This document shows, one piece after another, positions 1 through 64,000 of a DNA stretch of 64,000 nucleotides. Made by a program: the position numbers and the translations under genes. The stretch comes from a virus: positions 32,001 to 96,000 of the IMG/VR virus record IMGVR_UViG_3300027714_000001; one strand, written 5' to 3'. Each line of letters opens with the position of its first letter. Within the stretch, counting starts at the first letter, position 1. Under the pieces are notes generated by a model. The model had not been told where the DNA came from. It worked only from the letters and a program-made list of their open reading frames with translations, and ran no database searches.

Positions 1-1
1 T

Positions 2-592
2 TTATTTTTTGGAACTGCAACCCGCTTTTTTGACTATACTAATATACAAGAGTATATCTTCAATAGCTTGTTCAACGGTAAAGTTATTGAATACATCAGC
101 AGTTTTAATGCCGTCAATCTGTATGTAATCTCTGGAGTCTAGCATAAAGTTAGTCTCTCCACGATGCAGGTGCAATATAATAATGTTTTCTTTACCGAAT
201 CTATTAGCAAGTACATTTACTTCGTCAGGAAAGCCTCCGTCACTGTATACACAATCTTTATTACTATGTATGTGTCTAGCACAGTCTACGGAAGAAAGCT
301 GCCCAAAGTAGTCTTTACCAAAATGGGGCTTACACATAACCTCTGATATGTGTATAAGAAAACCTCTAGGACTAAATCCTAATAGTGCTTTATTGGGTAT
401 TTCTTTTATAGACCTGTCATTGTATATTGTAAAGTACTGATCTCTAGTTAATCCTGTCATAGCTAAAGCTATATTATGTAGTGCTGTTTTAAACTCTAAA
501 TGAGCACCCCCCAATTCTTTAACCAGCTTTAGGGCTAAAGTATCTTTACCAGACCCTGGAGGCCCGTTTAGTATGATTATTTTATTTTTCAT
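2..592 (-). CDS. dnk: Deoxynucleoside monophosphate kinase
   Basis: N-terminal P-loop GPPGSGKDT, then SDGGFPDE and 'IILHLHR' motifs of T4/T5 dNMP kinases. Confidence 0.8.
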   Translation of the reverse strand: MKNKIIILNGPPGSGKDTLALKLVKELGGAHLEFKTALHNIALAMTGLTRDQYFTIYNDRSIKEIPNKALLGFSPRGFLIHISEVMCKPHFGKDYFGQLSSVDCARHIHSNKDCVYSDGGFPDEVNVLANRFGKENIIILHLHRGETNFMLDSRDYIQIDGIKTADVFNNFTVEQAIEDILLYISIVKKAGCSSKK

Positions 593-1134
593 TTAATAGT
601 CTCTTTTCTAGTGCAAGGTTCTCTAGATCTGAAAGCTTTAACATTCTGACTCGTATTTCTAATTGGTCTTGTAGTTCTTGGTTTTGCTCTTTAAGTGCTA
701 AAATGTCTTCCCATAAATTATATATAACTTCATCCGTATCTGCCAATAGTTTAACATATTGTAATGTTTTTTCATCTGAGTATAGATTCATAAAAATTTC
801 CTGTTTGTGATTAATTAAACATAGTATACTAAAAAACATACTATATGTCAACATGTTTTTATACTTATTTAGTCGGTATCACCTACCTAATAAATTAAAA
901 CCGAGCTTGACAAAAGGCGAAAAATAAGATACAGTATATAACTAGAGGAGGAATACTTATGAATGAAATTGTACATGCACTAAACAGAGACTACGGTGGA
1001 GACTGGTTCTATAATATAGAAACTAAACTGTACGAAGACTTTGAGTCCGATAACATCTTTATGCCCGAAGATGTATCCTTGTAGCACGGAAAGCTACTTA
1101 CTATAATTAATCTACCAGCAAGGAATACCCATAC

Positions 1135-1830
1135 ATGAGCAGTAAACGCGAAAAACCTACTATTAAAAGAAAGTCAACTCCGTTCTGGGACAAAGCCCCA
1201 ATTAAGCCAAAAAATGCAAAACAGAAGTCTTATATAAACGCAATAAGAAATCACTGGATTACACTAGGCACAGGCTACCCTGGTACAGGTAAAAGCTACA
1301 TAGCAGCAGCACTAGCGGCAGAAATGTTAGAAGATCCTAGATGCCCAATAGAACGCATAGTTATATGTCGTCCTAATGAGGGCGTTGGGAAGTCAATAGG
1401 TATGTTAAAAGGTGGATTAAACGAAAAAATGATCCCATGGTGTGCCCCTATACTTGACGTATTAAAAGACAAGCTAGGAGAGTCCACAGTAGAGTATTTC
1501 TTAGAAAGAGAAAAAATAGAGCTTTTACCTTTAGAGTATGCACGCGGTAAAAGTTACGACAACACATTCATTATACTAGATGAAGCACAAAACGTAGACA
1601 AAGAGTCGTTAAAATGTCTTATGTTACGTATGGGCAGAGATTCTAAGCTAGTTATTGATGGAGATGTAGGACAGTGTGACATTGGAGAAGCTTCAGGACT
1701 AGCTCAGTTAATACAGCTAACAGCAGACTATGAAACTCCAATAGCCCACGTAGACTTTGACATTGAAGATATTGTACGAAGTGATATGTGTAAGTTTTTA
1801 GTCGGACTATTTGTAGTGGCTAATTTCTAA
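1135..1830 (+). CDS. phoH: PhoH-family ATPase
   Basis: GYPGTGKS Walker A, RGKSYDN, IILDEAQN, GDVGQCD motifs; lies upstream of nrdA as in T5. Confidence 0.95.
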   Translation: MSSKREKPTIKRKSTPFWDKAPIKPKNAKQKSYINAIRNHWITLGTGYPGTGKSYIAAALAAEMLEDPRCPIERIVICRPNEGVGKSIGMLKGGLNEKMIPWCAPILDVLKDKLGESTVEYFLEREKIELLPLEYARGKSYDNTFIILDEAQNVDKESLKCLMLRMGRDSKLVIDGDVGQCDIGEASGLAQLIQLTADYETPIAHVDFDIEDIVRSDMCKFLVGLFVVANF

Positions 1831-1837
1831 ATCAATC

Positions 1838-1861
1838 GCCCCGACTATGTTGGGGCTTTTT
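1838..1861 (+). terminator. Rho-independent terminator after phoH
   Basis: GCCCCGA-CTATG-TTGGGGC followed by a T run. Confidence 0.7.
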
Positions 1862-1936
1862 AATCTAAAAAACAAATAGACAAATTAGCAAAATACTTAT
1901 ATACTGTATTTTGAGTCAACATATAGGTAATAATAA

Positions 1937-4111
1937 ATGCAAGTAAAGAAAAGAAATGGCAATATTGAGAAATTTGACCCAAATAAAAGCAGACAGTGGG
2001 TTATGTGGTCAGTTGAGGGGTTAAAAGACAGAATAAAAATGGAATACGCAATCCTAGAAGAAACTTTTAACAGATTACCTGAGATTGTTACTACAGAAGA
2101 AATACATCAAACTATAATTAATGTGTGTCTTGATAAAGAAGATATACTATATAGTAGAGTTGCTGCTAAGCTAGAATTAGCTAGCATATACAAAGCTCAA
2201 GAACACAAACTAGGGCTATATAAGCCGTACAATGCAAGCTTCACTGACATTATGGAAAGGATGGAGACTAAAGGATTGTGGGCAGGCGCGTGGCTAAACG
2301 ATGAAGACCTTGTAGAAAAAGAAGACTTAATCAATGAGTGGTTTATAGAGCTAGAGGCACACGCATTAGAGTTTTGTACTATCAAGCAGTGGTCAGATAA
2401 GTATTCTATAAAAATAAAAGGCGAAGCAGTAGAGACACCAGCAGCAGGATGCTTAGCAATAGCTATTGCTTATCATGGAGTTACTGATTTAGCTTTCGGA
2501 GTTGCACAAGATTTAATAACATACAAACTAAACCTACCAACACCAGCATTAAACGGTTGTAGAAACGGTGACTTTAACAGTATCTCATGTTGTATCATAG
2601 AGGCAGGTGACACTGTAGAAAGTATTGACACAGCAGAAGCAATTGCAAGTGCTATGACAGCAAAGAAAGCAGGTATAGGTATTACACTAGATACTAGGTC
2701 TAAAGGTGACCCTGTAAAGAACGGAGCAGTTACTCACTTAGGTAAGCACCCTCTATATAAATCTATTGAGTCTAGCGTTAAAAAATATACACAGCTAACT
2801 CGTGGGGGTTCTGCTACTATGACGTTCAAGGCTATAGACCCAGAAATTATGAAAATGCTGCTTTGGAAAACACAAAGAATTGACTTAGCACAGCGCGTAG
2901 ACAAAATGGACTACAGCTTTGCATATAATGATTTCTTCGTAGAAAGCGTACTTAACAATGATGACTGGTACTTATTCAGCAAGCATTTCGCACCACAAGT
3001 ACATGACAACTTCCATTCACCAAATTACGAAGAATACGTAAAAGAAGCTTTAAACAACAACACCCCACACACTAAAGTAAAGGCTATAGACCTACTAAAA
3101 GAGTTCCTGACAAGCAGATGGGAAACAGGTAGACTTTACTGCATTAACGTGACAAGAACAAACGAACACACGCCCTTTATAGATACTATCGTACAATCTA
3201 ATCTTTGTTTAGAGATAGCTCTACCAACTAAGCCTTACATAGACTTAGATGATTTCAGAGCAGAGAACTCAATCGGAGAGACAGCATTCTGTACTATCGC
3301 AGCATTAAACGTAGCAAATATATCCTTCGAGGAATACCCAGCAGTAGCAGAAAGAGCATTACGTACAGTAACCAAAATGATGGAAAAAGCTCCTTGTCTA
3401 ACTAAAGGGCTAAAGAATTTACTACTATCAAGACGCTCAGTAGGTATAGGTATTACAGGTCTGGCTTCTTTAGTTTATAAGAACGGCCTAGACTACGATG
3501 AATCAAAAGAATCAATAAACTTTATAGAAGAAGCAGCAGAACTACATTATCATTCACTACTAACAGCTAGTCAAAAAATGTCAAAAGAAACAGGTATCGA
3601 AGTAAAAGGTATCAAAACTGACTGGCTACCAATAGATACAAAGAAAGGAGACAAAGAACCAGTATTTGATTGGGAAAAGCTTAGAGGTATTCCTAGAATG
3701 CACAGTGTACTAGTAGCTAACATGCCTACTGAGTCTAGCGCAGTATTTAGCAATGCTACAAACGGAGTATATCCTAGCAGAAGTAGAGTAATATACAAGA
3801 AGGCAAGAAAAGGTAAAGTACAATTTATAAGTCAGCATTTTACACCTGACAAGCTAAGTGCTTGGGATGTAAACATGGTACCTTACTACGGAGTAATCCA
3901 AAACTTTGCAGACCAATCAACCTCTGCCGACTACTACACGGATTTTACTAAGTATCCGAATAAAAAAGTACCAATGAAAGAACTAATTAGATGGTTTGTG
4001 AAACAGTGGAAAGCAGGCAGCAAAACCTGTTACTACCAGAACTTCCTAGATACTAGAGGGGAAGAAGTTGAACAAGAGGATTCGTGTGAAGGCGGATCTT
4101 GCAAACTTTAA
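1937..4111 (+). CDS. nrdA: Class Ia ribonucleotide reductase large subunit with N-terminal ATP cone
   Basis: VKKRNG ATP-cone start, SCC, SNLCLEI, MPTESS motifs, C-terminal CxxxxC. Confidence 0.95.
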   Translation: MQVKKRNGNIEKFDPNKSRQWVMWSVEGLKDRIKMEYAILEETFNRLPEIVTTEEIHQTIINVCLDKEDILYSRVAAKLELASIYKAQEHKLGLYKPYNASFTDIMERMETKGLWAGAWLNDEDLVEKEDLINEWFIELEAHALEFCTIKQWSDKYSIKIKGEAVETPAAGCLAIAIAYHGVTDLAFGVAQDLITYKLNLPTPALNGCRNGDFNSISCCIIEAGDTVESIDTAEAIASAMTAKKAGIGITLDTRSKGDPVKNGAVTHLGKHPLYKSIESSVKKYTQLTRGGSATMTFKAIDPEIMKMLLWKTQRIDLAQRVDKMDYSFAYNDFFVESVLNNDDWYLFSKHFAPQVHDNFHSPNYEEYVKEALNNNTPHTKVKAIDLLKEFLTSRWETGRLYCINVTRTNEHTPFIDTIVQSNLCLEIALPTKPYIDLDDFRAENSIGETAFCTIAALNVANISFEEYPAVAERALRTVTKMMEKAPCLTKGLKNLLLSRRSVGIGITGLASLVYKNGLDYDESKESINFIEEAAELHYHSLLTASQKMSKETGIEVKGIKTDWLPIDTKKGDKEPVFDWEKLRGIPRMHSVLVANMPTESSAVFSNATNGVYPSRSRVIYKKARKGKVQFISQHFTPDKLSAWDVNMVPYYGVIQNFADQSTSADYYTDFTKYPNKKVPMKELIRWFVKQWKAGSKTCYYQNFLDTRGEEVEQEDSCEGGSCKL

Positions 4112-4143
4112 AAAACAAATTAAATATTATAAAGGAAAAATGA

Positions 4144-5490
4144 ATGTATACAGTGTATAGTAAAGACAACTGCCCTTGGTGTGTAAAAGCAATCGAGTTA
4201 TTAACAGAACATAACCTAGAACACACCGTAGTTAAAGTAGAGTCTATAGAAGAACTTACTACAAAACTACAAAACTACACAACACTAAATGAGATTAACA
4301 CAGTTCCTCAGATAGTAGAAGACAAGTTTTTAATCGGAGGCTACCAAGACCTAGTAAAAACACTAAAAGGTGCACATGGTATTATAAGCGGAAATAAGAT
4401 ACTCAAAACAAAGAAAACTGTTTTCAACGCTGATAATGTAGGACATGAGACAGGGGAATATCCTTTGTTCTTAGGTGACCAGTTAGGTTTCCTAGACACA
4501 ATCAATACTCCTTACCCTGTACTAGACGAGCTATACCAAGCTCAGCTATCACAAATCTGGAACGAGTTTGAGATAGACCTTACACAAGACAGACAAGATA
4601 TGATTAATGCTCGTCCCGAAGTTGTAGACCTTATGGTAAAGACAATCTTATGGCAACATCTAGCAGACTCTATTGCTTCTAGGTCAATTACAGGTATCCT
4701 TATGGATTACGTGTCTAACTCAGACTTAGAAAGCTGGTACAACTGCGTAGCGTTATTCGAAACAATACATGCTAGAAGCTACAGTTTAATTATCAAGCAG
4801 ACATTCAATAACCCTAACGAAGCGTTAAAGAATGGCTACGAAGATTTACAAGTAATACAGCGTTCAGATATATTACGTGACGCATTTGACGGATTAGGCA
4901 ACTTACCTTTCGATGCGCCTAGAGAAGAAAAAGAAGAAAAACTGTATATTGCAATAGCTGCATTGTATATGTTAGAAAGCTTAAACTTCATGGCATCATT
5001 TGCTATTACGTTCGGTATTGTAGAAACAGGAATCATGCAGGGTATTGGTCAAATAGTATCACTAATCTGTCGTGACGAATTGTTACACGCAAGAGGTGGA
5101 CGAGAAGTTCTAAATATCGAGTTTAAGAGAAATCCAGAACTTGCTAAGAGACTTAGACCTCACTTCCAGAAAATGTTTGACGCTATCGTGTCCACAGAAT
5201 TAGAATGGACAGACTATTTGTTCAGTCAGGGTCGTCAAGTAATTGGACTAAGCCCTGAGCTTATCAAAAAGTACGTATTGTTTATGGCACAGCCTGTAGC
5301 AAATACTTTAGGTCTAGTAACAGAAAAGATAGAAACTACTCCATTACCGTACATGGAGACTTACATTGACTCTAGTAAGGTTCAAGTTGCTGCACAAGAG
5401 CTACAGCTAACTTCATACCTAGTAAACTCAGTGTCCCCTCTAACAGATCAAGACGAGTTTCTAGCAGAACTTCGAGGAGAAATGTATTAA
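4144..5490 (+). CDS. nrdB: Glutaredoxin fused to ribonucleotide reductase small subunit
   Basis: N-terminal CPWC, TVPQI and IGGY glutaredoxin motifs, then R2 motifs ETIHARSY and RDELLH. Confidence 0.92.
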   Translation: MYTVYSKDNCPWCVKAIELLTEHNLEHTVVKVESIEELTTKLQNYTTLNEINTVPQIVEDKFLIGGYQDLVKTLKGAHGIISGNKILKTKKTVFNADNVGHETGEYPLFLGDQLGFLDTINTPYPVLDELYQAQLSQIWNEFEIDLTQDRQDMINARPEVVDLMVKTILWQHLADSIASRSITGILMDYVSNSDLESWYNCVALFETIHARSYSLIIKQTFNNPNEALKNGYEDLQVIQRSDILRDAFDGLGNLPFDAPREEKEEKLYIAIAALYMLESLNFMASFAITFGIVETGIMQGIGQIVSLICRDELLHARGGREVLNIEFKRNPELAKRLRPHFQKMFDAIVSTELEWTDYLFSQGRQVIGLSPELIKKYVLFMAQPVANTLGLVTEKIETTPLPYMETYIDSSKVQVAAQELQLTSYLVNSVSPLTDQDEFLAELRGEMY

Positions 5491-5959
5491 AGCTATATTT
5501 GCTAACGATTTGGCAGGTGGTTTTGGAAATAAGGGAGGCCTACCCTGGCCTTCCAACTCTATAGACCTACAACACTTTAAGAAACAAACCCAAGGAGCTT
5601 ATATAATTATGGGCAGGAACACTTGGGAAACTTTACCAAAACTAAAAAATAGAACTCCTGTAGTGGTGTCTTCTAAAATAGGTAAAAATAAAGGGCTTTG
5701 GATACCTTCGGACATACTACAACAAGAACTAGAAGACTGTTGGCAAGGAGAAACTAACGCTTTCCTTATAGGAGGAGCTAAACTGCTAACACCTCAAAAT
5801 TTAAAGTTATGTACTAGCATAATTCATACTACTATAAAAGAAGTATATTACTCATGTGATACATATATCAATGAGAACACATTAGGGTTTCTAGGCACAC
5901 TAGACTCTCATCTAATCTACGAAGACAAGCATATAGAAATAAGAGAACATATCGTATAA
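5486..5959 (+). CDS. dfr: Dihydrofolate reductase (start probably ATT at 5486, upstream of the called TTG)
   Basis: IKAIFA...GNKGGLPW, DLQHFK, IMGRNTW, IGGA motifs. Confidence 0.9.
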   Translation: MKAIFANDLAGGFGNKGGLPWPSNSIDLQHFKKQTQGAYIIMGRNTWETLPKLKNRTPVVVSSKIGKNKGLWIPSDILQQELEDCWQGETNAFLIGGAKLLTPQNLKLCTSIIHTTIKEVYYSCDTYINENTLGFLGTLDSHLIYEDKHIEIREHIV

Positions 5960-6804
5960 TGAAAAATTACTTAAATCTAATACATAAAATAATACTAGAA
6001 GGGGAAGATTCAAACGACCGTACAGGAGTAGGCACTAAGTCTATCTTTGGTACTCGTATGGAATGGGATTTAAAGAAAGGATTCCCCGCAGTAACTTGTA
6101 AGACATTAGCGTGGAAGTCAGTAGTATCAGAACTATTATGGTTTTTATCAGGATCTTCTAACCTAGAACATTTACGTACTAGACTACATGGGTATGGTAG
6201 TGATAAATCTACTATATGGGATGCTAACTACAAAAATCAAGGTAGAGCCTTAGGATACACTAAAGGCAATCTTGGGCCTATATATGGACACCAGTGGCGC
6301 AACTTTAACGGTATAGACCAGATAAAAAATCTATTAATGTCAATACGCATGGGAAATGCTACAGGAGTACACAGTAGACGTAATATAGTTACTGCTTGGA
6401 ATGTACCAGATATTCCACATATGACGTTACCTCCCTGCCACCACACCTTTCAAGTGCATGTAAATAAAAATAAAGAGCTAAGCTTAATGTGGCATCAGAG
6501 GTCTGTAGATGTATTTCTAGGATTGCCATTTAACATAGCAAGTTACGCTTTGCTTACACACATATTAGCTGAGATAACTGGCTGTACTGTTGGAAATCTA
6601 ATATTTACTGGAGGAGATACTCACATATACAAAAACCATATGGTATCTATAGCAGAGCTAATGGAAAGAAGTCCTGGACTGCTTCCAGAATTAGTTATTC
6701 CTAATCTAACAGACTTAGACTCTGTACTACAGTCTCCTATAGAAAACTTTAAACTTAATAACTACAATCCGCAAGGAAAAATCGTAGCACCAATGGCTAT
6801 TTAG
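5959..6804 (+). CDS. thyA: Thymidylate synthase
   Basis: DRTGVGT, LPPCH, QRSVDVFLGLPFNIASY, GDTHIY motifs. Confidence 0.97.
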   Translation: MKNYLNLIHKIILEGEDSNDRTGVGTKSIFGTRMEWDLKKGFPAVTCKTLAWKSVVSELLWFLSGSSNLEHLRTRLHGYGSDKSTIWDANYKNQGRALGYTKGNLGPIYGHQWRNFNGIDQIKNLLMSIRMGNATGVHSRRNIVTAWNVPDIPHMTLPPCHHTFQVHVNKNKELSLMWHQRSVDVFLGLPFNIASYALLTHILAEITGCTVGNLIFTGGDTHIYKNHMVSIAELMERSPGLLPELVIPNLTDLDSVLQSPIENFKLNNYNPQGKIVAPMAI

Positions 6805-6933
6805 AAAATTTTAGTTGACTCTACAAGACCGCTACTGTATAATTTACTTATGCCGTAGCGGTTTTTCTGTATGTAAATAACCACTACTTCAAGGATAAGA
6901 ACACAGAAAGTTAATTAAGGAGTAATTAATACT

Positions 6934-7260
6934 ATGACGGGATTAGATTTTGCTTGGGCTTTTGAAAAAATATGGGTAGCAATATTCGCATATATCTTTT
7001 GGAAAAGCAAGGAGCTTAAAAAAGAAAACAAACAAAGAGACACAGACATTCAAAACTTACAATTAGCCCAGGCTAGAGCTTCAACTATATTTATTACTGA
7101 GACTCAAATGAAAGAAGCAGTTAGGGAAGCTTTATTGCCTTACAAAGAAGGCCAACAAGAAATAAAGATACTCCTAAAAGGCTTAAACGATCACATCTTC
7201 ACATTAAGTAAAGATGTGGCAGTACAACATGCTATAGGGGCGTTAAACAATGATAAATAA
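6934..7260 (+). CDS. Single N-terminal TM, coiled-coil protein
   Basis: Hydrophobic N-terminus, strong SD (AAGGAG), coiled-coil-like remainder. Confidence 0.55.
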   Translation: MTGLDFAWAFEKIWVAIFAYIFWKSKELKKENKQRDTDIQNLQLAQARASTIFITETQMKEAVREALLPYKEGQQEIKILLKGLNDHIFTLSKDVAVQHAIGALNNDK

Positions 7261-7633
7261 ACTTTTACTAGTAAACAGTGCGGAAGACGAAAGTCTACTA
7301 AAGTATCTAAAAGATAGTGGCTACTTAATAGTGTTTTGCAAGCCCAATGAGATAATAAAGACATGCAAGAAAGTAGCTCCTCAAATAATACTAATTCTAG
7401 ATATGCAGGACGATCTAGAATTAGTAGAGTTATTAAGTAACCCTGACATATCTAGTATACCTGCTATTCACGCTACAACAGGATACCCAGTAGACGATAC
7501 TTCTAAACATACAAAGTTTTTTGATATATCAAAGAAAGTAAACATTTATAAATCACTTATAAACATGAAGATTATATCAGACAAACTATCAAATATTATA
7601 GCAAAACAAGTTGACATAGAGGATGCTTTCTAG
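7250..7633 (+). CDS. Stand-alone CheY-like receiver (REC) domain protein, degenerate
   Basis: KLLLV...YLKDSGYLIV...PQIILILD...DDLELVELL...IPAIHATTG follows the REC beta1-beta4 pattern. Confidence 0.6.
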   Translation: MINKLLLVNSAEDESLLKYLKDSGYLIVFCKPNEIIKTCKKVAPQIILILDMQDDLELVELLSNPDISSIPAIHATTGYPVDDTSKHTKFFDISKKVNIYKSLINMKIISDKLSNIIAKQVDIEDAF

Positions 7634-7810
7634 TATAATTGCATTTCAGATTTGAGAAAAGCGTTTTACAAAACAGTTTAAAAAACATCTTGCTATACAA
7701 GCCATTCTTTGCTATAATATGTTTCTGGAATTGAGAAAAAGCATAAAAAAGAAAACAAAAAACATCTTGCTATATCGGTCATAACTTGATATAATAGATT
7801 TTCAAATTAA
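7610..7810 (+). promoter_or_regulatory. Three tandem T5-type sigma70 promoters
   Basis: TTGACA/TTGCTA-17 bp-TATAAT three times, followed by the conserved leader (TTCTGGAATTGAGAAA or variants). Confidence 0.8.
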
Positions 7811-8964
7811 CTAAAAGAGAGAAAAATTATGGGAAAGAAAACTAGCAATAAAGGTAAAGGTAGCTACGCAACTTATCAAGCAGAGGGTCGCCGAGATAAA
7901 AACCGTACTGCTCGTTTGCTAAAGCATCTTAAAGCTTACCCCGAGGATGCAGCAGCACAGTCTGCACTTAAACGAGCTAAGCCCCCACGCAGAGCTTCAG
8001 GTAAAAAAGGTAACTTTCCTGCACAAAAAACGTATCATATCTTAACTACAGCAGGTCACAAGGTAGAAATGCCCACGTTTGACCCTACAGTGCCAAAACT
8101 TGTAACTAAATAACAGACTAGCCGAGCAACTGCTCGGCTACTTCTTGGAGAATAACATGAGAAACTTCGTAGCAAAATATGCTAGAATAAACAGAGCCTC
8201 TACACACAGAGACAAAACAAAATACCAACGCGGTTGGGAAATGGACTGGGACGAAATTGAGCCTCCACAATAGTTCTAACAAGAGACATTGTGCAGATTT
8301 AATTAACCCAAAAGGAACAACAAATGATTGATGAAAATGCAGTAGAAGACGGCAGCAAACAAGCAGTTCGCAAAGAAACTCAAGATATTATTGACGCTTC
8401 TATGGATCACCAGTTTCAAGAGAATATGCGTAAGTATACTTTAGTAGGTGAGTTAAGTAACTGGCGTACTAATATGAAAGACAATAAACGTCGTCAACAA
8501 ATACTTAGCGGTCGAGCTAAGATTCTAGACCTAGTAAATAAAGCATGTTCGAGCTAATCCCACAAGATTGGGCAAAGCGTAGAACGCATACAAAACGGGA
8601 GAAGCCTGTAGCAATACAGGTATTCGACTACAAGCAAATTAATAACCATTTCTGTACTATAATAGTTCATTTTGAAGATGGCAGTTCTAAGGAGTTACTC
8701 TCTAGAGTTGTACAAAATCACATAACTAAAACTTGGGTGGTAGATGGAATGGAATACTCAGTGAGGGTAACATATAATGGAGATTAAAATGACACCAACT
8801 TTTCTAGAAGCTTTGAAAGCCTCACTAAAAATTAGCCTTTCTGAGCCTTCTTATAACATTATGAAAGATGCCTCGGCAGAAGATGACCCAGAAGTAGTAG
8901 AAATGTTAATAGGCAGAGCTGTTGTAAATGAACTTATAACGGACGCATTAAAAGATTAAAATAT

Positions 8965-9041
8965 GTGCGTGGGGCTGGATGGGTTTAGGCTGCGGATTGC
9001 AAACTCGTATCAAGCAGGTTCGATTCCTGTCACGTACTCCA
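8965..9041 (+). tRNA. tRNA-Cys(GCA)
   Basis: GTGCGTG/CACGTAC acceptor, TT-GCA-AA loop, GGTTCGATTCC, encoded CCA. Confidence 0.9.
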
Positions 9042-9047
9042 AATTAC

Positions 9048-9230
9048 ACTAGTATGCTGCAAAGGTAGACAGGCACATAAACCGTTTAGGTGTGTTCCGT
9101 AAGAGGATAGCTACAATTCTATACAGGTAAAGTTTTAAGTCGGGATGCCTGGCGGTACTAACTGTATAGGAGCTGAGGAGTAATGCCTTCAGTATAGTGA
9201 TTGCGGGTTCGACTCCCGTTGCTAGTACCA
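9048..9230 (+). ncRNA. tRNA-like RNA with a ~110-nt structured insert in place of the anticodon arm
   Basis: ACTAGTA/TGCTAGT acceptor plus ACCA, D-like arm, GCGGG-TTCGACT-CCCGT T arm, internal hairpins. Confidence 0.75.
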
Positions 9231-9575
9231 AAATCGCATCGTATTGAATTAATTTATTAAGGAAATATGTATGTCAAGAACAATCAGAAGAAAAAACGTA
9301 GCTTTTTGGTGGAATAAACAAGAATACCTACAAAGCCATGAGCATGACTGGTCTTATGGTAGCATTTACTGTAAGACAGAACAAGACTATAATACAGAAA
9401 CTCGTGTATTTTATAGTGATAAATGTAACCCTGCCCCGCACAGTAAAAATGTTAAACATGCGGAAAATAGTAAGCGTAGAGCAGCGGAAACTAGAAAACT
9501 AAAATCTTACAGAGGTTTTGGGTGGATAGAGTTCGAAAAGCTCTATGACGATAGATGGAACTGGGATTAAACAAT

Positions 9576-9661
9576 GGAAGATGATCTAGTCTGGGACTAG
9601 CGCCGCTTGCTAAGCGAACGGAGCCGAAAGGCTTGGGGATCAATACCTCCTTCTTCCTCCA
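9576..9661 (+). tRNA. tRNA-Ser(GCT)
   Basis: CGC-TT-GCT-AA-GCG, long variable arm, CCA. Confidence 0.85.
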
Positions 9662-10456
9662 AATTAAGGTAATAACATGTACGGACTATATAAAACTACA
9701 ACAGTAATGGACTACGAAGGGGACATTGATTCCTACAAAACTTTACTAGCTGTAGCCCCTAGTTCCTCAGAACTAGTGGAGCGTTGGGACAAAAAATGCG
9801 AAAAAGAGTTAAAAGCAGTAAGTGAGTTACACAAAAGCTATGCAGATAACGTACCTCCTAAGTTCCTGAAAGGACAAAAAAGCCTTGAGTATTTAGGAAA
9901 TACTGGTGGGGGATATAGTTACGTAAAAATTATTGTTACTATTGAACAAATAAAACAGTGGGACAAATAATGTTTACTGCCTCATATGACTTTGAGATAC
10001 AGCAGTTTTTTATATACTATAACCACGGATTAGTGGGGTATTTTGATCCCAAACAAAAACCCAAGTACATAGACTTTTGCGATATATATCTACCTTTACA
10101 TTTAAGTAAACTTCATCTCAAACAACTAGAAAAAATTCTAGATTTAAAAGGGTCAACAGAATAAAACAGGGAACTTATAAAGTAAGTGGCACAATCGTAC
10201 ATGATACTCCTAAACTTGTGGTTTTTATGATGAAACACCTTAACCCACCTGCTTACTCTCACAGACTAGTTAGGTACGAGGAACTAAGAGATCATTATAT
10301 TTTTAAAGTAGAATCCGAACTATTTGAGCTAAGAGAAGATGTTCCTATGTACCTAGTATATTTTAACGTAAACGGGGTTGTTTCCGTAGAAATTGTTTGA
10401 CAGATTGCCCAAATAAGCGTATAATAGCTTTATTGAATTGATAAAAGGCTAATAAA

Positions 10457-10816
10457 TTGAGTACGACACTAGAACAAGACTGGCGGGCATACAATAAAAA
10501 AATGCGTCGTCAATGTATGCACCAAGCGCAGTTTAATACTCTTAGAGAGTACGAAAAGTACCGAAATGGTACGCTTAAGTATACTAAAGAATTTACGGAG
10601 CTAGAGAAAAAAGATATAATATATCGTAGAAATGCTGCTCCCTCCCCTAAAACATTAAAGCAACATCCACTACCTAACAAAAACCCAACTGCAAAGATTA
10701 AATCCCCTGAGTACACAGGCACACTAATCAAAGGCATTAGCACAATGCACAAAAGTAACGCAGTTCCGGTTATTAATACCCAAGAAATGATTGACCACGC
10801 AAATATGCGGAGATAG
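10457..10816 (+). CDS. Conserved phage hypothetical protein
   Basis: C-terminal GISTMHKSNAVPV...ANMRR resembles a family seen in large phages; has its own promoter. Confidence 0.55.
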   Translation: MSTTLEQDWRAYNKKMRRQCMHQAQFNTLREYEKYRNGTLKYTKEFTELEKKDIIYRRNAAPSPKTLKQHPLPNKNPTAKIKSPEYTGTLIKGISTMHKSNAVPVINTQEMIDHANMRR

Positions 10817-10880
10817 TAAATTTATTTCTTGACAAAATACTTAAATTCTAGTATAGTATATTTAGTGGTTCAAAAACACT

Positions 10881-10958
10881 GGAGTCGTAGCTAAAGTGGC
10901 ACAGCACCCGCTTCATATGCGGAAGAATATCCGATTTCGATTATCGGCGACTCTACCA
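10881..10958 (+). tRNA. tRNA-CAT (Met or Ile2)
   Basis: GGAGTCG/CGACTCT acceptor, CCGC-TT-CAT-AT-GCGG, CCA. Confidence 0.8.
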
Positions 10959-10973
10959 AACAAGGTAAGCCTC

Positions 10974-11336
10974 ATGAACATTTATTTAGATGATGAAAGA
11001 GTTCCCAAAACAGAAAAAGACTGGGTAATTATCAGAGACGCAAACTCTCTAATAAATTTAATTATACATTTAGGAACCTTACCAGATCATATATCTTTTG
11101 ACCATGATTTAGGGGAAAATGTAAAAACTGGGTACGATGTTGTTAAATCTATAGAGTATCATTTACTGTCTGATTTAATAAACTGGAATCCTAGATTTAC
11201 TTTTACAGTACACTCAGCTAACCCCGTAGGAGCAAAAAACATACAAAGTCATTTGGACAACTTAATTAACCACATGAACCATACACAGGGAAAAAGTAAT
11301 GGCGAAATTACTGTTAGTAAAGGACTACCTATTTGA
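10974..11336 (+). CDS. Cyclic-phosphate-processing receiver-like (cREC) domain protein
   Basis: MNIYLDDERVP...ISFDHDLG...TGYDV...VHSANPVGA signature; true start lies after the tRNA. Confidence 0.7.
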   Translation: MNIYLDDERVPKTEKDWVIIRDANSLINLIIHLGTLPDHISFDHDLGENVKTGYDVVKSIEYHLLSDLINWNPRFTFTVHSANPVGAKNIQSHLDNLINHMNHTQGKSNGEITVSKGLPI

Positions 11337-11604
11337 AATAGACAGTCATAAGATAACCATACCTTCAGGGTACACTTGGGACGGAGCAAATATACCACTA
11401 ATTTTTCAGCCTATTGTAGGTAAAAGATTCGCAGTCATAAATATGCTGCCTTCCCTAGTACACGATTACCTAATAGAAATTAATTGGGACGTAAAAGAAA
11501 GAGATTTAAAATTCTACTCAGTTTTATTAGAAACTGGTAGAAACAAAAAAATAGCCTATATGATGTATCTAGCTGTTTGCTTATATAGTTTTATTTACTT
11601 TTAA
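11299..11604 (+). CDS. DUF1353-like protein
   Basis: IPSGYTWDGANIP...SLVHDYL...D..F...L pattern. Confidence 0.65.
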   Translation: MAKLLLVKDYLFEIDSHKITIPSGYTWDGANIPLIFQPIVGKRFAVINMLPSLVHDYLIEINWDVKERDLKFYSVLLETGRNKKIAYMMYLAVCLYSFIYF

Positions 11605-11605
11605 A

Positions 11606-11694
11606 GGAAGATGTAGTCACCGTTGGGTGTGTCCCTGGTCTTGAAAACCAGTGAGTCCAAAAGGGCAGGGGTTCGACTCCTCCTTCTTCCGCCA
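11606..11694 (+). tRNA. tRNA-Ser(TGA)
   Basis: CTGGT-CT-TGA-AA-ACCAG, long variable arm, GCCA. Confidence 0.9.
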
Positions 11695-12312
11695 AATTAT
11701 TATACTCTTAGAGTAAAAAATAGCACCGGGGGAACTTTGTGTTATATACATTTCAAAGAAGAAATATCTACAATTAGAGGTTACAGCTACACAGCCTCTT
11801 ATAAAAACAGGGATAAGCCCATATTTTCTTGCACTATACATTATATCTCAGATACCGAGGTATATTTGGGGGGTGCTATTGGCGTATGGGGAACAAAAGT
11901 ATTTAGAAAGTTGGCCACGGGTCTATCCCTTAGAGGCATAAAGCTAATAAGGTATGAACGAAACAAAGAATTAAAAGAAATAAATATAACTCGTTACGAG
12001 TAAAAAGGAAAATAAAATGATTAGTGAAATTAATTTAAGTACACCTAAAACTACAGGAATAGTTGTGCCTACCTCAGCAGATTTCGTATTGCTACATACC
12101 TCAAAAACTAGAAGGTACTTAGAAGTAATAAATAACTCTGAGCAGGTAGTAGAGTTTGCCATAGGACAAAATTCACCTGCAAACGAAGACTATATAAAAG
12201 TAGGAGAGAATGGGCATTGGGCAGCAACACACACGGAATTCTTTTCTTCTATAACTAGTATTAAACTGTGGTTAAAAGCACCAGAAACTGCTAGTATCGT
12301 AATTATAAGCTA

Positions 12313-13359
12313 ATGGCTTATAGTTACTCTGGGCTACTTAAAAAAAGCTTTTCTTTCAATGAAATAAGTCTCCTATTTCCCCTGAGTTCAGAAGTTGTAA
12401 CTGATATTATTAAAAGGTTCTTTACGCCACTTCTAGGCTCAGGTGTGCAACATTATACCCATAACACCATTACTATGAGTGCAGATTTTGAAATAGAAAT
12501 AGATTATAAATTATATAATCTAACAACCGACAATGCATTAATCGGAGATACGGACGCACTCAGCGGGGATATTTGGAAAATTAACAAAGATAACAACAGT
12601 ATGCTTATAAGAATCGGAGGCACTACTTACACGACTACAGGCTCATACACGGAAGATTTAAAACTAAATACAGCTAAAATGACAAGAGTTGGCACCACAG
12701 TTAAGGTTTTCAGGAATGATGTAGAAATATACTCCGACACGATAGCCCTTGCTGATTTTACTATTGATATGGTTGGTACTAGACAGAATGGGGCTTATGA
12801 TTCATTTAGCGGGATACTTGCTAATTATAAAGTAACTAATATTGCATCTTTGGTTATGGACGCGCCACTTGACAAGCAGTACACAGCATCAGCGCCTACA
12901 GTTATAAATAAAGCCGATGCAAATAACAATCTGACAGCCGTTAACCTTGATAATGCTGGGTCTGAGTTTACTGCTAGTGATACGTATGGGTGGTTAGGTG
13001 AGAATAATGTCGGAGCACCAACTCGTATTTCCGATGACTGGACTAATAATGGAGATGGGAGTTACACGATAGATACACCTGACGGAAATTATGGCGACTG
13101 TGAACTTCAATTTGGAGTTAGCGAGGTGGGTTTCACGTATTTTGTTGAAATAACTATGAATGAGCCAACTGGAAATTCTAACCTTAGAATGAGGAGCTCC
13201 TACCCAAATATTGATTTTACTACAGCGGGTGATTATTCAAAGTTGGTAACAGCTCTCTCTTCTGCATGTCCAAAATTTAATAGGCGTGGAGGCGCTCATG
13301 CTTTTGCTCAAACTCTTTCTAATCTATCTAACAGACAGGTATTGGAGGTTGCATCGTAA
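12313..13359 (+). CDS. Beta-rich protein with a probable ConA/LamG-like domain
   Basis: Thr/Asn/Gly-rich, 'TRVGTTVKVFRND...VGTRQNG..SFSGILANYKV' pattern; middle of a 3-gene cassette (12017-13805). Confidence 0.45.
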   Translation: MAYSYSGLLKKSFSFNEISLLFPLSSEVVTDIIKRFFTPLLGSGVQHYTHNTITMSADFEIEIDYKLYNLTTDNALIGDTDALSGDIWKINKDNNSMLIRIGGTTYTTTGSYTEDLKLNTAKMTRVGTTVKVFRNDVEIYSDTIALADFTIDMVGTRQNGAYDSFSGILANYKVTNIASLVMDAPLDKQYTASAPTVINKADANNNLTAVNLDNAGSEFTASDTYGWLGENNVGAPTRISDDWTNNGDGSYTIDTPDGNYGDCELQFGVSEVGFTYFVEITMNEPTGNSNLRMRSSYPNIDFTTAGDYSKLVTALSSACPKFNRRGGAHAFAQTLSNLSNRQVLEVAS

Positions 13360-13962
13360 TGAAAAAATGGAGCATGATAAGCGAACAGACAGAATTAACA
13401 AATCCCGCACTAAAATGGTTTAAACAGTGGGCGTCTATGATTGGCGTATCCCATGACACAGTAAACCGTATACATTGCCATTGCCCACCCGAGGATTTAT
13501 TAGTTGGAGTCGAAGAAGTGTTAATTTTTAACTCTGAACTTGCTGAAACTGATAGACCAGCAGCACTACTCCAATCAATAATACAAGCCGCTAAGTTTAT
13601 GCTTTCAAACTCTGCCAATATTTTAACGGGTGATGCTTGGCTATTCGATGAAATGTATAAAACAAATTACCATAGAATTTGGTGTGAGAGGCACAATACA
13701 ACGGAGTCTTTTGAGGCTGACTATCTAGCCGTATTTGGACAAGCAGCAGGGACAACAACACAAGAACAAGCAAGCAGATTAATTAAACAGTACTTCGGAG
13801 GTTAGATGAGTTTAAATGATACAGAAGTTCAATTCCTTGTGAATGACTTAGGGGTTCCCCAAGGAAATACTGTATTATATTAGTTAATTTAAAAAACTTG
13901 TTGCGTAGTAGCTTATTGTTTGCTATAATATGTTTCTGGAATTGAGAAAAGGCAATTATATT

Positions 13963-14370
13963 ATGACTTCACAAGAACTACAAGATTATCTAACTGAGGA
14001 TGCAGCCGTGGGCGAACGATTTTATAGACAACAAGCAGAACGTGGTCGCAAAGGCTTACCTACAGGCTCAAGCACTTGTAGCGACCCTTATGCTACTTTT
14101 CCGAAAGGCGAAGGCAAAAAAACTGTTGCAAAAGCACCACGTAAATTAAAAGCAGATTATGTGTCAGAAATTGGCGTAGCTGGTATTGACAAGCTTACTT
14201 TAGTAGACTTGCAAGTGCTTGCTGCTCTAGTCACTGACATTAAACTTGTTATGCCTACTGGCAGACTCAAGTCGCCTTACATCGACCAGTGCAGTTTGCT
14301 ATGTCCCGAAGTTAAGTTCGACAAGCTTACTATTGCTACTCTCAAGTTACTTATAGGTAAGTATTCATGA
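13963..14370 (+). CDS. Hypothetical protein, paralog of 31522..31863
   Basis: Shared LT..D...L...P..R.K.PY......KL....LK.LI pattern. Confidence 0.5.
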   Translation: MTSQELQDYLTEDAAVGERFYRQQAERGRKGLPTGSSTCSDPYATFPKGEGKKTVAKAPRKLKADYVSEIGVAGIDKLTLVDLQVLAALVTDIKLVMPTGRLKSPYIDQCSLLCPEVKFDKLTIATLKLLIGKYS

Positions 14371-14553
14371 GAGTAATAGTTATAGCAAGTGTATCTCCAA
14401 CTAGCCTAGAGTATGACATAAACTATGCTTTGAGTGATGTTAAAAATTCGGAAGTAGTTTCAGATATAAAGTACGTAAATACTAGTGGTTCTTACAGTCA
14501 GTACGTAACAGCTATAATACACGTAGAACCAAAAGCAGAAACAATTTAATTAA

Positions 14554-14631
14554 GTCCCCATAGCTCAGTCTGTGTAGAGCGTTCGACTCATAATCGAAGG
14601 GTCACTGGTTCGAATCCAGTTGGGGACACCA
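14554..14631 (+). tRNA. tRNA-CAT (probably Ile2)
   Basis: GTCCCCA/TGGGGAC acceptor, TCGA-CT-CAT-AA-TCGA, ACCA. Confidence 0.9.
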
Positions 14632-14892
14632 AATTCTTAAAAAACTTATTGACAAGAATATTAAATCTTGCTATAATAGTTATCTGGAATCGAGAAAGGA
14701 AACGAAAAATAACCGAGTCACTATAAGTGATCCCGATTTATTGCCGTAGGATAGGTAGTACGTAACCGAAGCAATACGACCCTGGAGTGTCAAGCTACAA
14801 ACACTGGGCGTTATACCTGAAAAAACAAACCAAGAGCATGGCCGTATCAGTTCGAAACAACTGGGTCTTCGTGAAAGCCGAAGCAATTTAAT

Positions 14893-14965
14893 AAAAGACT
14901 TTGAAGATAGATTGCTTCTATCCTAAAATACTTGTACAGACAGGCATATCTACTCAAAGTCTTTT
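14893..14965 (+). ncRNA. Stem-closed small RNA candidate
   Basis: AAAAGACTTTGA...TCAAAGTCTTTT 12-bp helix enclosing two hairpins. Confidence 0.55.
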
Positions 14966-14973
14966 CTTAAATT

Positions 14974-15049
14974 GGGGACATAGTGAAACTGGAGATCACA
15001 CGATTCTTCTAAATTCGTATTCGGGGTTCGAGTCCTCGTGTCCCTACCA
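14974..15049 (+). tRNA. tRNA-Arg(TCT)
   Basis: GGGGACA/TGTCCCT acceptor, CT-TCT-AA loop, ACCA. Confidence 0.85.
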
Positions 15050-15050
15050 A

Positions 15051-15141
15051 GCATGTGTAGACCAGTAAGGATCTGGGGCGGCCTGTAAAGTCGTCGTTGC
15101 CGAGAGGAGCCGTGTAGGATCGTTACCTACCACATGTACCA
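15051..15141 (+). tRNA. tRNA-Tyr(GTA)
   Basis: GCATGTG/CACATGT acceptor, CT-GTA-AA loop, long variable arm. Confidence 0.85.
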
Positions 15142-15321
15142 CATTACTACTAGTATCGGAGAATGCTATGAGAGACAAAAATAGTTGGATTGAAGGCACA
15201 GATGTTTAATAGTGAAACTCAGGGATTTATTAAAGTAGGAGTGTGGGATGGTGAATACCATAGAATCTCACAAGACGACTGGCCAGGTGTTTAATTCAAA
15301 GGAACTAGTATAACAAATTTA

Positions 15322-15398
15322 GGGTGAGAAGCTTAAGTGGCATAAGCGACTGGCTGTTAACCAGAAGATAGAAGGTTCGAGTCCTTCCTCTCCCGCCA
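15322..15398 (+). tRNA. tRNA-Asn(GTT)
   Basis: CTGG-CT-GTT-AA-CCAG, GCCA. Confidence 0.9.
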
Positions 15399-15404
15399 CA
15401 TTAT

Positions 15405-15479
15405 AAGGACGAGCATAAGGTATGCGTCGGGTCTCCAAAATCTTGAAAAGACAGAGTTCGATTCTCTGCGTCTTTGCCA
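15405..15479 (+). tRNA. tRNA-Trp(CCA)
   Basis: AAGGACG/CGTCTTT acceptor, CT-CCA-AA loop, GCCA. Confidence 0.8.
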
Positions 15480-15517
15480 AATCCTCTACCTTAGGATAGC
15501 ACATTAGATTGTGTACT

Positions 15518-15540
15518 AGCCCACTTCGGTGGGCTTTTTA
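15518..15540 (+). terminator. Rho-independent terminator
   Basis: AGCCCAC-TTCG-GTGGGCT followed by a T run. Confidence 0.9.
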
Positions 15541-15676
15541 TCCTTCTAAAATAACTTATAAATGTTCTTGCTTAAACGCTAATTGTTTGCTATAATATGT
15601 TTCTGGAATCAAGAAAGGCTTTAGAAAATTTTGAACTTTATAAATGTTAACTCTCTCATCTTAGGAAAATAAATTA

Positions 15677-15997
15677 ATGAAGAAAATATTATTAGCAGTA
15701 ACATTAGCCACGATGTTAGTATCGTGTGCAGACAACAAAGTATTACCCCATTATGGAGAAGTAAAAACTTATGGACTAGTTGATGCAAGTGCAGTAAAAC
15801 TTCCTTGTGTTAATTATGAAGTAGCTATTGGAAACGTAATCTGGTCAGCTATTTTTGCCCCGACAGTAGCAGTCCCTATATACATGGTAGGCTTTAGTAT
15901 TATGGAACCGACAAGTGTTGACGAGCTTTGTATGATAAAGACATTTGATGAAACCGAAGTCGGCAACTTGTTTAGAGAATACGAAAAAACTTTGTAA
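15677..15997 (+). CDS. Lipoprotein
   Basis: MKK + hydrophobic stretch + LVSC lipobox. Confidence 0.65.
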   Translation: MKKILLAVTLATMLVSCADNKVLPHYGEVKTYGLVDASAVKLPCVNYEVAIGNVIWSAIFAPTVAVPIYMVGFSIMEPTSVDELCMIKTFDETEVGNLFREYEKTL

Positions 15998-16516
15998 AAC
16001 TTCTTGACTAATAGCCAATAACTCGGTATAATAGTTCTAGAAATTGAGAATAAAGGCTAAAGCAATTTAGTCTAGCCATACGCTTGAGGCTTAAGATAGC
16101 GGGGTCACTTTCAAGACCTATACTATGAAACAGATTCTATAGTCTGTAAAACTCTGGGGTCTAGTAGTTATGTGTCTCCTTAACAATACTACCGATTCAG
16201 TCACACTTCGTATTCAGGGTGATAGTTGGCTACTTAATGCTAGACGCGGGTACTTAGTCTATAAAATATAGTATCAGGGGATTAACTGGCCACTTTACTT
16301 AGCAGTTCGGGAGATCGTCACAGGAATAATGAGCCTGTAAATAAGTGGTGCAAGAGCGTAGAAGTTATAATAACGTGTCCACTCTAATCAACAACTTAGA
16401 AAATAACTTAAAAAACAACTTGCATAACGACTTAAAAATCGGTATAATAGTTTTAGAAATTGAGAAAAGAGAGAAAAACTTCTCCTTGAAAAAGCGGTAC
16501 TTCACATCTTTTCTCA

Positions 16517-16629
16517 AATTTCTAATGTAAGAATCACTGGTAGACAATTCTGCCGTTGACTATGCTTCTTCAGGGGGTGTCTTCTCTAGTAACAACTTAG
16601 GTTGGAGAGTGATTCTTACATTAGAAATT
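16517..16629 (+). ncRNA. Stem-closed small RNA candidate
   Basis: Perfect 22-bp terminal inverted repeat AATTTCTAATGTAAGAATCACT, downstream of a promoter, no credible ORF. Confidence 0.65.
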
Positions 16630-17237
16630 AAAATAACGCAGCAGACCTCTTGTAGGATTGATGAAGCGGAAATAAATTTTTAAAAGACTTGCATAACGGC
16701 TTCAAATCCGGTATAATAGTTTTAGAAATTGAGAAAAGAAAAAGAAACGAGTAGCGTGCGAAAGTGATGTTTTTTCTTTTCTGAAAGTTAGGGTAACGCT
16801 CGTGCACTGAGTGAAGGTTCAACTCCTTCTAGTAAATTTCTATTATGCAGGGTACAGTAACCTGACGATGAAAAATACTGAAACCTTTTAATATCCTAGT
16901 AATAAAGTAAAAAGATTCTAGGTAATCCTTCTGGCGATTCAAGTCTTAGATAGGCGGTGAGAAGTGTATTATACAGATGCGTCCGCGACCAACCAACTAA
17001 CACAAAGAATGATACGTAGCCATTACGTTAGACTGCAAACCGTTAAGGGCAGGCCAAGCTCCTAAGAAAACAATCTTGGAAGGCTTATACATATATTGCT
17101 TAGCACTTTGCTCCCTAAGTCTAGTGTGGAATCTATACAGAGGCAAATGCCTCTTTCAGGTCGAAATACCTAGACACACGAAATTGCTAGTCAGCGCAAT
17201 TAAAGATTAACTGATATACAAAGGTGTGACTCCTTTG

Positions 17238-17318
17238 TCCTTATTAAAGCGTATCTTGAAAGAGGAATAAGAACCTTACGCTGTGATAGCATCCTGCGGT
17301 AGTACGCTTTAATAAGGA
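17238..17318 (+). ncRNA. Stem-closed small RNA candidate
   Basis: Perfect 16-bp helix TCCTTATTAAAGCGTA/TACGCTTTAATAAGGA. Confidence 0.6.
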
Positions 17319-17416
17319 AAGTTGTTCAACGGCAGCTCAAAGCGGCATAAAAGATTAATGCAAGGTAAATATTGTTTTCCTTGCGCTTTCCTTAACTACT
17401 CAACAAAGGAACAAAA

Positions 17417-17770
17417 ATGGAATACACAATAAAGTGTGATACGCTAGACGTAAAAATGGTAGTTAAAGTTTTAAATAAGGAAAAGTTTGAAGCAGCCATG
17501 ACAAAGACAAATAAGTTTTGGAGTGGAAGCGAAGGAAGAGCTCTGTGTTACGGGGGACATGTACTGGCAGGACTTAAAATGTTTGCTCAAGAATGTCTTC
17601 AGCAAATCGCCTTTAATAACTTTCTTAATGGAGATTACTTAGAATATAAGTTTGATTGGAGCAAAGAAAACCAAGGTATTGAAGGCTTTTATAATTTCGC
17701 TACAGCAGGACTGAAAGTACTGGAAATTAATTCTTGGTTTGTCTGTACTGATGAAATAGAAATAAAGTAA
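17417..17770 (+). CDS. DUF2528-like phage protein
   Basis: N.FWSG...R......G..LAGLKMFA...FDW...EGF pattern; good SD. Confidence 0.45.
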   Translation: MEYTIKCDTLDVKMVVKVLNKEKFEAAMTKTNKFWSGSEGRALCYGGHVLAGLKMFAQECLQQIAFNNFLNGDYLEYKFDWSKENQGIEGFYNFATAGLKVLEINSWFVCTDEIEIK

Positions 17771-17813
17771 AAAACTTCTTGACTAAATACTAGAATCCCC
17801 GTATAATAGATTC

Positions 17814-17959
17814 TAGAAAGTTAAGAAAAGAGATTAATACGAAGCAAGATTTACTCACTTGTTTTTATAAAGGGCGGTTTTATAGTATTGTAAACGTCTA
17901 AAGGAAGAAAGGGTACAGAGTTCTTCACTATAGTTTTAATTTCTTTTCTTAATTTTCTA
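17814..17959 (+). ncRNA. Stem-closed small RNA starting at a promoter +1
   Basis: 24-bp helix with two G-U pairs: TAGAAAGTTAAGAAAAGAGATTAA / TTAATTTCTTTTCTTAATTTTCTA. Confidence 0.65.
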
Positions 17960-17989
17960 TGCACACTAGCTTCGGCCACATAGTGTAAG

Positions 17990-18960
17990 AAAGTTAAAAC
18001 CCTTTCTGTCCAATAATCAACGTAAGTCCTGACCCAGGCATTGTAGGGAGAGAGGTGCAATTCCTACCATATCCACGAGTAACGGTCAGTTTACTGAACT
18101 AACTCTAGGGATAAGGTAGATTAAAGCAGGGCGGTTTAGCGTCCTTAAAATAACCCACTGAAAGGTGGAAAAGGTAACTTGTCAGGTTGCCGCTGTGTAG
18201 GCTCCGGTTTACAATAGTTTATCTAGACAAGCACAAGTTTCATTCCGTAAGAATGTCTTTGAGTCTAAAATCAGAGATAGCATTAAAAGGAACGAGCGTA
18301 GGTACTCCCGACAGGCGAGTATAGCGGCTAATAACCAAAAAGCCAAAATTAGACATGGGGACATATTTAAACCTGCAATCCACTCTAGTACGAAATATGC
18401 AAAAACTAATGTGTAGTTGTTTCAGTCCGAGTAGTCATATAAGGGCAGGCAGCAGTAACAAAGAATTGTTTGTAAATAGACAATCCTTAAAATACGGTGG
18501 AGTAGCGGGAACGCGAAAGACAATGTGGTGTGGAATATTTTGTAAGTCAAAAGCTTACGAACTCCTGACGGAACACATCGCAGACAACTAAATAACGCTA
18601 TTGGTTAGCATTTGACTCTTAATCAAACTATCGGGTTCAATTCCCCATTAATCAAAAGTTTCCGTCGGTACGTTATCGAAAGATTGCTAATCCCTGACAA
18701 TAATGAATCAGGGCATATAAAGGTCGAAAGCCTGCATATGTTTACAACGTAGATAAATTTAGTCTCTTAGCGGAGAGTAACAGCCCTAAAGGTTGGAAGG
18801 AATCGAAATGTAGAGTAGATACGTATGACAGTCTTATATGCTTACAAGACTTTAAAGACAAGCGCAATCGGTGGGATACTAGGGAGACCTAGTGGATACG
18901 CAGCTAACTCATATGGCTCGCAAAAGACCTGCTACTAGAAGCCTTAATCTCAGGCTGATA
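17990..18960 (+). ncRNA. Probable GOLLD-like giant structured ncRNA (boundaries approximate)
   Basis: About 1 kb with no credible ORF inside a phage tRNA cluster, many hairpins, 3' end ...GGCTCGCAAAAGACC...TAATCTCAGGC reminiscent of GOLLD (from memory), embedded tRNA-like module. Confidence 0.6.
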
Positions 18961-19084
18961 TAAATTAACTCTTTAGAGAGTATTTATGGGGACACTTTAG
19001 CTTTACCTAAACGCGAATAAGGTATAAATTATAGTAAAGAAGTTGAAGACTAATGCATTAGTTGGATGGACTAAAATATTATAA

Positions 19085-19318
19085 TTGCTAGAGTCCCACC
19101 ATAAGTATTTTAAGAGCAAAAAAAAATTGTCAGCTACCCCTAGTTGGTCTGAGAGTACTGCAATAGGAGAGTTTTACTTTAATTGTCCTATAGGTTATCA
19201 TGTAGATCATATAGTGCATTTACAAGGGCTGATAGTTTGTGGCTTGCATGTGTTAGATAACTTACAGTATCTAACAGAAGAAGAAAATTTAACAAAAAGT
19301 AACGCCTTTATCGTATAG
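19085..19318 (+). pseudogene. Truncated HNH endonuclease
   Basis: YHVDHIVHLQG..VCGLHV..NLQYLT.EEN..KSN; N-terminus missing. Confidence 0.75.
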
Positions 19319-19381
19319 TCCGGTCAATTACGCTGGTTTTGTAATCCAGTTACGTAGGTTCGAATCCTGCTAGAGGCACCA
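19304..19381 (+). tRNA. tRNA-Thr(TGT)
   Basis: GCCTTTA/TAGAGGC acceptor, TT-TGT-AA loop, ACCA. Confidence 0.85.
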
Positions 19382-19387
19382 AATTAC

Positions 19388-19681
19388 ATTTGACGTAATG
19401 AAACACTAAGTTCTTGCTAAAATACTAGTGTTCCACCGTAACAAGTAGTCTCCTCAACAGGATGAAAGCGACAACGGAACTAAGCAAACAAATACATATA
19501 AGGTTCGATCCCTTTTCTCTGGTGAGTATATGTATGAACAATAGAATTACTGTTCATCTTACATGTAGAATGGTTCATAGCCAGCTATTTTGTACAATGA
19601 ATAACATACCGTAGAGCAAGTCGCACTTGCTAAATATCTAAAGATATGATTTAACAGGTTTCTTTAGACATTACCTCAAAT
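19388..19681 (+). ncRNA. ~295-nt stem-closed structured RNA candidate
   Basis: ATTTGACGTAATG/CATTACCTCAAAT terminal helix, internal T-loop-like AAGGTTCGATCCCTT, no ORF. Confidence 0.5.
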
Positions 19682-19701
19682 TTAATTTAACAGGAAAGAC
19701 A

Positions 19702-20019
19702 ATGAAGAAAATAGCAATAACAGCCCTTACATTAGGAATGTTAGCTTGTAGTTCTTCGAAGTCTACATTAATTAACGAAGATCATACAAGACTAAACATG
19801 GAAATAAAAGTTCATGTTTTTAAAAACAAGAAGCTATTAAATAGCGCACTAAAAAAAGAGTTTCCTCGCGAAATAAGAACTGTAGAAGGTTTTGCAGTAT
19901 GGTATAACACAGTAGAAGATTACTGCGAAATATATGTTACTAAACCAGACTCTAAGTTTGACATTAACACTTGGGGACATGAGCTAGCACATTGTGTGTA
20001 TGGCAGTTGGCACGACTAA
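19702..20019 (+). CDS. Lipoprotein with HExxH motif
   Basis: MLAC lipobox; GHELAHC. Confidence 0.6.
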   Translation: MKKIAITALTLGMLACSSSKSTLINEDHTRLNMEIKVHVFKNKKLLNSALKKEFPREIRTVEGFAVWYNTVEDYCEIYVTKPDSKFDINTWGHELAHCVYGSWHD

Positions 20020-20251
20020 ACAGAGAAAAAACAAATGGTATTTACAATTTTATTAGTATTAGCAGTCTTTGCTGGAGCATCGTTCCACAAAGAAATCACA
20101 GTAGCAAAACACGTAGTCATAGGGCTAGTAAAAGGTGTCGTACAAAAGTAATGATTGAAGGAGTTGCATTAATAGCAGTAGTATTCTTAGGACTTTATAT
20201 AGGTGATGTAGAAAATTATTTACGTGCCTTAGTAAAGAGGAAATAAACAGC

Positions 20252-20330
20252 GCGGCGGTATGCTAATCTCGGTAACGCAATGAGACTTAAAATCTTATGA
20301 TTGAGGGTTCGACCCCCTCTCGCCGTACCA
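20252..20330 (+). tRNA. tRNA-Leu(TAA), short variable loop
   Basis: TGAGA-CT-TAA-AA-TCTTA, T arm, ACCA. Confidence 0.8.
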
Positions 20331-20725
20331 AATTAAGGAGCAGTAATGCTTAGACGTAAAGAAGTAATTGTAGTTCCAGAAGGTGAATTAAAAGAAAAGC
20401 TCTTAGCTCTTATAGCCGAGGATCAAAAAGCTCCGACAGTTTTGACAGCCAGAAAGTTGTGGCGATATTTAAGAAAAGAAATATGTTCTAAAGAATCAAT
20501 ACACTATCGCTACCATAACAGAACAGAGTTACTAGAGATATGTGAAGGTTCTTCTAAAGACTTCTGGATGAAGTATACTTGGAATGTGTGAGAAATGTCT
20601 TTATGTATCTTGGATAAGAGGATATAAACTAAAACAGATTAGAGAACATTTCCCTAATCAAACTAGTATGTTATCAGATAGAGATATTCAAGACTCATTT
20701 AAAGTAATGATAACTAAAAAACTAT

Positions 20726-20808
20726 GCGTGGGTGGCTAATACAAATTGGCACAGTTACTGGGTTTAGAACCCAGGCCTTTGAGGGTTCGAGTCCCTCTCC
20801 GCGTACCA
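20726..20808 (+). tRNA. tRNA-Leu(TAG), short variable loop
   Basis: CTGGG-TT-TAG-AA-CCCAG, ACCA. Confidence 0.85.
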
Positions 20809-20813
20809 AATAT

Positions 20814-20888
20814 AGTCGATTAGCTCAAAGGCAGAGCAGTGGTGTTACATACCAAAGGTTGGGATCTCGGAACTCCCATCGACTACCA
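20814..20888 (+). tRNA. tRNA-Val(TAC)
   Basis: AGTCGAT/ATCGACT acceptor, GT-TAC-AT loop, atypical T loop. Confidence 0.8.
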
Positions 20889-21603
20889 AGTATTTATTCA
20901 CATCAAGTTGACAAATGTGAATAAATATTTTAACTAAAGGAGAGTACACATGAAATTAGAAACATTTAATATTTTAATGTTCTTAGTAGAAAAAGTAGAA
21001 TCGGTAGTGTCAGACATTTCTGTAGCTACAGGTGGCATGTCATTCCAAGAATGGAAAGACGCAGGAGAGCCTAGCTTTAATAGCTCTAAAACCGAGGAAG
21101 ATTAATGGCCACTGAAGCAAAAGTTACCACAGACTATTACTTATGGCCCGATGGAGACTCGTTCCCCTGTGAAGAAGGTGAGCTGTCTTGGAAGTCTGAC
21201 GATTATGTCATAGTAGAGATACCTTCTTCTTACGAAGGATGCCATGAAGACTACCTAGAAGGTATGCACATGGAAATCAACTTAGGTCAAATGTGCGAGC
21301 GCAAGACTATTGTATAAGAAATTAAAGAAAGCGAATAACAAACATTGGAAATATTTGTTTGGGCTGCTTAGCGGTAAACATGATGTAGTTATAAAAAGCA
21401 CATGGGAATCAAAAGCTACAGGCAAAGAAGAATACGACTTTGGAAAAGGTTGGAATAGATACTACAGCTTTAATATATTGCTGCCTGATTTAAATGACCT
21501 AATATTTGACGACACTATTTTAGGTGAAGAAATAACAGGGTTTGACGTAGACCCTGTACAAAAGTTTGATGAAGTAGATCGTTTATCAAACAAGTAAAAG
21601 CAT

Positions 21604-21678
21604 AGGAAAGTAGCTGAGATGGATTAGCGCGGGTGTGAAGTACCCGAGACGGCAGATCGTTACTGCCCTTTCCTACCA
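21604..21678 (+). tRNA. tRNA-Phe(GAA)
   Basis: AGGAAAG/CTTTCCT acceptor, CGGGT-GT-GAA-GT-ACCCG. Confidence 0.85.
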
Positions 21679-21758
21679 AATTTATTAAAAAACATGTTGC
21701 ACAATAACCGATAATTCGGTATAATATGTTTCTGGAATTGAGAAATAGCGAGAAAAAT

Positions 21759-22259
21759 ATGGATTACTTTATTGGTGATACCCACTTTGGACACCAAAAT
21801 ATCTTAGAGTTTGGCAGGCCAGGGTATAAAGACATTGAAGATCACAACGAGACTTTAGTGTCAAACTGGAACTCAGTAGTAACTCATAAGAACGACAGAG
21901 TTTACTTAATGGGTGACGTAGCTTTCTCTAGTCAGTACCAGTATTTAGCTAGACTTAACGGTAAGCTAACTATTGTGTTAGGAAACCACGACTACCACAG
22001 CAAAATAAAGATTATTCAGGACATTAGACCTGACGTTAGATTGTGTGGAGCTGTAGCATACGACAAGAGTTTTATCTTAACACACATTCCTGTACATCCT
22101 AGTCAGCTAGAGCACAGGTACAGCCACAACATTCATGGTCACTTGCACAGTTTCAAGATTGACGACCCTCGTTACATTAACGTTAGTTGTGAACAGATCA
22201 ATTCTACTCCGATTTCAATTGAAGAAATTAGAAAAAACATATTGACAGACAGCCAATAA
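21759..22259 (+). CDS. Calcineurin-like metallophosphoesterase
   Basis: GDTHFGH, GD, GNHD, TH, HGHLH motifs. Confidence 0.9.
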   Translation: MDYFIGDTHFGHQNILEFGRPGYKDIEDHNETLVSNWNSVVTHKNDRVYLMGDVAFSSQYQYLARLNGKLTIVLGNHDYHSKIKIIQDIRPDVRLCGAVAYDKSFILTHIPVHPSQLEHRYSHNIHGHLHSFKIDDPRYINVSCEQINSTPISIEEIRKNILTDSQ

Positions 22260-22735
22260 TTCGGTATAATATGTTTCTGGAATCGAGAAAGGAAACAAAA
22301 TGTATAGATTATTGTATAAAGGCGTAATTCATGATGTTCATTGTGATTGGTTTATTTTGCACTCAAAAATGTGTAAAAATATTAAACACCACAGCTGGAA
22401 TGTTGATTTCTGTGAGATAGTATAATGAAAAAGTTTATGACTAAGTTATTTACTTTCCTGTACTACACCATTCAGTTTGTAATACTTTATGGTATATTAC
22501 GTCCCCTAGTAGGAGTATGAAAATGGATAAAACTGATATATTATTTATTATATTAATAGTATTTTTTATAGGATTAACTGCGGTTAGTGTAAACACTGTT
22601 ATAAACACTCCGCAAGAAAAGGTACAGTGTGAATGAAAAATAATGTAATACTTCCCATACTAAAAGTAGTGTCAGCAATACTAGTAATGGTTTTAATATG
22701 TGTAGTTGCCCTAAGTATAAATACTTAAAAACAAT

Positions 22736-22810
22736 GCGGGCTTGGTGTTAATGGTAGCACGTTGTCCTTCCAAGTCAAATGTGCAGGTTCGAATCCTGTA
22801 GCCCGTTCCA
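22736..22810 (+). tRNA. tRNA-Gly(TCC)
   Basis: GCGGGCT acceptor start, CT-TCC-AA loop, TCCA. Confidence 0.9.
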
Positions 22811-22817
22811 AATTATA

Positions 22818-22890
22818 GCAGAATAGCTTATGTCAGGACAAAGCGTATCCTTCGGGGTAAGAATTCGGTTCGAATCCGATGTATGCGATC
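22818..22890 (+). ncRNA. tRNA-like RNA whose anticodon loop is a cUUCGg tetraloop
   Basis: D arm, TATCC-TTCG-GGGTA, TCGG-TTCGAAT-CCGA T arm, weak acceptor. Confidence 0.6.
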
Positions 22891-22897
22891 AAACAAA

Positions 22898-22973
22898 TAC
22901 GTGATAGTTTAAATATGAAAAATACAGGCCATTGCGGCTAGAGATGCTAGTGCAAGTCTGGCTCACGTAACCA
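22898..22973 (+). ncRNA. tRNA-like RNA with a non-canonical anticodon loop
   Basis: Perfect TACGTGA/TCACGTA acceptor plus ACCA, GCTAG-TGCAAGT-CTGGC T arm, GCC-ATTGC-GGC 5-nt loop. Confidence 0.65.
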
Positions 22974-23149
22974 AATTATTATAGTAAACTGGTTAATCCA
23001 CTAATCAAAAATGTAAGCTGCATACCAAAAATTTGCAGGTCAGCGTTGGTTCGCTGAGTAGGATTGATTACCCTATTACTTAATTGTGTATATTTGAGTC
23101 CCAAGAGGTCTTATGCAACAAATAATTGACTAGTTTACTATAATAATTT
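22973..23149 (+). ncRNA. Stem-closed small RNA candidate
   Basis: 25-bp terminal helix with two G-U pairs enclosing several hairpins. Confidence 0.65.
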
Positions 23150-23188
23150 CATAAAGAGATAAAAATGATCAAAGTAATTGGTAACAAC

Positions 23189-23262
23189 TTTCCCTTAGTT
23201 TAATGGTAGAACTATACCCTTTCAAGGTATCAGCGCGAGATCGATACTCGCAGGGAAAACCA
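23189..23262 (+). tRNA. tRNA-Glu(TTC)
   Basis: TTTCCCT/AGGGAAA acceptor, ATACC-CT-TTC-AA-GGTAT. Confidence 0.85.
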
Positions 23263-23350
23263 AATTCAAGAGTAGAAAAAGGAAATACATTATGTGGGTA
23301 GAAGTAGAAGTAACAACAACAAAAACACATTTAGTAGAAGTAGACAAGCT

Positions 23351-24058
23351 ATGAAAACCGCTCTGTTCCTATTCGACTACACAGGCATTATGGCAATGCC
23401 TTGGGCTGAGGCGGGATATAGCTGTCTTTGCATAGATTCGCAACATCCCAAAGGCAACACCCCATCTAAAGTGCATAAAAATATAATCTTTGTAGGTCTA
23501 GAGATTAATGTTGATATGCCCATATTTCAGATTAGAAAGCTAACAAGTCACATACCTGACTTTATATTTGGATTCCCTCCTTGTACAGACCTAGCAGTCT
23601 CAGGAGCAGCACACTTTAAAAAGAAAGCGGCAGTAAATCCAAACTTTCAGAAAGATGCAATAGCATTATGTAGAACAGTAGAAACCTTGGGCAATCACTT
23701 TGACAGGCCCTGGGCATTAGAAAACCCCGTATCAGTATTAGCTACGCAATGGCGTAAACCTAACTTCTACTTTCACCCTTACGAGTTTGGTGGATATTTA
23801 CCAGAAGACGATAAGCACCCTTTTTACCCTGAGTACCTACCTCCTAGAGATTGTTACAGTAAAAAGACAGGTATTTGGCACAATGATAAATTCATAGTTC
23901 CAACTAAGTTACCTGTAGAGCTTATGACAAAAACTGGAGAATACTCAGCAATGTACTCTAAACTAGGGGGTAAGTCTATTAGAACGAAGAACATTCGTTC
24001 AGCAACTCCTAGAGGTTTTGCAAATTCTGTATTTGAAGCTAATAAACTTGTTGACTAA
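23351..24058 (+). CDS. DNA cytosine-5 methyltransferase-like protein
   Basis: LFDYTG, FGFPPCTDLA (catalytic PC), ENP, KKTGIW, RSATP.GFA. Confidence 0.8.
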   Translation: MKTALFLFDYTGIMAMPWAEAGYSCLCIDSQHPKGNTPSKVHKNIIFVGLEINVDMPIFQIRKLTSHIPDFIFGFPPCTDLAVSGAAHFKKKAAVNPNFQKDAIALCRTVETLGNHFDRPWALENPVSVLATQWRKPNFYFHPYEFGGYLPEDDKHPFYPEYLPPRDCYSKKTGIWHNDKFIVPTKLPVELMTKTGEYSAMYSKLGGKSIRTKNIRSATPRGFANSVFEANKLVD

Positions 24059-24485
24059 CAGCGCATTGTTTGCTATAATATGTTTCTGGAATTGAGAAAA
24101 GGAACAAAAAATGTTTGTAAAAGTAATAACCGAAGGTGATTGTGAGGGAAGAACTACTAAAACAGTAGCTATCTTTCAATGTGATAATGAAAGACAAGTA
24201 GCCTCTTACCTGCTAGCTAATAAAATCAAACCTTATTACCATTTTACGTTTACTCAAGTTCGTAACCCTTTAGAAGATATTAGAAATTACGAAGTACCTG
24301 CAAATCTAGTTTTAAGCACAGATAACTATGGCAGAGCTAATATCTCTACTGGAGAGACAGAACAAGAACTGTTTATGAAAACATTAAACGCAGAACAGTT
24401 AAGAAAGTATAAAAAACTTATTGCAAAGTAACCAAATCTTTGCTATAATATGTTTCTGGAATTGAGAAACAAACGATTATTTAAA

Positions 24486-24562
24486 CTGGGTGTGGTGACA
24501 ATTGGACGTCTACTTGCTTTGGAAGCAAGGTCATGTGGGTTCGAACCCCACCTCCCAGACCA
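24486..24562 (+). tRNA. tRNA-Pro(TGG)
   Basis: CTTGC-TT-TGG-AA-GCAAG, ACCA. Confidence 0.9.
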
Positions 24563-24767
24563 AATTTAAAAACTTCTTGACTAATAACCAATAATTCGGT
24601 ATAATAGTTGTAGAAATTAAGAAAAACCTACCCACTATACAATACACCAATAAGGGTACGCCCTCGCCTTAATGCAAGGTATAAGACAGAGTAAGTTATA
24701 GGGCGGCAAAGAAGTTGCGACAGATACTTCAAAAATCATCTACCTAGTAGGTGTCTAATCTTTAACT

Positions 24768-24842
24768 GGTGGTATAGTATAACGGCAATTATGACGCGTT
24801 GTCTGCGCGAAGATCGGGGTTCGATTCCCCGTACCACCGCCA
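24768..24842 (+). tRNA. tRNA-Asp(GTC)
   Basis: GGTGGTA/TACCACC acceptor, CGCG-TT-GTC-TG-CGCG, GCCA. Confidence 0.9.
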
Positions 24843-25145
24843 CTTTAGGAAATACAATGTTTGAAATGATTAAACAATCACCAGACTACTTTCAGATTAA
24901 TACAAAAACAGGGAAATCAGTCGGTGAGATATACAAAGAATGTGATGGTCTTTATGTGTTCTCATTCACAGATACACCTAGAGGTTGTTTTGCAGGACAT
25001 TTCTTTAACTTTGTAGGTACTAGACTTAAAGAGCTAAATGCAGAGTTTTTAGCAGAGACAGAAGAATACTTCGAGGAACAAATGAGAAAGCAACTTGCTA
25101 AGTCTTTTCATAACCCCTTTTGGCCTGTATATAAGTAATTATTGG

Positions 25146-25222
25146 TGTGAGCGTGGCAGAATGGATGATGTCCTTGATTGTGATTCAAGATCATGCGGGT
25201 TCGAGTCCCGTCGCTCACCCCA
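25146..25222 (+). tRNA. tRNA-His(GTG)
   Basis: GTGAGCG/CGCTCAC acceptor, CTTGA-TT-GTG-AT-TCAAG, CCCA. Confidence 0.9.
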
Positions 25223-25233
25223 ATAACTATTTC

Positions 25234-25311
25234 GCGTCGCTAACTCAAATGGTCTAGAGTATCCGGCTTTTAACCGGAAGGTTCCCAGTTCGAGTCTGGG
25301 GCGACGCACCA
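25234..25311 (+). tRNA. tRNA-Lys(TTT)
   Basis: GCGTCGC/GCGACGC acceptor, TCCGG-CT-TTT-AA-CCGGA. Confidence 0.92.
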
Positions 25312-25432
25312 ATTTGGCAACTAAATAGCGTAAGGAAATCCATTGCGAGCGCTACAAAAGTTTTAGTTGCAAGTCTTTCGATAAACTTAGTCCAATATGG
25401 ATAAGGAAGTTGAAAGGCGGATCTATTTCAAT

Positions 25433-25509
25433 TGCGAGTTAGAGTTCTGTTGAACTTATCGGTCTCATAAGCCGAATGAAGGTTGGTTAGATTCCAGCAC
25501 TCGCTACCA
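25433..25509 (+). tRNA. Initiator-type tRNA-Met(CAT)
   Basis: 1:72 mismatch (T:T), TCGGT-CT-CAT-AA-GCCGA. Confidence 0.75.
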
Positions 25510-25515
25510 ATCAAC

Positions 25516-25590
25516 ACTCCTGTAGCTTAACGGCAAAGCGCAGGCTTCTAAACCCTAGAAATGGGAGTTCAACTCTCCCCAGGAGTACCA
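25516..25590 (+). tRNA. tRNA with apparent CTA (amber) anticodon and weak anticodon stem
   Basis: ACTCCTG/CAGGAGT acceptor plus ACCA, canonical D and T arms, CAGGC-TT-CTA-AA-CCCTA. Confidence 0.65.
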
Positions 25591-26522
25591 AATCAATAAG
25601 TATTAGCCGACTGGCTATAAAAATGGAGACGGATATGCGTTCTAACTAGATACCCCCTTGACGACTTTATATTACTAGTAGTACAACCAAACAGAAAACA
25701 ACTATTATATAAAGGAATCAAAAATGAACTTAGTAAAATTAAAAATTAAAGTAAAACACCTTGCCCTAGAGCCATCCATTATTCGCCATGAAGAACGCAA
25801 AGTTAGTGGGATGAACAAATGGGATTTACAGCATCACAGAAAATGGAATGTGCGTAACGAAGCTAGGGCAACACAGTTAGCGATAGCCTTCTTGAAGGGT
25901 AAGCCTTACAAAAGCGTTGAACCTAAACTTAGGGACAAAAATGCAGGACAGCACAACTTGGTATTTCATAGAGTTCTAAGAATGGCTCAAAAGTATGGTA
26001 AGCCAAAAACAACTGCGGTAACTATAACTAACTGGAGGAACGCATAATGGCTAATCACGAACAGAGCTTAAAAGACGCTAAAGAGCGTGTATGTGACTTG
26101 AGATTGTCAATTGAGAAAGCAATAACCGCTTTAGAAGAACTAGAGGGAGCTATATGCGATATTGATAGCTTAGATAACGTCTCTCTTAGATGGGGGGGAC
26201 TCGATGTTCAGCCTTATATAAATAACATGATAAATAGCATAGCACTTAGTAGTGCTAAGTTTACTTACGAATTTGAAGAAAATCTGTAAAAACTTATTGA
26301 CGAATAACCTAAATGTTGCTATAATAGCTTTTCAAATTGAGAAATAAAGGAAAACTTTTATGGCAAATGTTTATCAAAAAAATAATTTTAAAGACCGCGC
26401 TGACTACTTAGCGTGTTTAGCCGATGATAATGGCGTAGATGTTGTTTTAGTATTAATAGCCGCAGATTTACTTGGGCAAGAAGAAGACTTTGATGGATTA
26501 GTTTCCATGATACAAGATTTAT

Positions 26523-26597
26523 AGGAGTATGGTCTAATGGTTATGACCTCGGACTTTGACTCCGATAGTGCTGGTTCGACTCCAGCTATTCCTTCCA
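26523..26597 (+). tRNA. tRNA-Gln(TTG)
   Basis: TCGGA-CT-TTG-AC-TCCGA, CCA. Confidence 0.9.
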
Positions 26598-26603
26598 AAC
26601 ACT

Positions 26604-26678
26604 AGTTTCTTAGTATACTGGCTATTACGCTCGGCTGATAACCGAAAGAAACAGGATCGTAACCTGTAGAAACTACCA
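26604..26678 (+). tRNA. tRNA-Ile(GAT)
   Basis: AGTTTCT/AGAAACT acceptor, TCGG-CT-GAT-AA-CCGA. Confidence 0.9.
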
Positions 26679-26733
26679 ATTACGGGGAATCCCTATGGGA
26701 TGGACGTTCGGGTTGCACCCTTAAAAGAGTAAC

Positions 26734-27064
26734 ATGGAAAAACAAATATGTAAAAAGCTTAACGTTGACCCAAATACTCTGGCTAGGAAGAGCATTACCT
26801 ATGAGCAGTTTACTAGACGGTATATGTATTTCTTGTGCATCTAAAAGTGCTAAGTACCGCGCAAGGCTATATAATAGAATACCTAGTTGGGCTAACATAG
26901 AACAAATAAATGAGTTTTATAGTAATGCTAATGGCTATGAAGTAGATCACATTATTCCATTACACGGAAAATTAGTAAGGGGACTTCATGTATTAAATAA
27001 CTTGCAGTATTTAACTAAAGAAGAAAATCAGGAAAAAAGCAATAAATTTATTGTAAACAAATAA
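26734..27064 (+). pseudogene. HNH endonuclease, probably frameshifted near its 5' end
   Basis: PSWAN...YEVDHIIPLHG..VRGLHV..NLQYLT; the ATG at 26734 is in a different frame from the HNH domain. Confidence 0.7.
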
Positions 27065-27065
27065 T

Positions 27066-27141
27066 GGGGATGTAGTTGTAATCGGTAAAACGACGCGCTT
27101 GCACCGCGTAGTACGGGGATCGTAACCCCGCTTCTCCACCA
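27066..27141 (+). tRNA. tRNA-Ala(TGC)
   Basis: GGGGATG start with G3:U70, ACGCG-CT-TGC-AC-CGCGT, ACCA. Confidence 0.9.
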
Positions 27142-27147
27142 AACAAC

Positions 27148-27223
27148 GCAGGCGTAGTCAAAAGGATTGGCACTGGATTACGAATCCAGATTAATGTAGG
27201 TTCGAGTCCTACCGTCTGTACCA
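27148..27223 (+). tRNA. tRNA-Arg(ACG)
   Basis: CTGGA-TT-ACG-AA-TCCAG, ACCA. Confidence 0.9.
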
Positions 27224-27253
27224 AATTTTAAATAACTACAGGAAATTAAACAA

Positions 27254-27775
27254 TTGGAAACTTTACTAGCATTTGGATTAGGTCTTTTAACATCTTACTG
27301 GGTTTTAGGGGCATTTATACTGTTTGCCATTTGGGTAGAGTCTAATGACTGTCACGGATGGTCAGCAACCTTTACTATATTAGGTCTAGTATCCGCATAC
27401 TTCATATTTAGTCTATCACCTTTACTGCTATTAGCTTACATTCCTGTTGGAATATTGTGGTCCGTCTGGAGATGGAAAGTCTATTGTAAAGACTGCCTTA
27501 AAAGAGCAAAAGCAGGAAATTTATATACAGGCAGTTGGAACGAAGTAGGCTCAAAAGAAAACAAAGAAGCCTCTAGGAGAGCACTTGAGTCCGCAACAAA
27601 ACTGAGTGGCAACGTAGACAAAATTGTTGCTTGGATTATATGTTTCCCTGCTAGTATGATAGAAAGACTAGCGTCTGACTTAATAGACTTCATAAGAATT
27701 GTAGTTACAGACTGGTGTGCCAAATTGTACACAGGCATTTCTGCCAATACATTAAAAGACTTCGACAAGGATTAA
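27254..27775 (+). CDS. Membrane protein
   Basis: Three or more hydrophobic segments in the N-terminal half. Confidence 0.6.
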   Translation: METLLAFGLGLLTSYWVLGAFILFAIWVESNDCHGWSATFTILGLVSAYFIFSLSPLLLLAYIPVGILWSVWRWKVYCKDCLKRAKAGNLYTGSWNEVGSKENKEASRRALESATKLSGNVDKIVAWIICFPASMIERLASDLIDFIRIVVTDWCAKLYTGISANTLKDFDKD

Positions 27776-28008
27776 TTATGTTTCAACTACCTATATCATT
27801 TACTGCATACAACAAAGAGCACAAAAGAAACTTTCTAATTAAGTTTACTAATGTGCAAGGGGACTTCATTGATGAAACTGGTGTAGTACATAAATTAAAG
27901 TTTCTGACAGAAGAAGCTGCCGAGAAACCTCGGTTAAAAATATAATACAGAGGGGGCGGGCTTATTTTTAAGTTCGCCCTTTTTTGTGTGAAAATAAGGA
28001 ATTAAGTT

Positions 28009-28326
28009 ATGCACTGGATTGATAGTTTTAGAATATTTCCTCGGATAGTATTAGTTCTGTACATTGCAGCACTTTGGGTTTGCCTAAACTGGTACTTAGA
28101 CTTTGATATAATATACCAAAAAGAGTGTGACCCTAGTACTCTAACTTTGTTACTAGATAGGAACATTCCATTAAAAGATTCACGAGACATAGCCTGTACT
28201 ACCACAGCAGCAGTGGGCAGACCTCACGGATATACCGCACTAATGTCAGTACTTGTAACCGCTGGAGCAGGTATATTTGGACTATACGTTAACTCGGGCA
28301 GAACGTCCCGTAAGGAGAAAGAATGA
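28009..28326 (+). CDS. Probable holin
   Basis: Two TM segments, basic C-terminus, directly upstream of a spanin-like pair. Confidence 0.55.
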   Translation: MHWIDSFRIFPRIVLVLYIAALWVCLNWYLDFDIIYQKECDPSTLTLLLDRNIPLKDSRDIACTTTAAVGRPHGYTALMSVLVTAGAGIFGLYVNSGRTSRKEKE

Positions 28327-28700
28327 TACAGAAATATTTAATTATAGGGGCAGTTGTTGCTGCCCTAGCAGGTGGTGGAGCATACGGATTTAAGTTATAC
28401 CTAGATGAAAAAGTCTCTCATGGATTAACTAAACAATCTTTGTCTCAAGTTACAGGACAACTCGTACAGTACGAAGAAGATTTAGCTAATCTTAGAGGGA
28501 AGCAGGTTACTCTAGAAACAAAAAACAAAGACATTTCACTAGAACAAAGTGAGTATGTAAGAGAGCTAAACGGACACAGAAACAGAGAAGATGTGATTCT
28601 AAAGAAGAAGTCACGTATAACAATAAGAATTAACAAAGCGTACCAAAAAAGACAGAGAAAATTAGCTTGTGTTACAGGGGACTTTGCATTATGCGAATAG
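28323..28700 (+). CDS. i-spanin (Rz-like)
   Basis: N-terminal TM, coiled coil, C-terminal Cys residues. Confidence 0.65.
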   Translation: MIQKYLIIGAVVAALAGGGAYGFKLYLDEKVSHGLTKQSLSQVTGQLVQYEEDLANLRGKQVTLETKNKDISLEQSEYVRELNGHRNREDVILKKKSRITIRINKAYQKRQRKLACVTGDFALCE

Positions 28701-29008
28701 TAATACTAGCGGTATTTATGTTAGGATGTACCAGCACACCACTTCCTCCTGTGGTAGTGTCAAAGGCACCTACTTATCATCCAGGCTTTCCCGCACCGTA
28801 CTCTATGTGTGACGTTACATGGAAAGTTTTGGAAGATGCAGGAAAACCTATAGTATCGTTATCTTATAACGATAACTTAACAGCAGCTATATGTGATAGA
28901 GACAAGGATCGATATATACAACAGTTGCTACAACTAACATGTTACTATCGTTTAGATATTTCTGAACGAATTTGTACTAAGGAAACTAATGTCAACAAAA
29001 ATAAATAA
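28691..29008 (+). CDS. o-spanin (Rz1-like lipoprotein)
   Basis: MRIVILAVFMLGC lipobox, Pro-rich, overlaps the i-spanin end. Confidence 0.65.
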   Translation: MRIVILAVFMLGCTSTPLPPVVVSKAPTYHPGFPAPYSMCDVTWKVLEDAGKPIVSLSYNDNLTAAICDRDKDRYIQQLLQLTCYYRLDISERICTKETNVNKNK

Positions 29009-29633
29009 AATTTACGCAAAGCCCGTAATAAGCAGTGTTTCATACATTTACATCTCAGGAGCAATAGGCGATCCCGGAGAATACATAGAAGAAATACAAA
29101 CTCTCAAGGAAGCAGAGCAGGGAGACGAAGTAAACTTATTTATTAATACGGAGGGAGGAAGTGTACACACAGCAGTACAAATAATTACAGCAATAACTAA
29201 CTGTAAGGCCAATGTGGTAGGACACATTGAAGGAATATGCCACTCAGCGGGTACGTATTTATTCTTATCTTGTGACGAGTGGGTAGTAAATCCACATTGC
29301 ATGATGATGATACATAACTATAGCGGCGGATCTTATGGAAAAGGCGAGGAGCTAGTAGATGGGGTTCTAGGAACACATCTTTGGATAACAGAGATGATGC
29401 ACAACATATATGAAACTTTCTTAACTCCAAAAGAGATTAAACAAGTAATAAAGGGTAAAGACATATACTTAACGTCTAGCCAAATACTAGAAAGACTTCC
29501 TAGACTACTGGAAGCAAGAGAGTTAGAAGATGAAATAGCCCAAGAAGAAGCTATGAAACTACTAGCTAAGCAATTAAAACAAACATTAGCGGAAGACGAT
29601 AATGAAGGAAAGAATCTTAGAGGAATTTCGTAA
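28989..29633 (+). CDS. clpP: ClpP-like protease
   Basis: INTEGGSV, CHSAG (Ser), MMIHN (His); T5 has an equivalent gene near its lysis genes. Confidence 0.85.
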   Translation: MSTKINKIYAKPVISSVSYIYISGAIGDPGEYIEEIQTLKEAEQGDEVNLFINTEGGSVHTAVQIITAITNCKANVVGHIEGICHSAGTYLFLSCDEWVVNPHCMMMIHNYSGGSYGKGEELVDGVLGTHLWITEMMHNIYETFLTPKEIKQVIKGKDIYLTSSQILERLPRLLEARELEDEIAQEEAMKLLAKQLKQTLAEDDNEGKNLRGIS

Positions 29634-30057
29634 AGCCCCTGCAAACAGCAAGCTTTATCTTGGAGCAGATAGCGTCCGTTTTATTAAAGACGGACAAGCG
29701 TTTGCTAGAATCTCGGTAGTAGCAGTTATTCACTTAGCTGCTAGCAAAGGTTGTAAAGTTATAGGAGACAATTTTGTCAAACGAGTATATGACAGCAACC
29801 TAGGCAAACCACAACATAGAATGATGTTAGAGGTTTACGAAGTTTGTAAACTTTATCTAGAATTGGTAGAGCATCTTAGTGAGATAGATATTGAAGTGCA
29901 CTTGGACATTAGCGAAGATAGTCAATACGGGTCGTCATGTGCAGCTAAGCAAGCAGCAGGATACATTTTAGGTATGTGTAATGTACGCCCCATTATGAAG
30001 CCAAACGCTTGGGCAGCTTCTACTTGTGCAGACTTATTTAATAAAAAATTAGCTTGA
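29602..30057 (+). CDS. RNase H-like (DUF458-type) protein
   Basis: LYLGADS, RMMLEV, IEVHLDI, KPNAWAAS.CAD motifs. Confidence 0.7.
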   Translation: MKERILEEFRKAPANSKLYLGADSVRFIKDGQAFARISVVAVIHLAASKGCKVIGDNFVKRVYDSNLGKPQHRMMLEVYEVCKLYLELVEHLSEIDIEVHLDISEDSQYGSSCAAKQAAGYILGMCNVRPIMKPNAWAASTCADLFNKKLA

Positions 30058-31052
30058 CGTATTGGTTAGCTTTTGCTATAATATGTTTCTGGAATTGAGA
30101 AACAGATAAGCAAATAAATAAAACATAAATTGGTTTGACCAATAGCCAAATATTTGCTATAATAGTTTTAGAAATTGAGGAAACAGACAATGAATAAAGA
30201 AATATTGTTAGACAGGTTAGAGAATATGTCTAATCGAGAGCTAAAAGAATTTTATCTGAAGTATCTGCCGCTCTTGGCAGATTCTATTAAAATTCAGTAC
30301 GACGACCAAGGTATGGAACACGAAGCTTACGGATATAAACGCTTACTTGACGAGTTTAGAACATCTAAAGGTTGGGGTGGAGAAAGAAGCGGAAGTAATT
30401 GGCATAGAAGATGCCAAGCTTGGAGCATGTCAGCCTTGCAGCACACTCAGTCTGGTGTCTGGCTAGCAGCAGGATCTACTTGGAAAGCTGGGTCTATACC
30501 TATATTTTTAAGCAAAGCAGTAAATTGCGTGACAAAGTCTGCTACAGACACAGAGGGCTACAACTATAAGAAGTTAGTAGAAAATAGTCTACCAACTGCC
30601 GCAGCAATGACAGGACAAGCTACAACTAGTGGCAGAATACAAACAAAAACAACTAATAAATCAAACACTCCAAAGGGATCACCAATGAAAAACACACTAA
30701 ATAAAATGCTAGAGACTAATAAAGAAGCCGCACACATAGCAGCAAAGCTAAGTGCAGGTAAAGTCAGCAACAACTTTGTGTTAGGTAAGCTAATGTCTGC
30801 TATGCCTTGGTATACCAAGCTTTTCTCTAAGAAAAGAGACTTAGTAGAAAACCCAATCGCCAAGTTAGTTACTGCACAAACAGCAGCAGCAGCTATTGCT
30901 CAGTTTGCTCCTACTAACAAAAAGTTAGAATACCTAGCAGATGCTATGGTTCAGGATGCCATGCTAGATGTTACCTACAACTCAGGCTTGCTAGAAGATT
31001 TAGTCAAAGAGTTAGAAAATTTGGTTAAGCTACCAGATAGTCTTGGCAAAGA

Positions 31053-31517
31053 ATGAATCTGCAACAAAAGCTAAGCGAAAACTTTAGACTTGGTGAGCTT
31101 ACTAAGTCTAATACCGCAATCCGCTTAGGTATCGACAATACTCCGACATTCGAAGAACTAGAAAACCTAAGATCGTTAGCCTGTATAGTTTTACAGCCTG
31201 TACGAGAACACTTTGGTATCACACTAATAAGTTCAGGTTTTCGTTGTCAAAAACTTAACGCAGCATTAGGCTCTAGTGACCGCAGTCAGCACCTTACAGG
31301 CAACGCTGTTGACATAGAAGTTCCAGGGCTAGACAATTACGTACTAGCAACTTGGATACGAGATAATTTAGAGTTTGACCAGCTCATCCTAGAATTTTAT
31401 GACGGCATAGACCCTGCATCAGGTTGGGTTCATGTATCCTATAAAGACTTAGGCAACCGAGGGCAATGTCTTACTATAAACAAAGGCACTGTAAAACGTG
31501 GCTTAGTAAAGGAGTAA
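31053..31517 (+). CDS. Endolysin, peptidase M15A family
   Basis: SGFRC..LN...G....SQH..GNAVDI...WVHVS. Confidence 0.9.
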   Translation: MNLQQKLSENFRLGELTKSNTAIRLGIDNTPTFEELENLRSLACIVLQPVREHFGITLISSGFRCQKLNAALGSSDRSQHLTGNAVDIEVPGLDNYVLATWIRDNLEFDQLILEFYDGIDPASGWVHVSYKDLGNRGQCLTINKGTVKRGLVKE

Positions 31518-32919
31518 CTATTTGGAAGAAAAACCAGTAAACATAGCGTCTTTAGGTATAGGTAACTGGAGTAGTGGGGTAAAATCGACAAAGTCAAAGA
31601 TAGAACTTATTAGAGACATTTGCAGTATTACAGGCAGTAAAAGCTTAGATATTGCTGCCCTCACTATAAAAGATATAAAAAGCATACTAAAATCAATAAA
31701 AGCAGGAAACACTATAACTGACAGTATACTACCACAAGCTAGGACTAAAGCTCCTTACTTAGATATACTAAAGCCTATGTTTCCTTCTGTTACTCTAACC
31801 AAATTATCTGTTTCTTCACTAAAAGAACTTATACAGGCAGTTACTTATGAAACCCAGAACTAAAAATGTACTCATATTATTTATTATCATAGTAGGTATT
31901 ATGTGTATTGTTGCTCCCCTAGTATTAGGAAGTGCAGCACTTATAGTCTATCTTACAACACTCTCTTTAACTGACGTACTGCTAAGTCTAATCTCAGTAA
32001 TACTAATGACCATAGCAATAGGAATATATAACAAATGACAAAAACAGACTACCAAGAAACTATCGGGACATTGTTATGCCTAGACCGCAACATGACTAAA
32101 GACTTAGGCAACCTAAGCATCGAAACCCTATCAAAAATGTATGTTAATTACATACAAAATGCCAAAGACTACAATAACAAGCTAGAGCGAGTTATGGAGG
32201 CAGCTTACAAAAAAGGTGCAGAAAAGCATAGTAAGTCAGATGTAGCTAAGGCAGCTCACCGTGCTTGATGAATGTATTCTTCTTTCCACACTAACCCCCA
32301 CACTTAACCTAGGAGTCATATATGCCTATTACAAGCTCAGAATTAATGAATTTTTGCAGCACTATAGATAAAAGAGTAGTTCAAGAGGAATTTATAGCGT
32401 TAGATGGGCAATTCGATCCTGCCTATTGTAAACAAATCCTAGAAGATAGAACAATGACCAAGGGCAAGATTAACACATTAGTTCAGTCTGCCTTTGGGCA
32501 AATCATATTCTTTCAAGTAGACGTAGAAAACGAAGTCACACCAGAACTATTTAAGAAGCATTATAGGTTTGGTAAGTATCGCAATGTCCGACAATGGATT
32601 ACCTTTTTCTATTTACGTTACCAGTTACTTCTTACACGAGAAACTCTGTTTAAGTACGTTACGTCCCAGGGGTAAATAATGTTATTTGTATGTCAAGTAT
32701 TAATGATACTCTATATCTTGTTTACTACAGCAAAAATTATAGAGTACATTGTTGATCCCACAGATTTCTACGCAAAGCCTTATGATTCTCTAAGGTATTT
32801 TGTAAAAGTTTGTGTGCTAGGGTATATAGGTTGGGCTGTCGGGCTAGTTGTTCCCGTACTCCTTTTAGCCTTTATAAACCTATTCATTAAAGAGCAACTA
32901 CAAAACAGGTGTAAAAACG

Positions 32920-33714
32920 ATGATTAACTTTAGAATTAATGGCTACCTATATACTCCTCAGTTCAGCACATTTCCTGGGGGCGAAGAACACGTTAATATT
33001 CGTACTAAGAACAGACTACCTGTGTGCCCTGATTGGAATGTTATCATAAAAGCGAAGCTTAGGTCTAGCTCTGACATTATGAGATTGCTTTTGGTAGTAG
33101 ATGCCTTACGCAATCAACAAGGCCACACAGTAGAACATATAGACCTGCACATGCCTTACGTACCCTACGCACGTCAAGACAGAATCTGTAAAGAAGGGGA
33201 ATCGTTCTCTCTAAAAGTATTTGCTGATTTAATCAACGACTTACAGTTTGATAATGTTTACGTAGAAGATGCTCACAGTAATGTAGCTTTAGATTTGTTA
33301 GAGAACTGCGTTAACCTTACACAAGTAGGATTACTTAGCACCACAGACTTGGGAGACACTATACAGAATGCGGACTACATAGTTGCACCAGATGCGGGGG
33401 CAATGAAGAAAGCAGAGGCACTAGGAAAGTTCTACCAGAAGCCTGTACTGCAATGTGCTAAGTTTAGAGTAAGCAGAGATGTTATTAGGGTAGACTTGCT
33501 TAACGCACCAGCAGATATAAAAGATTCTGTGTTAGTAGTTGTTGACGACATATGTGACGGAGGAGGAACTTTTAACGCACTAGCATTGTCTCCGGAAATA
33601 GCAGAGGCCAAGGAGCTACACTTAATTGTAACACACGGCATCTTTTCTAAAGGCAAAGACGAGTTACTTTGGAAGTACGAAACAGTGGAGGCAGTAAATG
33701 ACTGGACTAAATAA
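32920..33714 (+). CDS. prs: Ribose-phosphate pyrophosphokinase-like protein (probable NARP1 Adps)
   Basis: FPGGE, PYARQDR, DAHS, APDAGA, VVDDICDGGGTF motifs. Confidence 0.88.
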   Translation: MINFRINGYLYTPQFSTFPGGEEHVNIRTKNRLPVCPDWNVIIKAKLRSSSDIMRLLLVVDALRNQQGHTVEHIDLHMPYVPYARQDRICKEGESFSLKVFADLINDLQFDNVYVEDAHSNVALDLLENCVNLTQVGLLSTTDLGDTIQNADYIVAPDAGAMKKAEALGKFYQKPVLQCAKFRVSRDVIRVDLLNAPADIKDSVLVVVDDICDGGGTFNALALSPEIAEAKELHLIVTHGIFSKGKDELLWKYETVEAVNDWTK

Positions 33715-34126
33715 TTATACAAACAGGGACGGTGTTCTAAATCGTCTAAAGAGAGAATACCTAGAACATGGAAAGATTATCATAGCATTTGACTTTGATA
33801 ATACTATATACGACTATCACAACCATGACCTAGACTTGGAAGCTACAATTTGTGCATTACGTAAAGCATACAAACTAGGTATGGAGCTGTTTTGCTTTAC
33901 CGCTAACTCTAACCATCAGTTAATTACAGATGTGGTAGAGCACTTGTTAGGGATTCCTTACCAAGACCAAAAGATTAATTGTTGTAGCTTAGATCATTTG
34001 TTTAAAGGCAGAAAGCCTTTCTACTCAATATTATTAGACGACAGAGCAGGTCTTGACTCAACCTTAAGAACTTTACACCAATTTATGTTTTTTGTTGAAG
34101 AAACATCTAGACAAAACGCCCAATAA
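33698..34126 (+). CDS. HAD-superfamily hydrolase
   Basis: IAFDFDNTI motif I, K and LLDD motif IV. Confidence 0.7.
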   Translation: MTGLNNYTNRDGVLNRLKREYLEHGKIIIAFDFDNTIYDYHNHDLDLEATICALRKAYKLGMELFCFTANSNHQLITDVVEHLLGIPYQDQKINCCSLDHLFKGRKPFYSILLDDRAGLDSTLRTLHQFMFFVEETSRQNAQ

Positions 34127-34166
34127 TCGGTATAATAGCTTTAGAAATTAACAAAAGGAACAACCC

Positions 34167-35942
34167 ATGAATAGCACAATTAACGCAGTAGACTTCTATA
34201 AAACAGGCCACGGTCCACAGTACCCCTCTGGTACTGAGTATGTATATTCTAACCTAACCCCCCGATCAGTAAAATACGCGTCTACCGACCGCATTACAGT
34301 GTTTGGCATTCAGTCATTCATTGCAAAACGCCTTATCAAAGAATTTAACGACACATTCTTTAATCAACCATTAAATACAGTAATACAAAAGTATCAGCGC
34401 AGAATGGATAATGCCCTAGGTAAAGGCACAGTTACAACTAAACATTTAAAAGACCTACATAATTTAGGTTTCCTACCTATGCACATTAAAGCATTACCTG
34501 AAGGTGTGTCTGTAAAGCCACTAATTCCTGTAATGACAATGATCAACACCTTACCAGAGTTTTTCTGGCTAACTAACTACCTTGAGACAGTTTGTAGCTG
34601 CGATGTTTGGCAACCAATGACCAATATGTCTGTAGCTAGAGAGTATTTCTCCTTACTTACAGGTTTTGCAGAAGATACTGGTGTAGACCCTGAATTTGTC
34701 AAAGTACAGGCACATGATTTCTCAATGCGTGGAATGGCAGGAGTAGAAGCAGCAGCGGCCTCTGGAGCGGCTCATTTAGCAGCGGGTTTTACAGGAACTG
34801 ACTGTGTTCCTGCGATTGACTACTTAGAGGATTGGTATTTCGCTGATTCGGACAAAGAAATGGTAGGATGCTCCGTTCCTGCTACAGAACACAGCGTTAT
34901 GTGTATGGGAACAAAAGAAGACGAGCAAGCTACGTTTGAACGTATCTTAGACCTATATCCTCAAGGTATTAAGTCCATCGTGTCAGATACTTGGAACTTG
35001 TGGCAGGTCATTACAGAATATGCACCAAATCTTAGAGATAAGATTAACGCCGCAAAAGATATTATGAGTTACGAAGCTTACGATTACCAAGAACCTTGTG
35101 CAGGTGAGCTACAGTTAGCGTACCAGAAGGGTTTTAAAGTTGTGAAAGTAGCAGACAAGGAATACCGCGCAATAAATACTGATTTGCAGGGTACCGTATT
35201 TTTAGGTACAGAAATAGAAGCACCTGTGCTGATAGTCCCTGGCAAGACGGTTTTCCGTCCAGACTCGGGCTGCCCTGTTAAGATTCTTACGGGCTACAAG
35301 GCACTAACTAAATATGTTTTTGACAGCGTAGAAGAAGCAATAAGCCACGCTTGCGATTACCCTCAAGATACTTATGATTTTGAAGTATTTGAAGTAGTAG
35401 GAAAAGTTTTTGTTAGACTAAGTGACTATAAACTGGTAAGCGAGCACGAAGTTAAAGGTGTTGTAGAGTTACTGTGGGAACAATTTCCTGGACTAGTAAA
35501 CGCCAAGGGCTATAAAGAGCTAACTAAAGTAGGAGCAATCTATGGAGATTCTATCACACTAGAGCGTGCAGAGCAGATTATGCAACGTCTTAAAGATAAA
35601 GGTTTTGCTAGCAGCAACGTTGTATTAGGTATTGGTTCGTTTACATACCAATATAACACTCGTGACACCTACGGTATGGCTGTTAAAGCTACGTGGGGTA
35701 TGGTAGACGGCGTTCCTAGAGAAATTTTTAAAGACCCTATTACAGACGACGGAACAAAGAAGTCTGCAACTGGGTTGCTGCGTGTAGAGCTAGAACGTGC
35801 AGGCAACAAATTAGTTCCTGAGTATGTTTTATACGACAGACAAACTAAGTATGAAGAAGGCTGCGGAGAGCTAAGAACAGTATTCTTAGACGGCATTCAC
35901 ATGAATCAACAAACATTAGAAGAAATTAGAGGAACAAGATAA
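34167..35942 (+). CDS. nadV: Nicotinamide phosphoribosyltransferase-like protein (probable NARP1 Namat)
   Basis: DFYKTGH, HDFSMRG, PATEHSVM, VSDTW, RPDSG, IYGDSIT, KDPITD motifs. Confidence 0.92.
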   Translation: MNSTINAVDFYKTGHGPQYPSGTEYVYSNLTPRSVKYASTDRITVFGIQSFIAKRLIKEFNDTFFNQPLNTVIQKYQRRMDNALGKGTVTTKHLKDLHNLGFLPMHIKALPEGVSVKPLIPVMTMINTLPEFFWLTNYLETVCSCDVWQPMTNMSVAREYFSLLTGFAEDTGVDPEFVKVQAHDFSMRGMAGVEAAAASGAAHLAAGFTGTDCVPAIDYLEDWYFADSDKEMVGCSVPATEHSVMCMGTKEDEQATFERILDLYPQGIKSIVSDTWNLWQVITEYAPNLRDKINAAKDIMSYEAYDYQEPCAGELQLAYQKGFKVVKVADKEYRAINTDLQGTVFLGTEIEAPVLIVPGKTVFRPDSGCPVKILTGYKALTKYVFDSVEEAISHACDYPQDTYDFEVFEVVGKVFVRLSDYKLVSEHEVKGVVELLWEQFPGLVNAKGYKELTKVGAIYGDSITLERAEQIMQRLKDKGFASSNVVLGIGSFTYQYNTRDTYGMAVKATWGMVDGVPREIFKDPITDDGTKKSATGLLRVELERAGNKLVPEYVLYDRQTKYEEGCGELRTVFLDGIHMNQQTLEEIRGTR

Positions 35943-37366
35943 TGAGCTATATTAAAGAAAACGGCAGATTTGTAGAAGTAACAGTATTGACAGCTTTTCA
36001 CAATCTGTCAGACCCCGAACTAGTAATTGTAGCAGACACCGAAGGCACATTGAAGATTGTAAATATCAACATTATCTATGACAAACTGCCCGCAGCAGAA
36101 GATCAAGAAGAAGTAGAGTTACTACACAAAACTGTAGAACGTCTAACAGCAGAACTGGATCGAATGAAAGCACAGGCTAAACAAGCTGCACCTGACCTAG
36201 TTAAATTCCTAGAGAATATGCTAAAACAAAAGTAAAATTTATCTGGACACATTGCTCATTGTTTGCTATAATAGTTTCAGAAATTAAGAAAAGAAAGGAA
36301 AAAATTATGGCAACCTGTCCTTGGATAATGTGTACCAGCTTACTTCCAGAGTTCTGGTTAGAAGTGGAAATATGCACCGTAGATAAACAAATTTATCGTG
36401 CTTGTTTGATCCCTAAAAGTTACAAATGGAAAAATGCTTTTGGCAATACCTTCTATAAAGATGAAGTAACTGACTGGAAAGTTTTAACCGAAACCCCCTT
36501 ACCTGAGAGATTTTTATAATGGAAGAATTAGAAGATGAACTAGACCAAGTATGTACGTGGCATATAATGCACCTTATAATTACTGTTTTTACAGGTGGGT
36601 TCTGGGCAGTAGCATGGATAGCATGTGGTCTAAGAAACAATCAAGTACGCACTAAGCTGACAGAAAGGATTAATCGAATACAACGGAGACGTAATGCGGC
36701 ACAAAAGAATTAAACTGTTTTTAGTAGGACTAGGTATACTAGCAACAGTATCAGTATGCTACAACCAAAGTATTAAGAGTACAGACTTTGGGTACAATCA
36801 ATCTATTGGGAGTAAAGTGTGAAAGATTTTAAAGCTCAAGTTAATAAAGCAATTGACAAGCTAGAGAAGCAAGGTCACTTCTCCAAAGACTCAAACGGTG
36901 CGTGCTACTACCAGAACGCCAACAACTGTTGCATTATAGGGCATATGATACCTAATTTTAGACTAAGACAAAAAGCAGACAATGCTGGAGATAGTGGTAT
37001 ATGTGAGCTTATAGATAGCAATGTTATACCAGAGTTTACAGACCAATTTATTCAAAGCGAAAGAGGAGTATTACGAGCCTTACAAGCCTTACATGATTTA
37101 TGGGCAGGCACTTTTAAGGACTCAATACGAGCTATGCGAGGATTGTCTAGTGTCCTCTGATGCAGTATTAGGATTTAACTTATTTATGTTAGAGGTTATT
37201 GCAGGTATGATTATTTGTATCCTAGGCGTATCCCAGTTCAACGTCAGCTACGAAAACAAAGCACAGAGCCTAACAACCTTTGCAGCTATATGTGCTAGTG
37301 TAAATAGCACCCCCAAACCTTTTGACATAAACACTGTGCTATGCACAAATGGAGCAGAAATAAAAT

Positions 37367-37798
37367 ATGATTGAAATAGTAAAAATACACCCTGATGCTA
37401 AACTACCTTTTAGAGGCTCAGCATCCGCAGCAGGTCTAGACCTGTACTCTATTACTTCCGCAGTTATACCTCCAGGTACTAGAGCATTACTACATACTGG
37501 AATTACTATGGCAATGCCCGAAGGCTTTGTAGGTCTTATCTGGCCACGTAGTAAGTTAGCAAATACTTACGGAGCTACAGTGTTAGCAGGAGTTGTAGAC
37601 TCAGACTACCGTGGGGAAGTTATGATTTCTTTACTTAATACAGGTAAAGATGAAATGGAAGTAAACGTAGGTGATAAAGTAGCCCAGATGATAATGCAAC
37701 AACACTTCTCTGACATGAAGATAGTAGAAGTAGGAAATTTATCAGAGACAGTACGTGGAGTTGACGGCATTAACTCTTTTGATATGAGGCTACGATGA
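37367..37798 (+). CDS. dut: Trimeric dUTPase
   Basis: AGLDL, PRS, GVVDSDYRGE, GDKVAQ motifs. Confidence 0.95.
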   Translation: MIEIVKIHPDAKLPFRGSASAAGLDLYSITSAVIPPGTRALLHTGITMAMPEGFVGLIWPRSKLANTYGATVLAGVVDSDYRGEVMISLLNTGKDEMEVNVGDKVAQMIMQQHFSDMKIVEVGNLSETVRGVDGINSFDMRLR

Positions 37799-38627
37799 TG
37801 AATACCAGAGATTTTTTAGAGTGCTCTGATTGCCTAAAAAACTTAGAAGAGTTCATTGAGCTAGACGGCACGTATCATTTAGACGCTATTCAAGCTCTAG
37901 AGAACTACACCTTGTTCCTAGAAATGAAGCGCTTAAAATCTTATCAACATACAGTTAAACTTCCTGAAAGTTTAAGAGATACCCAACACACATTTATAAC
38001 TACACCTAACCCCTTTAACACTTCAAAAATAACCTGCTAACGCGGGTTTTTTGTTTTATAAAACTTGTAGACAAGAAGCCAAATAATCGGTATAATAGCT
38101 TTAGAAATTGAGAAAAGGAACGAATTATGAATTTAAAGCGCAGAAAAGATTTAGAGCAACGTAACACCATACAAATCATAGTAAAAGCAGACTGCAACGA
38201 CGGAGATTATGTTACATCAACAACTACAATGCCCACTGCCGAGTTTACAGCTCCTGCATTTACTGGGGGTTGGACTGTAGAAGAGTATGTAGATATTCTT
38301 AGACGTTCTGCTATTGCCGGACGGGAATGGGTTAAATTTTGTCAGGATGCCACAGAAGATAAAGCTATTGGAGATTACTTGAGCGGTTTAGTTCCGTACA
38401 GCATTCACGATGGTATGGAAGTTGCTATATCTTCTATTACAGTTTTGTTTAACAACACCGAAGGGTGTATTTACGAGGTATTATAATGAAAGAACTACAA
38501 GGAACTCCAAACTATATAGAAGTTCCTTTCACCGTAGGTGATCCCTCCTTCTACGCAAGTAGACACGGTTTTACCACATATAAGTATAACGAGAGATACT
38601 TCCGCAGCAATATAGAAATTACAGAGG

Positions 38628-39023
38628 ATGAAGCTAATGATAACACCCAGTAACAGAAACCAGATGGGCAACGCAATGAACCCCTACCAAGGTAAGACAA
38701 AAAGAATCCTGTGTGTATGTAGCGCAGGATTACTCCGCAGCCCCACAATCGCTAAGTATCTCACAGGTAAAGGCTTTAACACGCGCGCCTGTGGTACATC
38801 ACAAGACTTCGCGCTGATTCCTATTAGCCAAGCATTAGTTATGTGGGCTGACGAGATTCACGTAGTAAAAGAACAAGAGCATGTTATATTAGATATTCTA
38901 ATAGCTGGTAATCTTCGCCCTAAAGTTGTTGTACTAGACATTCCTGACAATTATGGTACATTTGACCCAGAGCTTACATTAATAATTAAAGATTTCTACG
39001 AACGTTTTGCGGAGTACAGCTAA
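38628..39023 (+). CDS. Low-molecular-weight protein tyrosine phosphatase-like protein
   Basis: LCVCSAGLLRSPT (CX5R), WADEI, LDIPD. Confidence 0.75.
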   Translation: MKLMITPSNRNQMGNAMNPYQGKTKRILCVCSAGLLRSPTIAKYLTGKGFNTRACGTSQDFALIPISQALVMWADEIHVVKEQEHVILDILIAGNLRPKVVVLDIPDNYGTFDPELTLIIKDFYERFAEYS

Positions 39024-40356
39024 TGATAATTGAAAGAATAACTGCTCGTATAGCTTGGATTGTAGAACCTGAACCTGGAGAGGAAGAAAAAACAAGAATT
39101 GTGGACTGGAGTGTTGTTACCAAAGTAAGAGTCTACGGTTACGAGATTTTAATAAACGAGCACTGGTTTAGTTGTGTTTGCAACCAAACTGCCGTAAAAG
39201 TCTATGAAGAAATAAAAACCCTGTGGAAAGACTACCTAATCTCGGAAGACCATAAAATATGATACTAAAGAAAGTTAGTGACAAATATGCTACTCTTAGT
39301 ACATTTAACTCAAGTACCGTAACTACAGCAGTAAACGTAATCAAATGGGGCAAGGTAGGAAGTATTTGTGTGTCTTTAAAATTTGTGTCTATAGGGACTT
39401 TAGAGGTAGAAACAAATTCTATTACAGACGCTAATGCCCTACACAAAGAAGCAGTAATACTTTGGGAATCCTACCTAGAACAAGAGGGTAGTACAATATG
39501 AGGACCATAAGAGAATTGAAAGCTAAAGTTGAATCTTTGGAGGCTCAACTAAGAATAAAAGAAGAAATGATTGAAACGCTAAAAACTGCAAGATGTTACG
39601 AGGTTGCAGATTTTAAACGAATTATTGCTAACCTAGAGGAAAGACTAAATAATGTTTGATGCCAATATGAGACACTTGCCCAAGGGTACTAAGTTCTTTG
39701 CTAAAGTATACGCTACAGGCAACCTAATGTTTGTTACGCCCAACAAAATGTATATGTGTGAGATGCTAGAAGATGACCACGAGAATCCTGCTGTAGATTT
39801 TGGCTTCGCCGTTTTACGTAGCCAGGACTGTGATGAGTCTTTCTTAGTATTTGAGGGCAGACAATCTCTAGCGGGATTTATCAGCAAAGAATCTTTAGCT
39901 CAAGCTAAAAAGATGCTTGACAAATAGCCTAATGTTTGGTATAATATGTTTCTGGAATTGAGAAAAGGTACACAAAATGTTTTACAAAGCAATATGCGGG
40001 GATTACGTAGCCCACATTATCAGAGTACAAGCTGTATGTTCAGAACCTAAGCCTATTATTATATCATACAAGTTTCGCCCCCGACCTCCGCATTATCACT
40101 GGGATAGGGAAACGCAGGAACAACAGATAGAGCACTTAGAAACACTATTCATAAATCGAACGCTAAAAGCTATACCTACGTTACCTAAAACCATTAGTAT
40201 AGCTACCGCGCAACAAGAATATGCGCAGTACGCAGTATGGAAGCTTGACAAAGAACTAGCAGAGTGGCGAAAGAAAGTAACAAAACAATGGAAAGTCTGG
40301 CTACCAGACGGCACTACAGCAATACTAAACGAAAACCCCCTACAGGAAAACATATA

Positions 40357-41247
40357 ATGGGAATTACTACACTAGAACAAAATTATGCAAACTTTACCAA
40401 TACTTCTAAGACTCTTGGTTCACAACTTGCAGAAAGCGTTAATATGTTACAGCTAGATAGTGTCAACTCTGCGGTAGCCGAGGCAGTCTTACAAATGGAA
40501 AGTATGGTAAGTAAAAGTCCAAGCAAAATGGCGTCTATCCCTTTCATTGGCAAATACCTTAGCAAAGCTAAGACAGACTTAGCTGAAAAAGAAATCAAAT
40601 CGAGTAAGATGGTTGATGTTGTTGACAGACTATTTACATCATTAAGCACCAAGAAAGACAACATGATGAATGTTATGGAAACATTGTTCAACATCAAAGA
40701 GCTTCTAGTCAAAGAAGTTGCATTTATGATAGAGCAGGAGAGCTTGGCTAGAGAAATATCAATGGAAGGCAAAGGTATCGAAGTCACCAAGGCTAAAAAC
40801 TTGTTAGTTCAAGTTTCACAGTCTATCGTTAAATCACGTGACCGTATTTCTGTTATCGACACCACATGCAAAGCCGCAGAAGCTACGACTATGGCAGTAT
40901 CACAGTTGCTACCTTCACTACAGGGAGAGCTTATTACAGAAATGGCTATCCAAGGCGGACTACAAGAGCTTAAAGACTTTAAGACAATCTTTGACAATAC
41001 GCTAGAGATTGTAAACAACCTTAGCCAAGAAAACAACAGTAGCATGATTAAAGTTCTAGAAGATGTTGTTGACCTGTCTGTTACACGTCCTACAGACATT
41101 GCCCGTCTAGAAGAAACCGCTATGTCCCGAAATGCTGTGCAAGAGAGGCTTAAGAAAAAGCTTATGGCTGCACAAGTTCAGCAAGACAAAGACATTAAGA
41201 CGCTTACGGAGATTCGCTCCGAGCAACAATTATTGAGGTTACTATAA
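40357..41247 (+). CDS. Coiled-coil protein, TelA/toxic-anion-resistance-like
   Basis: All-helical heptad pattern with 'IPFIGKYL' near the N-terminus; resemblance only. Confidence 0.4.
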   Translation: MGITTLEQNYANFTNTSKTLGSQLAESVNMLQLDSVNSAVAEAVLQMESMVSKSPSKMASIPFIGKYLSKAKTDLAEKEIKSSKMVDVVDRLFTSLSTKKDNMMNVMETLFNIKELLVKEVAFMIEQESLAREISMEGKGIEVTKAKNLLVQVSQSIVKSRDRISVIDTTCKAAEATTMAVSQLLPSLQGELITEMAIQGGLQELKDFKTIFDNTLEIVNNLSQENNSSMIKVLEDVVDLSVTRPTDIARLEETAMSRNAVQERLKKKLMAAQVQQDKDIKTLTEIRSEQQLLRLL

Positions 41248-42964
41248 TGAATCACATTGTTACAGATAACGGCAACATTATTCCTATGTCTAGTGTCATT
41301 TATATGTCAGAGAAAGATCGTGTAGTTACCTTGCACCTTATCGGCAATAAGACTACACAGATATGTAATAAGACTATGTCACAGTTACTTATGCTTAATG
41401 TTCCAGCAGACCTTACTCCTGTAATAGAGACTATACTACAGAAAATGGATAGCATGGAAGATATGATTACAGCACGGGCTGCTAATATCCATGATGTGAC
41501 TCAGATTGCATTACACAGTCTCAAAGAGAGCAACAACAAACTCACTAAAGCAGCTAACAGTGTAAACAGAAGCAAAGGTGAGTTATTTACAGCCTCAGGC
41601 AAACTAAGAGAGATTGTACAAGAACTAGAGAGATCGGTAGGTGTAGAATGATGTTATTTATACGCAGAAGTAGGGTTAAGAAATTACTAGCAGCCTACGA
41701 GAAATGTTACAGGCAAGACATACCAATGAAATCTATTGGCTATCAGGAACTATGGGAACTGCGCAATCTTAACCTAGAAGAAATTGCTACTGCGTATGAC
41801 TTGCTTGACGGCTTCAAGCACTTCCCAGACATGCCCTGTCCCGCTATGTCCCGAGAGTGGGCAGAGAGTATAGCCCAAATAATCTGCACCAACAAAATAA
41901 CTAGACTTAGACGACAATTAAAGCATAAGCAATTTGTTGATAGGGACATATTTAGAGAGCACGCCAAATTTAACGAGAACCTACAACTAGTAAACCAGAC
42001 AGGAAATTTATGGAAGACTTCATAAGAATAGATAGCGAAACGCTAGTAGCAAAACAACACATTGTTGCTATAACTAAAGGGCAAACTAATTCCATAGACC
42101 TGCCTAGACTGGTAGTAGTAAGCCAAAGATGCTCTAGTGAATCTACCCTAAGGAGGGAGTACAAACTGCATCCAATTACTCATTCCTCTAAGGTAGTTAG
42201 CGCATGTAACGAGATAGAAAGAAACAAGTACAGTACCTCCAAAGAAGCTTGGGACAGACTCAATGTAAAGACACCTTTTTGGACAGTTCTAGTAGTTACA
42301 GGAAACACATACAAAACTAACAAAAATCCTGCGGAGAACTATGCGGTTATATGATATTGATTCCACGTTACAAATCAACCTAAACTAGGAGATCTAGATG
42401 ACAGCATATAGTGATGTTGTATCAATTAACAGAGACAATGTACTGTTTGTCAAACAAAGCTTTGACGTACACTTTGATGGTGTAACTGTAAGAAACCACC
42501 CAACAAATCCTCTTGAGCCTAAAAGCTTAGAGGATTTAATCGCACATCTGGACGACGCAGAATTGTGCCAACTACAACGAATTATAGAGCTGAGACAAAT
42601 ATGAGCAATTTCCAAAAGTATTACCTAGAAATGCAAGCGAACCAACAGAAAGTTGACAATGCAGAAGTTATAAGACTAGCACTAGCATTGCCAGACAAAG
42701 AAAAGAAGGAACTACTTGCTGCACTATTAAAGGAGACACAGATATGACAGAAGAACAGAAGCAACAAATATGGAACGCTATAGACGAGCAGACCGAATCA
42801 CATAGGGAAAGGCCAAAAGAGGCAGCAGAAGCAATATCAGCTATGCTACAGGAAGCATTTGAGTTCGAGCAAATTGCTAGGCATTTAGCAAATAATGTAC
42901 CAAACAAGTATGTACTAGAAGTAATCCGACTGTTAAGAAACAGAGTAGCAGAAGGACTAGGGAT

Positions 42965-43675
42965 ATGAGCCAAGAAAGAGTAGAAGAAATTAAACGTATA
43001 CAGGCAGAGCTGGAGCTAGAACTAGCCTCTTACACTCCTGTGTCAACCGAGATATTAACCCCCATCATTAATAGAAAATATGTTCTGAATAATAAGTGGA
43101 ACTACGACTTACTGGAGAAAGATTTCCACAAGCTAAACGGTAGGTACATTCCACTAGATGCGATAAAGAAAATCACTAAACGTTTACGTATCAATAGACT
43201 GCCGCAGCTAGACGTACCAATTAAAGAACTACAACTGCTAAATCCACTAGGACTAGAAGATGTATTTAAAACGATTAAAGGTTGCTGGTATTACAACACT
43301 GAAATTCCTGCTAGACAGTTAGCAATGCATTTGTTCTTAGGAAAAAAGAATGTTCTAGAAGAAGGACAATCATGTACTAGGTGGTTTCCAAAGAATACAT
43401 TGAGAGAAGTTATAAATATTGATAGAGACCCGCTACCATTTTCTGATACAAACCTCAATATTAATGGGATGCCTGACCTAGATACTAGCTTTCCGTGCGA
43501 ACCTACACAGGAATGTTTAGATATTTTAAAGACAGGACTAGGCAAGAGACACTTAGTAACAGCTTCAAACTATTACAACTACGACCTCATACAATTAGAG
43601 CTTTTTATCCAAACGGGGATTAACTACAGGCCATCTGTCAAGGAGTTACAACCCAAACACTTGATCGGCATTTAA
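42965..43675 (+). CDS. Hypothetical protein, last gene of the rightward early block
   Basis: 236-aa ORF in phage codon style. Confidence 0.6.
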   Translation: MSQERVEEIKRIQAELELELASYTPVSTEILTPIINRKYVLNNKWNYDLLEKDFHKLNGRYIPLDAIKKITKRLRINRLPQLDVPIKELQLLNPLGLEDVFKTIKGCWYYNTEIPARQLAMHLFLGKKNVLEEGQSCTRWFPKNTLREVINIDRDPLPFSDTNLNINGMPDLDTSFPCEPTQECLDILKTGLGKRHLVTASNYYNYDLIQLELFIQTGINYRPSVKELQPKHLIGI

Positions 43676-44169
43676 AAGATTATTTGACAGTAGGATTTTC
43701 CTATGCTATAATTACAAGGTAATCTTAAGAGAGACTAGAGAGAATCTTTAGAATCTCTACTACCTCCGCAAGATTTGACAGAGCTTAAGGTCTAGGATAT
43801 ACACCTCCCGATACCATACGGGAAGGGGGTGTTTATACGCAGACTAACTTTAGCTTCTTCAAATCTAAAACAAACAACAAATCATTAACAGCCACAGCTA
43901 TATCTACCAACAAATATAACAACTAATATCTACACAAGAGGGGACTTTTAACGCTATAGAACCCACTCGAACGGTATGAACAACCAATGTCGTATAGAGC
44001 TTCGAGAACCCCTTCACCATAATACTAGCCTACACTAGTCCACACCAGACTACACCAATATCGTCCTAGACCAGAGTAGAACAACACAAGACTACACCAG
44101 CCCGCTAATGTCCCCAAGAGAGACTGCGGGCTTTTTTGTGTCTAAAATTTAATACCTCTAGTCAAAACT

Positions 44170-44284
44170 GTCATAATTGTTCGCTAATGTCCAAAAGCAG
44201 TCAGAATTGCAGTCATAATTGTTCGCTAATGTCCAAAAGCAGTCAGAATTGCAGTCATAATTGTTCGCTAATGTCCAAAAGCAG
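44170..44284. repeat. 42-bp tandem repeat (~2.7 copies) containing GTTCGCTAATGTCC
   Basis: Unit GTCATAATTGTTCGCTAATGTCCAAAAGCAGTCAGAATTGCA. Confidence 0.95.
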
Positions 44285-44426
44285 GGGCCGACCCCATCGG
44301 AATAGACAACCCCGTCAGCTCAGAACGGGCTAGGGCGCAGGAGAGCTTCTAACGGGACATTAGCGGTCTGCCCCGAGTCTAACACCAGATTAGCCGTGGT
44401 TACACCGAAATAAACTTTAAATAGCG

Positions 44427-44455
44427 TTGACAAACCGCTTGCGCTCATGTATAAT
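44427..44455 (+). promoter_or_regulatory. Consensus sigma70 promoter with no credible downstream ORF
   Basis: TTGACA-17-TATAAT; a second TTGACA-18-TATACT lies at 44583-44612. Confidence 0.8.
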
Positions 44456-44636
44456 AGTATGATAAAGTGGGAAAGCTTATGCCAAAATTCGCCGCAGCGG
44501 GGGGTAACATTATCACTACCCGCACCTAGTCTGCACCTACCACACAGTCCCGCCCCGTCCCGCAGAAAAACTAAAAAATCACTTGACAAGCAACGTCTCG
44601 GTAAGGTATACTAGGCGCGAGTCTAATATAAGTACT

Positions 44637-44800
44637 AACGTAACATAAGTACTACCTCGCGGGCGCAACAACGTAACATAAGTACTACCTCGCGGGCGCA
44701 ACAACGTAACATAAGTACTACCTCGCGGGCGCAACAACGTAACATAAGTACTACCTCGCGGGCGCAACAACGTAACATAAGTACTACCTCGCAGGCGCAA
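44637..44800. repeat. 33-bp tandem repeat, 5 copies
   Basis: Unit AACGTAACATAAGTACTACCTCGCGGGCGCAAC. Confidence 0.97.
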
Positions 44801-44976
44801 ACAGGGGTGAACCCCTTTTGACCAATCTAAACTGATCAAAATTTGACTGGACCGACCAGTCAAATAAAGCTTGACACGAGAACGCTGCGCGCAGCTTCCA
44901 TGCCACTTTGTCAAGCTTTTTATTTAATTTTAAGCAAAAAAAAGCCATGCCAATGTGGCACAGCTTTTGCTAGAGC

Positions 44977-45339
44977 TTACAGCTCAGTAGCGACTGACAA
45001 AGCAGCGAGAGCTTCGTTCAAGCGGTCTAGGTCAGCTTTGCTGGCCTTCTCTAAAGAATCCAACTCGCCTTCCTTAAGGCTAAGAAAAATTTCAGCAGCC
45101 CGCACTAGCGAGATTTTGCGAGTGCCAGTTTTTGAGGTTACAGAAACTTTGACGTTAGGCTCATACAAACCTTCGCTTACTAGTTTACCGCGAACCATAG
45201 GAATGGTCTTGCCCAAACCTTTTGCGATGCTAGACAAGGCATCGTTTTCGCCTTTGTATTCGCTTTTAAGAGTAGCGATTTGCGCAGGAGTCCAAGATAC
45301 AGATTTTACAGCAGATTTTACAGTTTTTGCATTAGACAT
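44977..45339 (-). CDS. T5 A2-like DNA-binding / DNA-transfer protein
   Basis: W.......IA...G......VR.KL.....Y......RK...VR......L.SLE.A pattern of T5 A2; tandem duplicated promoter upstream (45379-45536). Confidence 0.75.
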   Translation of the reverse strand: MSNAKTVKSAVKSVSWTPAQIATLKSEYKGENDALSSIAKGLGKTIPMVRGKLVSEGLYEPNVKVSVTSKTGTRKISLVRAAEIFLSLKEGELDSLEKASKADLDRLNEALAALSVATEL

Positions 45340-45625
45340 TTACGTCTCCTTTAGTAATGCGGATTTGGGATTATTCCCGATTTCTTAAGACTATTATAAC
45401 AATTTTTAGTCTTTGAGTCGAGCTTTTATTTAATTATTTTTTAAACTAAATTTCCAGCTTGTCCTGATTTCTTAAGACTATTATAACAATTTTTAGTCTT
45501 TGAGTCAAGCCTTTATTTAATTATTTTTTAAACTAATTTCACAAACCTTCCCAACTCAAGACAAGTATTATCTCACAATGTTAGCTTGCTGTCCAGCTTT
45601 ATTTCAAAATAAGGTGAAAATAAAG

Positions 45626-45642
45626 TTGGCACGGGTCTTGCT
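45626..45642 (+). promoter_or_regulatory. sigma54 -24/-12 consensus site
   Basis: TTGGCAC-GGGTC-TTGCT; IHF consensus AATCAATGACTTA at ~45680. Confidence 0.55.
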
Positions 45643-47069
45643 AGGAAAATAGGGGGTTGACTTTTAAAAACTCCTTTAAAATCAATGACTTACGCCGCTT
45701 CGCCGCGCGCGGCTGCGACCCCCTTTTGTCAAGTTTTATTTTTCAAATTTTAAATAATTTGCTCATACTTAATCCCTAACACTAGCCATAAAATCAGAGC
45801 AATCATCCGCGTTAAAATTTCCATCTTCGTCTATGTCTTCCGATTCAATCCAGCCTGAATCAGTTTGTAAAAGACCATGTGATTCTGCAAAATCCTGCTC
45901 GTATTTTTCCATCGCAATGTCTTCCGCTTGGTTCTCGTCTTCCGCTTCGACTTCGTAATGTTCACTGTACCCACACCAGTCTACAGCGTAAATTTCTACT
46001 ATGAATTTTTTCATCGGTTTAGCTCCTTAAACATTAATTGTCTTATTGTTTCGCACGTAGCGTCACTTGCTAAAATAGAAATATTTTTAAAAGTCTTACC
46101 ATCCCTTCGAAGTTCTGCGCCTAGCTCCTTAGCTATATACTGAGAATCAGCAAACTTTAAAACAGGCATTGCCATACAATGCAACGAACGTTGACGAAAA
46201 AGGCCGCCCCCTTTTGTTAGCGTGATCTCTCCGTCTTCCCAAATTTCTTGTACCATCCCAACATTTTCCATAGTTGGGGCGGCTTTAAATGCTTCGATTA
46301 TTTTTAAAATGCTCATTTTTGTAGTTCCTTAAGTAGGTCTTCTAGTTCTGAAATTTGGTCTTGTCTGTCTCCAAGCTCTGATACTATATTATCATATTCT
46401 TCATGACAATGCTCTATTTCTTTGATAAGTTTTGCTATTTTTAAGGCTCTTGCAGGGTCAAAATTTAAGTCTACTGTTTTTACTCGTAAAACAGTAACAG
46501 ATTTATACGTATCTGGAATCTGTTCTAGGGTTTCAAAGTATTCTACTACTTCAATACACCCACCAGAGTAGTTGTCTCCAACTACTTTAGAACTTACTAC
46601 CTTATAAAGTTTACTCATCATTTTTCTTCCTAGTTATTCAATACAAGTATTATCTCATAAATAAGCTACGTTGTCTAATACCGTTTTAGTATATGCTTAT
46701 GCATTTTTAGTCTTGACAGGCGTTCCGCCGCGCGCGGCTGCGACCCCCTTTTGTCAAGTTTTATTTTTCAAATATTTTTTCATCCCCTTTTAAGTCCTTT
46801 TTTTTGTTTTTTAAAAATAATTACTGCTTGCTTTCTATAAAATTCCTTAGTCTCTGTGCAATTATTTTCATTATACCCTTCATCTACTAAGTTTTTAAAA
46901 TTTCTTAACATGCTTTTAATATTCTCCAATAGCTAAAATTAAATTCTTTTTTGTCGGTATATTTGTTTGACTTTTTGCAAAATTTCTTTGCTTCTTTTTC
47001 TGTCTCACAATAGCCGACAATATCCACAATTCCAAACTTATCTGTAATTTCTACAATATACATATTATA

Positions 47070-47336
47070 TCACCATATAAAAAATAAAACAACTAAATTC
47101 GATGTAATGCCTATTATGCTAGAAACGATATGAAGTTTGCATTTTCTAGTAATTGCGTCAACTAAGTAACAACATAAAGCAGTTATTAACAAAACTATAC
47201 TAGCTATAGGCATAGAAACACCTGTTTTTATTGAAACTATTACATTAGGAATATTCATCATTTGCATTAGGCCGAAGCCTACCCAAGGAATATAAGCAAG
47301 CATTGCTTGCTTATATTTATTAAATCTATTTTCCAT
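47070..47336 (-). CDS. Small 3-TM membrane protein (possibly PQ-loop/SemiSWEET-like)
   Basis: Three hydrophobic helices, 'NIPNVIVSIKTG'. Confidence 0.4.
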   Translation of the reverse strand: MENRFNKYKQAMLAYIPWVGFGLMQMMNIPNVIVSIKTGVSMPIASIVLLITALCCYLVDAITRKCKLHIVSSIIGITSNLVVLFFIW

Positions 47337-48091
47337 TATAAAAACTTTACCTCGTTCAAAGTTACATTTTTACCTAGACGAATTTTGTCTTTGATTTTTT
47401 TTAATTTTTCTTCGTTTAAAATAATTTCTTCTTTGTCTTGGATAAGTCTCCAAGGGTGAGAAATAATACCGTAGTTAATTTTCTTACCTAGACCAAGCAA
47501 TCGGACTAAAAGCTCTTTTTCAATTAGTGCATCATCTAAAGCGGTATGCGACTCTTGAAATTCCCAATCCCCAATGCCGTATTTATAAGCAACTTCGGCA
47601 TTAGTTTTATAGTTACCCGCAGGTGAAACATGACCCATTAACTTACACCACTTTTTAAAAGTACGTTGCTGTAGTAATGTCTCGCAAGATACACGCCACA
47701 AATCAAGTTGCTCTCTTTTGCCTATAGCCATAAAGCCACCATATTTACGACCTGTATTACTAATGACCCTAGAATCAAAAGCTAAATTATAAGCGCAAAT
47801 AGTAGTGACACCATGATTTTTCATTAGCTTGTTTACGTCATGGCAAATTACAGCCCAGCTTTTTACGTCCATACGGTTGCATCGGATATTTGGCTTGTAA
47901 AAGCTATCGACTTTTTTAAAGTAAAAGGCTTTTTTCATCATCTGGACATTTTCAAAAACTTCCTTTATAATGGAATCATATCTTGCAAGCTCTTTGCCTT
48001 CTTTGTCACAAATTACCATACCAAAATCAAAAACTTCACCCGTCAAAGTTGCGGTTTCTGTGTCGATTACTGCGTATATTCTTTTAGTCAT
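47336..48091 (-). CDS. DEDDh 3'-5' exonuclease
   Basis: VIDTET, AYNLAFD, ESHTALDDA motifs. Confidence 0.88.
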   Translation of the reverse strand: MTKRIYAVIDTETATLTGEVFDFGMVICDKEGKELARYDSIIKEVFENVQMMKKAFYFKKVDSFYKPNIRCNRMDVKSWAVICHDVNKLMKNHGVTTICAYNLAFDSRVISNTGRKYGGFMAIGKREQLDLWRVSCETLLQQRTFKKWCKLMGHVSPAGNYKTNAEVAYKYGIGDWEFQESHTALDDALIEKELLVRLLGLGKKINYGIISHPWRLIQDKEEIILNEEKLKKIKDKIRLGKNVTLNEVKFL

Positions 48092-48782
48092 TTTTTAATT
48101 CTCTATCTAAGTAAGTGCTAATTATAGCTTTTTTGGTGGTTTGTGTCAAGTGTTTATTTAAGCTATTTTATAAATAAATTCTCTTTGCTCTCCCCATCCA
48201 ACACAAGTATTATCTCATACCCTTTCAACATTGTCAACCCTTTATTTTATTTTGTTTTAAATTTAATTTAAAACTAACTCTGTACCGATTCAACACAAGT
48301 ATTATCTCATAAATACGTTGGGTTGTCAAAGACCGTTTTGGTATAGCTTTGCTTGTTTTTATACCAAAACGGTCTTGACAGGCGTTCCGCCGCGCGCGGC
48401 TCCTGCGGCCCTGTCAAGTTTTTATTAAAAATAAAATTCTTTCTAGTGTGTCTATTTCGCCCGCTATGTAAGCTAATCTGTACGCTTTTTGTCGGGTGTT
48501 TTCTCTCTCATTAGTTACTAGTTTATGCGTGTTTCTTGCGATTTTTAGCTCTTTTTCTATTATTTGTTTTGGCAACATCTTTTTTCTCCTTTTTGTGAAA
48601 TTTTAAATAGCATTCGTATACGCTTAAATATTCTTCGGCTTCCTGATTTACATAGTTTTTACCTTCAAGATAGACGCAAACGGATGCCTCTTGCTTGTAT
48701 GTTTCCCAATAATTGGCAACGGCTTCAAGGCTAGTAAATACACCATGAACTTCTAGATACTCTAGTGCAACATAAATCATTA

Positions 48783-49295
48783 TTAATGACCCTCAAAAGG
48801 TACGTTTATAGATTGCATACCGATTTTAATAACGGCTTTGCAGTTTGCTAAATTATCATCAATCAAAACCATTTTTTCCAATTGGCGAAAATCAAAACGG
48901 CTAATTAAGTGTGTAGTTTTTAAGTGGTAATCTCTGCGAGAATCATTTTCACCACATCGCGCCATAATTGATTTAGGCTTTACGTTATTATTAGCTAACC
49001 AAGCTTTTGTGTTATCACACATTACGCGAGCTGTACATATATGAAAATCAACTCCCGCTTCCTGTAGTAAGTGAATTGCCTTAATTAATGGTAAAGCTTT
49101 ATCTTTTGATACATGTTCGGCGGTTGACATTTCGCGGTACTTGTCAAGGTTTAATGAACCGTCTTTGTTGCAAATCTGTCTATGACTTGCATCGGCAAAA
49201 ACTCCGTCCATATCAAAAACAGGAACTTTTTTCGCCATGATTAGGGTAGCGGCTAATTGAGTTGCTGACTTTTTGTTATTTTGTAGTGTAAACAT
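48783..49295 (-). CDS. HAD phosphatase (dmp/PNKP-like)
   Basis: VFDMDGV, CTAR, K, IDDN motifs; pre-early location like T5 dmp. Confidence 0.75.
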   Translation of the reverse strand: MFTLQNNKKSATQLAATLIMAKKVPVFDMDGVFADASHRQICNKDGSLNLDKYREMSTAEHVSKDKALPLIKAIHLLQEAGVDFHICTARVMCDNTKAWLANNNVKPKSIMARCGENDSRRDYHLKTTHLISRFDFRQLEKMVLIDDNLANCKAVIKIGMQSINVPFEGH

Positions 49296-49848
49296 ATTTT
49301 TTATTCTCTTTATTAATTCAGTGTAAGTATTATATCGCGTTTGGCGGGTGGAGTCAACCTTTTATTCAATAAAATTATCAATAAAATCATCGGCATCTTC
49401 TATGCTTTTAAAGTTAGCTATGACTTCGTCTTTTTCGTTTATAACTTCGTAGATTCCGTTGTTCAAAAATTTATACATTTAAAGTTTTCCTAGTTATTCA
49501 ATACAAGTATTATCTCATAAAAGTATCGTGTTGTCCACCGCTATTTTAGTATATGGCATACTAAAAAGTTATTTGACAAAAACCGGAAAGCCGCGCGCAG
49601 CGTTGCCGCCCCTGTCAACCTTTATTTTAAATATATTCCCAGATATATTTAGACTCAAAATATTCTTCGGTTTCCACACAATTTTTAGTATTGCAATAGT
49701 GGTCTGCATCTTGCCATTTTTCAAAAGTCAAGAACTCATTTTCTCGCTCAATTACTTCGTTGCGGCTTAAGGTTAATAAACTTACCCGTACCATATTAAA
49801 TTCTCCAAAAAAAAAAAAAAGCCCGAGGCGAACGCCCCGAGCATATTA

Positions 49849-50172
49849 TTAAGCTTCTACCAGAGCCTGCACAGCATCTAGGATGGTTTCAAGATCAGAT
49901 TTTGATGCCTTCTCAAAGCTGGTAACTTCTTCAACACCTAGCAAGTCAGAGATTGCTTGCACTAGGGTGATTTTACGAACCGCCCTGCTAACGCTAGGGG
50001 ATGCGCTTTTTGCTTTAGCAACATAAACACCTTCGGCAACAAGCTTGCCACGTACTTGCGGGATAGTCTTGCCCATGTCTTTAGCGATAGTTGCAATTGC
50101 AACGCCTTCCTGATACTTAGCAGTCATAGCGGCAACAGATTCGGTAGTATAAGCGGTAGATTTAGTAGTCAT
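49849..50172 (-). CDS. Second A2-like paralog
   Basis: Shares IAK..GKTIP.VRGKLV.EG.Y, RKI.LV.A and S.EKASK.DL with 44977..45339. Confidence 0.75.
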   Translation of the reverse strand: MTTKSTAYTTESVAAMTAKYQEGVAIATIAKDMGKTIPQVRGKLVAEGVYVAKAKSASPSVSRAVRKITLVQAISDLLGVEEVTSFEKASKSDLETILDAVQALVEA

Positions 50173-50744
50173 ATTATTTTTACTCTCTTTAGTTATTTAG
50201 AACGTTTATTATAATTCAATTCGGTTGTTAAGTCAATCTTTATTTTAATTCTTTTTTGTAATCTTTTTAATTCGTTTCCCTGATTTCTTAAAGCTATTTT
50301 ACCATGTTTTATTGGTAGCTGTCAAGTGCATTTCGTAACTTTCTTTAATTTCTTTTCTAGCGGCTTGCTTAGAAAAGAAAGCTCGTAAACAAACTATTGC
50401 AGAAAAGCTAGGAATAACCACAATACAAGATAATAATTGAAAAACAGTCATTTCTAATCCTTGTTTTAAGATATACATTATATCACCATAAAGTCCTGTA
50501 GTCGAGTCTTTTAATAGATTAAAAATGCTTTTATGATAAATCGCCCTTGGCGAGTTTCCCTCTGGCGTAAAATTTGGGTTTAACAAAGCTTCGGCATATG
50601 CCTTATCTGTAAATTCTTTAAAAGTCATGGGGTTCTTCCTAGTTATTCAATACAAGTATTATCTCATAAAAGTATTGTGTGGTCTAATAACATTTTCGCA
50701 TAAGCTTAGATCAAAATGATCTTGACAGCGGCGGCGAGCCGCGC

Positions 50745-50816
50745 GCACCTAATATTTGCACCTAATATTTGCACCTAATATTTGCACCTAATATTTGCAC
50801 CTAATATTTGCACCTA
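50745..50816. repeat. 13-bp tandem repeat, 5.5 copies
   Basis: Unit GCACCTAATATTT. Confidence 0.97.
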
Positions 50817-51168
50817 TAAGTTTTGTACATAAGTAGTCCCAAACTCAAGAGGGATCTGCCCCGTCTTTTTGTTGATGAAATTTTGAACGATTGGCTGAAA
50901 ATCGAAATTCTTAGCAATGCTCTTATATACCCCCACATCGGTCAAATCTGCAAGCACGTTAGCCGCTACAAGCTCATTAAGTATTTTTAGACCCTTAGTT
51001 ACACTATCAACCTTAAACGTCTTAGAAGGCATCCTAGAGCTTGATTCTGAAAAAACCCGAATTGCTATTGTTGACATATGTTATACCCTTTAGTTATATT
51101 AAATTCATGCCCATTGGCACAATAAATCCTAAACGAGAATGGTTCTCGTTTAGGAGTGACCCACCTTT

Positions 51169-51639
51169 TTAGATACTTGTCAATAATTCATTTATCAATT
51201 TATTGATTCTATCAATGTCAAGGTCAATATTATTTAATTCAAATTTTTCTTGCTTTTTATTATATATCACTTGTAACGCTTTGTGTACCGTTTTTTCGTA
51301 TTTGCCATTTATTTCTTCAAGTTTCTTCGTAAGTTCTTTACGAGCTTTTGAGCAGCTTTCTAGCGCGTATTTATCTGCCAGATTATTAAATTCAACATCA
51401 TCCGTTATAACAAAAACAGTCACTAATGAGTCACTATCAACCAAAACGTTATAACGTCTTAGTGCTTGATATGGGTGAAAAGATTTACCCACTTTGCAAG
51501 CCCATTTTATGTTATTTTTGCCCAAAAAACTACCCACCGGCACTGAATATATGGTGTTAGCTAATTTGCCTATTTTGTGATCAGATTGGTGATTTTTTAG
51601 GCTTTTTTGGATTGCTCGTATTTTCATCGTTTTTCTCAT
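51169..51639 (-). CDS. Hypothetical protein downstream of a sigma54-type promoter
   Basis: 156-aa ORF with a C-terminal coiled coil. Confidence 0.6.
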   Translation of the reverse strand: MRKTMKIRAIQKSLKNHQSDHKIGKLANTIYSVPVGSFLGKNNIKWACKVGKSFHPYQALRRYNVLVDSDSLVTVFVITDDVEFNNLADKYALESCSKARKELTKKLEEINGKYEKTVHKALQVIYNKKQEKFELNNIDLDIDRINKLINELLTSI

Positions 51640-51666
51640 TTAATTGATTAGGTATTACCTATATAA

Positions 51667-51865
51667 TGCAACCTACGTGCCAAGTTGCAAAATAGGTAAG
51701 TCGTTGATTTATAAGGGTTTTTATATTCTAGCTAATTGAATAGTTGGCATGATGACATTTTATGCACCTGAATAGTGCAATGATTCCTGATTATAGTGCA
51801 CCACTTTGGTAAGTCGTTGATTTATAAGGGTTTTTAACCTTTTTGAGATGCACCAAAAACTGACA
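51667..51865 (-). promoter_or_regulatory. sigma54 promoter with IHF sites and NtrC-type enhancer sites
   Basis: TTGGCAC-GTAGG-TTGCA (51683-51667); AATCAACGACTTA (51709-51697 and 51822-51810); TGCAC-N7-GTGCA (51763-51779); TGCACCACTTTGGT (51797-51810). Confidence 0.75.
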
Positions 51866-51959
51866 TACCAAAAACACAAAAAACGTGTTAAGTCTAATAA
51901 CAAATTAATCAAAAAATAAACAAAAAAGTATTGGACATTTGAAAATCATAGCAAAAAAC

Positions 51960-52101
51960 TTATCCACAGGTTATCCACACACTTATACATCTGGGGATAA
52001 AAAGCGGCTTTTTAAAATGTCAACCTTTTATTTTAGCTCTCTCAGTGAGTTATACAGAACTTACCCACAGGGTTATCCACAGGCTGTTGGGTTGTGGGTA
52101 A
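51960..52101. promoter_or_regulatory. DnaA-box cluster
   Basis: TTATCCACA at 51960, 51971 and 52073; one-mismatch boxes at 51992(-), 52061 and 52093(-). Confidence 0.85.
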
Positions 52102-52213
52102 CCTGTTAGCAACAAAAAACCTCCAATATAAACGCCCTGTACGGTCGCTGGTGGCATTATCTCTTAGCAGTCTTATTGATACAAAGGGTAGGGCTAAACG
52201 CGCACACTAATCT

Positions 52214-52234
52214 AAATGATTACCATTCGCATTT
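52214..52234. promoter_or_regulatory. Fur-box-like site
   Basis: AAATGATTACCATTCGCATTT compared with AATGATAATCATTATCATT. Confidence 0.5.
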
Positions 52235-52729
52235 GGCGGCGCGGGCGCGATGCGGGCTGTAGAGCATCGCTACAGCCCGCGCCCTTAAAGGGCGGTAGAC
52301 TGCCCCAACAGCTTATACGTTATTTTCTCAACCCTATCTTCATGTATACCATATTGATCTAAATAGCTCTTTTGAGCGTCTACAAGTGTGTTGCCTTCAG
52401 CCGTTGCAACGTGCATTCTGCCACCAATTAAATTTGTTGTGAATTGATAAACTTTCATATTTTGCTACCTTTTAAAATTTTCTGGTTAAACCGAATTGTT
52501 TAACCAGACCTATATCCTACAGCGCTCGGGTACCTTAGTCAAGTAAATGTTTAAAGTTATTTCCAGATATGTCTGCTTTAGTTCTTAGGTAAACATTTTT
52601 ATTTGTGGTACTTTTACCTGCCTGTATATCTTTGCGGATATTTGACCAGTCAAATGCTACCACGTCAACGAAATATTCCGCCAATTCGATTTTTCCAGAT
52701 TCTAGTATTAGGTAGTAATTAGTTGCTTT

Positions 52730-53433
52730 CATTTTCTTTACTCTTTATTTATTCGATGAGGTATTATCTCAGGTTCTAATCTATTGTGCAAGTACAAATG
52801 TCAAAAAAGCGGATAAAAAACATAGTGTACTAAAAAAGTTTTGTTCGCCTTGTTTGTCCGAAGTAACACACATTATGCCAAAAACTATAGTAAATAATAA
52901 AGCAGTTATAAACATAATTTTAACCTTTACAAAATGCGGCAGATGCCTTAAATGTCATGTCATAATTTACAACCATATCCATCTCGCAAACCGCTCTCTG
53001 GTGAACTTCGATTCCGGATTTTCCCAATCCTAGTGAAGTACCAAAAACGGCAGCTATATACATAACAGATAAAAGTACTATGACCTGAGCGATTGACTTC
53101 ATTATTAGTGTTTTCATTTTCTTTACTCTTTATTTATTCGATGAGGTATTATTGCATTCTAATGCTAGATTGTAAAGGGTATTTTTGAATTTTCTTCCCA
53201 ATTATTATTAAGTTTTTTATTTTGGTTAAATCTATCAGAATCAAAATTAGCCGCAATGGTAATGTACTGGTGTTGGTGAAACGCGGTAGCAAAAAGACCC
53301 TTATCAAAACAGTCACGCAAAAACTCAAGACTTTCAAGTCTTGACAAATTACGGGTAGTGGTATTTTCGGTTTTTACTGCAAATTCGTTGTCATTCATTT
53401 TCTTTACTCTTTATTTATTCGATGAGGTATTAT
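52730..53433 (-). repeat. Three copies of a 38-bp -10/leader/RBS/ATG cassette heading small pre-early ORFs
   Basis: CATTTTCTTTACTCTTTATTTATTCGATGAGGTATTAT at 52730, 53115 and 53396. Confidence 0.9.
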
Positions 53434-53643
53434 TGCACGAAAAGGGTACCTTTGTGAAATACCGAATTGGAATAAGCACCTGCTTTTTAGTTATAAGCCG
53501 CGCGCAATGGGGGCTGCAGGGGTGCTCTGTAGGGCGGGCGCAATGGGGCCTGCAGAGCATGAAATTAAATGAAATAAAAGGTTGCTATTATCTGTCAATA
53601 CTGTATTATTACCTTACTGAAACAAAACGAACCGAGAAGAAAA

Positions 53644-53994
53644 ATGACCACATTCACTATCACAAGATTAACAGAGACACAAGCACGAATCATGCCACAA
53701 GGCAATCATTTATATTTATGTGAGACCCTGACAAAACTTGGCATGAATTTTGATGGCACCAAGTTCGGAAAGTGTAAAGCGAAAAACGGCCTATGGGAGC
53801 GTCTACGCTCCCATAGTACCAACTGCCCATTTGGTCTAATCATAGTCCTGACGTTCACTACAGAGGCTGCTATGTGTGCCGCTGAGAGCGCCTGTAAGAC
53901 TTCTCTACCAACCCTTGCTTGGAATAGCTCAGAACGAGAATATACTTCATTAACCCCTGAGAAGGCTTTACAAGCTCTATTACGTAACATCTAA
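53644..53994 (+). CDS. T5orf172/GIY-YIG-like protein
   Basis: HLYL...KFGK......ERL.......P..L.......AE pattern. Confidence 0.45.
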   Translation: MTTFTITRLTETQARIMPQGNHLYLCETLTKLGMNFDGTKFGKCKAKNGLWERLRSHSTNCPFGLIIVLTFTTEAAMCAAESACKTSLPTLAWNSSEREYTSLTPEKALQALLRNI

Positions 53995-54120
53995 TAGGGG
54001 CGGGGGGGGTTAGGAGACTGGTCTGACCAGTCCGACCCCCCAGACCCATTTCCAAACGCGATATAGGGTATTTTCAAAAAAGTGGAGAGGCGCGACAAAT
54101 ATCGGCTGAGGAGACCCTCA

Positions 54121-54350
54121 CTACGGTTCTCTGCGGGACATTAGCGAACGGGGTATACTATTTCTACTACGGTTCTCTGCGGGACATTAGCGAACGGGGT
54201 ATACTATTTCTACTACGGTTCTCTGCGGGACATTAGCGAACGGGGTATACTATTTCTACTACGGTTCTTTGCGGGACATTAGCGAACGGGGTATACTATT
54301 TCTACTACGGTTCTCTGTGGAACATTAGCGAACGGGGTATACTATTTCTA
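54121..54350. repeat. 46-bp tandem repeat, 5 copies, containing GGACATTAGCGAAC
   Basis: Unit CTACGGTTCTCTGCGGGACATTAGCGAACGGGGTATACTATTTCTA; an extra core copy lies at 54371. Confidence 0.97.
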
Positions 54351-54471
54351 CTTTGCAGTAGCCTGAGCCAGGACATTAGCGAACTGCAGGTAGTTTAACG
54401 AAGTTCGCTTAAAATTTTTACTTGACAGGATATTTCTGGAGATGTATAATGCAAGTATAGAGGAGAAATAC

Positions 54472-54936
54472 ATGGACAACGAAATAACCGTGATAAGCCC
54501 CGAGGGGTTGGAGATAGCACACTGTTATCTGCAAAATAATAGTGACTCGGTTAAGACTGCCGAATTACTTAATATAGACATTACAGAAGTCGACAGATAC
54601 TTGTGCAAGCGGGAAGTACGAGGATACATTGATAGACTATTTAACGAATCGGGCTTCCGAAATCGTGATAAGATGGCCAATGTTTGGGACGCAATCCTAG
54701 CAGCCAAGTTGGAAGAAATGGACGATACAGGTATGGGCTCGTCAAAAGATATTGTAGAGATAATGGAGAAGATTCATAAATTTAACCTAGACCAAATGAA
54801 TATGCAACTAAAAATACTAGAACTGGAGAAATCCAAGGAGCCCGCAGTGGTGGTCAATACGCAGAACAACTACGGTGGGGCAAATTATAACAGTTTAATG
54901 GAAAAGATATTAGCAGGTAAAAATGGAGATAAGTAG
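54472..54936 (+). CDS. terS: Terminase small subunit
   Basis: T5-like ISPEGLEIA..YL and SSKDI motifs; promoter and GAGGAG SD upstream; precedes terL. Confidence 0.85.
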   Translation: MDNEITVISPEGLEIAHCYLQNNSDSVKTAELLNIDITEVDRYLCKREVRGYIDRLFNESGFRNRDKMANVWDAILAAKLEEMDDTGMGSSKDIVEIMEKIHKFNLDQMNMQLKILELEKSKEPAVVVNTQNNYGGANYNSLMEKILAGKNGDK

Positions 54937-56215
54937 ACCGTACTTAAATTGTGAAAACATTATAGACTTCCCCGTAGCGGAGCGTTTTCTAAAGCTACCC
55001 GTTGAGAACTTCCTAGAACTAAAAGGCATAGAACCTATAGCGCCCCAGATTGGATTGATAAACGCTATAAACGACCCTATACATAGATTTGTAGTCGCCT
55101 GTCTATCTCGTAGAACAGGTAAGACATTCATATCTAACACTCTAGCGTTCTTGAAAGCTATGGAACCAAAGTCAAAAGTACTGATAGTATCGCCTAACTT
55201 CTCATTAACAAACATATCTTGGAATGAGCAGATAACTATGCTTAAAGATCACAACATTGAGATAGAGTCTAAGAACAAGGCCTTGCGTGAGATACACCTA
55301 ACAAATGGTTCTATGATAAAGTTTGGGTCATACAATAATCCAGATTCATTAGTAGGACATTCGTACGACTTGATACTAGTGGACGAAGCAGCCCTAGAGA
55401 ACAAAGGGGCAGATGTATTCAACGTACAGCTACAGCCTACTCTAGACAAAGCAAACTCTAAATGTATCTTCATAAGTACACCACGAGGTTTGAATTACTT
55501 TTATGACTTTTACATGCGAGGGTTTAGCGATGACTACCCTTCTTGGATAAGCATACATTCTACCTACCGTGACAACCCCAGAAGTGTTTCGAGTGTTATT
55601 GAAGAAGCTCGTAAGAGTATGAGTAAGGCTGAATTTAAGCAAGAGTACGAAGCAGACTTTGCAACGTTTGAAGGACAGATATACGAAGGGTTTGACGAGG
55701 ATAAGCATGTACGCGACCTTAGTGACATGGAGTTTCCTGAGCACAGATTTGAAGCTATAATGGGTATTGACCCCGGCTACAAGGACGATACAGGGGCTGT
55801 AATATTCCAATACGATATGGATGAAGACAAATTTTACTTAATGTGGGATTACCAAGAAAAAGAACGAAATACAGAGCAGCACGCACTAGAATTTTATAAC
55901 CGCATGGAAGGCTGGAATGTAGACATAGTGTTCTGCGACAGCGCGGCAGCCCAATTCAGGCAAGACTTAGCTTCCTTATACGACATTCCTAGCAACAAAG
56001 CTAACAAGAGTGTACTTGACGGACTAGGGTATGTACAAGCCTTGATAGACAACGACAAGCTAATAGTAGATATTAACTGTACTCATGTCATCATGATGCT
56101 CCTCAACTATCGTTGGGACCCTAACCCAATGCTTGCAAAACCCAAACCGAAGCACGATCAGTTCTCGCACGTTGCGGATGCCCTGAGATATGCACTATAC
56201 AGCTATACTCGTTAG
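54923..56215 (+). CDS. terL: Terminase large subunit
   Basis: SRRTGKT Walker A, LVDEAA Walker B, ISTPRG, GIDPG and HVADALRY nuclease motifs. Confidence 0.97.
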   Translation: MEISRPYLNCENIIDFPVAERFLKLPVENFLELKGIEPIAPQIGLINAINDPIHRFVVACLSRRTGKTFISNTLAFLKAMEPKSKVLIVSPNFSLTNISWNEQITMLKDHNIEIESKNKALREIHLTNGSMIKFGSYNNPDSLVGHSYDLILVDEAALENKGADVFNVQLQPTLDKANSKCIFISTPRGLNYFYDFYMRGFSDDYPSWISIHSTYRDNPRSVSSVIEEARKSMSKAEFKQEYEADFATFEGQIYEGFDEDKHVRDLSDMEFPEHRFEAIMGIDPGYKDDTGAVIFQYDMDEDKFYLMWDYQEKERNTEQHALEFYNRMEGWNVDIVFCDSAAAQFRQDLASLYDIPSNKANKSVLDGLGYVQALIDNDKLIVDINCTHVIMMLLNYRWDPNPMLAKPKPKHDQFSHVADALRYALYSYTR

Positions 56216-56326
56216 AGTGCTAATATAATAAACCACTTTACATTTATGAAATCAAATAGTATAATGTACATATGTTGAGTGGAAAGTTGATAGCTTTACA
56301 CCCATACCAAGAAAGCGAGGATTTTA

Positions 56327-56788
56327 ATGGCCGCTAATACAAACAAAAGAGTAGCGACAAAGCACATTCGAGACGGAATAAAGTCTAACTACAAAAAGAA
56401 GTGTGAATGTGAGATTTGTGGAACTGACTCTGAACTAGAGATACATCATTACACAACCGTGTCGTTACTACTGAAAAAATATTGCATGGAAAACAAGATA
56501 CTCATAGTTACAGACGAACAAGTTTTAGCTATGAGAGAAGATTTCTATACAGCACACTGGGACGAACTAGTTGAACAAACAGTCACCCTTTGCGCTACGC
56601 ACCACAAATTACTGCATAAGATATACGGGCGAGAGCCTACACTAGCTTCTGCTGAAAAACAGGTTACTTGGGTGTTAAAATTGCATGGACGAACTCACGG
56701 CAAGGATGCTGTACCAACCCGATCAGATACTAGATTTGGAAGTCTCCTCGGAGAAACCTCAAACGATAGGTTTTCTAGATTAAAATAA
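56327..56788 (+). CDS. HNH nicking endonuclease (T5-type, between terL and portal)
   Basis: CEICG...LEIHH...TLC..HH..LH..YG; synteny with T5. Confidence 0.8.
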   Translation: MAANTNKRVATKHIRDGIKSNYKKKCECEICGTDSELEIHHYTTVSLLLKKYCMENKILIVTDEQVLAMREDFYTAHWDELVEQTVTLCATHHKLLHKIYGREPTLASAEKQVTWVLKLHGRTHGKDAVPTRSDTRFGSLLGETSNDRFSRLK

Positions 56789-56798
56789 GGAGCAACGA

Positions 56799-57992
56799 AT
56801 GAAATTATGGGATGAAATACTTGAAAAACTAAATCCTGTACAAGATGAAATGGCTCGTGATGAAGGAACAAGTAAAAGCACTACGCAAACTAAGTTACAT
56901 ACGATACAAAACGCGTATGAACAGATTGAAGTAGTAAACAGAGCCGTTAACTTACTAGTTGACAATGCTGCTCTGATTGACTATGACGTCGGAGCTAGCC
57001 TTAATTTTACTGGTGTAACAACTAAAGTAAGAGGACCTAGACTGGCAGACTTACTAAATAGTCGCCCTAATCCTTACATGGACATTAGCAGTTTTAGGAG
57101 ACTTGTATTAATGGATTTTCTGATAGACGGAAACGCATTTATACACTTTGATGGAACCTCATTTTATCACGTACCTGCAAAAAATATGGAAGTGCTTCCT
57201 AGTGACAAAGGCTTTATTGCTCAATATCTCTATAACGGAACTCATCCTTTTAAATCTAATGAAATAATTTTTATAAGAGACAACAGTACAGAATCAGTAT
57301 TCAGAGGAGACTCTAGAATAAAAAGTGCTGTAGCTTCGCTACTGACCAGAGAGTCTATGATTAACTTTCAAAAGAGTTTCTTTGACAATGGCGCATCTAT
57401 AGGTCTTATAGTAGAAACAGAACAAATCCTAAGCAAGAAACTAAAGGAAAGGCAAGAAAGGGAATGGGTACAGAAGTATAACCCGAAACGGGGGAATGGA
57501 CGTCCTTTAATTTTAGATGCAGGACTTAAAGCTAAATCCTTAGCAAGTTCCGACTTTAGAGAAATGGCATTCACAGAGTCTATCACTAACTTGGAAGACA
57601 AGGTCTGCTACGCCCTAGGAATACCTCCTTTACTACTTAACTCTGGAAATAACGCTAACATAAAACCCAACCTAGAGTTAATGTTCTACACTACGGTTAT
57701 TCCTATGCTGCGTAAGTTTGAGTCAGCATTAGAGATGTTTTTTGCGTATGATATAGAACTAACTACACATAGAGTGCCCGCACTACTGCCTGACCTAAAA
57801 GCACAAGCAGATAGAATTACCGCACTAGTTAATAATGGGATTATAACAGGAAACGAAGGACGTGGTATGATGCGACTTCCTGATATAGACGACCCTCTTA
57901 TGAATAAAATACGCATACCCGCTAACGTCGCAGGATCCGCTTCAGGCGTATCTGGGCAAGAAGGTGGTGCGCCAACAGGAGAAGATACATAA
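56799..57992 (+). CDS. Portal protein (HK97/T5-type)
   Basis: PNPYM, DGNAFI, FFDNGA, LGIPP, GIITGNEGR motifs. Confidence 0.95.
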   Translation: MKLWDEILEKLNPVQDEMARDEGTSKSTTQTKLHTIQNAYEQIEVVNRAVNLLVDNAALIDYDVGASLNFTGVTTKVRGPRLADLLNSRPNPYMDISSFRRLVLMDFLIDGNAFIHFDGTSFYHVPAKNMEVLPSDKGFIAQYLYNGTHPFKSNEIIFIRDNSTESVFRGDSRIKSAVASLLTRESMINFQKSFFDNGASIGLIVETEQILSKKLKERQEREWVQKYNPKRGNGRPLILDAGLKAKSLASSDFREMAFTESITNLEDKVCYALGIPPLLLNSGNNANIKPNLELMFYTTVIPMLRKFESALEMFFAYDIELTTHRVPALLPDLKAQADRITALVNNGIITGNEGRGMMRLPDIDDPLMNKIRIPANVAGSASGVSGQEGGAPTGEDT

Positions 57993-58229
57993 TGCAAAAG
58001 ATTATAGAGCAAGTTTATGCAGTCTACGGTAATGAGTTACCTAGTAGAGTAGTATATAACGCTATGACTAATAAGCCCCTATCTGTTAGAAACATCATAA
58101 GAAAGTTTAAGAGATGGGAAAGATTTGAAGCAGCGTACAGAGAACATTGTATGGCTATTAGAAAATCAGAGGAAGCTGCTAAGGTAGTAACTAAACCTAT
58201 TGTGGCTAAAGTAACTAAGCAGAAAAGTA

Positions 58230-60209
58230 ATGAAATATAATACTAAGTTATTAGCTAAATTACAAGTAGTTAAAGATCATGAAGAAGATGAAGACGAGTT
58301 AGTTATCGAAGGATACGCTAATACCGTAACTAAAGATAGAGCAGGAGATGTTATACTACGCTCAGCGTGGGAAACAAAAACCGCTATGTCTAACTTCTTA
58401 AAAAATCCTATTATACTAGGCTACCACGATCATTCAAACCCTATAGGGGTTATGTTAGGTTATGAAGTTGATGACCTAGGCCTTAAAATTAGGGCTAAGA
58501 TTAGTAAGGGAGCAGGACGAGTATACGATCTAATAAAAGATAAGGTATTAACTACCTTTAGTGTTGGATTCAACATATTAGACGCAGAGTACGATGAAGT
58601 AAAAGACATATTCTTTATTAAGGATGTAGAACTACACGAAATATCTGTTGTATCGGTTCCTTGTAACCAAGACTCAACATTTTCAGTAGCAAAAAGTATG
58701 GACGCTCAAGATTATGAGCAATTCAAAAAAATATTAGCGCCGGAATCAGGCGAAACAAAGGAAGAAAAAATGACACTCGAAGAAATTAAAGCATTGGCAG
58801 CCGAGCTAGCTAAAGCAAACACCCCAGTTAAAGCTGATCCCGTATTCGACGTAGTTGCAGAAGCTACTAAAGCAGCAGCAGCAGCTGTAGCACAAGCAGA
58901 AGCAGTTCGTGTAGCTAAAGAAGACGCAGCAGCAAAATCTGCTACAGACCTAGCTAACAGCAAAGCAGAAGCTAAAGCAAACGCTATGGAAGCAGCTAAA
59001 GATTTAGTTGCAGAATTAGAAACTAAGTTAAGCGCAAAAGATTCAGCATTTGCTGACCTTGTTAAAGCTAACAACGACCAGATCGTTTCTCTTAAAGAAG
59101 AAATTGCTCAAGTAGTTGCATCTCGCTCTAACAACGTAACAGCTATCGCAAAGGGCATTAACGGACCGTCGTATGACGCCAAAGCAATGGGCGATACTGC
59201 AGACAACCTAATGTTCTTAAGCACAATTAAGAAAGTAGATATGTTTGATACCGAATATGGTAAGAGCATCAAAGCTATCAACCAATCTTCTAGCATTGAA
59301 GTATCTGGTGAAGGTTATGAGACTACTTTCTCTACTAACTTATATCGTGACATTCAGGCATTGTTAGTTGTTGCACCCTTATTCAATGAAATGAATATGA
59401 CTTCTGCACAAATGACATTCCCAATCAATCCAAATCGTAGCACAGCTACTTGGATTTCTGCAAGTAACATGGCAGACAACACAGCTAAAGCCCGTACAGG
59501 TGAAGCATTAACTGTTGCGCTTACTGAGATTACACTTAAGACCTTTAAGCTAGCTGCTAAAGTATACTTAACTGAAGAAACTCAAGAAGATGCTATCATG
59601 GCTCTTGTACCTATTTTACGTCAACACCTAGTAGAAGCTCATGCAGCATCAATCGACGCAGCATTCCTAGTTGGTGACGGCGCAAACAAGCCAAAAGGTC
59701 TTGTTACACAAGCCAAAGCAGCAGGCGGATTACAGTCTCTAGCGACAGCAGCAAACACTACTAACGTATTAGTAACTGCAGCAGGTATCTTAGAAGCTCG
59801 TAGAGGTTTAGGTCTATACGGAATTAACCTTTCAGAACTTTATGTTGTTATTTCACAAGACGCTTACTGGGATCTTATCCAAGATGCAGATTGGGCTGAC
59901 GTACAGCAAGTTGGCGTTTCTAACGCAACTAAGCTAGTTGGTGAAGTAGGTAACATTTACGGAATGAGAGTTCTAGTATCTAGCGGTTTTGCTGATAAAA
60001 CATCTGGCGGAACTTACGCAATCCTACTTAACTCAAGCAACTTCGTTGTTCCACGTCAACGTGGCGTAACAGTACGTAGTGACTTTGAAGTAGAGCTAGA
60101 CCGTACAGTATTCGTTGCAACACAGCGTCTAAACTTACAACCTTGGATCGAAGAAACTGCAGGCAGTGGTAACGGTAAAGGTGTAGTAGCAGTTAACTAC
60201 GCAACATAA
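58230..60209 (+). CDS. Prohead protease - major capsid protein fusion
   Basis: HK97 protease motifs (IEGYAN..KDR.GD, HDH, FSVGF, EISVVSVP), Ala-rich delta/scaffold segment, T5 pb8-like capsid domain. Confidence 0.92.
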   Translation: MKYNTKLLAKLQVVKDHEEDEDELVIEGYANTVTKDRAGDVILRSAWETKTAMSNFLKNPIILGYHDHSNPIGVMLGYEVDDLGLKIRAKISKGAGRVYDLIKDKVLTTFSVGFNILDAEYDEVKDIFFIKDVELHEISVVSVPCNQDSTFSVAKSMDAQDYEQFKKILAPESGETKEEKMTLEEIKALAAELAKANTPVKADPVFDVVAEATKAAAAAVAQAEAVRVAKEDAAAKSATDLANSKAEAKANAMEAAKDLVAELETKLSAKDSAFADLVKANNDQIVSLKEEIAQVVASRSNNVTAIAKGINGPSYDAKAMGDTADNLMFLSTIKKVDMFDTEYGKSIKAINQSSSIEVSGEGYETTFSTNLYRDIQALLVVAPLFNEMNMTSAQMTFPINPNRSTATWISASNMADNTAKARTGEALTVALTEITLKTFKLAAKVYLTEETQEDAIMALVPILRQHLVEAHAASIDAAFLVGDGANKPKGLVTQAKAAGGLQSLATAANTTNVLVTAAGILEARRGLGLYGINLSELYVVISQDAYWDLIQDADWADVQQVGVSNATKLVGEVGNIYGMRVLVSSGFADKTSGGTYAILLNSSNFVVPRQRGVTVRSDFEVELDRTVFVATQRLNLQPWIEETAGSGNGKGVVAVNYAT

Positions 60210-60221
60210 TATAGCATAATA

Positions 60222-60254
60222 AAAAGCCCTTCCCTTTTAGGGCGGGGCTTTTTT
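60222..60254 (+). terminator. Terminator after the capsid gene
   Basis: AAAGCCCTTCCCT-TTT-AGGGCGGGGCTTTTTT. Confidence 0.8.
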
Positions 60255-60270
60255 GTATAAGGAGAAATAA

Positions 60271-60792
60271 ATGGCGTTAATTACTTTAGAAGGCTACAAA
60301 AGTTATAAAGATATAAAAAGCCCAAATAGTGACGCAGCCTTAGAACCTATAGTTGATTTTGTAAACACCTTTGTAGAGACTTATTGTAACATAAAATTTA
60401 GTGTAGTTAATGTTGTAAACAAAAAACTAACTTGCTACGATGGACTAGAGATACTACTGCCTACGCCAGGGATAACCTCTTTAGATAGGATTTCTGTTTT
60501 AGGAGAAGACATATCTGCGGCAGATTATGAAGTAGACTTAGACATTGGCCTAGTAGAAGCTGTAGGCAGATTTCCTATGGGACGTAACAATATAGAGGTA
60601 GACTACACTTACGGGTATGAAAATTCGCCTGCGGACTTGGTAATTTCAGCTTATGAGCTTGTATCTTATTTTAAGAAAGGTAACTTTAGCACCTCAAAAA
60701 CCTATAGTAACGGAGAGAGCAGTACTAGTGCAGAGCCTACGTTAATACCCCCACAAATACGTTTAATGCTAGATTTATATAAGGTCTTATAA
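60271..60792 (+). CDS. Head-tail adaptor / head completion protein
   Basis: VDYTYGY...PADL and IP..I..ML..Y pattern; synteny. Confidence 0.8.
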   Translation: MALITLEGYKSYKDIKSPNSDAALEPIVDFVNTFVETYCNIKFSVVNVVNKKLTCYDGLEILLPTPGITSLDRISVLGEDISAADYEVDLDIGLVEAVGRFPMGRNNIEVDYTYGYENSPADLVISAYELVSYFKKGNFSTSKTYSNGESSTSAEPTLIPPQIRLMLDLYKVL

Positions 60793-61448
60793 TGGATTTT
60801 AAAACAATACTAGAACAAGCACTAGTAAACGTACAGGGAATAAAATTAGCTGCGGATGTACAAACAGACCTAACTCAAAAAGGTGGAAGTCTGTTTGGAT
60901 CTTTTAAAGTTCGTATGGAAAAGGAAGGAGAATTAGCCGAAGGAGTAGAAAAAGCAGCATTTGATGCAGCAGTATTACGGCTAGAAGGACTATTAGACGC
61001 AAAACTTCTAGAAGATCCTTTAGGCAATAAGTTCTTTTCGGGCAATAAAAAGATAAAGAAAGCAACAAAGTCTAAAGTACCTGTAAAACCTTTTGGGCTA
61101 AGAGACAGAGGAGGAAGAATGCTCTCCGAGCAATCTCTAGTAAGAATACTTAATGTTAGACTTTTTGAACAGATAAAAGAAAGGATGGACGCTCCTGCTC
61201 TAGTATTTAGGACTGGAAGATTTGCTAGCAGCGCCAAAGTATCTAGTTTTACTTTGTCGGATAATAGAAATCCTGCAACCGCCTCTGTTTTCTTTAACTA
61301 CATGCTTTATCCTTATCAAGTATTTGAGAAGCATCCAACAAGAGATCCTCGTATTATAATTAAAAATGCACTACTAGCAACTTTGGAAAACTCTTTAAAT
61401 GACGCTTCGTTTCAACAAACCATATTTAATATAGGAGGTCCTGCATGA
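60792..61448 (+). CDS. Tail completion / neck protein (T5 p143-like)
   Basis: L.FRTGRFA.S, YM.YPYQVFE, RDPR motifs; synteny. Confidence 0.75.
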   Translation: MDFKTILEQALVNVQGIKLAADVQTDLTQKGGSLFGSFKVRMEKEGELAEGVEKAAFDAAVLRLEGLLDAKLLEDPLGNKFFSGNKKIKKATKSKVPVKPFGLRDRGGRMLSEQSLVRILNVRLFEQIKERMDAPALVFRTGRFASSAKVSSFTLSDNRNPATASVFFNYMLYPYQVFEKHPTRDPRIIIKNALLATLENSLNDASFQQTIFNIGGPA

Positions 61449-61918
61449 GCGCAAGGTCTGGAATAGTAAAAGCAATATCTGAGAAAATAGCAGAGTTATT
61501 TATAGGGGACGGAGACTACATGAGTAACCTACACGGTAATGTTAGTAATAGGGTAAAACATTTTAGTGATGTAGAAGACTTTCCCTTTATTAGTGTAACC
61601 CCTGGAGCGGAGATTAGAGAGGATTTACCTTCTGACTTTACTTGGGCTACTTTAACCGTCAACATAACACTATATGTTAAATCAGAAGAAAACTCACAGG
61701 AAGAATTAGAATCCTTAATAACGGATGTAGAAAATTTCCTTGACACACATTTACAATTACCGTATAATGTAAATACATCGGAAGGAGTAATTACTTCTAA
61801 AATCACAAATAGCACACTAGTTTCCATAAATACGGATGAAGGGATTCTTGATCCAATGGCACTAGGCCAATTAGTAGTAAACGTACAGTACGAGAAAGTA
61901 CGCCGAACCAGAACATAA
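61445..61918 (+). CDS. Tail terminator (T5 p142-like)
   Basis: RS.I..A, DFP.I.V..G.E.R, TDEG.L.P motifs. Confidence 0.8.
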   Translation: MSARSGIVKAISEKIAELFIGDGDYMSNLHGNVSNRVKHFSDVEDFPFISVTPGAEIREDLPSDFTWATLTVNITLYVKSEENSQEELESLITDVENFLDTHLQLPYNVNTSEGVITSKITNSTLVSINTDEGILDPMALGQLVVNVQYEKVRRTRT

Positions 61919-61935
61919 TTTAGGAGAATTATAAA

Positions 61936-63090
61936 ATGTCGATTAATTTATCACGTAATACCAGACTTTGGATTAGTACAATAGATAAGGACGGTACACA
62001 CACCGCTGCCAACACTTTTGAACTACCTGTACAAGAAGGGTATTCACTATCACAATCAGTTTCCACTGTAGACGTATCTGTTGAAGAAGCAGGCGTAGCA
62101 CCTATACGTGGAAGTAAAAGATTTAACTCTGCACTGGACCCAGTAGACTGGAGCATTGCAACATACATTACGCCGTACCTCGACAGTAGCGATCACTTTA
62201 CAGTAGATATGCTATTATGGCACGCACTAGCAAGCTCTAGAGATAACGAGCCAGACTTTGATAACACTGGAGGAGACTCTAAAGTTAAAGGAGATGCTGA
62301 TAGCTTTACTGTAGATTTTAGTAACAACGCTGCTCACGTACTTACAGAGCTTTACTTATACTTTAAAATAGATAATCAGTTCTACTACATAAACAAATGT
62401 CAAGTTAGTCAAGCAGAAATCTCTATTGATATAACAGACATTGCTATGGTTAGTTGGTCTGGTCAAGGATTAAGCTACGCACCTATTAGTAACCCTAGCT
62501 TCTTTACTACGGGAACTGCCGCAGTCTACGACAGTGGTTCAGTAGACTCTGGGTACGTAAAAATACCTACTAACAAAGATTACTTAGTAAATAAGCTTAC
62601 TATTATGACAATGAAAGCTGATGTTGCTCCAGGGGGTTCTTCAAATAATTCGTATAACATACCTATTACTAGTGGAAGCATTACTATCAACAACAACATT
62701 ACCTACTTAACTCCAAATACACTAGCAGAAGTAGATTCCCCAATTGGTTCTTTTGCAGGTTCTTTTGAAGTTACGGGCACTATTGAAGCATACCTTAAAG
62801 GTGTTACTGGGGGTAACGGAAACACTACCCCCTACGGAACAGCTGACTTACTAGATCATATGCTTGCAGATGTACAGGGTTCTGTTACTAACGCAGCAGA
62901 AATTGTATTTAAAGTTGGCGGAGCAACAGGCGCAAGAGCAGAATTTACTATACCTCTAGCTCACTTGTCTGTACCTGATATTTCTGTAGATGATGTAGTA
63001 TCTACCTCTATTGAGTTTAAGGGCATGCCTAGTTCTGCTGACTTAGCTAGTGGTACTGAAATTTCTGTAATGATGAAAGCTAAGGCTTAA
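61936..63090 (+). CDS. Major tail tube protein (T5 pb6-like, apparently without the C-terminal Ig domain)
   Basis: MSINLSRNTR, RGSKRFN..L.P.DWS, INNNITYLTP motifs. Confidence 0.9.
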   Translation: MSINLSRNTRLWISTIDKDGTHTAANTFELPVQEGYSLSQSVSTVDVSVEEAGVAPIRGSKRFNSALDPVDWSIATYITPYLDSSDHFTVDMLLWHALASSRDNEPDFDNTGGDSKVKGDADSFTVDFSNNAAHVLTELYLYFKIDNQFYYINKCQVSQAEISIDITDIAMVSWSGQGLSYAPISNPSFFTTGTAAVYDSGSVDSGYVKIPTNKDYLVNKLTIMTMKADVAPGGSSNNSYNIPITSGSITINNNITYLTPNTLAEVDSPIGSFAGSFEVTGTIEAYLKGVTGGNGNTTPYGTADLLDHMLADVQGSVTNAAEIVFKVGGATGARAEFTIPLAHLSVPDISVDDVVSTSIEFKGMPSSADLASGTEISVMMKAKA

Positions 63091-63096
63091 TAACTT

Positions 63097-63969
63097 ATGG
63101 GTATAGTCTTTAAACAAGGTTCTGTACTCTATATCGCAACGGATACCCACAAGTACAAGCTGCTTGTGGGAGAAGTTAGTGCTTCTCAGACATTTATAGG
63201 GAACACTCAAAGAGTAAAGACCATACAAAACACTGAGTTAGTAGACAGAACTTTTGTTAATGAAAAAGGTGCTGCTTCTCTTAATTTTACTTCGTATATA
63301 GGAAGACAATCTCCAGACACAGAGATAGTAAAATGGTTTGATATGCCAAAAATATCTGATAACAAATACCTTGTGTCTACTAGTTTAACTATTCCTAGTA
63401 AAAGAAACATATACATAAAACATGGAAGCACTATATATAAGCTACCTGATATGTGTGGTACTAATTTATCTTTTGTACTATCACACACAGAAGTACTTGC
63501 TGTTAGAGTAACATGTACTGGACCAGACCTAATTGACATTAGTGAAAATGAATCTGAGGTAGCTGACTTTAATGGATTGATTGAAAATATTCAAGACCCT
63601 CAAGATTTTTCTACAAATAGTGTTAGGGTTACAAACTATAGTAATATTTTAGGATTGTCGCTAGAGCTTACTAGAGAAATAAGTTGGCTAAAGCAAAAGT
63701 CTATGTTTGACTTAGGATCTATATATAAGGTAACAAACCCTATAATAACCTCTATGTCAATATCAGGCGCAATAACACAAACAAAATTAAATAATAATAA
63801 TAATCAATACACCCCAAGCTCAGACGTACAAATAAAATATGGAGACACTTTTAAGGTAAACTTAAATGGGTGTAGCCTAACAGAGCGATTTGACTTAGGA
63901 AACTTTCACAGAGTTGTAACAGATTACGCACTACTGCCTAATACTGACAACTCATACATACAATTCTAG
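63097..63969 (+). CDS. Minor tail / baseplate tube protein (T5 p140-like)
   Basis: Follows the tail tube gene; 'SASQTF...KTI' motif; synteny. Confidence 0.65.
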   Translation: MGIVFKQGSVLYIATDTHKYKLLVGEVSASQTFIGNTQRVKTIQNTELVDRTFVNEKGAASLNFTSYIGRQSPDTEIVKWFDMPKISDNKYLVSTSLTIPSKRNIYIKHGSTIYKLPDMCGTNLSFVLSHTEVLAVRVTCTGPDLIDISENESEVADFNGLIENIQDPQDFSTNSVRVTNYSNILGLSLELTREISWLKQKSMFDLGSIYKVTNPIITSMSISGAITQTKLNNNNNQYTPSSDVQIKYGDTFKVNLNGCSLTERFDLGNFHRVVTDYALLPNTDNSYIQF

Positions 63970-64000
63970 AGGAAACAGAATTATGAACTTAAAAGATATA

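Follow-up and report, generated by a model that had tools for sequence, protein, structure and literature searches.

The window analysed here, 64,000 nt of a viral genome (positions 32,001 to 96,000 of IMG/VR record IMGVR_UViG_3300027714_000001), raises the question of why a phage tRNA cluster should contain a series of long AU-rich helices closed around small folded RNAs. The source genome is that of a complete marine T5-like phage (Demerecviridae, 106 kb), and the helix region is its tRNA cluster, in which many T5-type promoters have a conserved leader in common; a related leader is also found at T5 promoters. The helix modules are confined to ORF-free stretches of this cluster, 3' of promoters with the T5-like leader, where the only ORFs are short and scattered over both strands, and several of the elements adjoining the modules are degenerate tRNA-like pieces. 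The elements are listed below; transcription starts were predicted by a +7 rule, checked on the annotated T5 promoter P13b, and z denotes the local fold z-score.

14649..14677, + strand: T5-type promoter and conserved leader, TTGACA-17-TATAAT (12/12)
14884..14974, + strand: clamped module 1, 21-position helix (20 Watson-Crick pairs and one U.C), z -6.7
16420..16448, + strand: promoter TTGCAT...TATAAT with leader, predicted start about 16455
16453..16525, + strand: leader hairpin, the leader pairing with 16507-16525 (17 bp, one bulge), z -3.8
16517..16629, + strand: clamped module 2, perfect 22-bp helix, z -6.3
16689..16785, + strand: promoter, leader and 13-bp leader hairpin (16732-16782)
17238..17318, + strand: clamped module 3, 17-bp helix (16 Watson-Crick pairs and one G.U), z -5.1
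17313..17394, + strand: 10-bp helix sharing 6 nt with module 3, z -2.9, weak alone
17779..17807, + strand: promoter of the GOLLD unit, TTGACT-17-TATAAT, with transcription predicted from about 17814
17814..17959, + strand: clamped module 4, 24-bp helix (2 G.U) from the predicted start, z -6.9
18130..18956, + strand: GOLLD RNA, Rfam RF02032 match, 3' domain 18523-18956
19382..19687, + strand: module 5, 19-position helix with 2 mismatches, read by eye, z -2.8
22973..23149, + strand: clamped module 6, 25-bp helix (2 G.U), z -6.1
24577..24767, + strand: promoter and 155-nt ORF-free RNA ending at tRNA-Asp, with no long clamp
25317..25371, + strand: small hairpin (stacks of 9 and 5 bp) separating tRNA-Lys from tRNA-Met, z -3.9

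The original prediction had listed ten helices, and a mechanical check found pairing at or near all ten places. The lengths given for 16517/16629 (22 bp, perfect), 17814/17959 (24 bp, 2 G.U) and 22973/23149 (25 bp, 2 G.U) were recovered exactly, and several others were amended. The 12 bp proposed at 14893/14965 are indeed present and extend to 21 positions with one U.C (14884-14904/14954-14974), the pairing placed at 16454-16525 lies at 16453/16525 and amounts to 9 bp, or to 17 bp with one bulge, and the helix described as 16 perfect bp at 17238/17318 was measured as 17 bp with one G.U (16 Watson-Crick pairs). Only 6 bp form at 19388-19681 itself; the helix there lies in a shifted register, 19382-19400/19669-19687, read by eye from the sequence, in which 17 of 19 positions are Watson-Crick pairs and two are pyrimidine-pyrimidine mismatches. 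Shorter helices were measured at 16732/16782 (13 bp including one G.U), 17313/17394 (10 bp) and 25317/25370 (9 bp). The long helices are AU-rich as described, with 3-5 G-C pairs per 17-25 bp, and the two overlaps between adjacent helices are both real: the leader hairpin has 9 nt in common with the helix of module 2 (16517-16525), and 17313-17318 belongs to two helices at once. Three of the helices set in at, or close by, a predicted transcription start.

The long helices are genuine and far exceed what chance would produce. Uninterrupted stacks of at least 17 bp with at most two G.U occur five times in the whole 106-kb genome, four of the five lying in the helix region, and none was found in 10/10 dinucleotide shuffles of the genome, where the longest stack reached 16 bp. 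Taken singly, five helices lie well outside chance expectation, namely 14884-14974, 16517-16629, 17238-17318, 17814-17959 and 22973-23149. Fold z-scores run from -5.1 to -6.9 in these strong modules and from -2.0 to -3.9 elsewhere. When the minimum was lowered to 14 bp, again with no more than two G.U, 8 stacks were counted vs 1-8 in the shuffles, and the stack length of helices of 9-13 bp is individually within chance; that of the hairpin at 25317..25371 is likewise not separable from it. The ORF-free transcripts 14684-14973 and 16039-16415, folded whole, did no better than shuffles, so the ORF-free RNA is not structured throughout. The claim that the helices form a family stands as regards an architecture common to the units; they have no common sequence, and the word is too strong because individual significance is reached by only about half of those listed.

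The cargos do differ from helix to helix, as had been claimed, since the ORF-free units that hold them, compared by blastn each against all others, matched one another in the leader only. In module 1, the 3' part of the ORF-free transcript 14684-14973 that the promoter at 14649..14677 is predicted to drive up to tRNA-Arg, the cargo measures 49 nt with two hairpins, and the last base of the 3' arm is the first base of tRNA-Arg (14974). Module 2 holds 69 nt with three predicted hairpins. The 47 nt of module 3 lie within the approximately 690-nt 5' untranslated region of a DUF2528 gene, whose neighbouring helix at 17313..17394 stops 22 nt 5' of an ATG at 17417. Module 4 encloses a multi-hairpin cargo of 98 nt and constitutes the 5' head of the GOLLD transcript. 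Module 5, weaker than modules 1-4 and 6, starts one base past the CCA of tRNA-Thr, contains 268 nt with a T-arm-like piece and stops 15 nt 5' of the ATG at 19702. Finally, module 6 starts at the last CCA base of a degenerate tRNA-like element (22900-22973), with a cargo of 127 nt and tRNA-Glu 39 nt 3' of the module.

Selection had been proposed to act at the RNA level, and the helices indeed behave as plus-strand structures. When the minus strand is read, the 24-bp helix is gone and the 25-bp helix is reduced to 18, and the transition-type deviations within the 24-, 25- and 17-bp helices are five G.U and no A.C. This bias is not absolute, as two T5 clamps and one clamp of the Vibrio phage D260 have A.C instead of G.U on the transcribed strand. 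The 22-bp helix, being perfect, carries no strand information, which suits a reading of the helices as DNA-level inverted repeats without an RNA role (cassette scars or ends, MITE-like elements, recombination or cruciform sites), as does the clean presence or absence of a stem-plus-cargo unit in the Vibrio phage D239 vs its relatives D426 and 294E48.1. We nevertheless regard that reading as highly improbable, given that the deviations are G.U on the transcribed strand, that the arms differ among units with no common terminal sequence except the leader, that the helices occur only in transcribed ORF-free stretches, some of them from +1, and that compensatory changes between D260 and D239 preserve pairing. 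A MITE-like mobile element was rejected as a candidate, arms and cargos all being different and the leader being the sole common sequence. Intrinsic terminators were also rejected, as the helices are AU-rich and a T run follows none of them; the only clear terminator between 14690 and 25372 is at 15518-15535.

Comparison with the stable RNAs of T5, already made in the original prediction, proved apt. In the T5 record (NC_005859), RNAIII, RNAIV, RNA2H, RNAI, RNA1-3 and RNAX are entered as 'stable RNA with unknown functions', and these RNAs, long annotated, have no role assigned there. RNAIII, RNAIV and RNA2H are enclosed by the same kind of helix, of 20 bp, 17 bp and about 25 bp, respectively. 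Both sets are ORF-free, lie among tRNAs and T5-type promoters in a Demerecviridae tRNA cluster and have a multi-hairpin core closed by an AU-rich precursor helix of 17-25 bp. They differ in that three helices of the marine phage (16453, 16729/16732 and 17814, i.e., three of ten) use the promoter leader as their 5' strand, as had been noticed. Homology of the window units to the named T5 RNAs was limited, by blastn, to a 20-nt identity with RNA1 in a tRNA-like T-arm (16813-16829, 3' of the hairpin 16732-16782), so membership is a matter of architecture and context. On these grounds, the modules appear to be new examples of the unsolved stable-RNA class of T5.

We favour, with a probability of about 60%, a reading in which the helices form in plus-strand RNA and mark off ORF-free modules that fold independently, counterparts of the T5 stable RNAs, the longer helices most likely being cut by RNase III. 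Strong T5-type early promoters, together with read-through in tRNA polycistrons, would transcribe the region, and the 5' and 3' segments of each module would then pair into an AU-rich helix of 17-25 bp with the multi-hairpin core inside. The 5' segment would be either the promoter leader from +1 (three cases) or the sequence directly past a tRNA 3' end (two cases), and module ends would be set in part by where transcription starts and by the action of RNase P and 3' trimming on the tRNAs. In helices of at least about 20 bp, host RNase III would most likely cut both strands mid-helix, leaving a hairpin-closed RNA with a stem of some 7-12 bp, expected to resist exonucleases and the 5'-end-dependent RNase E. 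A domain search of the phage genome found neither an encoded RNase III nor a double-stranded-RNA-binding domain. A regular helix of at least about 20 bp, the length suited to RNase III, is provided by the helices of 21, 22, 24 and 25 bp and not by those of 9-17 bp. Cleavage in this phage is a prediction, partly supported by helix length (21-25 bp) and by likeness to T5, and the modules may accumulate as stable RNAs. Their cargos may plausibly have a tRNA-related or anti-defence function; the aptamer or decoy role first proposed for them found no support.

The ends of the T5 RNAs, taken from the GenBank annotation, bear directly on the proposed cleavage. Mature ends of RNAIII, RNAIV and RNA2H fall mid-helix with 3' overhangs of 2, 1 and 2 nt in the helix register, as RNase III would leave, and these coordinates fit cleavage within the helix. 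Another possibility is that the helices are end clamps only, pairing termini generated by transcription start, RNase P and tRNA 3' trimming and shielding the RNAs from exonucleases, RNase E and RppH, with RNase III uninvolved. In line with this, outer helix ends lie 0-1 nt from the predicted +1 (17814 and 16454), from CCA ends (19382 and 22973) and from the tRNA-Arg 5' end (14974), and in T5 the 3' terminus of RNAIII falls on the tRNA-His RNase P site. The landmarks at the helix ends of the marine phage also count for the favoured reading, although a helix exactly from +1 is equally well explained by plain end protection. However, RNAIV and RNA2H have annotated ends that sit away from any tRNA and, on either strand, 9-13 bp into the precursor helix, and RNase III generically accepts regular helices of 22-25 bp as substrates. 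End protection alone appears possible, if rather improbable.

Related phages offered a view of the design under divergence. In the Vibrio T5-like phages D260 and D239, promoters arranged in tandem drive RNAs whose closing helices measure 14-22 bp, at most 21 bp on the transcribed strand. The architecture recurs on a metagenome contig (L035), which has a 21-bp helix and an overlapping 15-bp helix next to a tRNA, and a second contig (L033) carries a homologue of the RNA at 24577..24767 in which 6/21 predicted pairs are kept via two-sided changes. Between the D260 unit at 12646 and the D239 unit at 12304, about six two-sided compensatory changes fall in one register, and in another Vibrio-phage unit (unit C) the clamp has undergone two one-sided changes to G.U, while a cargo hairpin has four compensatory pairs. 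Pairing rather than sequence is conserved in these phages. The window modules themselves had no detectable homologues among the sequences compared. A distant marine branch of the T5 family keeps the design (strong promoter, long AU-rich closing helix, folded core, all among tRNAs and beside a GOLLD RNA) with entirely different sequences, which argues for selection on the architecture itself.

The cargo might still be incidental and the helix alone functional, splitting polycistronic RNA or tuning translation of the gene that follows, as in T7 early mRNA with its RNase III sites or in the lambda N leader. Two stretches, 17238-17394 and 19382-19687, do lie directly 5' of ORFs (22 and 15 nt before the ATG), and in T5 relatives the clamp arms of RNA2H are invariant while its cargo diverges, insertions and deletions included. 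We consider this processing or 5'-UTR role unlikely, since compensatory changes occur in the cargo hairpin of unit C, the T5 cargos are themselves annotated as stable RNAs, and most window modules precede tRNAs or other RNAs rather than ORFs.

The unit behind the 24-bp helix carries a GOLLD RNA, which had been overlooked. The Rfam search that had been suggested gave a match to RF02032 for the 3' domain (18523-18956), at 175.2 bits against a cut-off of 150 and over the full model (1-416). The 5' domain, from about 18130, is homologous to the GOLLD loci of D260 and D239, where GOLLD occupies the equivalent place; module 4 is not conserved at these two loci. GOLLD is flanked by tRNA genes on both sides, and its linker contains a tRNA-like piece, in accordance with the phage or prophage, near-tRNA context described for this RNA (PMC12286853). 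The likeness to the family, however, concerns one unit only, and the 24-bp clamped module lies outside the family model. Its placement in a complete, well-ordered T5-like genome should be useful to those seeking the function of GOLLD.

Other known RNAs resemble the modules in part. The RNase III stems of the 16S/23S rRNA operon and of T7 early mRNA are likewise long helices of flanking sequence, of about two helical turns, but the window cargos are small (47-268 nt) and their cleavage is a prediction. Stabilising 5' stem-loops of the ompA type (Escherichia coli mRNAs) also begin at +1 or a few nt from it, as do the helices at 17814 and 16454; the ompA-type elements are short hairpins, whereas the phage helix encloses a cargo of 98 nt and extends to 24 bp. 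The Y RNAs (YrlA) of bacteria, which bind Rsr/Ro60 and are also known in phages, combine a long closing stem of the 5' and 3' ends with a tRNA-like module. They were rejected as a candidate, since Rfam gave no match up to E = 1 and the phage genome encodes no TROVE-domain protein.

The modularity claimed for the system finds some backing in the Vibrio phages, where a stem-plus-cargo unit of D239 is cleanly missing from D426 and 294E48.1. GOLLD RNAs assemble into a 14-mer nanocage. One could imagine exchangeable cassettes, inserted behind early-promoter leaders and between tRNAs of T5-like phages and excised by RNase III. The freed RNAs would then act as stable decoys or sponges, for instance against host tRNA- or RNA-targeting defences, or would partner the GOLLD nanocage. 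We give this idea little credence; if true, it would reveal a modular RNA-based counter-defence arsenal.

The pairing of the helices was established by a mechanical check: all ten of those claimed by the original prediction pair at or near the coordinates proposed for them, and the extent of three had to be revised. The helix at 14893/14965, given as 12 bp, pairs over 21 positions (14884-14904/14954-14974) with one U.C mismatch, and that at 16454/16525 is likewise longer, with 17 bp and one bulge. The third, 19388-19681, was placed in a wrong register that holds only six uninterrupted pairs; it belongs to a helix at 19382-19400/19669-19687, of 19 positions with two pyrimidine-pyrimidine mismatches (register set by eye from the sequence only). 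A census of every uninterrupted stack of Watson-Crick and G.U pairs with a span of at most 450 nt found, over the whole genome, only five stacks of at least 17 bp with at most two G.U pairs, four of which are predicted helices:

22973/23149, stack of 25 bp
17814/17959, stack of 24 bp
16517/16629, stack of 22 bp
17238/17318, stack of 17 bp
48329, short-loop hairpin, the fifth stack of at least 17 bp

Ten dinucleotide shuffles of the genome contained no stack of this length, the maximum being 16 bp. Local-fold z was -5.1 to -6.9 for the four long-stack helices and for 14884-14974 (together, the five strong helices); the remaining five gave -2.0 to -3.9. Compared with the genome shuffles, the short helices are individually not beyond chance, and shuffled versions of whole ORF-free transcripts, e.g., 14684-14973 and 16039-16415, fold at least as well as the transcripts themselves. 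It is the clamped modules that carry the structural signal; in them a long closing helix, the clamp, surrounds a folded, ORF-free cargo RNA. A-U pairs predominate in these helices (3-5 G-C pairs per 17-25 bp), in a region of about 34-41% G+C.

That the helices should be explained at the level of DNA is unlikely. On the minus strand the 24-bp helix keeps fewer than 14 bp and that of 25 bp only 18, because their internal deviations are plus-strand G.U pairs. The five strong helices contain five G.U pairs, no A.C and two other mismatches. Over fifteen clamps from the window, Vibrio phages, the metagenome contig L035 and T5, after removal of one mis-registered row, G.U outnumbered A.C on the transcribed strand by 17 to 3, an excess that points to plus-strand RNA pairing and is only suggestive, since the helix-finding method somewhat favours G.U.

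The modules lie in a tRNA cluster (14.5-27.2 kb) with at least 20 tRNA genes, broken up by small ORFs and ORF-free stretches. It also contains degenerate tRNA-like elements unseen by ARAGORN:

15051-15138, degenerate tRNA-like element (Rfam tRNA model score 24.4 bits, under the cut-off)
15400-15475, degenerate tRNA-like element, with a T-arm-like hairpin at 15452
22815-22891, degenerate tRNA-like element
22900-22973, degenerate tRNA-like element, with a T-arm-like hairpin at 22946

Near-consensus sigma-70 promoters are scattered through this cluster, each followed by a conserved leader that reads, from the -10 hexamer, TATAAT-AGTTTTAGAAATTGAGAAA or TATAAT-ATGTTTCTGGAATTGAGAAA. The former type matches 10 times in the window (expected, 0.4); about 20 matches come from a broader, reverse-complement pattern of the leader. 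The T5 promoter P13b carries a related leader, and its annotated 75-nt feature fits a transcription start 7 nt after the -10 hexamer, the rule by which +1 sites were placed in the window. A trans-acting "anti-leader" was rejected, as the plus strand holds no ungapped anti-leader copy. The leader had been proposed as the 5' strand of several helices, and this holds for three: 17814, whose first base is the predicted +1, 16454, at most 1 nt from it, and 16729/16732, which starts at about +6 to +9. At tRNA borders, helix 19382 starts directly after the CCA of tRNA-Thr, helix 22973 starts on the final CCA base of a degenerate tRNA-like element, and helix 14884-14974 ends on the first base of tRNA-Arg (14974). 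That helix ends fall on +1 sites and tRNA borders speaks for pure end clamps, with RNase III not involved, a reading less favoured than the RNase III excision considered below. Neighbouring helices do overlap, by 9 nt at 16517-16525 and by 6 nt at 17313-17318, and when the whole 16453-16700 transcript is folded to minimum energy, the 22-bp helix is complete and the leader hairpin shortened. Each helix was also rightly described as having its own cargo, the cargo-holding units being mutually unrelated except for the common leader.

The follow-up added an Rfam identification that the original prediction did not contain, that of GOLLD, a known phage RNA which occurs near tRNA islands and forms a 14-mer nanocage (PMC12286853). 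Its conserved 3' domain lies at 18523-18956 (175.2 bits for a cut-off of 150, full-length model match), and its 5' domain, from about 18130 onward, has homologues in the GOLLD loci (177 and 176 bits) that the T5-like Vibrio phages D260 and D239 each carry inside their own tRNA cluster. The linker near 18589-18654 includes a piece that resembles a tRNA, in which GGGTTCAATTCCCC is T-arm-like. With GOLLD downstream at about 18130-18956, the 24-bp module 17814-17959 therefore heads the GOLLD transcription unit, of which the promoter is 17779-17807; D260 and D239 lack a counterpart of this module. The Rfam search, which had been suggested as a check, matched only GOLLD and tRNAs in the window at E up to 1, and likewise revealed no further family in the relatives or in T5 RNAX. 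Between GOLLD and tRNA-Thr, a 77-aa ORF (19085-19318) without a Pfam match shows an HNH-like motif by eye (...HVDHIVH...) and may be a homing endonuclease remnant, like those of the T5 tRNA region.

The window is 32001-96000 of an IMG/VR virus genome, complete at 106,179 bp with direct terminal repeats. This genome is placed among the T5-like phages (Demerecviridae), as a distant member of marine origin, by its gene content (including ribonucleotide reductase, DUF2528, nicotinamide/nicotinate phosphoribosyltransferase and a prohead protease-capsid ORF), a capsid 47% identical to those of T5-like Vibrio phages, and a gene order that agrees with D260 and D239. At 58230-60209, a single 659-aa ORF combines the prohead protease (S78) and major capsid domains, annotated as two genes in the nearest Vibrio phages. 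No homologue of the window modules was detected in the sequences searched. Among 50,697 phage records, megablast and blastn matched only the GOLLD 3' domain, and protein-anchored IMG/VR scans returned unrelated contexts without tRNAs; DUF2528 homologues (75% and 66% identity) were found on JGI and ENA contigs and were absent from IMG/VR. Leader-pattern scans led to family-level relatives (the contigs L033 and L035, and others), which have in common only the promoters and the unit 24613-24767. This promoter-driven 155-nt RNA ends at tRNA-Asp and has a homologue at 1925-2062 of L033 (71% identity); two-sided changes preserve 6 of its 21 predicted pairs, in a comparison of two sequences only. It has no Rfam match, and a motif scan for it returned nothing.

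The same design was indeed found in relatives. The tRNA clusters of D260 and D239 begin with tandem promoters and a similar leader, each promoter driving a short ORF-free RNA, several of which have closing helices of 14-22 bp and cargos of 50-130 nt. D260 12646-12788 corresponds in position to D239 12304-12445; the cargos of the two are homologous in part, and the clamp arms show about six two-sided differences, with pairing and register kept. In another D260 unit, unit C, the clamp differs from that of the D239/D426/294E48.1 lineage of Vibrio phages by two one-sided changes, both to G.U, and the cargo hairpin by four two-sided compensatory changes. A stem-and-cargo unit at D239 3271-3365 is cleanly missing in the near-identical phages D426 (about 953-1000) and 294E48.1. 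On either side of its slot, the leader and the RNA that follows are the same, and in D260 unit C fills this slot; the modules thus behave like cassettes. On L035, the promoter type is that of the present phage, and a 21-bp helix and an overlapping 15-bp helix end 7 nt before a tRNA.

The closest known case is T5 itself, whose RefSeq record lists, within the tRNA region, eight RNAs as "stable" or tRNA-like. These resemble the window modules in clamp design, whereas their sequences are unrelated. A stack census of that region, with overhangs counted in helix register, gave:

RNAIII, 20-bp helix (2 G.U), mature clamp 12 bp, 3' overhang 2 nt
RNA2H, composite helix of about 25 bp, mature clamp about 10-12 bp, 3' overhang 2 nt plus a bulged G
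RNAIV, 17-bp helix, mature clamp about 7 bp, 3' overhang 1 nt

In all three, both strands have their annotated mature end inside the helix, which is characteristic of double-strand cutting of RNase III type. These ends are database annotation, with nothing relevant on T5 stable-RNA processing in a limited literature set, and the RNAIII 3' end is also the RNase P site of tRNA-His. Identity of the T5 RNAs across eight relatives is 75-100%; RNA2H keeps its clamp arms unchanged in them, and its cargo diverges by insertions and deletions. A T-arm-like hairpin at 16811-16830 shares an exact 20-nt identity, GTGAAGGTTCAACTCCTTCT, with T5 "RNA1" (10520-10539). The transcript 16722-16870 was rejected as an RNA1 homologue, since the T-arm alone matches and the remainder does not align; its tRNA-like fold is no better than shuffles. 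T5 "RNAX" (20849-21567), a promoter-driven 719-nt RNA without an Rfam family, ends at tRNA-Arg and resembles a tRNA over 21433-21504 (38 bits).

The best reading of these comparisons is that the helices represent T5-type stable-RNA modules in a distant marine family member. Plus-strand RNAs would be made from strong early promoters or inside tRNA polycistrons, their folded core would be closed and insulated by the long AU-rich helix, and host RNase III may then excise the modules. We prefer excision to pure end-clamping, at about even odds, because helices of 21-25 bp are long enough for RNase III substrates and the T5 annotated ends fit in-helix cleavage. The enzyme would have to be the host's, as the phage genome encodes no RNase III, dsRNA-binding domain or Ro60; a 13.8-bit RNase III-like match was rejected, as it falls in a DUF7566 protein. 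A role in processing or 5'-UTR control scores low and is possible for the two modules that lie immediately upstream of ORFs. Terminator, MITE and Y-RNA readings were rejected, each failing its defining features, and the cargos as "aptamer or decoy" are a guess. The finding is real and of a kind already known and unsolved. New are the presence of the clamp design, built from unrelated sequences, in a distant marine lineage, the promoter leader serving as a clamp strand, the clamped module heading a GOLLD unit, and the T5 annotated ends read as mid-helix cuts.

Two further observations concern the tRNAs. ARAGORN placed at 25516-25590 a tRNA with anticodon CTA (labelled "Pyl"; Rfam tRNA score 57.6 bits), which would be of amber-suppressor type. 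In nearly all tRNAs, a conserved AAAT(T) comes after the encoded CCA (e.g., at 14629, 19379, 20327, 21676, 22808, 23260, and 24560), and the resulting CCAAAT(T) may be a common 3'-processing signal.

Follow-up and report, generated by a model that had tools for sequence, protein, structure and literature searches.

A GOLLD RNA of a T5-like marine phage with a probably tRNA-derived, acceptor-less module in its linker

GOLLD RNAs (Rfam RF02032) rank among the largest RNAs of bacteria and phages for which the architecture has been solved, but they have no known function. Members of the family examined by cryo-EM form cages of 10 to 14 chains. According to the structural papers, tRNAs are sometimes found in the linker J13/15, which is unresolved and lies inside the cage. 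A Mycolicibacterium GOLLD carries a tRNA-Phe in J13/15, and a pseudo-tRNA has been reported from inside the GOLLD of Mycobacterium aubagnense. ROOL RNA resembles GOLLD as a large phage or prophage RNA located near tRNA islands and forming a cage with an unresolved interior linker, but it is unrelated in sequence and fold. A different comparison is offered by anti-defence phage tRNAs, such as the T5 tRNAs for Lys, Thr and Asn that act against PARIS AriB, the tRNA-Tyr that acts against retron Ec78, and anticodon-loop variants (eLife 2023).

The locus described here lies in a stretch of phage DNA of 64,000 nt, called the window, to which coordinates refer unless another locus is named. The plus strand of 18131–18956 very probably encodes a genuine GOLLD RNA whose linker holds an acceptor-less module derived from a tRNA cassette; the identity of the RNA is surer than the role of the module. 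Since both linker tRNAs and a pseudo-tRNA have been published, this kind of element is known, and the locus adds a member to it rather than a new element type. As with the GOLLDs of env-38 (a 14-mer), Streptococcus agalactiae (a 12-mer) and the Lactobacillus brevis prophage, the family model is matched over its full length and above the cut-off. A 3' domain with a pseudoknot, a variable 5' domain and linker, a length of ~830 nt and the phage tRNA setting are further common features. The locus differs in belonging to a ~106-kb marine phage with terminal repeats and in having a 5' domain that matches the Vibrio phage branch only. Multimers were seen in the solved members and are predicted by homology for the RNA of the window.

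The Rfam GOLLD model matched at 18523–18956 (+), covering model positions 1–416 of 416 without truncation; the score of 175.2 bits exceeds the gathering score, 150. This is the sole match in the phage genome. A first-pass annotation of the same DNA had assigned the family from sequence motifs and had named the Rfam GOLLD and ROOL models as the appropriate check; the match above the curated cut-off upholds the assignment, and the ROOL model had no match in the window. As the scope of RF02032 is the conserved 3' half of GOLLD plus the hairpin before the linker, and as homology continues upstream to ~18131, the complete GOLLD is about 826 nt long (18131–18956), a size typical of the family. The upstream homology was obtained with an nhmmer profile, which aligned 18131–18522 with the regions preceding the Rfam match in Vibrio phages D51, D419 and D69. 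The nearest relative (locus L156) can be aligned to the window from ~18127 on. The two-domain build of GOLLD is thus found here, with a variable 5' domain, a variable linker and a conserved 3' domain in ~800 nt (Table 1). The start given in the first-pass annotation, 17990, falls between the first base covered by RNA-library contigs (17966) and the start of GOLLD homology.

A protein-coding reading of 17990–18960 was rejected. No ORF exceeds 78 aa in this interval, in agreement with its initial description as about 1 kb free of credible ORFs, and the short 'hypothetical proteins' annotated in the homologous regions of Vibrio phages overlie Rfam GOLLD matches. Recoding of the genome as the cause of the ORF-free stretch was likewise rejected: TAG ends 10 of 81 long ORFs, and hence the standard code is used.

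Table 1. Features of the GOLLD locus in window coordinates, with their basis and, where compared, their identity to the nearest relative, L156
Feature	Position	Strand	Basis or description	Identity to L156
Putative sigma-70-like promoter	17779–17807 (-35, 17779–17784; -10, 17802–17807)	+	TTGACT, 17 nt, TATAAT; 11/12 consensus positions	
Leader domain	17814–17959	+	24-bp terminal helix, 17814–17837 with 17936–17959	
Extent in RNA-library contigs	17966–18955	+	metatranscriptome contigs, four studies	
GOLLD 5' domain (variable half)	18131–18522	+	nhmmer homology to Vibrio phage GOLLDs	80%
Conserved hairpin opening the Rfam GOLLD model (positions 1–61)	18523–18583	+	covariance-model alignment	97%
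Variable linker (J13/15 in the literature) with tRNA-like module	18584–18652	+	unpaired, variable model positions 62–128	
D-arm-like hairpin	18597–18609	+	4-bp stem, 5-nt loop with GG; folds as hairpin	100%
Anticodon-arm-like hairpin	18611–18627	+	5-bp stem, 7-nt loop, U33, CUU at 18618–18620, A37/A38	62% (fastest-changing part)
T-arm-like hairpin	18633–18645	+	3 G-C pairs around canonical 7-nt T loop	
Variable loop plus T arm				80%
GOLLD 3' domain (conserved half, with pseudoknot)	18653–18956	+	RF02032 alignment through position 416	95%
tRNA-Thr(UGU), next gene downstream of GOLLD	19304–19381	+	ARAGORN; Rfam tRNA 56.9 bits	

The record from which the window is taken is a 106,179-bp IMG/VR virus with terminal repeats. 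With PHROG matches to ribonucleotide reductase, NAMPT, terminase, portal, head and tail genes, the source is a marine tailed phage of the T5-like type. The closest GenBank GOLLDs belong to Vibrio phages of 113–187 kb, in which they are annotated as several short hypothetical proteins. The GOLLD sits in a phage tRNA island, a setting that the first-pass annotation gives for GOLLD RNAs in general, and ARAGORN called 20 tRNA genes around it. In L156, a tRNA-Thr(UGU) also follows the GOLLD. Rfam and ARAGORN disagree on some of the tRNA calls (disputed sites at 8965–9038, 10881–10958, 11606–11694, 20726–20885 and 21604–21678), with three made by Rfam alone and three by ARAGORN alone, which brings the island to ~23 tRNA or tRNA-like genes instead of 20.

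A putative promoter precedes the GOLLD (Table 1), in a region where the total count of promoter-like sites is not above that of shuffled sequence. The segment just downstream, 17801–17843, is 88% conserved in L156. Between this promoter and the GOLLD lies a leader domain with a predicted minimum free energy of −43 kcal/mol (z −4.96), a value reached by none of 200 shuffled sequences. Its long terminal helix includes two G-U pairs, and 7 nt separate the end of the domain from the start of the RNA-library contig X8 described below. The leader would be removed by processing, for which the domain may serve as a signal, for example as an RNase III site.

Marine metatranscriptome runs contain the GOLLD stretch. 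In X8 it is represented by one 946-nt contig that spans 17966–18862 without a mismatch and has adapter letters at both ends, and in X12 by four pieces within 18044–18873. The contigs of X13 and X17 come from a strain of ~97% identity; they cover 18501–18955 and then run into unlike sequence. Contigs from all four studies bridge the module. RNA-library contigs may include DNA and show no RNA ends, strand or level; they fit an RNA that is expressed and not cut at the module, without proving it. The first-pass annotation had let its reading stand or fall with a model match and a discrete stable transcript. The match is clear, and the stretch is present in contigs of four RNA studies, which by themselves cannot prove transcription. 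Most of 17300–17965 and 18994–19600 is devoid of contigs, and this missing cover is not evidence for discrete ends. The end of the X8 contig at 18862, inside the 3' domain, and the contig depths were likewise not used as evidence.

Within the linker, at 18597–18645, tRNA-type D, anticodon and T arms are all present in tRNA order and with tRNA spacing, including U33, a purine at position 37, the GG of the D loop and a T loop of the UUC type. The three arms were thus found where the first-pass annotation had placed them. Its description of the element as tRNA-Lys(CTT)-like also holds, as the anticodon is CUU and real tRNA-Lys(CUU) genes of phages have exactly the same 17-nt anticodon arm; a scan of IMG/VR with these 17 nt returned ordinary tRNA-Lys genes only. 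Departures from a tRNA are the short D loop of 5 nt and the T stem of 3 bp. The lack of an acceptor and CCA end was confirmed. Only 2 of 7 acceptor-strand positions pair in the canonical register, there is no CCA, and ARAGORN called no tRNA at the module. The Rfam tRNA model scored 19.8 bits at 18599–18654, below its gathering score of 29. The E-value of this match, 0.52 after correction for 4227 families, corresponds by our own division to ~1e-4 in 1.6 kb for the tRNA model alone, and taken as a single family the match is significant.

The fold energy of the module was dropped as evidence, as it is no better than that of shuffled sequences (z −1.0 to −1.4) and the z-scores overall, −0.5 to −1.8, are uninformative. 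The D arm may give way to a competing fold, in which 18601–18608 pairs with 18648–18655. A kissing interaction of the anticodon loop with its own GOLLD was rejected: reverse-complement 5-mers and 6-mers of the own loop are not in excess over those of the loops of other loci (160 against 155 ± 18, and 21 against 27 ± 6). The only tRNA-Lys of the phage genome has the anticodon UUU, the CUU isoacceptor being absent. The module as a recent copy of this tRNA-Lys(UUU) was ruled out by an alignment, in which the coordinates of L223 and L199 are poor. Among the ten neighbouring ORFs, Pfam revealed no RNA ligase, kinase or CCA-adding enzyme.

The nearest relative, L156, is a 15-kb metagenome contig that is 88% identical over 18127–19000 and contains a GOLLD scoring 178 bits; a search of IMG/VR for closer relatives with three window-specific patterns found nothing. 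L156 keeps all three hairpins of the module. In its anticodon stem, two pairs have changed on both sides with pairing kept. In the T stem, one G-C pair has become A-U, again with pairing kept, a one-base deletion removes a mismatch, and the T loop is unchanged. The anticodon loop of L156 is longer by 4 nt and forms either an 11-nt loop or a longer stem capped by a tetraloop, not a loop of seven bases. In the ~97% identical strain, found in the RNA libraries of two studies, the module differs only at the unpaired base 18646, and hence its anticodon loop is kept. From these substitutions, three pairs in one relative, the three hairpins and the elbow formed by D loop and T loop appear to be kept by selection. 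The anticodon loop appears not to be, as far as the lineage of the window is concerned.

Linker tRNAs were surveyed across the family in two ways. For the first survey, 118 IMG/VR loci were fetched with a generic pattern of the GOLLD 3' end, of which ~100 matched a 3'-domain profile. Most of their linkers are 31–123 nt long, AU-rich and of little structure, and contain no tRNA. Complete linker tRNAs occurred in two loci (L065, Met; L098, Asp), where the Rfam alignment includes them at the model positions that the module occupies in the window, and a degenerate one in L079. L172 is another locus with a degenerate linker tRNA. The second survey used a pattern in which a T loop is followed by the conserved 3'-domain start. 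It yielded 68 loci, 61 of them with a confirmed GOLLD 3' domain and a tRNA immediately 5' of it. The loci with a linker tRNA are L158–L214, L218, L219, L223, L065 and L098. In L098, a phage-borne tmRNA (144.9 bits) was also noted at 2635–2985 (-) of that locus, ~470 nt upstream of the GOLLD and in a dense tRNA array.

The 61 loci reduce to 46 different linker tRNAs, of which ARAGORN called nearly every one, and the insertion point 5' of the 3' domain and the order of the arms are those of the window, as they are in Mycolicibacterium and M. aubagnense. Most of these cassettes are complete cloverleaves, whereas in the window and L156 the acceptor stem is missing altogether, the T stem has 3 bp and the D loop 5 nt. 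In intact cassettes, the T stem and the conserved 3'-domain start lie ~14 nt apart, the 3' strand of the acceptor included; in the window, only 4 nt lie between them. The module is hence best read as such a cassette after loss of its acceptor stem.

The 46 linker tRNAs have 32 types of anticodon loop. Lys-CUU is the commonest anticodon (8 of 46), followed by Arg-UCU (5), and the Lys-CUU anticodon loop of the window is common to these eight intact cassettes and to L157 (see below). Eight loops have 8 nt and one has 6 nt, and some anticodons have A34. Of the 35 loops with seven bases, 33 have U33 and 32 have a purine at position 37; variation is greatest at positions 34–36. Pairs of GOLLDs with 3' domains of 95–100% identity have linker tRNA bodies of ~80% and loops of ~70% identity. 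L196 and L212, for example, are 99.7% identical in the 3' domain and 98.5% in the tRNA body and differ in loop length and anticodon, while L196 and L201 have 97.5% identity in the 3' domain and 68% in the tRNA body. One anticodon stem is common to twelve linker-tRNA sequences with ten different loops. It is mostly in the anticodon that the linker tRNAs of near-identical GOLLDs differ, a hint of its importance across the family at large.

Anticodon-like elements were also seen in other linkers. L157 is a GC-rich (60%) GOLLD at 7095–7545 (-) of its locus, with 149.7 bits just under the Rfam cut-off of 150. At the same site, its linker has an element of the tRNA-Lys(CUU) type in which the acceptor is reduced to 4 pairs; the element matches the tRNA model at positions 4–67 with 44 bits. 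When L157 was aligned with the module by MAFFT, the T arm was misaligned, and formal pair counts are hence not given. Vibrio phages D51, D419, D260 and D239 (L153, L155, L224, L225) have an invariant linker hairpin of 6 bp with a canonical 7-nt loop of the anticodon type and the anticodon GUU, while the linker flanks on both sides vary. The linkers of the nearest GenBank relatives are short and without D or T arms.

A history of the locus can be proposed from these comparisons. The promoter upstream probably drives its transcription, and the leader hairpin would then probably be cut away to leave an RNA of ~1 kb. By homology to the GOLLDs solved by cryo-EM, this RNA would be expected to form a cage of 12 to 14 chains in which the variable linker points inward. 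The linker module probably descends from the tRNA cassette found at exactly this position in a large branch of the family, the ancestral cassette of the window having presumably been of the tRNA-Lys(CUU) type. Its acceptor stem appears to have been lost, the 3' strand being missing and the 5' strand no longer pairing. With the acceptor stem gone there would be nothing for RNase P and RNase Z to cut, so that the module would stay tethered and persist as a covalently bound tRNA core of three hairpins.

Any role of the module is a matter of interpretation. That it is a working tRNA-Lys(CUU), cut out of a GOLLD precursor and charged, would suit a genome that encodes tRNA-Lys(UUU) but no CUU isoacceptor, and other GOLLDs do have intact tRNAs at this site. 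However, the module has neither acceptor stem nor discriminator nor CCA context, its T stem has just 3 bp, the tRNA model stays below its cut-off with no ARAGORN call, and the RNA-library contigs run across it; a released working tRNA is nearly excluded. It seems a less remote but still rather unlikely reading that the module is a neutral relic, i.e. an embedded tRNA decaying after the loss of its acceptor in a linker that need only be a flexible spacer of a certain length. The AU-rich linkers of little structure in most GOLLDs, with their widely differing lengths, the short linkers of the nearest GenBank relatives, the further degenerate tRNAs of L079 and L172 and the unremarkable fold energy would all be in keeping with such decay, as would the anticodon arm as the part that changes fastest between the window and L156. 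The pattern of change within the stems argues otherwise: all three stem-pair substitutions between the window and L156 are compensated, the one-base deletion in L156 leaves a better T stem, and neither the D arm nor the T loop has changed in a linker where variation is otherwise free.

The first-pass annotation had proposed a decoy for tRNA-Lys anticodon nucleases such as PrrC. In a broader form of this idea, a tethered Lys anticodon arm that cannot be charged, displayed in 12–14 copies per GOLLD particle, would act as a decoy or sponge for host defence nucleases that target the anticodon (PrrC, PARIS AriB and the like) or for tRNA-modifying enzymes. The arm is indeed a perfect tRNA-Lys(CUU) arm, and L157, of very different base composition, also displays Lys-CUU on an element with a crippled acceptor stem of 4 bp. 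That Lys-CUU leads among the linker-tRNA anticodons points in the same direction, and the differences between near-identical GOLLDs, lying mainly in the linker anticodon with U33 and purine 37 kept, are what selection on anticodon identity would be expected to leave. The GUU hairpin of the Vibrio phages, invariant amid variable flanks, and the use of tRNAs by T5-type phages against PARIS and retron defences (PMC11464382, PMC11555353, PMC12409363) may be added. Against this stands L156, in which the loop has been rebuilt, so that the lineage of the window itself does not conserve the display of the anticodon. Furthermore, most linkers of the first, unbiased set are without any tRNA-like element, cryo-EM places the linker inside the cage, and Lys-UUU is the target described for both AriB and PrrC, the known substrate of PrrC being tRNA-Lys(UUU) and not CUU (PMC10264068). 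Weakened by L156, a decoy for Lys-specific anticodon nucleases would by this analysis be quite improbable. A tethered tRNA core that can no longer be cut out, and whose hairpins appear to be kept, is the reading followed here.

With the anti-defence tRNAs of phages, the locus has in common the T5-like phage setting, the Lys anticodon arm and, among the linker tRNAs of close GOLLDs, the anticodon-focused variation, but those tRNAs are free and chargeable and replace cleaved host tRNAs, whereas the module is neither chargeable nor releasable and has no linked defence system. On a broader view, the GOLLD linker could be a display site for anticodon arms, with a conserved tRNA scaffold being exchanged or turned to new anticodons much faster than the cage evolves. 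The window would then represent a permanently tethered Lys-CUU form engaging host factors that read anticodons, and GOLLD would be a counter-defence particle; we regard this as speculative and consider it unlikely. If true, the display site would target nucleases of host defence, AriB and PrrC for example, or enzymes that modify tRNAs, either within the cage or on its surface.

What the locus itself contributes is a well-delimited GOLLD from a T5-like marine phage, with RNA-library support and a close relative, and a natural variant in which release of the linker tRNA is apparently precluded. As a lead, the apparent turnover of linker tRNAs with its focus on the anticodon, found on other loci, is more useful; it suggests that the function of GOLLD be sought by experiment in tRNA biology and in defence systems that target tRNAs. 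Such experiments are practical in those Vibrio phages that have a GOLLD and can be cultivated.

Two observations concern other parts of the window. A tRNA with the anticodon CUA, i.e. of the amber-suppressor type, lies at 25516–25590; it is labelled Pyl by ARAGORN and scores 57.6 bits with the Rfam tRNA model. An ORF of 659 aa at 58230–60209 matches PHROGs of both the head maturation protease and the major head protein, which suggests a fused protease-capsid gene.

Follow-up and report, generated by a model that had tools for sequence, protein, structure and literature searches.

Mirror-image arrays of a 14-bp motif bracket a pre-early-like gene block upstream of terS in a T5-like phage genome

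How the chromosome ends are defined and the repeat is copied in phages carrying terminal repeats of 7-13 kb (T5, SPO1 and the K-like phages) is still unknown (PMC8541194). A viral genome of 106,179 bp (IMG/VR record IMGVR_UViG_3300027714_000001) bears on this question, because copies of a 14-bp motif are found there in opposite orientation at two sites about 10 kb apart, the second of which directly precedes the terminase genes. Do these copies mark the edges of a long terminal repeat? All coordinates refer to the window analysed, a stretch of 64,000 nucleotides corresponding to positions 32,001 to 96,000 of the record. The contig closes into a circle through an end overlap of 524 bp, located inside a coding region; in a circular assembly of this kind a long terminal repeat would be collapsed.

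Distribution and orientation of the motif

A motif scan located the exact 14-mer GTTCGCTAATGTCC at 44179, 44221 and 44263 on the + strand, and at 54136, 54182, 54228, 54274 and 54371 on the - strand, while its 11-base core CGCTAATGTCC was found at 44103 (+) and 44355 (-). The preliminary description had listed the 14-mers and cores of the left edge and the reverse-complement copies of the right one, and every coordinate was reproduced on rescanning; the reverse complement, said to occur in five 46-bp repeats with one mismatched copy, is exact in four of them and carries one mismatch in the fifth, at 54320 (-). Counting 14-mers and cores together, five copies lie at 44.10-44.37 kb and six at 54.13-54.38 kb.

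When up to two mismatches to the 14-mer were allowed, 12 matches were obtained, against 0.34 expected from 100 shuffled sequences, none of which reached 12. The scan, covering the whole genome, added a single near-copy outside both array zones (29904..29917, - strand; 13 of 14 bases, with an exact core), which lies within a coding frame and is probably a chance match. Two non-coding zones, bracketing a block of genes, hold 11 copies, against one in the remaining ~96 kb. Since the genome-wide scan contributes only the near-copy at 29904, the motif is not scattered, contrary to the random distribution that had been named as evidence against a role at the edges. In IMG/VR, a scan for the exact 14-mer returned 97 single, unrelated matches and no related array.

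Most copies are organized in tandem repeats, which were delimited by Tandem Repeats Finder. The left array (44170..44284, +) is formed by 2.7 copies, 100% identical, of a 42-bp unit, within which a 12-bp sub-repeat, GCAGTCAKAATT, occurs twice; the right array (54120..54352, -) is formed by 5.1 copies of a 46-bp unit (97%). The core of the 14-mer is identical in the 42-bp and 46-bp units, which are otherwise unrelated, in line with the earlier remark that the core itself is conserved despite the different units. As read from the sequence, the 14-mer is composed of two half-sites, GTTC and GTCC, placed 10 bp apart. The cores face each other, being on the + strand at the left edge and on the - strand at the right one: the mirror-image motif arrays are a real feature of this genome.

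Tandem repeats of an oriented motif look like the iterons of a replication origin, and inverted repeats flank invertible segments, as in the case of the Mu G segment. It is however very improbable that the arrays are origin iterons, or that a 10-kb segment is inverted by crossover at them. The genome yielded no resolvase/invertase, tyrosine recombinase or ParB-type protein, the PF00239 and PF00589 profiles giving no match in it, and the orientation of the block is the same in close relatives; lacking both a recombinase and a ParB protein, the readings as invertible segment and as partition site were rejected. As to the iterons, a cluster of DnaA boxes and A+T-rich sequence lies elsewhere, at 51.9-52.1 kb, and the origins of T5 map near the centre of its genome (10.1101/866236).

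The bracketed block and its edges

On its terS-distal side the block is bordered by a non-coding, repeat-rich zone of 1.26 kb (43676-44940), which contains the left array. In this zone, a terminator-like hairpin (44099..44137, +; stem AGCCCGC/GCGGGCU followed by a T-run; -18.3 kcal/mol, z = -2.7) closes an upstream + strand transcript and holds in its loop the outermost motif core (44103-44113). A 17-bp inverted pair (44098-44114 / 44354-44370) surrounds the 42-bp array. At 45 bp inside the array a conserved box, GCTAGGGCGCAGGA, is found (44329..44342, +), which recurs in relative L126/L116 at almost equal spacing (46 bp) and includes, at 44335, GCGCAGG, the sequence at the annotated major nick of T5. 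The inward core copy (44355..44368, -) is followed after 58 bp by the -35 box of a consensus promoter (44427-44455, +) which, together with a second one (44583-44612, +), leads into an ORF-less stretch (44427..44822). This stretch contains an array of five 33-bp units (44637-44800), the core of which is conserved among relatives, followed by a hairpin (44803-44820). A search of the whole region against Rfam gave nothing above threshold.

The block itself (44940..53990, - strand) is pre-early-like, in that it contains dmp and A2-family genes and repeated sigma70 promoters. The dmp homologue (48783-49295, -) matches phrog_415 with E 8e-19, the same family matched by T5 dmp at 4e-57, and aligns with T5 dmp as well as with a gene located inside the repeat of Vibrio phage VB_Vhy_SJ1 (SJ1). 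Two genes (44977-45339 and 49849-50172, both -) match phrog_1725, the family of T5 A2, with E 2e-5 and 3e-6 respectively, matches which are weak and reciprocal at family level. For T5 A1, the only candidate counterpart within the block is a 251-aa metallophosphatase-like protein (47336-48091, -), which gives no significant alignment. In T5, dmp and A2 lie within the terminal repeat, and the bracketed ~10 kb is supported as the counterpart of this pre-early region. The block also includes a cluster of DnaA boxes (51960-52081), with three perfect boxes at 51960, 51971 and 52073; none occurs in either motif array, the perfect boxes being 8 kb away from the left one.

At the other edge, a non-coding block with a G-run (53993..54075, +), 74% identical to relative L103, lies just inside the right array. 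Beyond the array, a single exact 14-mer (54371..54384, -), already described as standing just upstream of terS, ends 37 bp before the -35 box of the consensus promoter preceding this gene (54422-54450, +). The listed terS ORF extends from 54442 to 54936 (+), with translation most likely beginning at 54472, downstream of a GAGGAG ribosome-binding site, and is followed by terL at 54923-56215 (+), so that the bracketed block ends just upstream of terS-terL. TerS matches phrog_3802, the family of T5.156, and aligns with the TerS proteins of T5 and SJ1; the best matches of TerL are from Demerecviridae phages (56%), and it groups with T5-like phages. A sequence search of TerS and of the A2-like protein against solved structures found no match.

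On the basis of gene content, adjacency to terS, circularity and confinement of the motif, the arrays are predicted to be protein-binding sites marking the edges of a T5-type direct terminal repeat of ~9.8-10.3 kb, collapsed in this assembly. Slightly less than an even chance is given to this reading. The interpretation proposed earlier, of binding arrays for TerS or a repeat-duplication factor at the ends of a ~10-kb repeat, is partly supported by these features and by the edge motifs of SJ1 and phage K, while T5 and relative L126, discussed below, do not bear out the generality of such arrays.

The vicinity of some copies to promoters may be explained differently, with the 14-mer acting as the operator of a phage regulator. 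This would control two promoters, the one at 44427 (P44427), from which a transcript without ORFs runs through the 33-bp array, and the one at 54422 (P54422), which drives terS-terL together with the late genes; both might, for example, be silenced while the pre-early genes run. The distances of the - strand copies at 44355 and 54371 from the respective -35 boxes differ by 21 bp, equivalent to two helical turns, and the block encodes two A2-family DNA-binding proteins; in addition, terS promoters overlap packaging sites in SPP1-type phages. An operator is nonetheless distinctly unlikely: most copies, three on the left and five on the right, are 100-340 bp away from any promoter, the left array points away from a promoter, a third consensus + strand promoter (43684) is without a motif copy, and a pure operator role leaves unexplained why exactly both edges of the block are marked. 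The location of two copies at helically phased distances from promoters, which also fits a transcription operator, was counted against the reading of the arrays as edge markers.

Comparison with relatives and with T5-like phages

No deposited phage matched the left edge in megablast, no close relative was recovered by searching with TerS and with the two genes on either side of this edge, and a search of prokaryote genomes for close relatives was equally without result. Among metagenomic contigs, every close relative has repeat arrays immediately before its terS promoter, built from different units, and the 14-mer is not common to relatives at 70-76% protein identity. Only one relative, L126, covers both edges: it features an array at each of them and no motif common to both, a 12-mer beside each array, in direct orientation, being all that is shared. 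The rule of a shared motif is thus not replicated in L126, where edge arrays exist without it. The ends of metagenome contigs were also evaluated as possible physical termini and discarded; those near the arrays fall in tandem repeats or in the conserved G-run, and are for this reason to be regarded as assembly breaks.

SJ1 (Pogseptimavirus, Demerecviridae; TerL 56%) is a T5-like phage with deposited termini, its record showing a repeat of 6,675 bp at both ends. The layout is the same as in the present phage, with the repeat followed by terS and then terL, and the deposited repeat stops 229 bp before terS. A 19-bp palindrome, AATGAGA-N5-TCTCATT, lies inside both repeat ends, at distances of 10 and 16 bp from them; three further copies are just outside one repeat end, and none is found elsewhere in 121 kb. 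The SJ1 motif differs from the 14-mer in being palindromic, and hence without orientation, and in occurring as one copy inside each end of a 6.7-kb repeat, against ~10 kb here. It matches the Fur-box consensus at 16-18 of 19 positions; edge motifs in the T5-like family may, in view of this resemblance, be sites for host factors rather than for terminase.

In T5, no motif common to both repeat edges was found beyond chance-level 10-12-mers, nor any comparable arrays, and the absence of a shared edge motif rules out T5 as a direct model. At the inner end of its left terminal repeat T5 has Repeat Region 3, or injection stop signal, a 1.66-kb non-coding zone which spans the repeat boundary and to which the zone of the left array corresponds in position (10.1101/866236). 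The T5 zone holds DnaA boxes (10.1101/866236), paired within inverted repeats, whereas the arrays described here are without them; it also has a Fur-like sequence.

These likenesses are taken into account by an explanation in which a host DNA-binding protein has the 14-mer as its operator and is recruited to the ends of the DNA that is injected first, where it would pause DNA entry, shield the ends or tie early and late promoters to host physiology. A comparable proposal exists for the DnaA boxes of the T5 injection-stop region, three perfect DnaA boxes occur within the block studied here, and half-sites 10 bp apart are as for tandem-binding regulators. The involvement of a host protein is rather unlikely, since the 14-mer is absent from relatives which probably infect related hosts, a finding better fitted by a fast-changing phage protein than by a conserved host regulator. 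In addition, we know of no operator consensus that the 14-mer fits.

Possible mode of action and parallels in other phages

The location of the physical ends at the arrays is inferred, as are the identity of the binding protein and the course of cutting and duplication. If the arrays mark the edges of a terminal repeat, one protein would read the shared 14-bp core at both of them. The likeliest reader would be TerS, the right array being immediately followed by its promoter and gene; a second candidate is an A2-like DNA-binding protein encoded inside the repeat. As the cores face each other, the protein would sit in mirror image at the two boundaries. The packaging enzyme may then cut or nick one strand at one edge and the opposite strand at the other, on the single repeat copy in a concatemer, and the DNA between the edges would end up at both ends of the packaged chromosome.

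A more specific proposal, in which the mirror-image arrays are a cis-acting code for duplicating the long terminal repeat, is considered unlikely. Here each edge would have its oriented array as a loading site for terminase or for a partner nickase, opposite strands would be nicked ~10 kb apart on the one repeat copy of the concatemer, and strand-displacement synthesis would give every packaged chromosome its own copy of the repeat. The orientation of the motif would specify the strand to be cut, and the nick site would be the conserved box with GCGC, located 45 bp inside the left array.

By analogy, the marking of edges finds support in the edge-restricted motifs of SJ1 and of phage K. In Kayvirus (Staphylococcus K-like phages), 12-bp inverted repeats, TAAGTACCTGGG / CCCAGGTACTTA, bracket the long terminal repeat (PMC6022877, PMC7596081). 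In the 148 kb of phage K (KF766114) the 12-mer was found twice only, at 139822-139833 (+) and at 8485-8496 (-). As in the present phage, where the edges are placed from gene content, the motif is confined to both edges, of a ~8-kb repeat in this case, and is inverted, + on the left and - on the right; the copies of phage K abut the repeat boundaries from the unique side. There is one copy per side in phage K, compared to arrays of 3-6 here, and phage K, whose motif is a different one, belongs to an unrelated family of myoviruses. Three separate lineages, represented by the present phage, SJ1 and phage K, have edge-restricted motifs, which suggests that a common logic lies behind them. With a compact, oriented and multi-copy edge motif, binding assays and mutagenesis in the T5 lineage have a defined DNA target to work on and, if the rule holds, the termini of uncultured T5-like genomes would be predictable from sequence alone.

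Multiple copies of a short motif are found on both sides of the terminal repeat also in T7, where the heptamer CCTAAAG, with one mismatch allowed, runs through 175-340 and 39606-39740 (the SRL and SRR arrays). The T7 arrays are in direct orientation, whereas those described here are inverted and do not follow the T7 type; moreover, a 7-bp motif with a period of ~13 bp and a 160-bp repeat in T7 compares with 14 bp, periods of 42 and 46 bp and ~10 kb here. Several copies of a short site near terS and its promoter are likewise a feature of the R-sites of lambda cosB and of SPP1 pacL/pacR. The orientation of these small-terminase sites matters in lambda and SPP1, where they flank a single cut site, while the arrays reported here are 10 kb apart.

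The inverted motif and its two arrays

The 14-mer GTTCGCTAATGTCC occurs exactly at 44179, 44221 and 44263 on the + strand and at 54136, 54182, 54228, 54274 and 54371 on the - strand, with a further - strand copy, carrying one mismatch, at 54320; its 11-base core, CGCTAATGTCC, is additionally found at 44103 (+) and 44355 (-). Every exact copy listed in the preliminary description was recovered, together with the mismatched one. The left array, at the terS-distal edge, is a perfect repetition of a 42-bp unit (44170-44284, 2.7 copies), and the right array, at the terS-proximal edge, is based on a 46-bp unit (54120-54352, 5.1 copies). The two units are unrelated except for the core, in agreement with the earlier claim of a core conserved within differing units. 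Copies are spaced by four helical turns in the first array and by about 4.4 turns in the second. Allowing up to two mismatches, 12 matches to the 14-mer were found against 0.34 predicted from shuffles; the feature shared by the two edges is real and well above chance. Random scattering of the motif through the genome, which the preliminary description had named as evidence against its reading, was not seen, as a scan of the whole 106,179-bp contig returned a single extra near-copy (29904-29917), located within a coding frame. This stray copy matches 13 of 14 bases and contains the exact core; chance alone would give about 0.03 matches of this quality across the genome.

The window (bases 32001-96000) derives from that single contig, in which bases 1-524 are identical to 105656-106179. 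This overlap falls within a repeat-containing coding region. The assembly forms a closed circle; the 'direct terminal repeats' label of the source record reflects the assembly overlap and not the physical repeat.

Gene block and flanking non-coding zones

TerL (54923-56215) is nearest to that of T5-like Vibrio phages of the Demerecviridae (56% identity), and the ORF at 54442-54936 encodes a small terminase of the T5.156 family. Its start is likely at 54472, 3' of a GAGGAG ribosome-binding site, and a perfect TTGACA-17-TATAAT promoter (54422-54450) precedes the gene. Between the arrays, region 44940-53990 contains nearly exclusively small, minus strand genes, whose expression is driven by sigma70 promoters of a repeated family. 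Gene 48783-49295 belongs to the T5 dmp family and aligns both with T5 dmp and with a gene that SJ1 (Vibrio phage VB_Vhy_SJ1, T5-like) carries in its terminal repeat. Two small paralogous genes (44977-45339 and 49849-50172, minus strand) have weak hits in phrog_1725, the family of the T5 DNA-binding protein A2 (E 2e-5 and 3e-6), while comparison with T5 A1 found no homologue in the block. Perfect DnaA boxes are located at 51960, 51971 and 52073. Both the duplication of the A2-like gene and the DnaA boxes are conserved in relatives (contigs from IMG/VR and metagenomes whose TerL or dmp is 68-76% identical), where the gene order of the block is also kept. By this content (dmp, A2 family, promoters, DnaA boxes) the block corresponds to the pre-early region of T5, the part of that genome which forms its terminal repeat.

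Within the block, an A+T-rich stretch is followed by the three perfect DnaA boxes and two near-boxes (51880-52085); this cluster, kept in relatives L103 and L120 (TTATCCACAGGG, twice), is similar to the clusters of DnaA boxes in the terminal repeat of T5, or to a small origin. A perfect 13-bp array, 5.5 copies of GCACCTAATATTT, lies at 50745-50816, and 15-bp arrays of eight copies with a similar word occupy the matching place in relatives.

At the terS-distal edge, 1.26 kb are non-coding (43676-44940), compared with 1.66 kb in T5. This zone of the phage contains, in this order, a promoter at 43684, a hairpin, the 42-bp array, a box at 44329, the inverted core at 44355, two promoters and a 33-bp array of five units. 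The first promoter (43684-43712) is a perfect consensus and is followed by about 400 nt without ORFs, up to a terminator-like hairpin ending at 44137, whose loop includes the outermost motif core (44103). Region 43684-44137 may encode a non-coding RNA; no match to it was found in Rfam. In the 44427-44822 stretch, where metagenome contigs often break, two strong promoters on the + strand are followed by a sequence without ORFs, made up of five identical 33-bp units (44637-44800) and a terminal hairpin. Unlike the edge arrays, the core of this unit (GCGCC-N-GCG-R-GG-K-AGTAC) has been kept in relatives L114, L120 and L126.

The terS-proximal edge (53990-54441) comprises a conserved block with a G-run, then the 46-bp array, then the isolated copy at 54371 and, last, the promoter of terS. 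The G-run, 8-12 bases long, is found just inside the array in a conserved non-coding block (53993-54075; 8170-8253 in L103), and several metagenome contigs from relatives start or stop exactly there. Where contigs end near the arrays, they do so within tandem repeats or at the G-run, and such ends are uninformative on termini. One - oriented copy (44355) lies 58 bp upstream of the -35 box of the promoter at 44427-44455 and another (54371) 37 bp upstream of that of the terS promoter, distances which differ by two helical turns; the motif is a possible transcription operator.

Phages with resolved repeats and candidate binding proteins

In SJ1 (PP712102.1, 121,361 bp) bases 1-6675 are repeated at 114687-121361, and terS begins 229 bp past the left repeat copy. 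The resulting order, repeat, terS, terL, is inferred for this phage too, and is found in T5, read in terS direction, with a few extra genes between. The T5 zone at the terS-distal repeat edge is a non-coding injection-stop region (10.1101/866236).

A scan of the whole 121-kb SJ1 record for AATGAGA-N5-TCTCATT, with at most one mismatch, located the motif at 10-28 and 6641-6659, 10 and 16 bp inside the repeat ends, duplicated in the right repeat copy, and three more times within 400 bp just outside that copy (span 114294-114677); no further copies occur in the record, and a control pattern gave zero matches. The SJ1 motif matches the Fur-box consensus at 16-18 of 19 positions. This resemblance, along with the DnaA boxes in the T5 injection-stop zone and in the block of this phage, makes binding of the edge sites by a host factor a serious alternative. 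Origin iterons or inversion sites are unlikely, because neither a recombinase nor ParB was found in the genome and the DnaA boxes are located away from the arrays.

In Staphylococcus phage K (KF766114, 148,317 bp, repeat of about 8 kb) TAAGTACCTGGG occurs exactly twice, at 139822-139833 (+) and 8485-8496 (-), both copies abutting the annotated repeat boundaries on the unique side, in agreement with the inverted 12-mer described at its repeat edges (PMC6022877, PMC7596081). The topology, + left and - right, is the same as in this phage. T7 has CCTAAAG arrays on both sides of its 160-bp repeat, in direct orientation, whereas those described here are inverted; the two T5 repeat edges share only chance-level 10-12-mers, so that T5, unlike this phage, is without a shared edge motif. 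An inverted motif bracket is thus known from K-like phages, and multi-copy arrays in a T5-like phage are a new form of it.

The view of the arrays as markers of the putative ends of a collapsed terminal repeat of about 10 kb is well motivated, by gene content, by layout and by two independent precedents. In the best reading, a single protein would bind the 14-mer at both repeat edges, its sites being mirror images of each other. The first candidate is TerS, since the right array directly adjoins the terS gene and promoter, this lineage has fixed termini, and in lambda and SPP1 the small terminase recognises groups of oriented sites. In terS direction, the left array would mark the beginning of the packaged chromosome, which would finish beyond the next right array; the motif would then be encountered in one orientation by the initiating cut and in the other by the terminating cut. 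If concatemers contain one repeat copy per junction, as in T7, loading in mirror image would fit a scheme in which opposite strands are nicked and the repeat is then copied. According to PMC8541194, it is not known how long repeats are made.

Edge arrays and conserved box in relatives

A tandem array is located directly upstream of the terS promoter in every relative contig reaching terS, with differing repeat words: the L103 type has 11.5 copies of TGTTCTGA plus 3.3 of TACGAAAGTC, and the L126 type about 18 ten-base units. L126 covers both edges, its terS-side array and a far-edge array (63 bp, 3.5 copies), inside which the contig ends, being 9.9 kb apart. As arrays occupy the same places with differing words, they represent a conserved positional feature of both edges, fast-changing in sequence. 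No motif is common to the two L126 arrays, and, among the sequences compared, this phage is so far the only one whose two arrays have a core in common, in mirror orientation.

The sole word shared by the L126 edges is the 12-mer TCCTGCGCCCTA, found just inside each array in direct orientation. Its far-edge copy corresponds to the box GCTAGGGCGCAGGA of the window, 45 bp from the array here and 46 bp in L126. The box, conserved with a 72% relative, is located at 44329-44342 in the window, at 15825-15838 and 6177-6188 in L126, and at 7727 in relative L116. It could be a T5-type nick site. GCTAGGGCGCAGGA contains GCGCAGG, the sequence at the annotated major single-strand interruption of T5 (9741-9748, minus strand), of which this genome has six copies on the + strand and one on the - strand.

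Follow-up and report, generated by a model that had tools for sequence, protein, structure and literature searches.

The left terminal repeat of phage T5, also the first-step-transfer region, contains repeat regions and an injection stop signal (Heusterspreute 1987; Wang 2005; Davison, bioRxiv 10.1101/866236), and pairs of DnaA boxes are a conserved feature of the injection-stop region (bioRxiv 10.1101/866236). T5-type pausing and the control of first-injected DNA are a decades-old question, and the DnaA boxes were the only earlier clue to a host factor found in the literature searched, which held nothing direct on sigma-54 in T5-like or Vibrio phages. In a Salmonella screen, a T5-like phage had rpoN, glnLG and himAD among its host factors, an effect that the authors explain indirectly, through RpoS and glutamine (PMC8744999).

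The window analysed here is a 64,000-nt stretch of the 106-kb genome of a marine T5-like phage. The 524-bp 'repeat' of the record sits within a repetitive coding region, and the assembly is therefore circular. The large terminase subunit (TerL) is 55 % identical to those of Vibrio Demerecviridae. In this collapsed, Demerecviridae-like assembly, the block of interest is placed between the early/tRNA genes and the terS/terminase genes. T5 and Vibrio phage Chester have the same layout, with the terminal repeat (8,006 bp in Chester) at the equivalent place. The block includes one Dmp-family gene and two A2-family genes (Table 1). T5 Dmp, a 5'-deoxyribonucleotidase, also belongs to phrog_415, and tblastn matches to the dmp genes of T5 and VspSw_1 were found. 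The longer A2-family protein is 34 % identical to T5 A2 (BLASTP E 1e-5), and the A2 proteins of T5 and Chester, like both paralogues in the block, are assigned to phrog_1725.

Contig depth increases ~1.3-2-fold within the block in three of four runs, and the steps fall exactly in the two bordering tandem arrays. The depths were 17.9-23.3 inside and 9.65/11.5 outside for X2, and 50-83 inside and 33.6/43.2 outside for X1, with steps in both arrays in each case; as all seven sequencing runs consist of contigs, these values show steps and not read starts or ends or the physical ends of the genome. The 33-bp and 46-bp arrays are therefore candidate edges of a terminal repeat. Contigs branch at 45298, 46817 and 53579, and the depth step may come in part from co-occurring mosaic strains. 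Based on its position, its Dmp/A2-family genes and the depth steps at the bordering arrays, we identify the block as the pre-early module, of T5 type, in an uncultured marine T5-like siphovirus; it is probably a single collapsed copy of a direct terminal repeat of ~9.5 kb, extending from about 44.7 to 54.25 kb.

The same evidence bears on the original prediction that this is the first-injected DNA, which can reasonably be inferred rather than taken as fact: the T5/Chester-like position, gene families and depth steps agree with it, but the A1 gene is missing. The A1 DNA-transfer gene had no match in the complete genome, either by protein or by phrog_1745, in a search that recovered both Chester copies as the positive control, and two-step injection is therefore not to be assumed. 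The block had no megablast match among phage records, the 14-mer of the borders gave only lone chance matches in viral contigs, with the arrays found nowhere else, and Rfam over 43-55 kb returned nothing above threshold. Pfam on ten module proteins gave nothing useful, the 156-aa gene product had no homologue but itself among 5.8 billion proteins, and the exonuclease gene led to no relatives in viral contigs and, by tblastn, only to distant Enterococcus/gut phages.

Table 1. Features of the pre-early module and its borders, with positions numbered from the first nucleotide of the window
Feature	Position	Strand	Remarks
Tandem array, 42 bp x2.7	44170-44284		Outside left border; 14-mer opposite in orientation to that of right-hand array
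Tandem array, 33 bp x5	44637-44800		Depth rises here; candidate left edge of terminal repeat
FadR-operator-type palindrome	44842-44864		Core 12/13; can also fold as 10-bp hairpin
Sigma-54 -24/-12 element, perfect	44956-44971	+	Overlaps terminator of A2-family gene; points against that gene
A2-family DNA-binding protein gene, 120 aa	44977-45339	-	phrog_1725
Sigma-54 -24/-12 element, perfect	45627-45642	+	Intergenic; convergent with minus-strand genes
IHF-consensus match	45680-45692	+	One of three copies of a 15-mer
DnaQ-like exonuclease gene, 251 aa	47336-48091	-	Duplicated in relative L005
Dmp-family HAD phosphatase gene, 170 aa	48783-49295	-	phrog_415, E 8e-19
Second A2-family gene, 107 aa	49849-50172	-	phrog_1725 match
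Tandem array, 13 bp x5.5, ATTTGCAC core	50745-50816	+	Upstream of sigma-70 promoter; NtrC half-sites of original prediction
Intrinsic terminator hairpin of gene 51169-51639	51127-51155	-	Originally called a Fur box
ORFan gene, 156 aa	51169-51639	-	28 nt downstream of sigma-54 element
Sigma-54 -24/-12 element, perfect	51667-51682	-	Sense orientation
IHF-consensus match	51697-51709	-	Inside 29-bp direct repeat; centred ~-47 from inferred start
NtrC-type dyad, 1 mismatch	51763-51779		Centred ~-115 from inferred start
IHF-consensus match	51810-51822		Second copy of 29-bp direct repeat
DnaA-box cluster	51960-52101		Two units, each of two direct boxes 2-3 bp apart and one inverted box
Chi-type octamer	52147-52154	+	Only one in genome; faces end at ~54.2 kb; chance 0.12
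116-aa gene	53644-53994	+	Conserved in L005
FadR-operator-type palindrome	54016-54032		Core 13/13; in -31.8 kcal/mol hairpin, 22 nt after stop codon
Tandem array, 46 bp x5.1, with 14-mer	54120-54352		Depth falls here; candidate right (terS-side) edge of terminal repeat
Small terminase subunit gene	54442-54936	+	Context
Large terminase subunit gene	54923-56215		Context

Perfect sigma-54 -24/-12 elements occur three times in the block and not at all in the other 96 kb of the genome, against an expectation of 0.011 (0/1000). Both of the sites reported originally, at 45626 and 51667, are perfect, and the third, near the left border, had been overlooked. Only one of the three has a sense gene downstream, and two face away from genes, one of these overlapping a terminator stem. 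The site at 51667 is the only one accompanied by an upstream dyad and an IHF-consensus site (~-115 and ~-47, respectively), and this 51.7-kb unit is the only piece with textbook promoter architecture. Genes for a sigma-54 activator (PF00158) and for a GntR-family protein are absent from the phage genome, so that everything here would depend on the host.

Seven relatives were compared, of which six are T5-like phages of Vibrio and the seventh is a metagenomic contig, and all of their sigma-54 matches lie in the pre-early module (8 in L005, 8 in D260, 5 in 70E37.1, 4 in VspSw_1, 4 in X1, 2 in PG07 and 2 per repeat copy in Chester). The reversed-pattern control gave 0-1 matches, and this geometry is not found in T5 or Serratia phage Slocum, the two enteric genomes checked. 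The N5 spacing is shared by 30 sites in six modules, while N3, N4, N6 or N7 spacings or swapped blocks gave 0-1 each. Placement is also conserved, relative to the genes and among the sites: the relatives have a sense site that precedes A2 by 360-425 nt, and the sites at the inner edge are convergent. Chester, VspSw_1 and 70E37.1 each have, in the non-coding DNA of the inner repeat edge, one element separated by ~65 nt from a conserved DnaA box, and in L005 two NtrC-type dyads are just upstream of three sigma-54 sites. From these comparisons, the marine branch of the family appears to be characterized by -24/-12 elements. We note that, in the relatives, several matches whose -24 block ends in T overlap opposite-strand start codons of paralogous small genes, and these may be by-products.

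All six DnaA boxes of the original prediction are present and their clustering is not random. They start at 51960, 51971, 52061 and 52073 on the plus strand and at 51992 and 52093 on the minus strand, all six within 140 bp; half of them are perfect and the other half carry a single mismatch. Of only four perfect boxes in the entire 106-kb genome, three are found here, and the expectation from simulation is 0.09 per 10.5 kb (0/1000). The cluster, which is an already known T5 hallmark, is ~2.1-2.3 kb from the terminase-side edge and away from the distal edge. The IHF sites reported at 45680, 51697 and 51810 match the consensus and are copies of one 15-mer, and the block contains five such matches where 1.0 is expected (6/1000). 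The NtrC-type sites are ambiguous: one dyad has a single mismatch, and the core of the half-sites, ATTTGCAC, recurs in a repeat common to the terminal-repeat edges of T5 and Chester, and may be a family-wide phage motif, perhaps bound by a phage protein.

Both FadR/GntR-like palindromes are present as originally written, and their 13-nt cores agree at 13/13 and 12/13 positions with the published FadR consensus, a 17-bp palindrome (PMC9329746), from which the flanking bases differ. Both lie a short way downstream of genes and can also form stable hairpins, and no credible promoter was found at either site of the window. In L005 two cores are perfect (13/13), and 11 nt separate each of them from the downstream -35 of an A2-family gene promoter. 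Palindromes of FadR-operator type have been seen in this lineage only, and their assignment to FadR is putative.

The two Fur-like boxes were not supported. That at 51131-51151 is a terminator, a hairpin with a 13-bp stem and a U-rich tail directly after the stop of gene 51169-51639, and that at 52214-52234 has at least six mismatches to the 19-mer consensus; Fur patterns (19-bp or 7-1-7) were not enriched. LexA boxes, sought as two 4-nt arms 8 nt apart as in the Chester box, are absent from the module, with one LexA-type box in the whole genome (~31181), and the LuxO, CRP and Fis consensus patterns showed no enrichment. The DnaA boxes, the sigma-54 elements, the FadR-type palindromes and the repeated IHF-type 15-mer are judged genuine and not random. 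The AT-rich dyads are real inverted repeats, located at 48329-48376, ~49545-49567 and 52484-52509. About a third of the block is non-coding and is mostly the phage's own expression machinery, namely twelve sigma-70 promoter cassettes on the minus strand, which fall into three repeat families, together with hairpin terminators, which account for most of the dyads listed; these are terminators or cassette parts. The caveat given originally, that palindromes could be terminators, is true of 51127-51155 and of several dyads.

What was predicted to be an array of host-protein sites is thereby reduced to DnaA, sigma-54, FadR-type and, weakly, IHF motifs, without Fur and most of the other palindromes. 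In its gene-free DNA the block carries motifs that are under selection and conserved in the lineage and that correspond to host DnaA, to the sigma-54 RNA polymerase and to a repressor of FadR type; these would be the proteins that bind, with whatever regulatory outcome this may have. In the explanation that we favour, with a probability of roughly 0.6, motifs in a T5-like pre-early module, probably the terminal repeat, link both the transcription of the pre-early genes and the incoming DNA to proteins of the host. DNA would enter from the terminase-side end if T5 polarity holds, and the DnaA boxes, sigma-54 elements and FadR palindromes would be motifs for proteins already in the host on its arrival, coupling pre-early transcription and incoming DNA to them. 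The 51.7-kb unit, made up of the dyad, IHF-type site, -24/-12 element and 156-aa gene, would act as a sigma-54 promoter that depends on an activator. At the far end, the two sigma-54 sites of the plus strand, with counterparts arranged alike in relatives, would fire against the pre-early genes or merely hold polymerase there.

The motifs might instead be the phage's own elements that happen to resemble host sites, as terminators, cassette parts or operators for, e.g. the two A2-family DNA binders. The Fur call that is a terminator, the dyads that are hairpins or cassette parts and the ATTTGCAC-core repeat common to T5 and Chester repeat edges are examples of this, and the L005 FadR-type sites precede A2-family genes, making autoregulation possible. 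Nevertheless, we consider this unlikely as a general account, as it leaves unexplained both the strict sigma-54 geometry (variable spacer sequence with fixed N5, 30 versus 0-1) and the perfect paired DnaA boxes across the family, and the FadR-type cores in L005 are too short for terminators.

Two further alternatives assign the sites to host proteins but to other ends. As proposed for DnaA in T5, pre-existing DnaA, sigma-54 polymerase and IHF could clamp the entering DNA, making or stabilizing a T5-style pause or tethering the DNA end. The conservation of DnaA-box pairs in the T5 injection-stop region and the ~65-nt proximity of sigma-54 element and DnaA box at the inner edge in three relatives point this way, but the DnaA cluster of the window is near the terminase-side rather than the distal edge, there is no A1 gene to restart transfer, and the T5 DnaA model is a preprint hypothesis; we find such a clamp slightly more improbable than the phage-element account. 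Least probable of these is a decoy, where the sites do not regulate phage genes but soak up DnaA, sigma-54 holoenzyme and FadR as the repeat amplifies, which would switch off the sigma-54 regulons and the initiation of host replication. No activator is needed for sigma-54 closed complexes to be stable, several sigma-54 sites lack a downstream sense gene, the sites are clustered and of high-affinity type (perfect consensus), and a terminal repeat, hinted at by depth, would supply two copies per genome. Yet the phage has only three sigma-54 sites, six DnaA boxes and two FadR sites, and the conserved placement of single sites fits a function in cis better than bulk titration. A bolder reading, which we offer as speculative and rather doubtful, is that the first-entering terminal repeat of marine T5-like phages is a docking platform for proteins that the cell already contains, namely sigma-54 polymerase stalled as a closed complex, DnaA, IHF and, for the present lineage, FadR, through which the nitrogen, lipid and replication state of the host gates pre-early expression or holds the DNA before any phage protein is made.

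In eight marine T5-like genomes the exact sigma-54 geometry is restricted to the pre-early module, and it is missing from T5 and Slocum. This provides a second concrete, genetically testable host factor and, if the interpretation is true, a case of a virulent phage that makes unusual use of an enhancer-dependent sigma factor. The Fur sites and most dyads are not worth following up.

Among known systems, glnAp2/NtrC-type promoters resemble the 51.7-kb unit in having a -24/-12 element (perfect here) and an IHF site between it and an upstream dyad. However, here there is only one clear dyad, with one mismatch, the phage has no activator gene, and the other two elements of the block are antisense or convergent, one being inside a terminator. 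In the FadR operators of gammaproteobacterial fad/fab genes, the 17-bp consensus palindrome has a 13-nt core that recurs in the block (13/13 and 12/13), but those operators lie over or just upstream of a promoter, whereas the sites in the block adjoin the repeat edges, downstream of genes, and have different flanks. Like the off-origin clusters datA and DARS, the block has tight consensus DnaA boxes in non-coding, non-origin DNA with IHF-consensus sites nearby (140-260 bp away in the block); the box arrangement differs, the block is on a virulent phage, and hydrolysis or reactivation of DnaA-ATP is not indicated. Relative to the T5 left repeat, the block lacks A1, has nearly all of its genes on one strand rather than in two divergent blocks, and has one DnaA cluster, off the distal edge, rather than two mirrored clusters. 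Sigma-54 elements and FadR-type palindromes are found in the block and not in T5, and the block has none of the Fur-like or LexA-like boxes that occur in T5, VspSw_1 or Chester. Both the block and the T5 left repeat adjoin the small terminase gene, belong to the ~8-10 kb size class, contain many small, separately promoted genes including Dmp and A2 families, and have long untranslated DNA rich in repeats and palindromes, with DnaA boxes paired 2-3 bp apart and the ATTTGCAC-core repeat.

Motifs of host transcription and replication proteins are present in the block at about 44.7–54.25 kb of this marine T5-like phage, where they are enriched, have exact geometry and occupy a conserved position. 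The likely binders, inferred from the sequences, are host sigma-54 holoenzyme, DnaA, IHF and a FadR-type protein. Each consensus was counted in the block (10.5 kb), in the remaining 96 kb of the genome and in 1000 first-order Markov simulations. The sigma-54 element TGGCAC-N5-TTGCW was found three times in the block and not in the rest (simulated mean 0.011), and the perfect DnaA box three times and once (simulated mean 0.09); neither block count was reached in any simulation. The IHF consensus gave five and seven matches (simulated mean 1.0, block count reached in 6 of 1000), though three of the five are copies of one 15-mer. Three one-mismatch DnaA boxes accompany the perfect ones, all inside 140 bp. 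The FadR-type core occurs as one perfect and one one-mismatch copy, both in the block and nowhere else in the genome, and these agree with the core of the published 17-bp consensus (PMC9329746). These four classes of site in the original prediction were recovered, the IHF class weakly. Fur-type matches were not enriched in the block. The putative Fur box at 51131–51151 is a terminator hairpin with a 13-bp stem directly 3′ of the gene at 51169–51639, and that at 52214–52234 has at least six mismatches. LuxO, CRP and Fis patterns were not enriched in the block relative to simulations, and it contains no LexA-type box. The genome has a single Chi-type octamer, which adjoins the DnaA cluster and is oriented for RecBCD entering via the terminase-side end; the chance of one in the block is about 0.12.

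Features of the block and its surroundings (window coordinates)
Feature	Position	Strand	Remarks
tRNA, anticodon CTA	25516–25590		amber-reading, labelled Pyl (ARAGORN)
Sigma-70 promoter	43684–43712	+	12/12 positions
Sigma-70 promoter	44427–44455	+	12/12 positions
Sigma-70 promoter	44583–44612	+	11/12 positions
Border 14-mer, left	44100–44370		5 copies, 3 perfect
33-bp x5 array	44637–44800		contig depth rises
FadR-type palindrome	44842–44864		
Sigma-54 element	44956–44971	+	
A2-family gene	44977–45339		PHROG family common to T5 and Chester A2
Sigma-54 element	45627–45642	+	
Dmp-family gene	48783–49295		PHROG family common to T5 Dmp
A2-family gene, second	49849–50172		PHROG family common to T5 and Chester A2
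13-bp tandem array	50745–50816		core ATTTGCAC
Sigma-54 element	51667–51682	-	
DnaA cluster	51960–52101		
Chi-type octamer	52147–52154		
FadR-type palindrome	54016–54032		
46-bp x5 array	54120–54352		contig depth drops
Border 14-mer, right	54136–54384		6 copies, 5 perfect

The virus record is 106,179 bp, of which the window covers bases 32001–96000. Its large terminase is 55 % identical to Vibrio Demerecviridae counterparts, and the 20 tRNA genes at 10.8–27.2 kb include one called as amber-reading. The 524-bp 'direct terminal repeat' at the ends of the record was rejected as a packaging repeat. It falls in coding sequence made of tandem repeats, probably of a tail fibre gene, and is an overlap produced by assembly; the contig has thus been circularised and its ends are arbitrary. 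The block is preceded by plus-strand early genes, the last of which stops at 43675, and followed by terS-terL-portal (from 54442). It contains about 18–20 small minus-strand genes and one plus-strand gene; about one third is non-coding by our gene list.

In the block, 52 sequences match a sigma-70-like promoter, compared with 32.6 ± 5.3 in shuffled sequence. The minus strand carries twelve repeated promoter cassettes belonging to three families, and a dispersed GC-rich hairpin element is also present. The predicted AT-rich dyads exist, but those at 48.33 and 49.55 kb belong to a single cassette family, of which they make up upstream portions, and that at 52.48–52.51 kb is an 11-bp-stem hairpin 3′ of a gene. 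Three plus-strand sigma-70 promoters of consensus or near-consensus sequence face the pre-early genes and are directed into repeat DNA devoid of ORFs; a comparison with Rfam gave no matching family.

Whole-record pattern searches, for which the reversed-pattern control gave 0–1 matches, found sigma-54 sites in the cultured Vibrio phages VspSw_1 (four), X1 (four), PG07 (two), 70E37.1 (five), D260 (eight) and Chester (two per repeat copy), all 5–11 kb upstream of the terminase genes, and none in T5 or Serratia phage Slocum. In six modules (59 kb), 30 matches had the N5 spacing, while N3, N4, N6 and N7 each gave 0–1, as did every swapped or duplicated block order; the N5 geometry is specific to sigma-54. 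Chester, 70E37.1 and D260 each have an element in sense orientation 360–425 nt ahead of A2. The inner-edge non-coding DNA of Chester, VspSw_1 and 70E37.1 contains another, which is directed inwards, opposing the operon of small genes, and is separated from a conserved DnaA box by about 65 nt; the two plus-strand sites in the window have the equivalent end and orientation. Several matches in which the -24 block ends in T overlap opposite-strand start codons of paralogous small genes and may be by-products. The metagenomic relative L005 (TerL 76 % identical) shares Dmp, exonuclease, A2-family and plus-strand genes with the block. Within 9 kb upstream of its terS are eight sigma-54 elements and a four-box DnaA cluster; two NtrC-type dyads lie directly upstream of three sigma-54 elements, and each of two perfect FadR-type cores is followed, 11 nt downstream, by the -35 of a promoter for an A2-family gene.

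All public runs containing this stretch are sets of contigs, in which genome ends do not show, and depth was assessed per contig. Outside the block, depth was 9.65 and 11.5 in run X2 and 33.6 and 43.2 in run X1, and inside it was 17.9–23.3 (six contigs) and 50–83 (five of six contigs), respectively. It was about 1.3-fold higher inside in run X5 (8.5 and 10.4 outside) and about 1.1-fold in run X7 (994 and 1265 outside). This pattern hints at a repeat of about 9.5 kb, with two copies in virions and one in replicating DNA. Contigs branch to other sequence at 45298, 46817 and 53579, the same places in three independent marine studies, indicating that co-occurring strains swap pre-early gene cassettes; such mosaic strains may contribute to the depth step. 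The steps adjoin arrays carrying a border 14-mer, whose left and right copies are in opposite orientation within different tandem arrays; elsewhere the genome has a single near-copy (about 29904).

The sigma-54 unit at 51.7 kb resembles a complete promoter of the activator-dependent type, with a 156-aa ORFan as its gene, and the convergent sites may drive antisense RNA or simply hold stalled polymerase. That the block sites act as decoys titrating host proteins is quite improbable. That host proteins on these sites brake the entering DNA is also improbable. For T5, the injection-stop region is described as containing paired DnaA boxes as well as repeats and palindromes, and a DnaA-based stop has been proposed as a hypothesis (bioRxiv 10.1101/866236). 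Here, the A1 gene was not found anywhere in the genome by a search that recovers both Chester copies, and the DnaA cluster is about 2.1–2.3 kb from the terminase-side edge; two-step transfer of the T5 kind can therefore not be taken for granted. It is rather unlikely that the motifs are operators for phage-encoded binders. The 13-bp array that was read as NtrC half-sites shares its core with repeats on the inner edge of T5's terminal repeat (eight copies, 9753–10478) and just outside that of Chester (seven copies, 6085–6496). It may represent an element that occurs throughout the family and is bound by a protein of its own.

Sigma-54 and Vibrio phages are not mentioned in bioRxiv 10.1101/866236, and our literature search turned up no description of sigma-54 elements for any T5-like phage. 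A Salmonella screen listed rpoN, glnLG and himAD among host factors of a T5-like phage, a dependence that its authors put down to RpoS and glutamine effects (PMC8744999). T5, VspSw_1 and Chester have a pre-early terminal repeat at exactly the position of the block, that of Chester being 8,006 bp and ending 84 bp past dmp. In untranslated parts of the pre-early repeat, T5 (233, 9554–9699) and VspSw_1 (5892–6286) have Fur-type 7-1-7 boxes that are perfect or nearly so, whereas the window phage has none, and the near-perfect LexA-type box adjoining DnaA boxes at the repeat edge of Chester (286–305) has no equivalent in the window module.

Follow-up and report, generated by a model that had tools for sequence, protein, structure and literature searches.

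In the window, by which we mean the whole 64,000-nt stretch of viral DNA analysed here, the minus-strand interval 51856-51656 is on balance probably a promoter for host sigma-54 polymerase that depends on activation by an enhancer-binding protein of the NtrC type (Table 1). Judging from its predicted sites, expression of the single gene behind this interval probably requires an active host activator protein.

Source phage and genomic context

The source is an uncultured marine T5-like phage with a 106-kb genome (the contig ends overlap by 524 bp), which is found repeatedly, in seven data sets of marine DNA spread over four studies (2017-2024). No DNA match to the window, near or distant, was found among INPHARED phages. 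Comparisons were drawn from a related marine phage recovered as L126/L127 (TerL 66% identical, dmp-like protein 72% identical) and from a further relative, L002.

A block of roughly 10 kb adjoins the terminase genes and includes a dmp-like HAD phosphatase gene (48783-49295), two A2-like genes (44977-45339 and 49849-50172; E-values 1e-5 and 1e-3, respectively) and a DnaA-box-rich, repeat-rich untranslated stretch. Three of the four DnaA boxes of the genome fall within 51960..52081, and such boxes are present in the equivalent region of related loci and of T5 too. The block is similar to the pre-early region of T5 (NC_005859): both span ~10 kb beside the terminase, have dmp-like phosphatase and A2-like genes, express numerous small genes from strong sigma-70 promoters, and are rich in repeats and DnaA boxes. 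Boxes and dense repeats of this sort are known from the iss region in T5-like phages (Davison, bioRxiv 10.1101/866236). Unlike T5, the phage yielded no match when searched for an A1 homologue, and T5 for its part has no sigma-54 consensus (up to one mismatch) in its first 12 kb. The first-pass annotation had called the target gene pre-early: the dmp-like gene, the two A2-like genes and the DnaA boxes nearby speak for that label and the missing A1 against it, and we infer only from this context that the ORF belongs to a pre-early region. The other genes of the block have strong sigma-70 promoters, typically with an A-rich UP element and a TGnGATAAT -10 element.

Table 1. Features of the predicted promoter module and of the surrounding block (window coordinates; positions in brackets relative to the predicted start).
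Feature	Position	Strand	Remarks
Second conserved sigma-54 consensus TGGCACGGGTCTTGCT	45627..45694	+	next 48 nt identical in L127
13-nt tandem array, 5.5 copies	50745..50816	+	AGGTGCA/TGCACC half-sites every 13 bp; relation to NtrC unproven
Intrinsic terminator	51127..51155	-	13-bp stem and T-rich tail; closes one-gene unit
Target ORF, 152 aa (156 aa if started at 51639)	51169..51627	-	orphan protein; coiled-coil C-terminal half
Sigma-54 core TTGGCAC-N5-TTGCA	51667..51683	-	17/17 identical in L127 (7609-7625) and L126
Proximal IHF-like element	51693..51722	-	A-tract 51722-51718, 8-nt spacer, core AATCAACGACTTA 51709-51697 (-53 to -41)
Conserved ATGCCAAC	51743..51750	-	8/8 identical to L127, between diverged spacers
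NtrC-type dyad TGCACTATTCAGGTGCA	51763..51779	-	predicted site; centre 51771 (-115)
Distal degenerate NtrC-type site	51784..51803	-	left half TGCACTAT kept, right half degenerate; register 51800-51784, centre -136
Second exact copy of IHF-like repeat	51808..51835	-	core 51822-51810; window-specific, absent at the equivalent place in L127
Third TGGTGCA half-site	51849..51855	-	about -196
ORF-free T-tract-rich stretch	51856..51959	-	upstream of enhancer; 49/113 identical to L127
Three consensus DnaA boxes TTATCCACA	51960..52081	+	at 51960, 51971 and 52073; just upstream of module

A sigma-54 consensus core upstream of an orphan gene

Direct reading of the minus strand bears out the perfect -24/-12 element of the first-pass annotation, which is found as TTGGCACGTAGGTTGCA at 51683-51667. 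This core (TTGGCAC-GTAGG-TTGCA) matches the extended consensus TGGCACG-N4-TTGCW at all positions, with its GG and GC doublets exactly 10 bp apart inside TGGCAC-N5-TTGCW, and is predicted to make the promoter sigma-54-dependent. Exact TGGCAC-N5-TTGCW sequences occur three times in the window against 0.07 in shuffled sequences (in the entire 106-kb genome, three against ~0.05 expected from base composition), and the joint chance expectation for promoter plus dyad is ~3e-6 per genome, such that the comparison with shuffled sequence is favourable to the proposal. No sigma-70-type site within 51640-52400 reached 9/12 matches on the minus strand. Setting +1 at 51656, 12 nt past the C of the -12 GC, gives both the numbering used here and a predicted transcription start at ~51656.

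The ORF (51627-51169) follows on the same strand after a gap of 29-41 nt, is preceded by a ribosome-binding region and has candidate ATG codons at 51639 and 51627. We retain the 152-aa form starting at 51627, which fits the lengths of two remote homologues (153 and 157 aa); the first-pass annotation had started the ORF at 51639. Both homologues came from a full HMMER search, are plausible but of unassigned function, and were accompanied by coiled-coil noise, while IMG/VR held no relatives of the ORF and a word-indexed protein search returned only the ORF itself. AlphaFold run without an alignment gave an unusable model (pLDDT 37.6). A T5orf172-like identity (Atlas 0.92; Pfam E-value 0.06 for the L127 ORF) was not confirmed by hhalign (probability 0.6%, E-value 0.097) and is a weak lead. 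Metatranscriptome contigs (four runs, two studies) include pieces at least 99% identical to the phage that extend over 45.1-50.3 kb with its A2-like, exonuclease and dmp-like genes; their coverage gap at 50.3-52.3 kb takes in the ORF, so that they have no bearing on its expression.

Other sigma-54 consensus matches were also considered. The second conserved element of the block points against the early genes, and the IHF-like motif appears a third time in the 48-nt stretch behind it; a scan for the conserved 22-mer of this element gave no match, and a small RNA transcribed from it was rejected (no Rfam family, fold no better than shuffles, z = -0.32). The third exact match (44956..44971, plus strand) was discounted as a promoter: it falls within the hairpin and T-run that form the terminator of the A2-like gene 44977-45339, and relatives, as read by eye, likewise have a terminator at the homologous position. 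Across the phage group, several matches are clearly of this non-promoter kind, whether in a terminator hairpin, antisense to coding sequence (L002 2464 and L127 10483, opposite A-I-x-V-P) or in start-codon regions (VspSw_1 2899, 3371 and 3595, in paralogues). An exact scan of IMG/VR for the 17-mer core gave one match, read as chance because it is inside a tail-fibre gene of an unrelated phage.

Putative activator and bend sites

The perfect TGCAC-N7-GTGCA palindrome that had been placed at ~51771 is indeed there (51779-51763), 80 nt upstream of the core and in single copy in the 106-kb genome. Its sequence, TGCACTATTCAGGTGCA, fits TGCACY-N4/5-GGTGCA, the classical NtrC consensus. The near-site claimed at ~51805 (-149), in contrast, did not hold up, and is a TGGTGCA half-site (51803-51797) not kept in the relative. 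This half-site overlaps the distal degenerate site, which in the register 51800-51784 aligns with a perfect dyad of L127 (TGCACTATTGGGGTGCA, 7490-7506, centre -138), so the window has one perfect dyad and a half-degenerate one 21 bp off. TGGTGCA occurs only twice in the 10.5-kb block, both times within the module, and the predicted upstream activator sites comprise the dyad at -115 and half-sites from -136 to -196. Farther upstream, the stretch 51856-51959 may be intrinsically bent DNA. Besides the tandem array of the window (Table 1), an analogous TGCAC-containing array is found in L002, where it adjoins the NtrC-type dyads of that phage.

Between the dyad and the core, the IHF consensus WATCAANNNNTTR with an A/T tract ~8 bp upstream is matched as AAAAA-N8-AATCAACGACTTA, the element and its A-tract spanning -66 to -41 and the core sitting inside an exact 27-28-nt repeat. 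An IHF consensus upstream of the core, with a second copy at 51810, was part of the first-pass annotation, and both copies are present, but the second is not conserved in the relative. As to IHF itself, the proximal match is kept in L127 at 26 of 30 positions, whereas genome-wide the consensus is not enriched (12 matches, about the composition expectation) and the motif is also found in distant relatives without a sigma-54 site, where it adjoins GC-rich hairpins. Its conservation extends beyond the IHF consensus, and it recurs three to four times per genome, often beside A2-like genes. IHF is thus only weakly indicated as the protein that would bind here. The conserved ATGCCAAC and the GTTGGCAC of the -24 box are inverted repeats of each other and lie on either side of the IHF-like site.

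Conservation in related phages

The L126/L127 module has the identical 17-mer, two perfect NtrC-type dyads 21 bp apart (TGCACTATTGGGGTGCA and TGCACTTACATGGTGCA in L127; -117/-138) and an IHF-like site at -54 to -42, all within 2 bp of their positions in the window (-115/-136 and -53 to -41). In the proximal dyad (L127 7511-7527, centre -117), 10/10 dyad positions are kept while five of the seven spacer bases differ. Within the core, 11 bases (CGTAGGTTGCA) are 100% conserved between the two phages, whereas the spacers between sites are just 40-58% identical; the downstream genes show no detectable similarity, and L127 also has the promoter arrangement before a gene. Conservation of site spacing in related phages had been proposed as a check of the module, and its outcome is favourable, with identity and spacing of the sites kept in L126/L127 amid diverged spacers. 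The L002 equivalent (TTGGCAT-N5-CTGCA) keeps GG-N10-GC, drives a different gene and has no NtrC dyad upstream, its upstream dyads being of another type (GTGT-N11-ACAC). A separate region of L002 with an NtrC dyad and a triple core was discarded as a counterpart, as it gave no alignment with the module of the window.

Scanning IMG/VR with the pattern dyad-N70-100-core retrieved at least 21 other viral contigs, and in 21/21 the dyads show the extended form GGTGCA/TGCACC, although the pattern left the added positions free. None of the five larger records has glnA, and two of them are phage genomes of ~100% completeness. Together, these observations suggest that the dyad-core architecture recurs in phages.

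Proposed mechanism and alternative explanations

If the module functions as its sites predict, sigma-54 holoenzyme would sit on TTGGCAC-N5-TTGCA as a closed complex, and a host NtrC-type protein would occupy the perfect dyad (TGCAC-N7-GTGCA, -115) together with the weaker sites (~-136 to -196). IHF or a similar protein would bend the DNA at the A-tract/WATCAA element (-66 to -41) and so bring this activator to the polymerase, and ATP hydrolysis by the activator would open the promoter for a start near 51656. The transcript would then carry the 152-aa orphan gene alone and end at the terminator (51155-51127). A PF00158 search of the phage genome found no sigma-54 activator, so that any activator must be the host's, and without one already active in the infected cell the gene would not be expressed. 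Were this activator NtrC, the activating condition would be nitrogen limitation, a coupling that we deduce from the sequence of the sites and that assumes rpoN, ntrC and ihf in the host.

An ordinary sigma-70 promoter with TTGGCA as its -35 element, in which GG-N10-GC would be a by-product and the dyads modulatory or unrelated, is a fairly unlikely account of these data. All other genes of the block use strong sigma-70 promoters, a TATATAG that could be a -10 element follows the -12 box in all three phages, and TTGGCA-16-TATAGT overlaps the core position with 10/12 matches in both L127 (7609-7636) and L002 (6319-6346). In the window, however, this reading fails (after TTGGCA-16 comes TAGGTA, and the strongest other candidate, TTGCAA-16-CATTAT, has 8/12), yet the phage carrying it still recurs in its seven marine data sets. 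The 11 bases of CGTAGGTTGCA, which would be spacer here, are under a constraint unexpected for a sigma-70 spacer, the promoter lacks the UP element and the -10 type of its neighbours, and dyads at -115/-136 with an intervening bend site have the geometry of an enhancer rather than of a repressor. Unlikely, too, is a sigma-54 promoter served by something other than NtrC, either another host activator recognizing TGCA-type dyads or a phage protein (e.g., A2-like) at the bend element, and then the signal would not be nitrogen status. Such activators abound in Vibrio, the host of the nearest cultured relatives, and L127 has a perfect TTGCA-N3-TGCAA dyad, which we take to be a LuxO-type consensus, ~290 nt upstream of the equivalent promoter; the different dyads of the homologous L002 promoter point the same way, and a phage bend protein would fit a motif that is kept beyond the IHF consensus and repeated near A2-like genes. 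Searching the window for the LuxO-type dyad nonetheless found none, dyads in the window, L127 and L002 closely fit TGCACY-N4/5-GGTGCA, and the extended NtrC consensus is present in every one of the contigs retrieved by architecture.

The same sites might instead act at the level of DNA, with DnaA, IHF, sigma-54 holoenzyme and NtrC bound to the first-entering DNA for anchoring, an injection pause, insulation, a roadblock or titration, which we regard as distinctly improbable. The module does abut three DnaA boxes in a block with dmp- and A2-like genes, other sigma-54 sites of the clade are oriented against the genes or adjoin DnaA boxes (window 45627, Vibrio phage Gary 424, VspSw_1 2584), and some form face-to-face pairs (TTGGCA...TGCCAA). 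Against this, the 51.7-kb element has a full promoter anatomy in the right order and spacing, and the ORF directly behind it has both a ribosome-binding region and a terminator, an arrangement kept before a gene in L127 as well, and we know of no demonstration of such a sigma-54 holoenzyme mechanism in phages. A chance coincidence of motifs in AT-rich intergenic DNA would account for an IHF consensus at chance rate, and some sigma-54 matches of the clade are demonstrably accidental; given the very small joint expectation and the equal spacing of the elements in L126/L127 amid diverged spacers, chance is very hard to credit.

Comparison with known systems

The enterobacterial promoters glnAp2 and glnHp2 are NtrC-activated and sigma-54-dependent, and glnHp2 also uses IHF. 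The predicted host sigma-54 promoter shares with them a -24/-12 core, an enhancer of TGCACY-N5-GGTGCA type farther than 100 bp upstream, a putative IHF-type bend site in between, and no activator gene nearby. Those promoters have two or more dyads on one helical face, where the window has one perfect and one half-degenerate dyad that may share a face. The predicted promoter differs from them in belonging to a virulent-type phage genome and in preceding an orphan gene, and its dyads are spaced by 21 bp (-115/-136, the distal one degenerate in the window) rather than the ~32 bp of glnAp2 (-108/-140).

Use of sigma-54 by phages is rare but known. The development of Pseudomonas aeruginosa phage YuA needs host sigma-54, and a sigma-54-like promoter, P015, has been mapped in it (Ceyssens et al., 2008, as summarized in PMC5053324 and PMC10914365). 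Both are tailed phages that use, or here are predicted to use, the host sigma-54 polymerase for part of their programme. YuA is however an unrelated Pseudomonas siphophage, for which the portions of PMC5053324 and PMC10914365 concerned with it mention no NtrC/IHF enhancer architecture, and unlike in YuA, the present phage would have one or two such promoters in an otherwise sigma-70-driven early block. Closer in ecology, marine T4-like cyanophages have NtcA-binding sites before phage genes, read as exploiting the nitrogen-stress response of the host (Sullivan et al., 2010, PMC3037559). The two cases are alike in that a marine phage has predicted sites for a global nitrogen regulator of its host before a phage gene; in cyanophages this is NtcA, a CRP-family activator of sigma-70 promoters, whereas here we propose NtrC and sigma-54 in a heterotrophic host.

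Implications for marine T5-like phages

Phage early genes are normally transcribed unconditionally, either by the housekeeping sigma-70 polymerase of the host or by enzymes of the phage. Since initiation at a sigma-54 promoter requires an activated host ATPase, a phage gene placed behind one would be conditional on the physiological state of the host, and the state in which NtrC is active is nitrogen starvation, a common condition of marine bacteria. A broader scenario, which we put forward tentatively and consider possible rather than probable, is that marine T5-like phages as a group wire part of their first-entering DNA to host sigma-54, with one pre-early gene gated through NtrC by the nitrogen state at infection, and with the other conserved sites, those next to DnaA boxes or facing the early operons, serving as activator-gated antisense promoters or as holoenzyme roadblocks. 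This would amount to a widespread and undescribed form of nutrient sensing by phages of heterotrophic bacteria, the counterpart of the cyanophage NtcA sites. The module is compact (~200 bp) and perfectly canonical; if the scenario is true, abundant marine siphophages would run infection programmes that respond to the nutrient status of the host via a defined, testable cis-element, and the idea developed for cyanophage NtcA would extend to phages of heterotrophs.

A T5-like early block in a marine virus

The window comes from positions 32001-96000 of a 106,179-bp IMG/VR viral contig with an end overlap of 524 bp and codes for 20 tRNAs, ribonucleotide reductase, NAMPT, terminase, portal, a fused protease/capsid protein and a major tail protein. 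Its TerL shares 53-56% identity with the TerL proteins of T5-like siphophages that infect Vibrio (Demerecviridae), no named phage matched at the nucleotide level, and near-identical DNA is contained in seven marine metagenome runs (four studies, 2017-2024). A leftward early block of ~10 kb (about 44.1-54.4 kb), set between rightward early/tRNA genes and rightward structural genes, holds many small genes with strong, repeated sigma-70 promoters and UP elements. Since it carries dmp-like and A2-like genes and three of four consensus DnaA boxes in the genome, the block appears to resemble the pre-early region of T5-like phages (bioRxiv 10.1101/866236); no A1 homologue was found. Marine RNA libraries, in which DNA carry-over is possible, contain contigs matching early genes: metatranscriptome contigs from two studies (at least 99% identity) span the A2-like, exonuclease and dmp-like genes (45100-50300).

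The flanking tandem arrays may delimit a terminal repeat or indicate a packaging site; the right-hand one adjoins the small terminase gene, and L127, a contig of a related marine phage, has an array of another kind at the equivalent place. The GCGC-rich hairpins often lie between CTTGACA/TGTCAAG arms and adjoin the IHF-like motif; the pairing of hairpin and motif is also present in relatives.

Table. Features of the module, the early block and related phages (window coordinates unless stated; signed positions relative to +1)
Feature	Position	Strand	Remark
Sigma-54 core TTGGCACGTAGGTTGCA	51683-51667	minus	direct reading
ORF start alternatives	51639 or 51627	minus	
Terminator, 13-bp stem	downstream of ORF		
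IHF-like AAAAA-N8-AATCAACGACTTA	-66 to -41	minus	
NtrC-type dyad TGCACTATTCAGGTGCA	centre -115		
NtrC-type site	centre -136		good left half only; overlaps TGGTGCA half-site
Additional TGGTGCA half-site	~-196		
13-nt tandem arrays	50745-50816; L002 5300-5415		TGCACC/AGGTGCA half-sites, 13-bp period
Sigma-54 consensus	45627-45694; L127 12491-12556	plus; minus	then 48-nt stretch identical in both, containing IHF-like motif
Sigma-54 consensus, Gary	424-439; 3969-3984		
Sigma-54 sites, VspSw_1	2584-2599; 5800-5832		
Flanking tandem arrays	44098-44370; 54074-54398		42-nt x2.7; 46-nt x5.1; common core CGCTAATGTCC, inverted orientation
33-nt tandem repeat	44637-44800		five exact copies, directly downstream of A2-like gene's terminator
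GCGC-rich hairpins (GCCGCGCGCGGC-type)	45696-45750; 46710-46776; 48372-48401; 52228-52290		at gene boundaries
HAD phosphatase	early block		homologues annotated dmp in 347 Vibrio phage records
T5 A2 DNA-binding protein, two paralogues	early block		
DnaQ-like exonuclease	early block		

Anatomy and significance of the module at 51.7 kb

Direct reading of the minus strand bears out the -24/-12 core, ORF, IHF consensus with second copy, and palindrome of the first-pass annotation (promoter positions are counted from an assumed +1 at 51656). The "near-site" that it placed upstream of the dyad survives in part: something is there, but only a TGGTGCA half-site overlapping the half-good site at -136. 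The IHF-like element lies within a 27-28-nt sequence that is repeated exactly: another copy is found 113 bp upstream, and a third is at 45673 on the opposite strand.

The strict sigma-54 consensus is far commoner than expected (three in the genome vs. about 0.05-0.07), all three sites lying at most 7 kb apart in the early block, and the 106-kb genome has a single NtrC-type dyad. With a joint expectation of ~3e-6 per genome for an exact core plus a dyad in the preceding 140 bp, the observed module is confirmed as far beyond chance. The IHF consensus is present as described, but its frequency in the genome (12 matches) is no more than the chance rate.

Start 51627 is favoured because the remote homologues of the ORF product measure 153 and 157 aa. 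This 152-aa orphan is small, with a helical, coiled-coil C-terminal half; PHROG and Pfam searches returned no family, and homologues comprise none close outside its own cluster and two remote ones of unknown function. Its AlphaFold model was unusable, and a language-model search pointed to T5orf172 clusters (0.92), and the L127 gene matched T5orf172 below threshold; profile comparison with T5orf172 was not significant.

Conservation in relatives and the sigma-70 alternative

A single metagenome scan with the dmp-like protein as query yielded three contigs (L125-L127) of one related phage (72% identity for dmp, 66% for TerL). The homologous intergenic region of L127 contains the identical 17-mer core (7609-7625) and an IHF-like site (-54 to -42), as well as perfect dyads at -117 and -138 and, farther upstream, a third near-dyad. 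Between window and L127, the core (17/17), bend site (26/30) and ATGCCAAC box (8/8) are kept, as are 10/10 defining positions of the proximal dyad, of which 5/7 spacer bases changed, and spacers between elements are only 40-58% identical. Identity is thus concentrated in functional elements while spacers have diverged, as would be expected if the sites were under selection, and the motif conservation on which the promoter reading had been staked beforehand holds in L127. The L127 gene after the module encodes 124 aa; compared by tblastn, it showed no similarity to its counterpart in the window. L127 also has, some 290 nt before the conserved promoter, a perfect palindrome (7329-7364, TTGGCA-N6-TTGCA-ACA-TGCAA-N6-TGCCAA), which can be read as a pair of sigma-54-like cores facing each other across a TTGCA-N3-TGCAA dyad that we take to be the LuxO-type consensus.

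TTGGCA has a single mismatch to the sigma-70 -35 hexamer, and a working promoter of sigma-70 type using it, unlikely in our view, would suit L127 and the second related phage, L002, where the site scores 10/12 (TTGGCA-16-TATAGT). In the window, however, a one-base difference and a T-to-G change break this reading: the best candidates, TTGGCA-16-TAGGTA and TTGCAA-16-CATTAT, reach 8/12, a scan upstream of the ORF found none at 9/12 or better, the sigma-54 register remains perfect, and 11 would-be spacer bases are identical to those of L127. The comparison favours a predicted sigma-54 promoter, with an overlapping sigma-70 promoter possible in some relatives.

In L002 (TerL 76% identity), the homologous core, TTGGCAT-N5-CTGCA, precedes the homologue of window ORF 53644-53994, which has an ordinary sigma-70 promoter in the window; that place has IHF-like motifs and no NtrC dyads. 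Elsewhere, L002 carries two perfect NtrC-type dyads, followed closely downstream by three sigma-54-like TTGGCAT-N5-TTGCA boxes in tandem. The 13-nt array of L002 adjoins these dyads and boxes and phased T-tracts.

Other sigma-54 consensus sites

The match at 44956 was rejected as a promoter because it sits in the terminator of the A2-like gene, within the hairpin and T-run; its counterparts in relatives are terminators too. The 45627 site is oriented against the early genes and conserved between two phages whose terminases share 66% identity; neither Rfam (no family) nor folding (no stable fold) supported a small RNA transcribed from it. Gary and VspSw_1, cultured Vibrio T5-like phages, carry exact consensus sites in the pre-early region adjoining DnaA boxes, one of them kept between the two genera, and VspSw_1 has a face-to-face TTGGCA...TGCCAA pair; several additional matches in these two phages were coding or start-codon artefacts. 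The first 12 kb of coliphage T5 contain no sigma-54 consensus. The direction of the 45627 site and the Gary and VspSw_1 sites beside DnaA boxes motivate a less likely alternative, that some sigma-54 sites are protein-binding landmarks on entering DNA and not promoters.

Activator and occurrence in other phages

A search for a PF00158 activator in the phage found none, so an activator has to come from the host. The dyads fit the classical NtrC consensus (TGCACC-N5-GGTGCA), sites for which lie at about -108 and -140 in glnAp2; a sigma-54 promoter with partners of another type seems quite unlikely. NtrC regulons are found widely among Proteobacteria (PMC5343134).

Scanning IMG/VR for TGCAC-N7-GTGCA located 70-100 nt upstream of TGGCAC-N5-TTGC recovered 21 viral contigs. 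All 21 dyads have the GGTGCA/TGCACC extension, which lies outside the pattern (about 12% expected by chance), and five larger records, two being about 100% complete phage genomes, are without glnA; NtrC/sigma-54 modules thus seem to occur in further phages. Several of the contigs group into families in which the downstream sequence is conserved and apparently free of ORFs.

The best-supported reading, which we hold with modest confidence on purely computational grounds, is that the module would be an NtrC-type sigma-54 promoter. Phages are described as using sigma-54, though rarely: YuA depends on it, and a sigma-54-like promoter was mapped there (PMC5053324, PMC10914365). NtcA sites in marine cyanophages have been interpreted as exploiting host nitrogen stress (PMC3037559). 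Full-text searches gave no account of such promoters, of sigma-54/NtrC type, for T5-like phages or Vibrio phages. Host sigma-54 enhancer promoters are of a kind already known; one in a marine T5-like phage's early block would be new.
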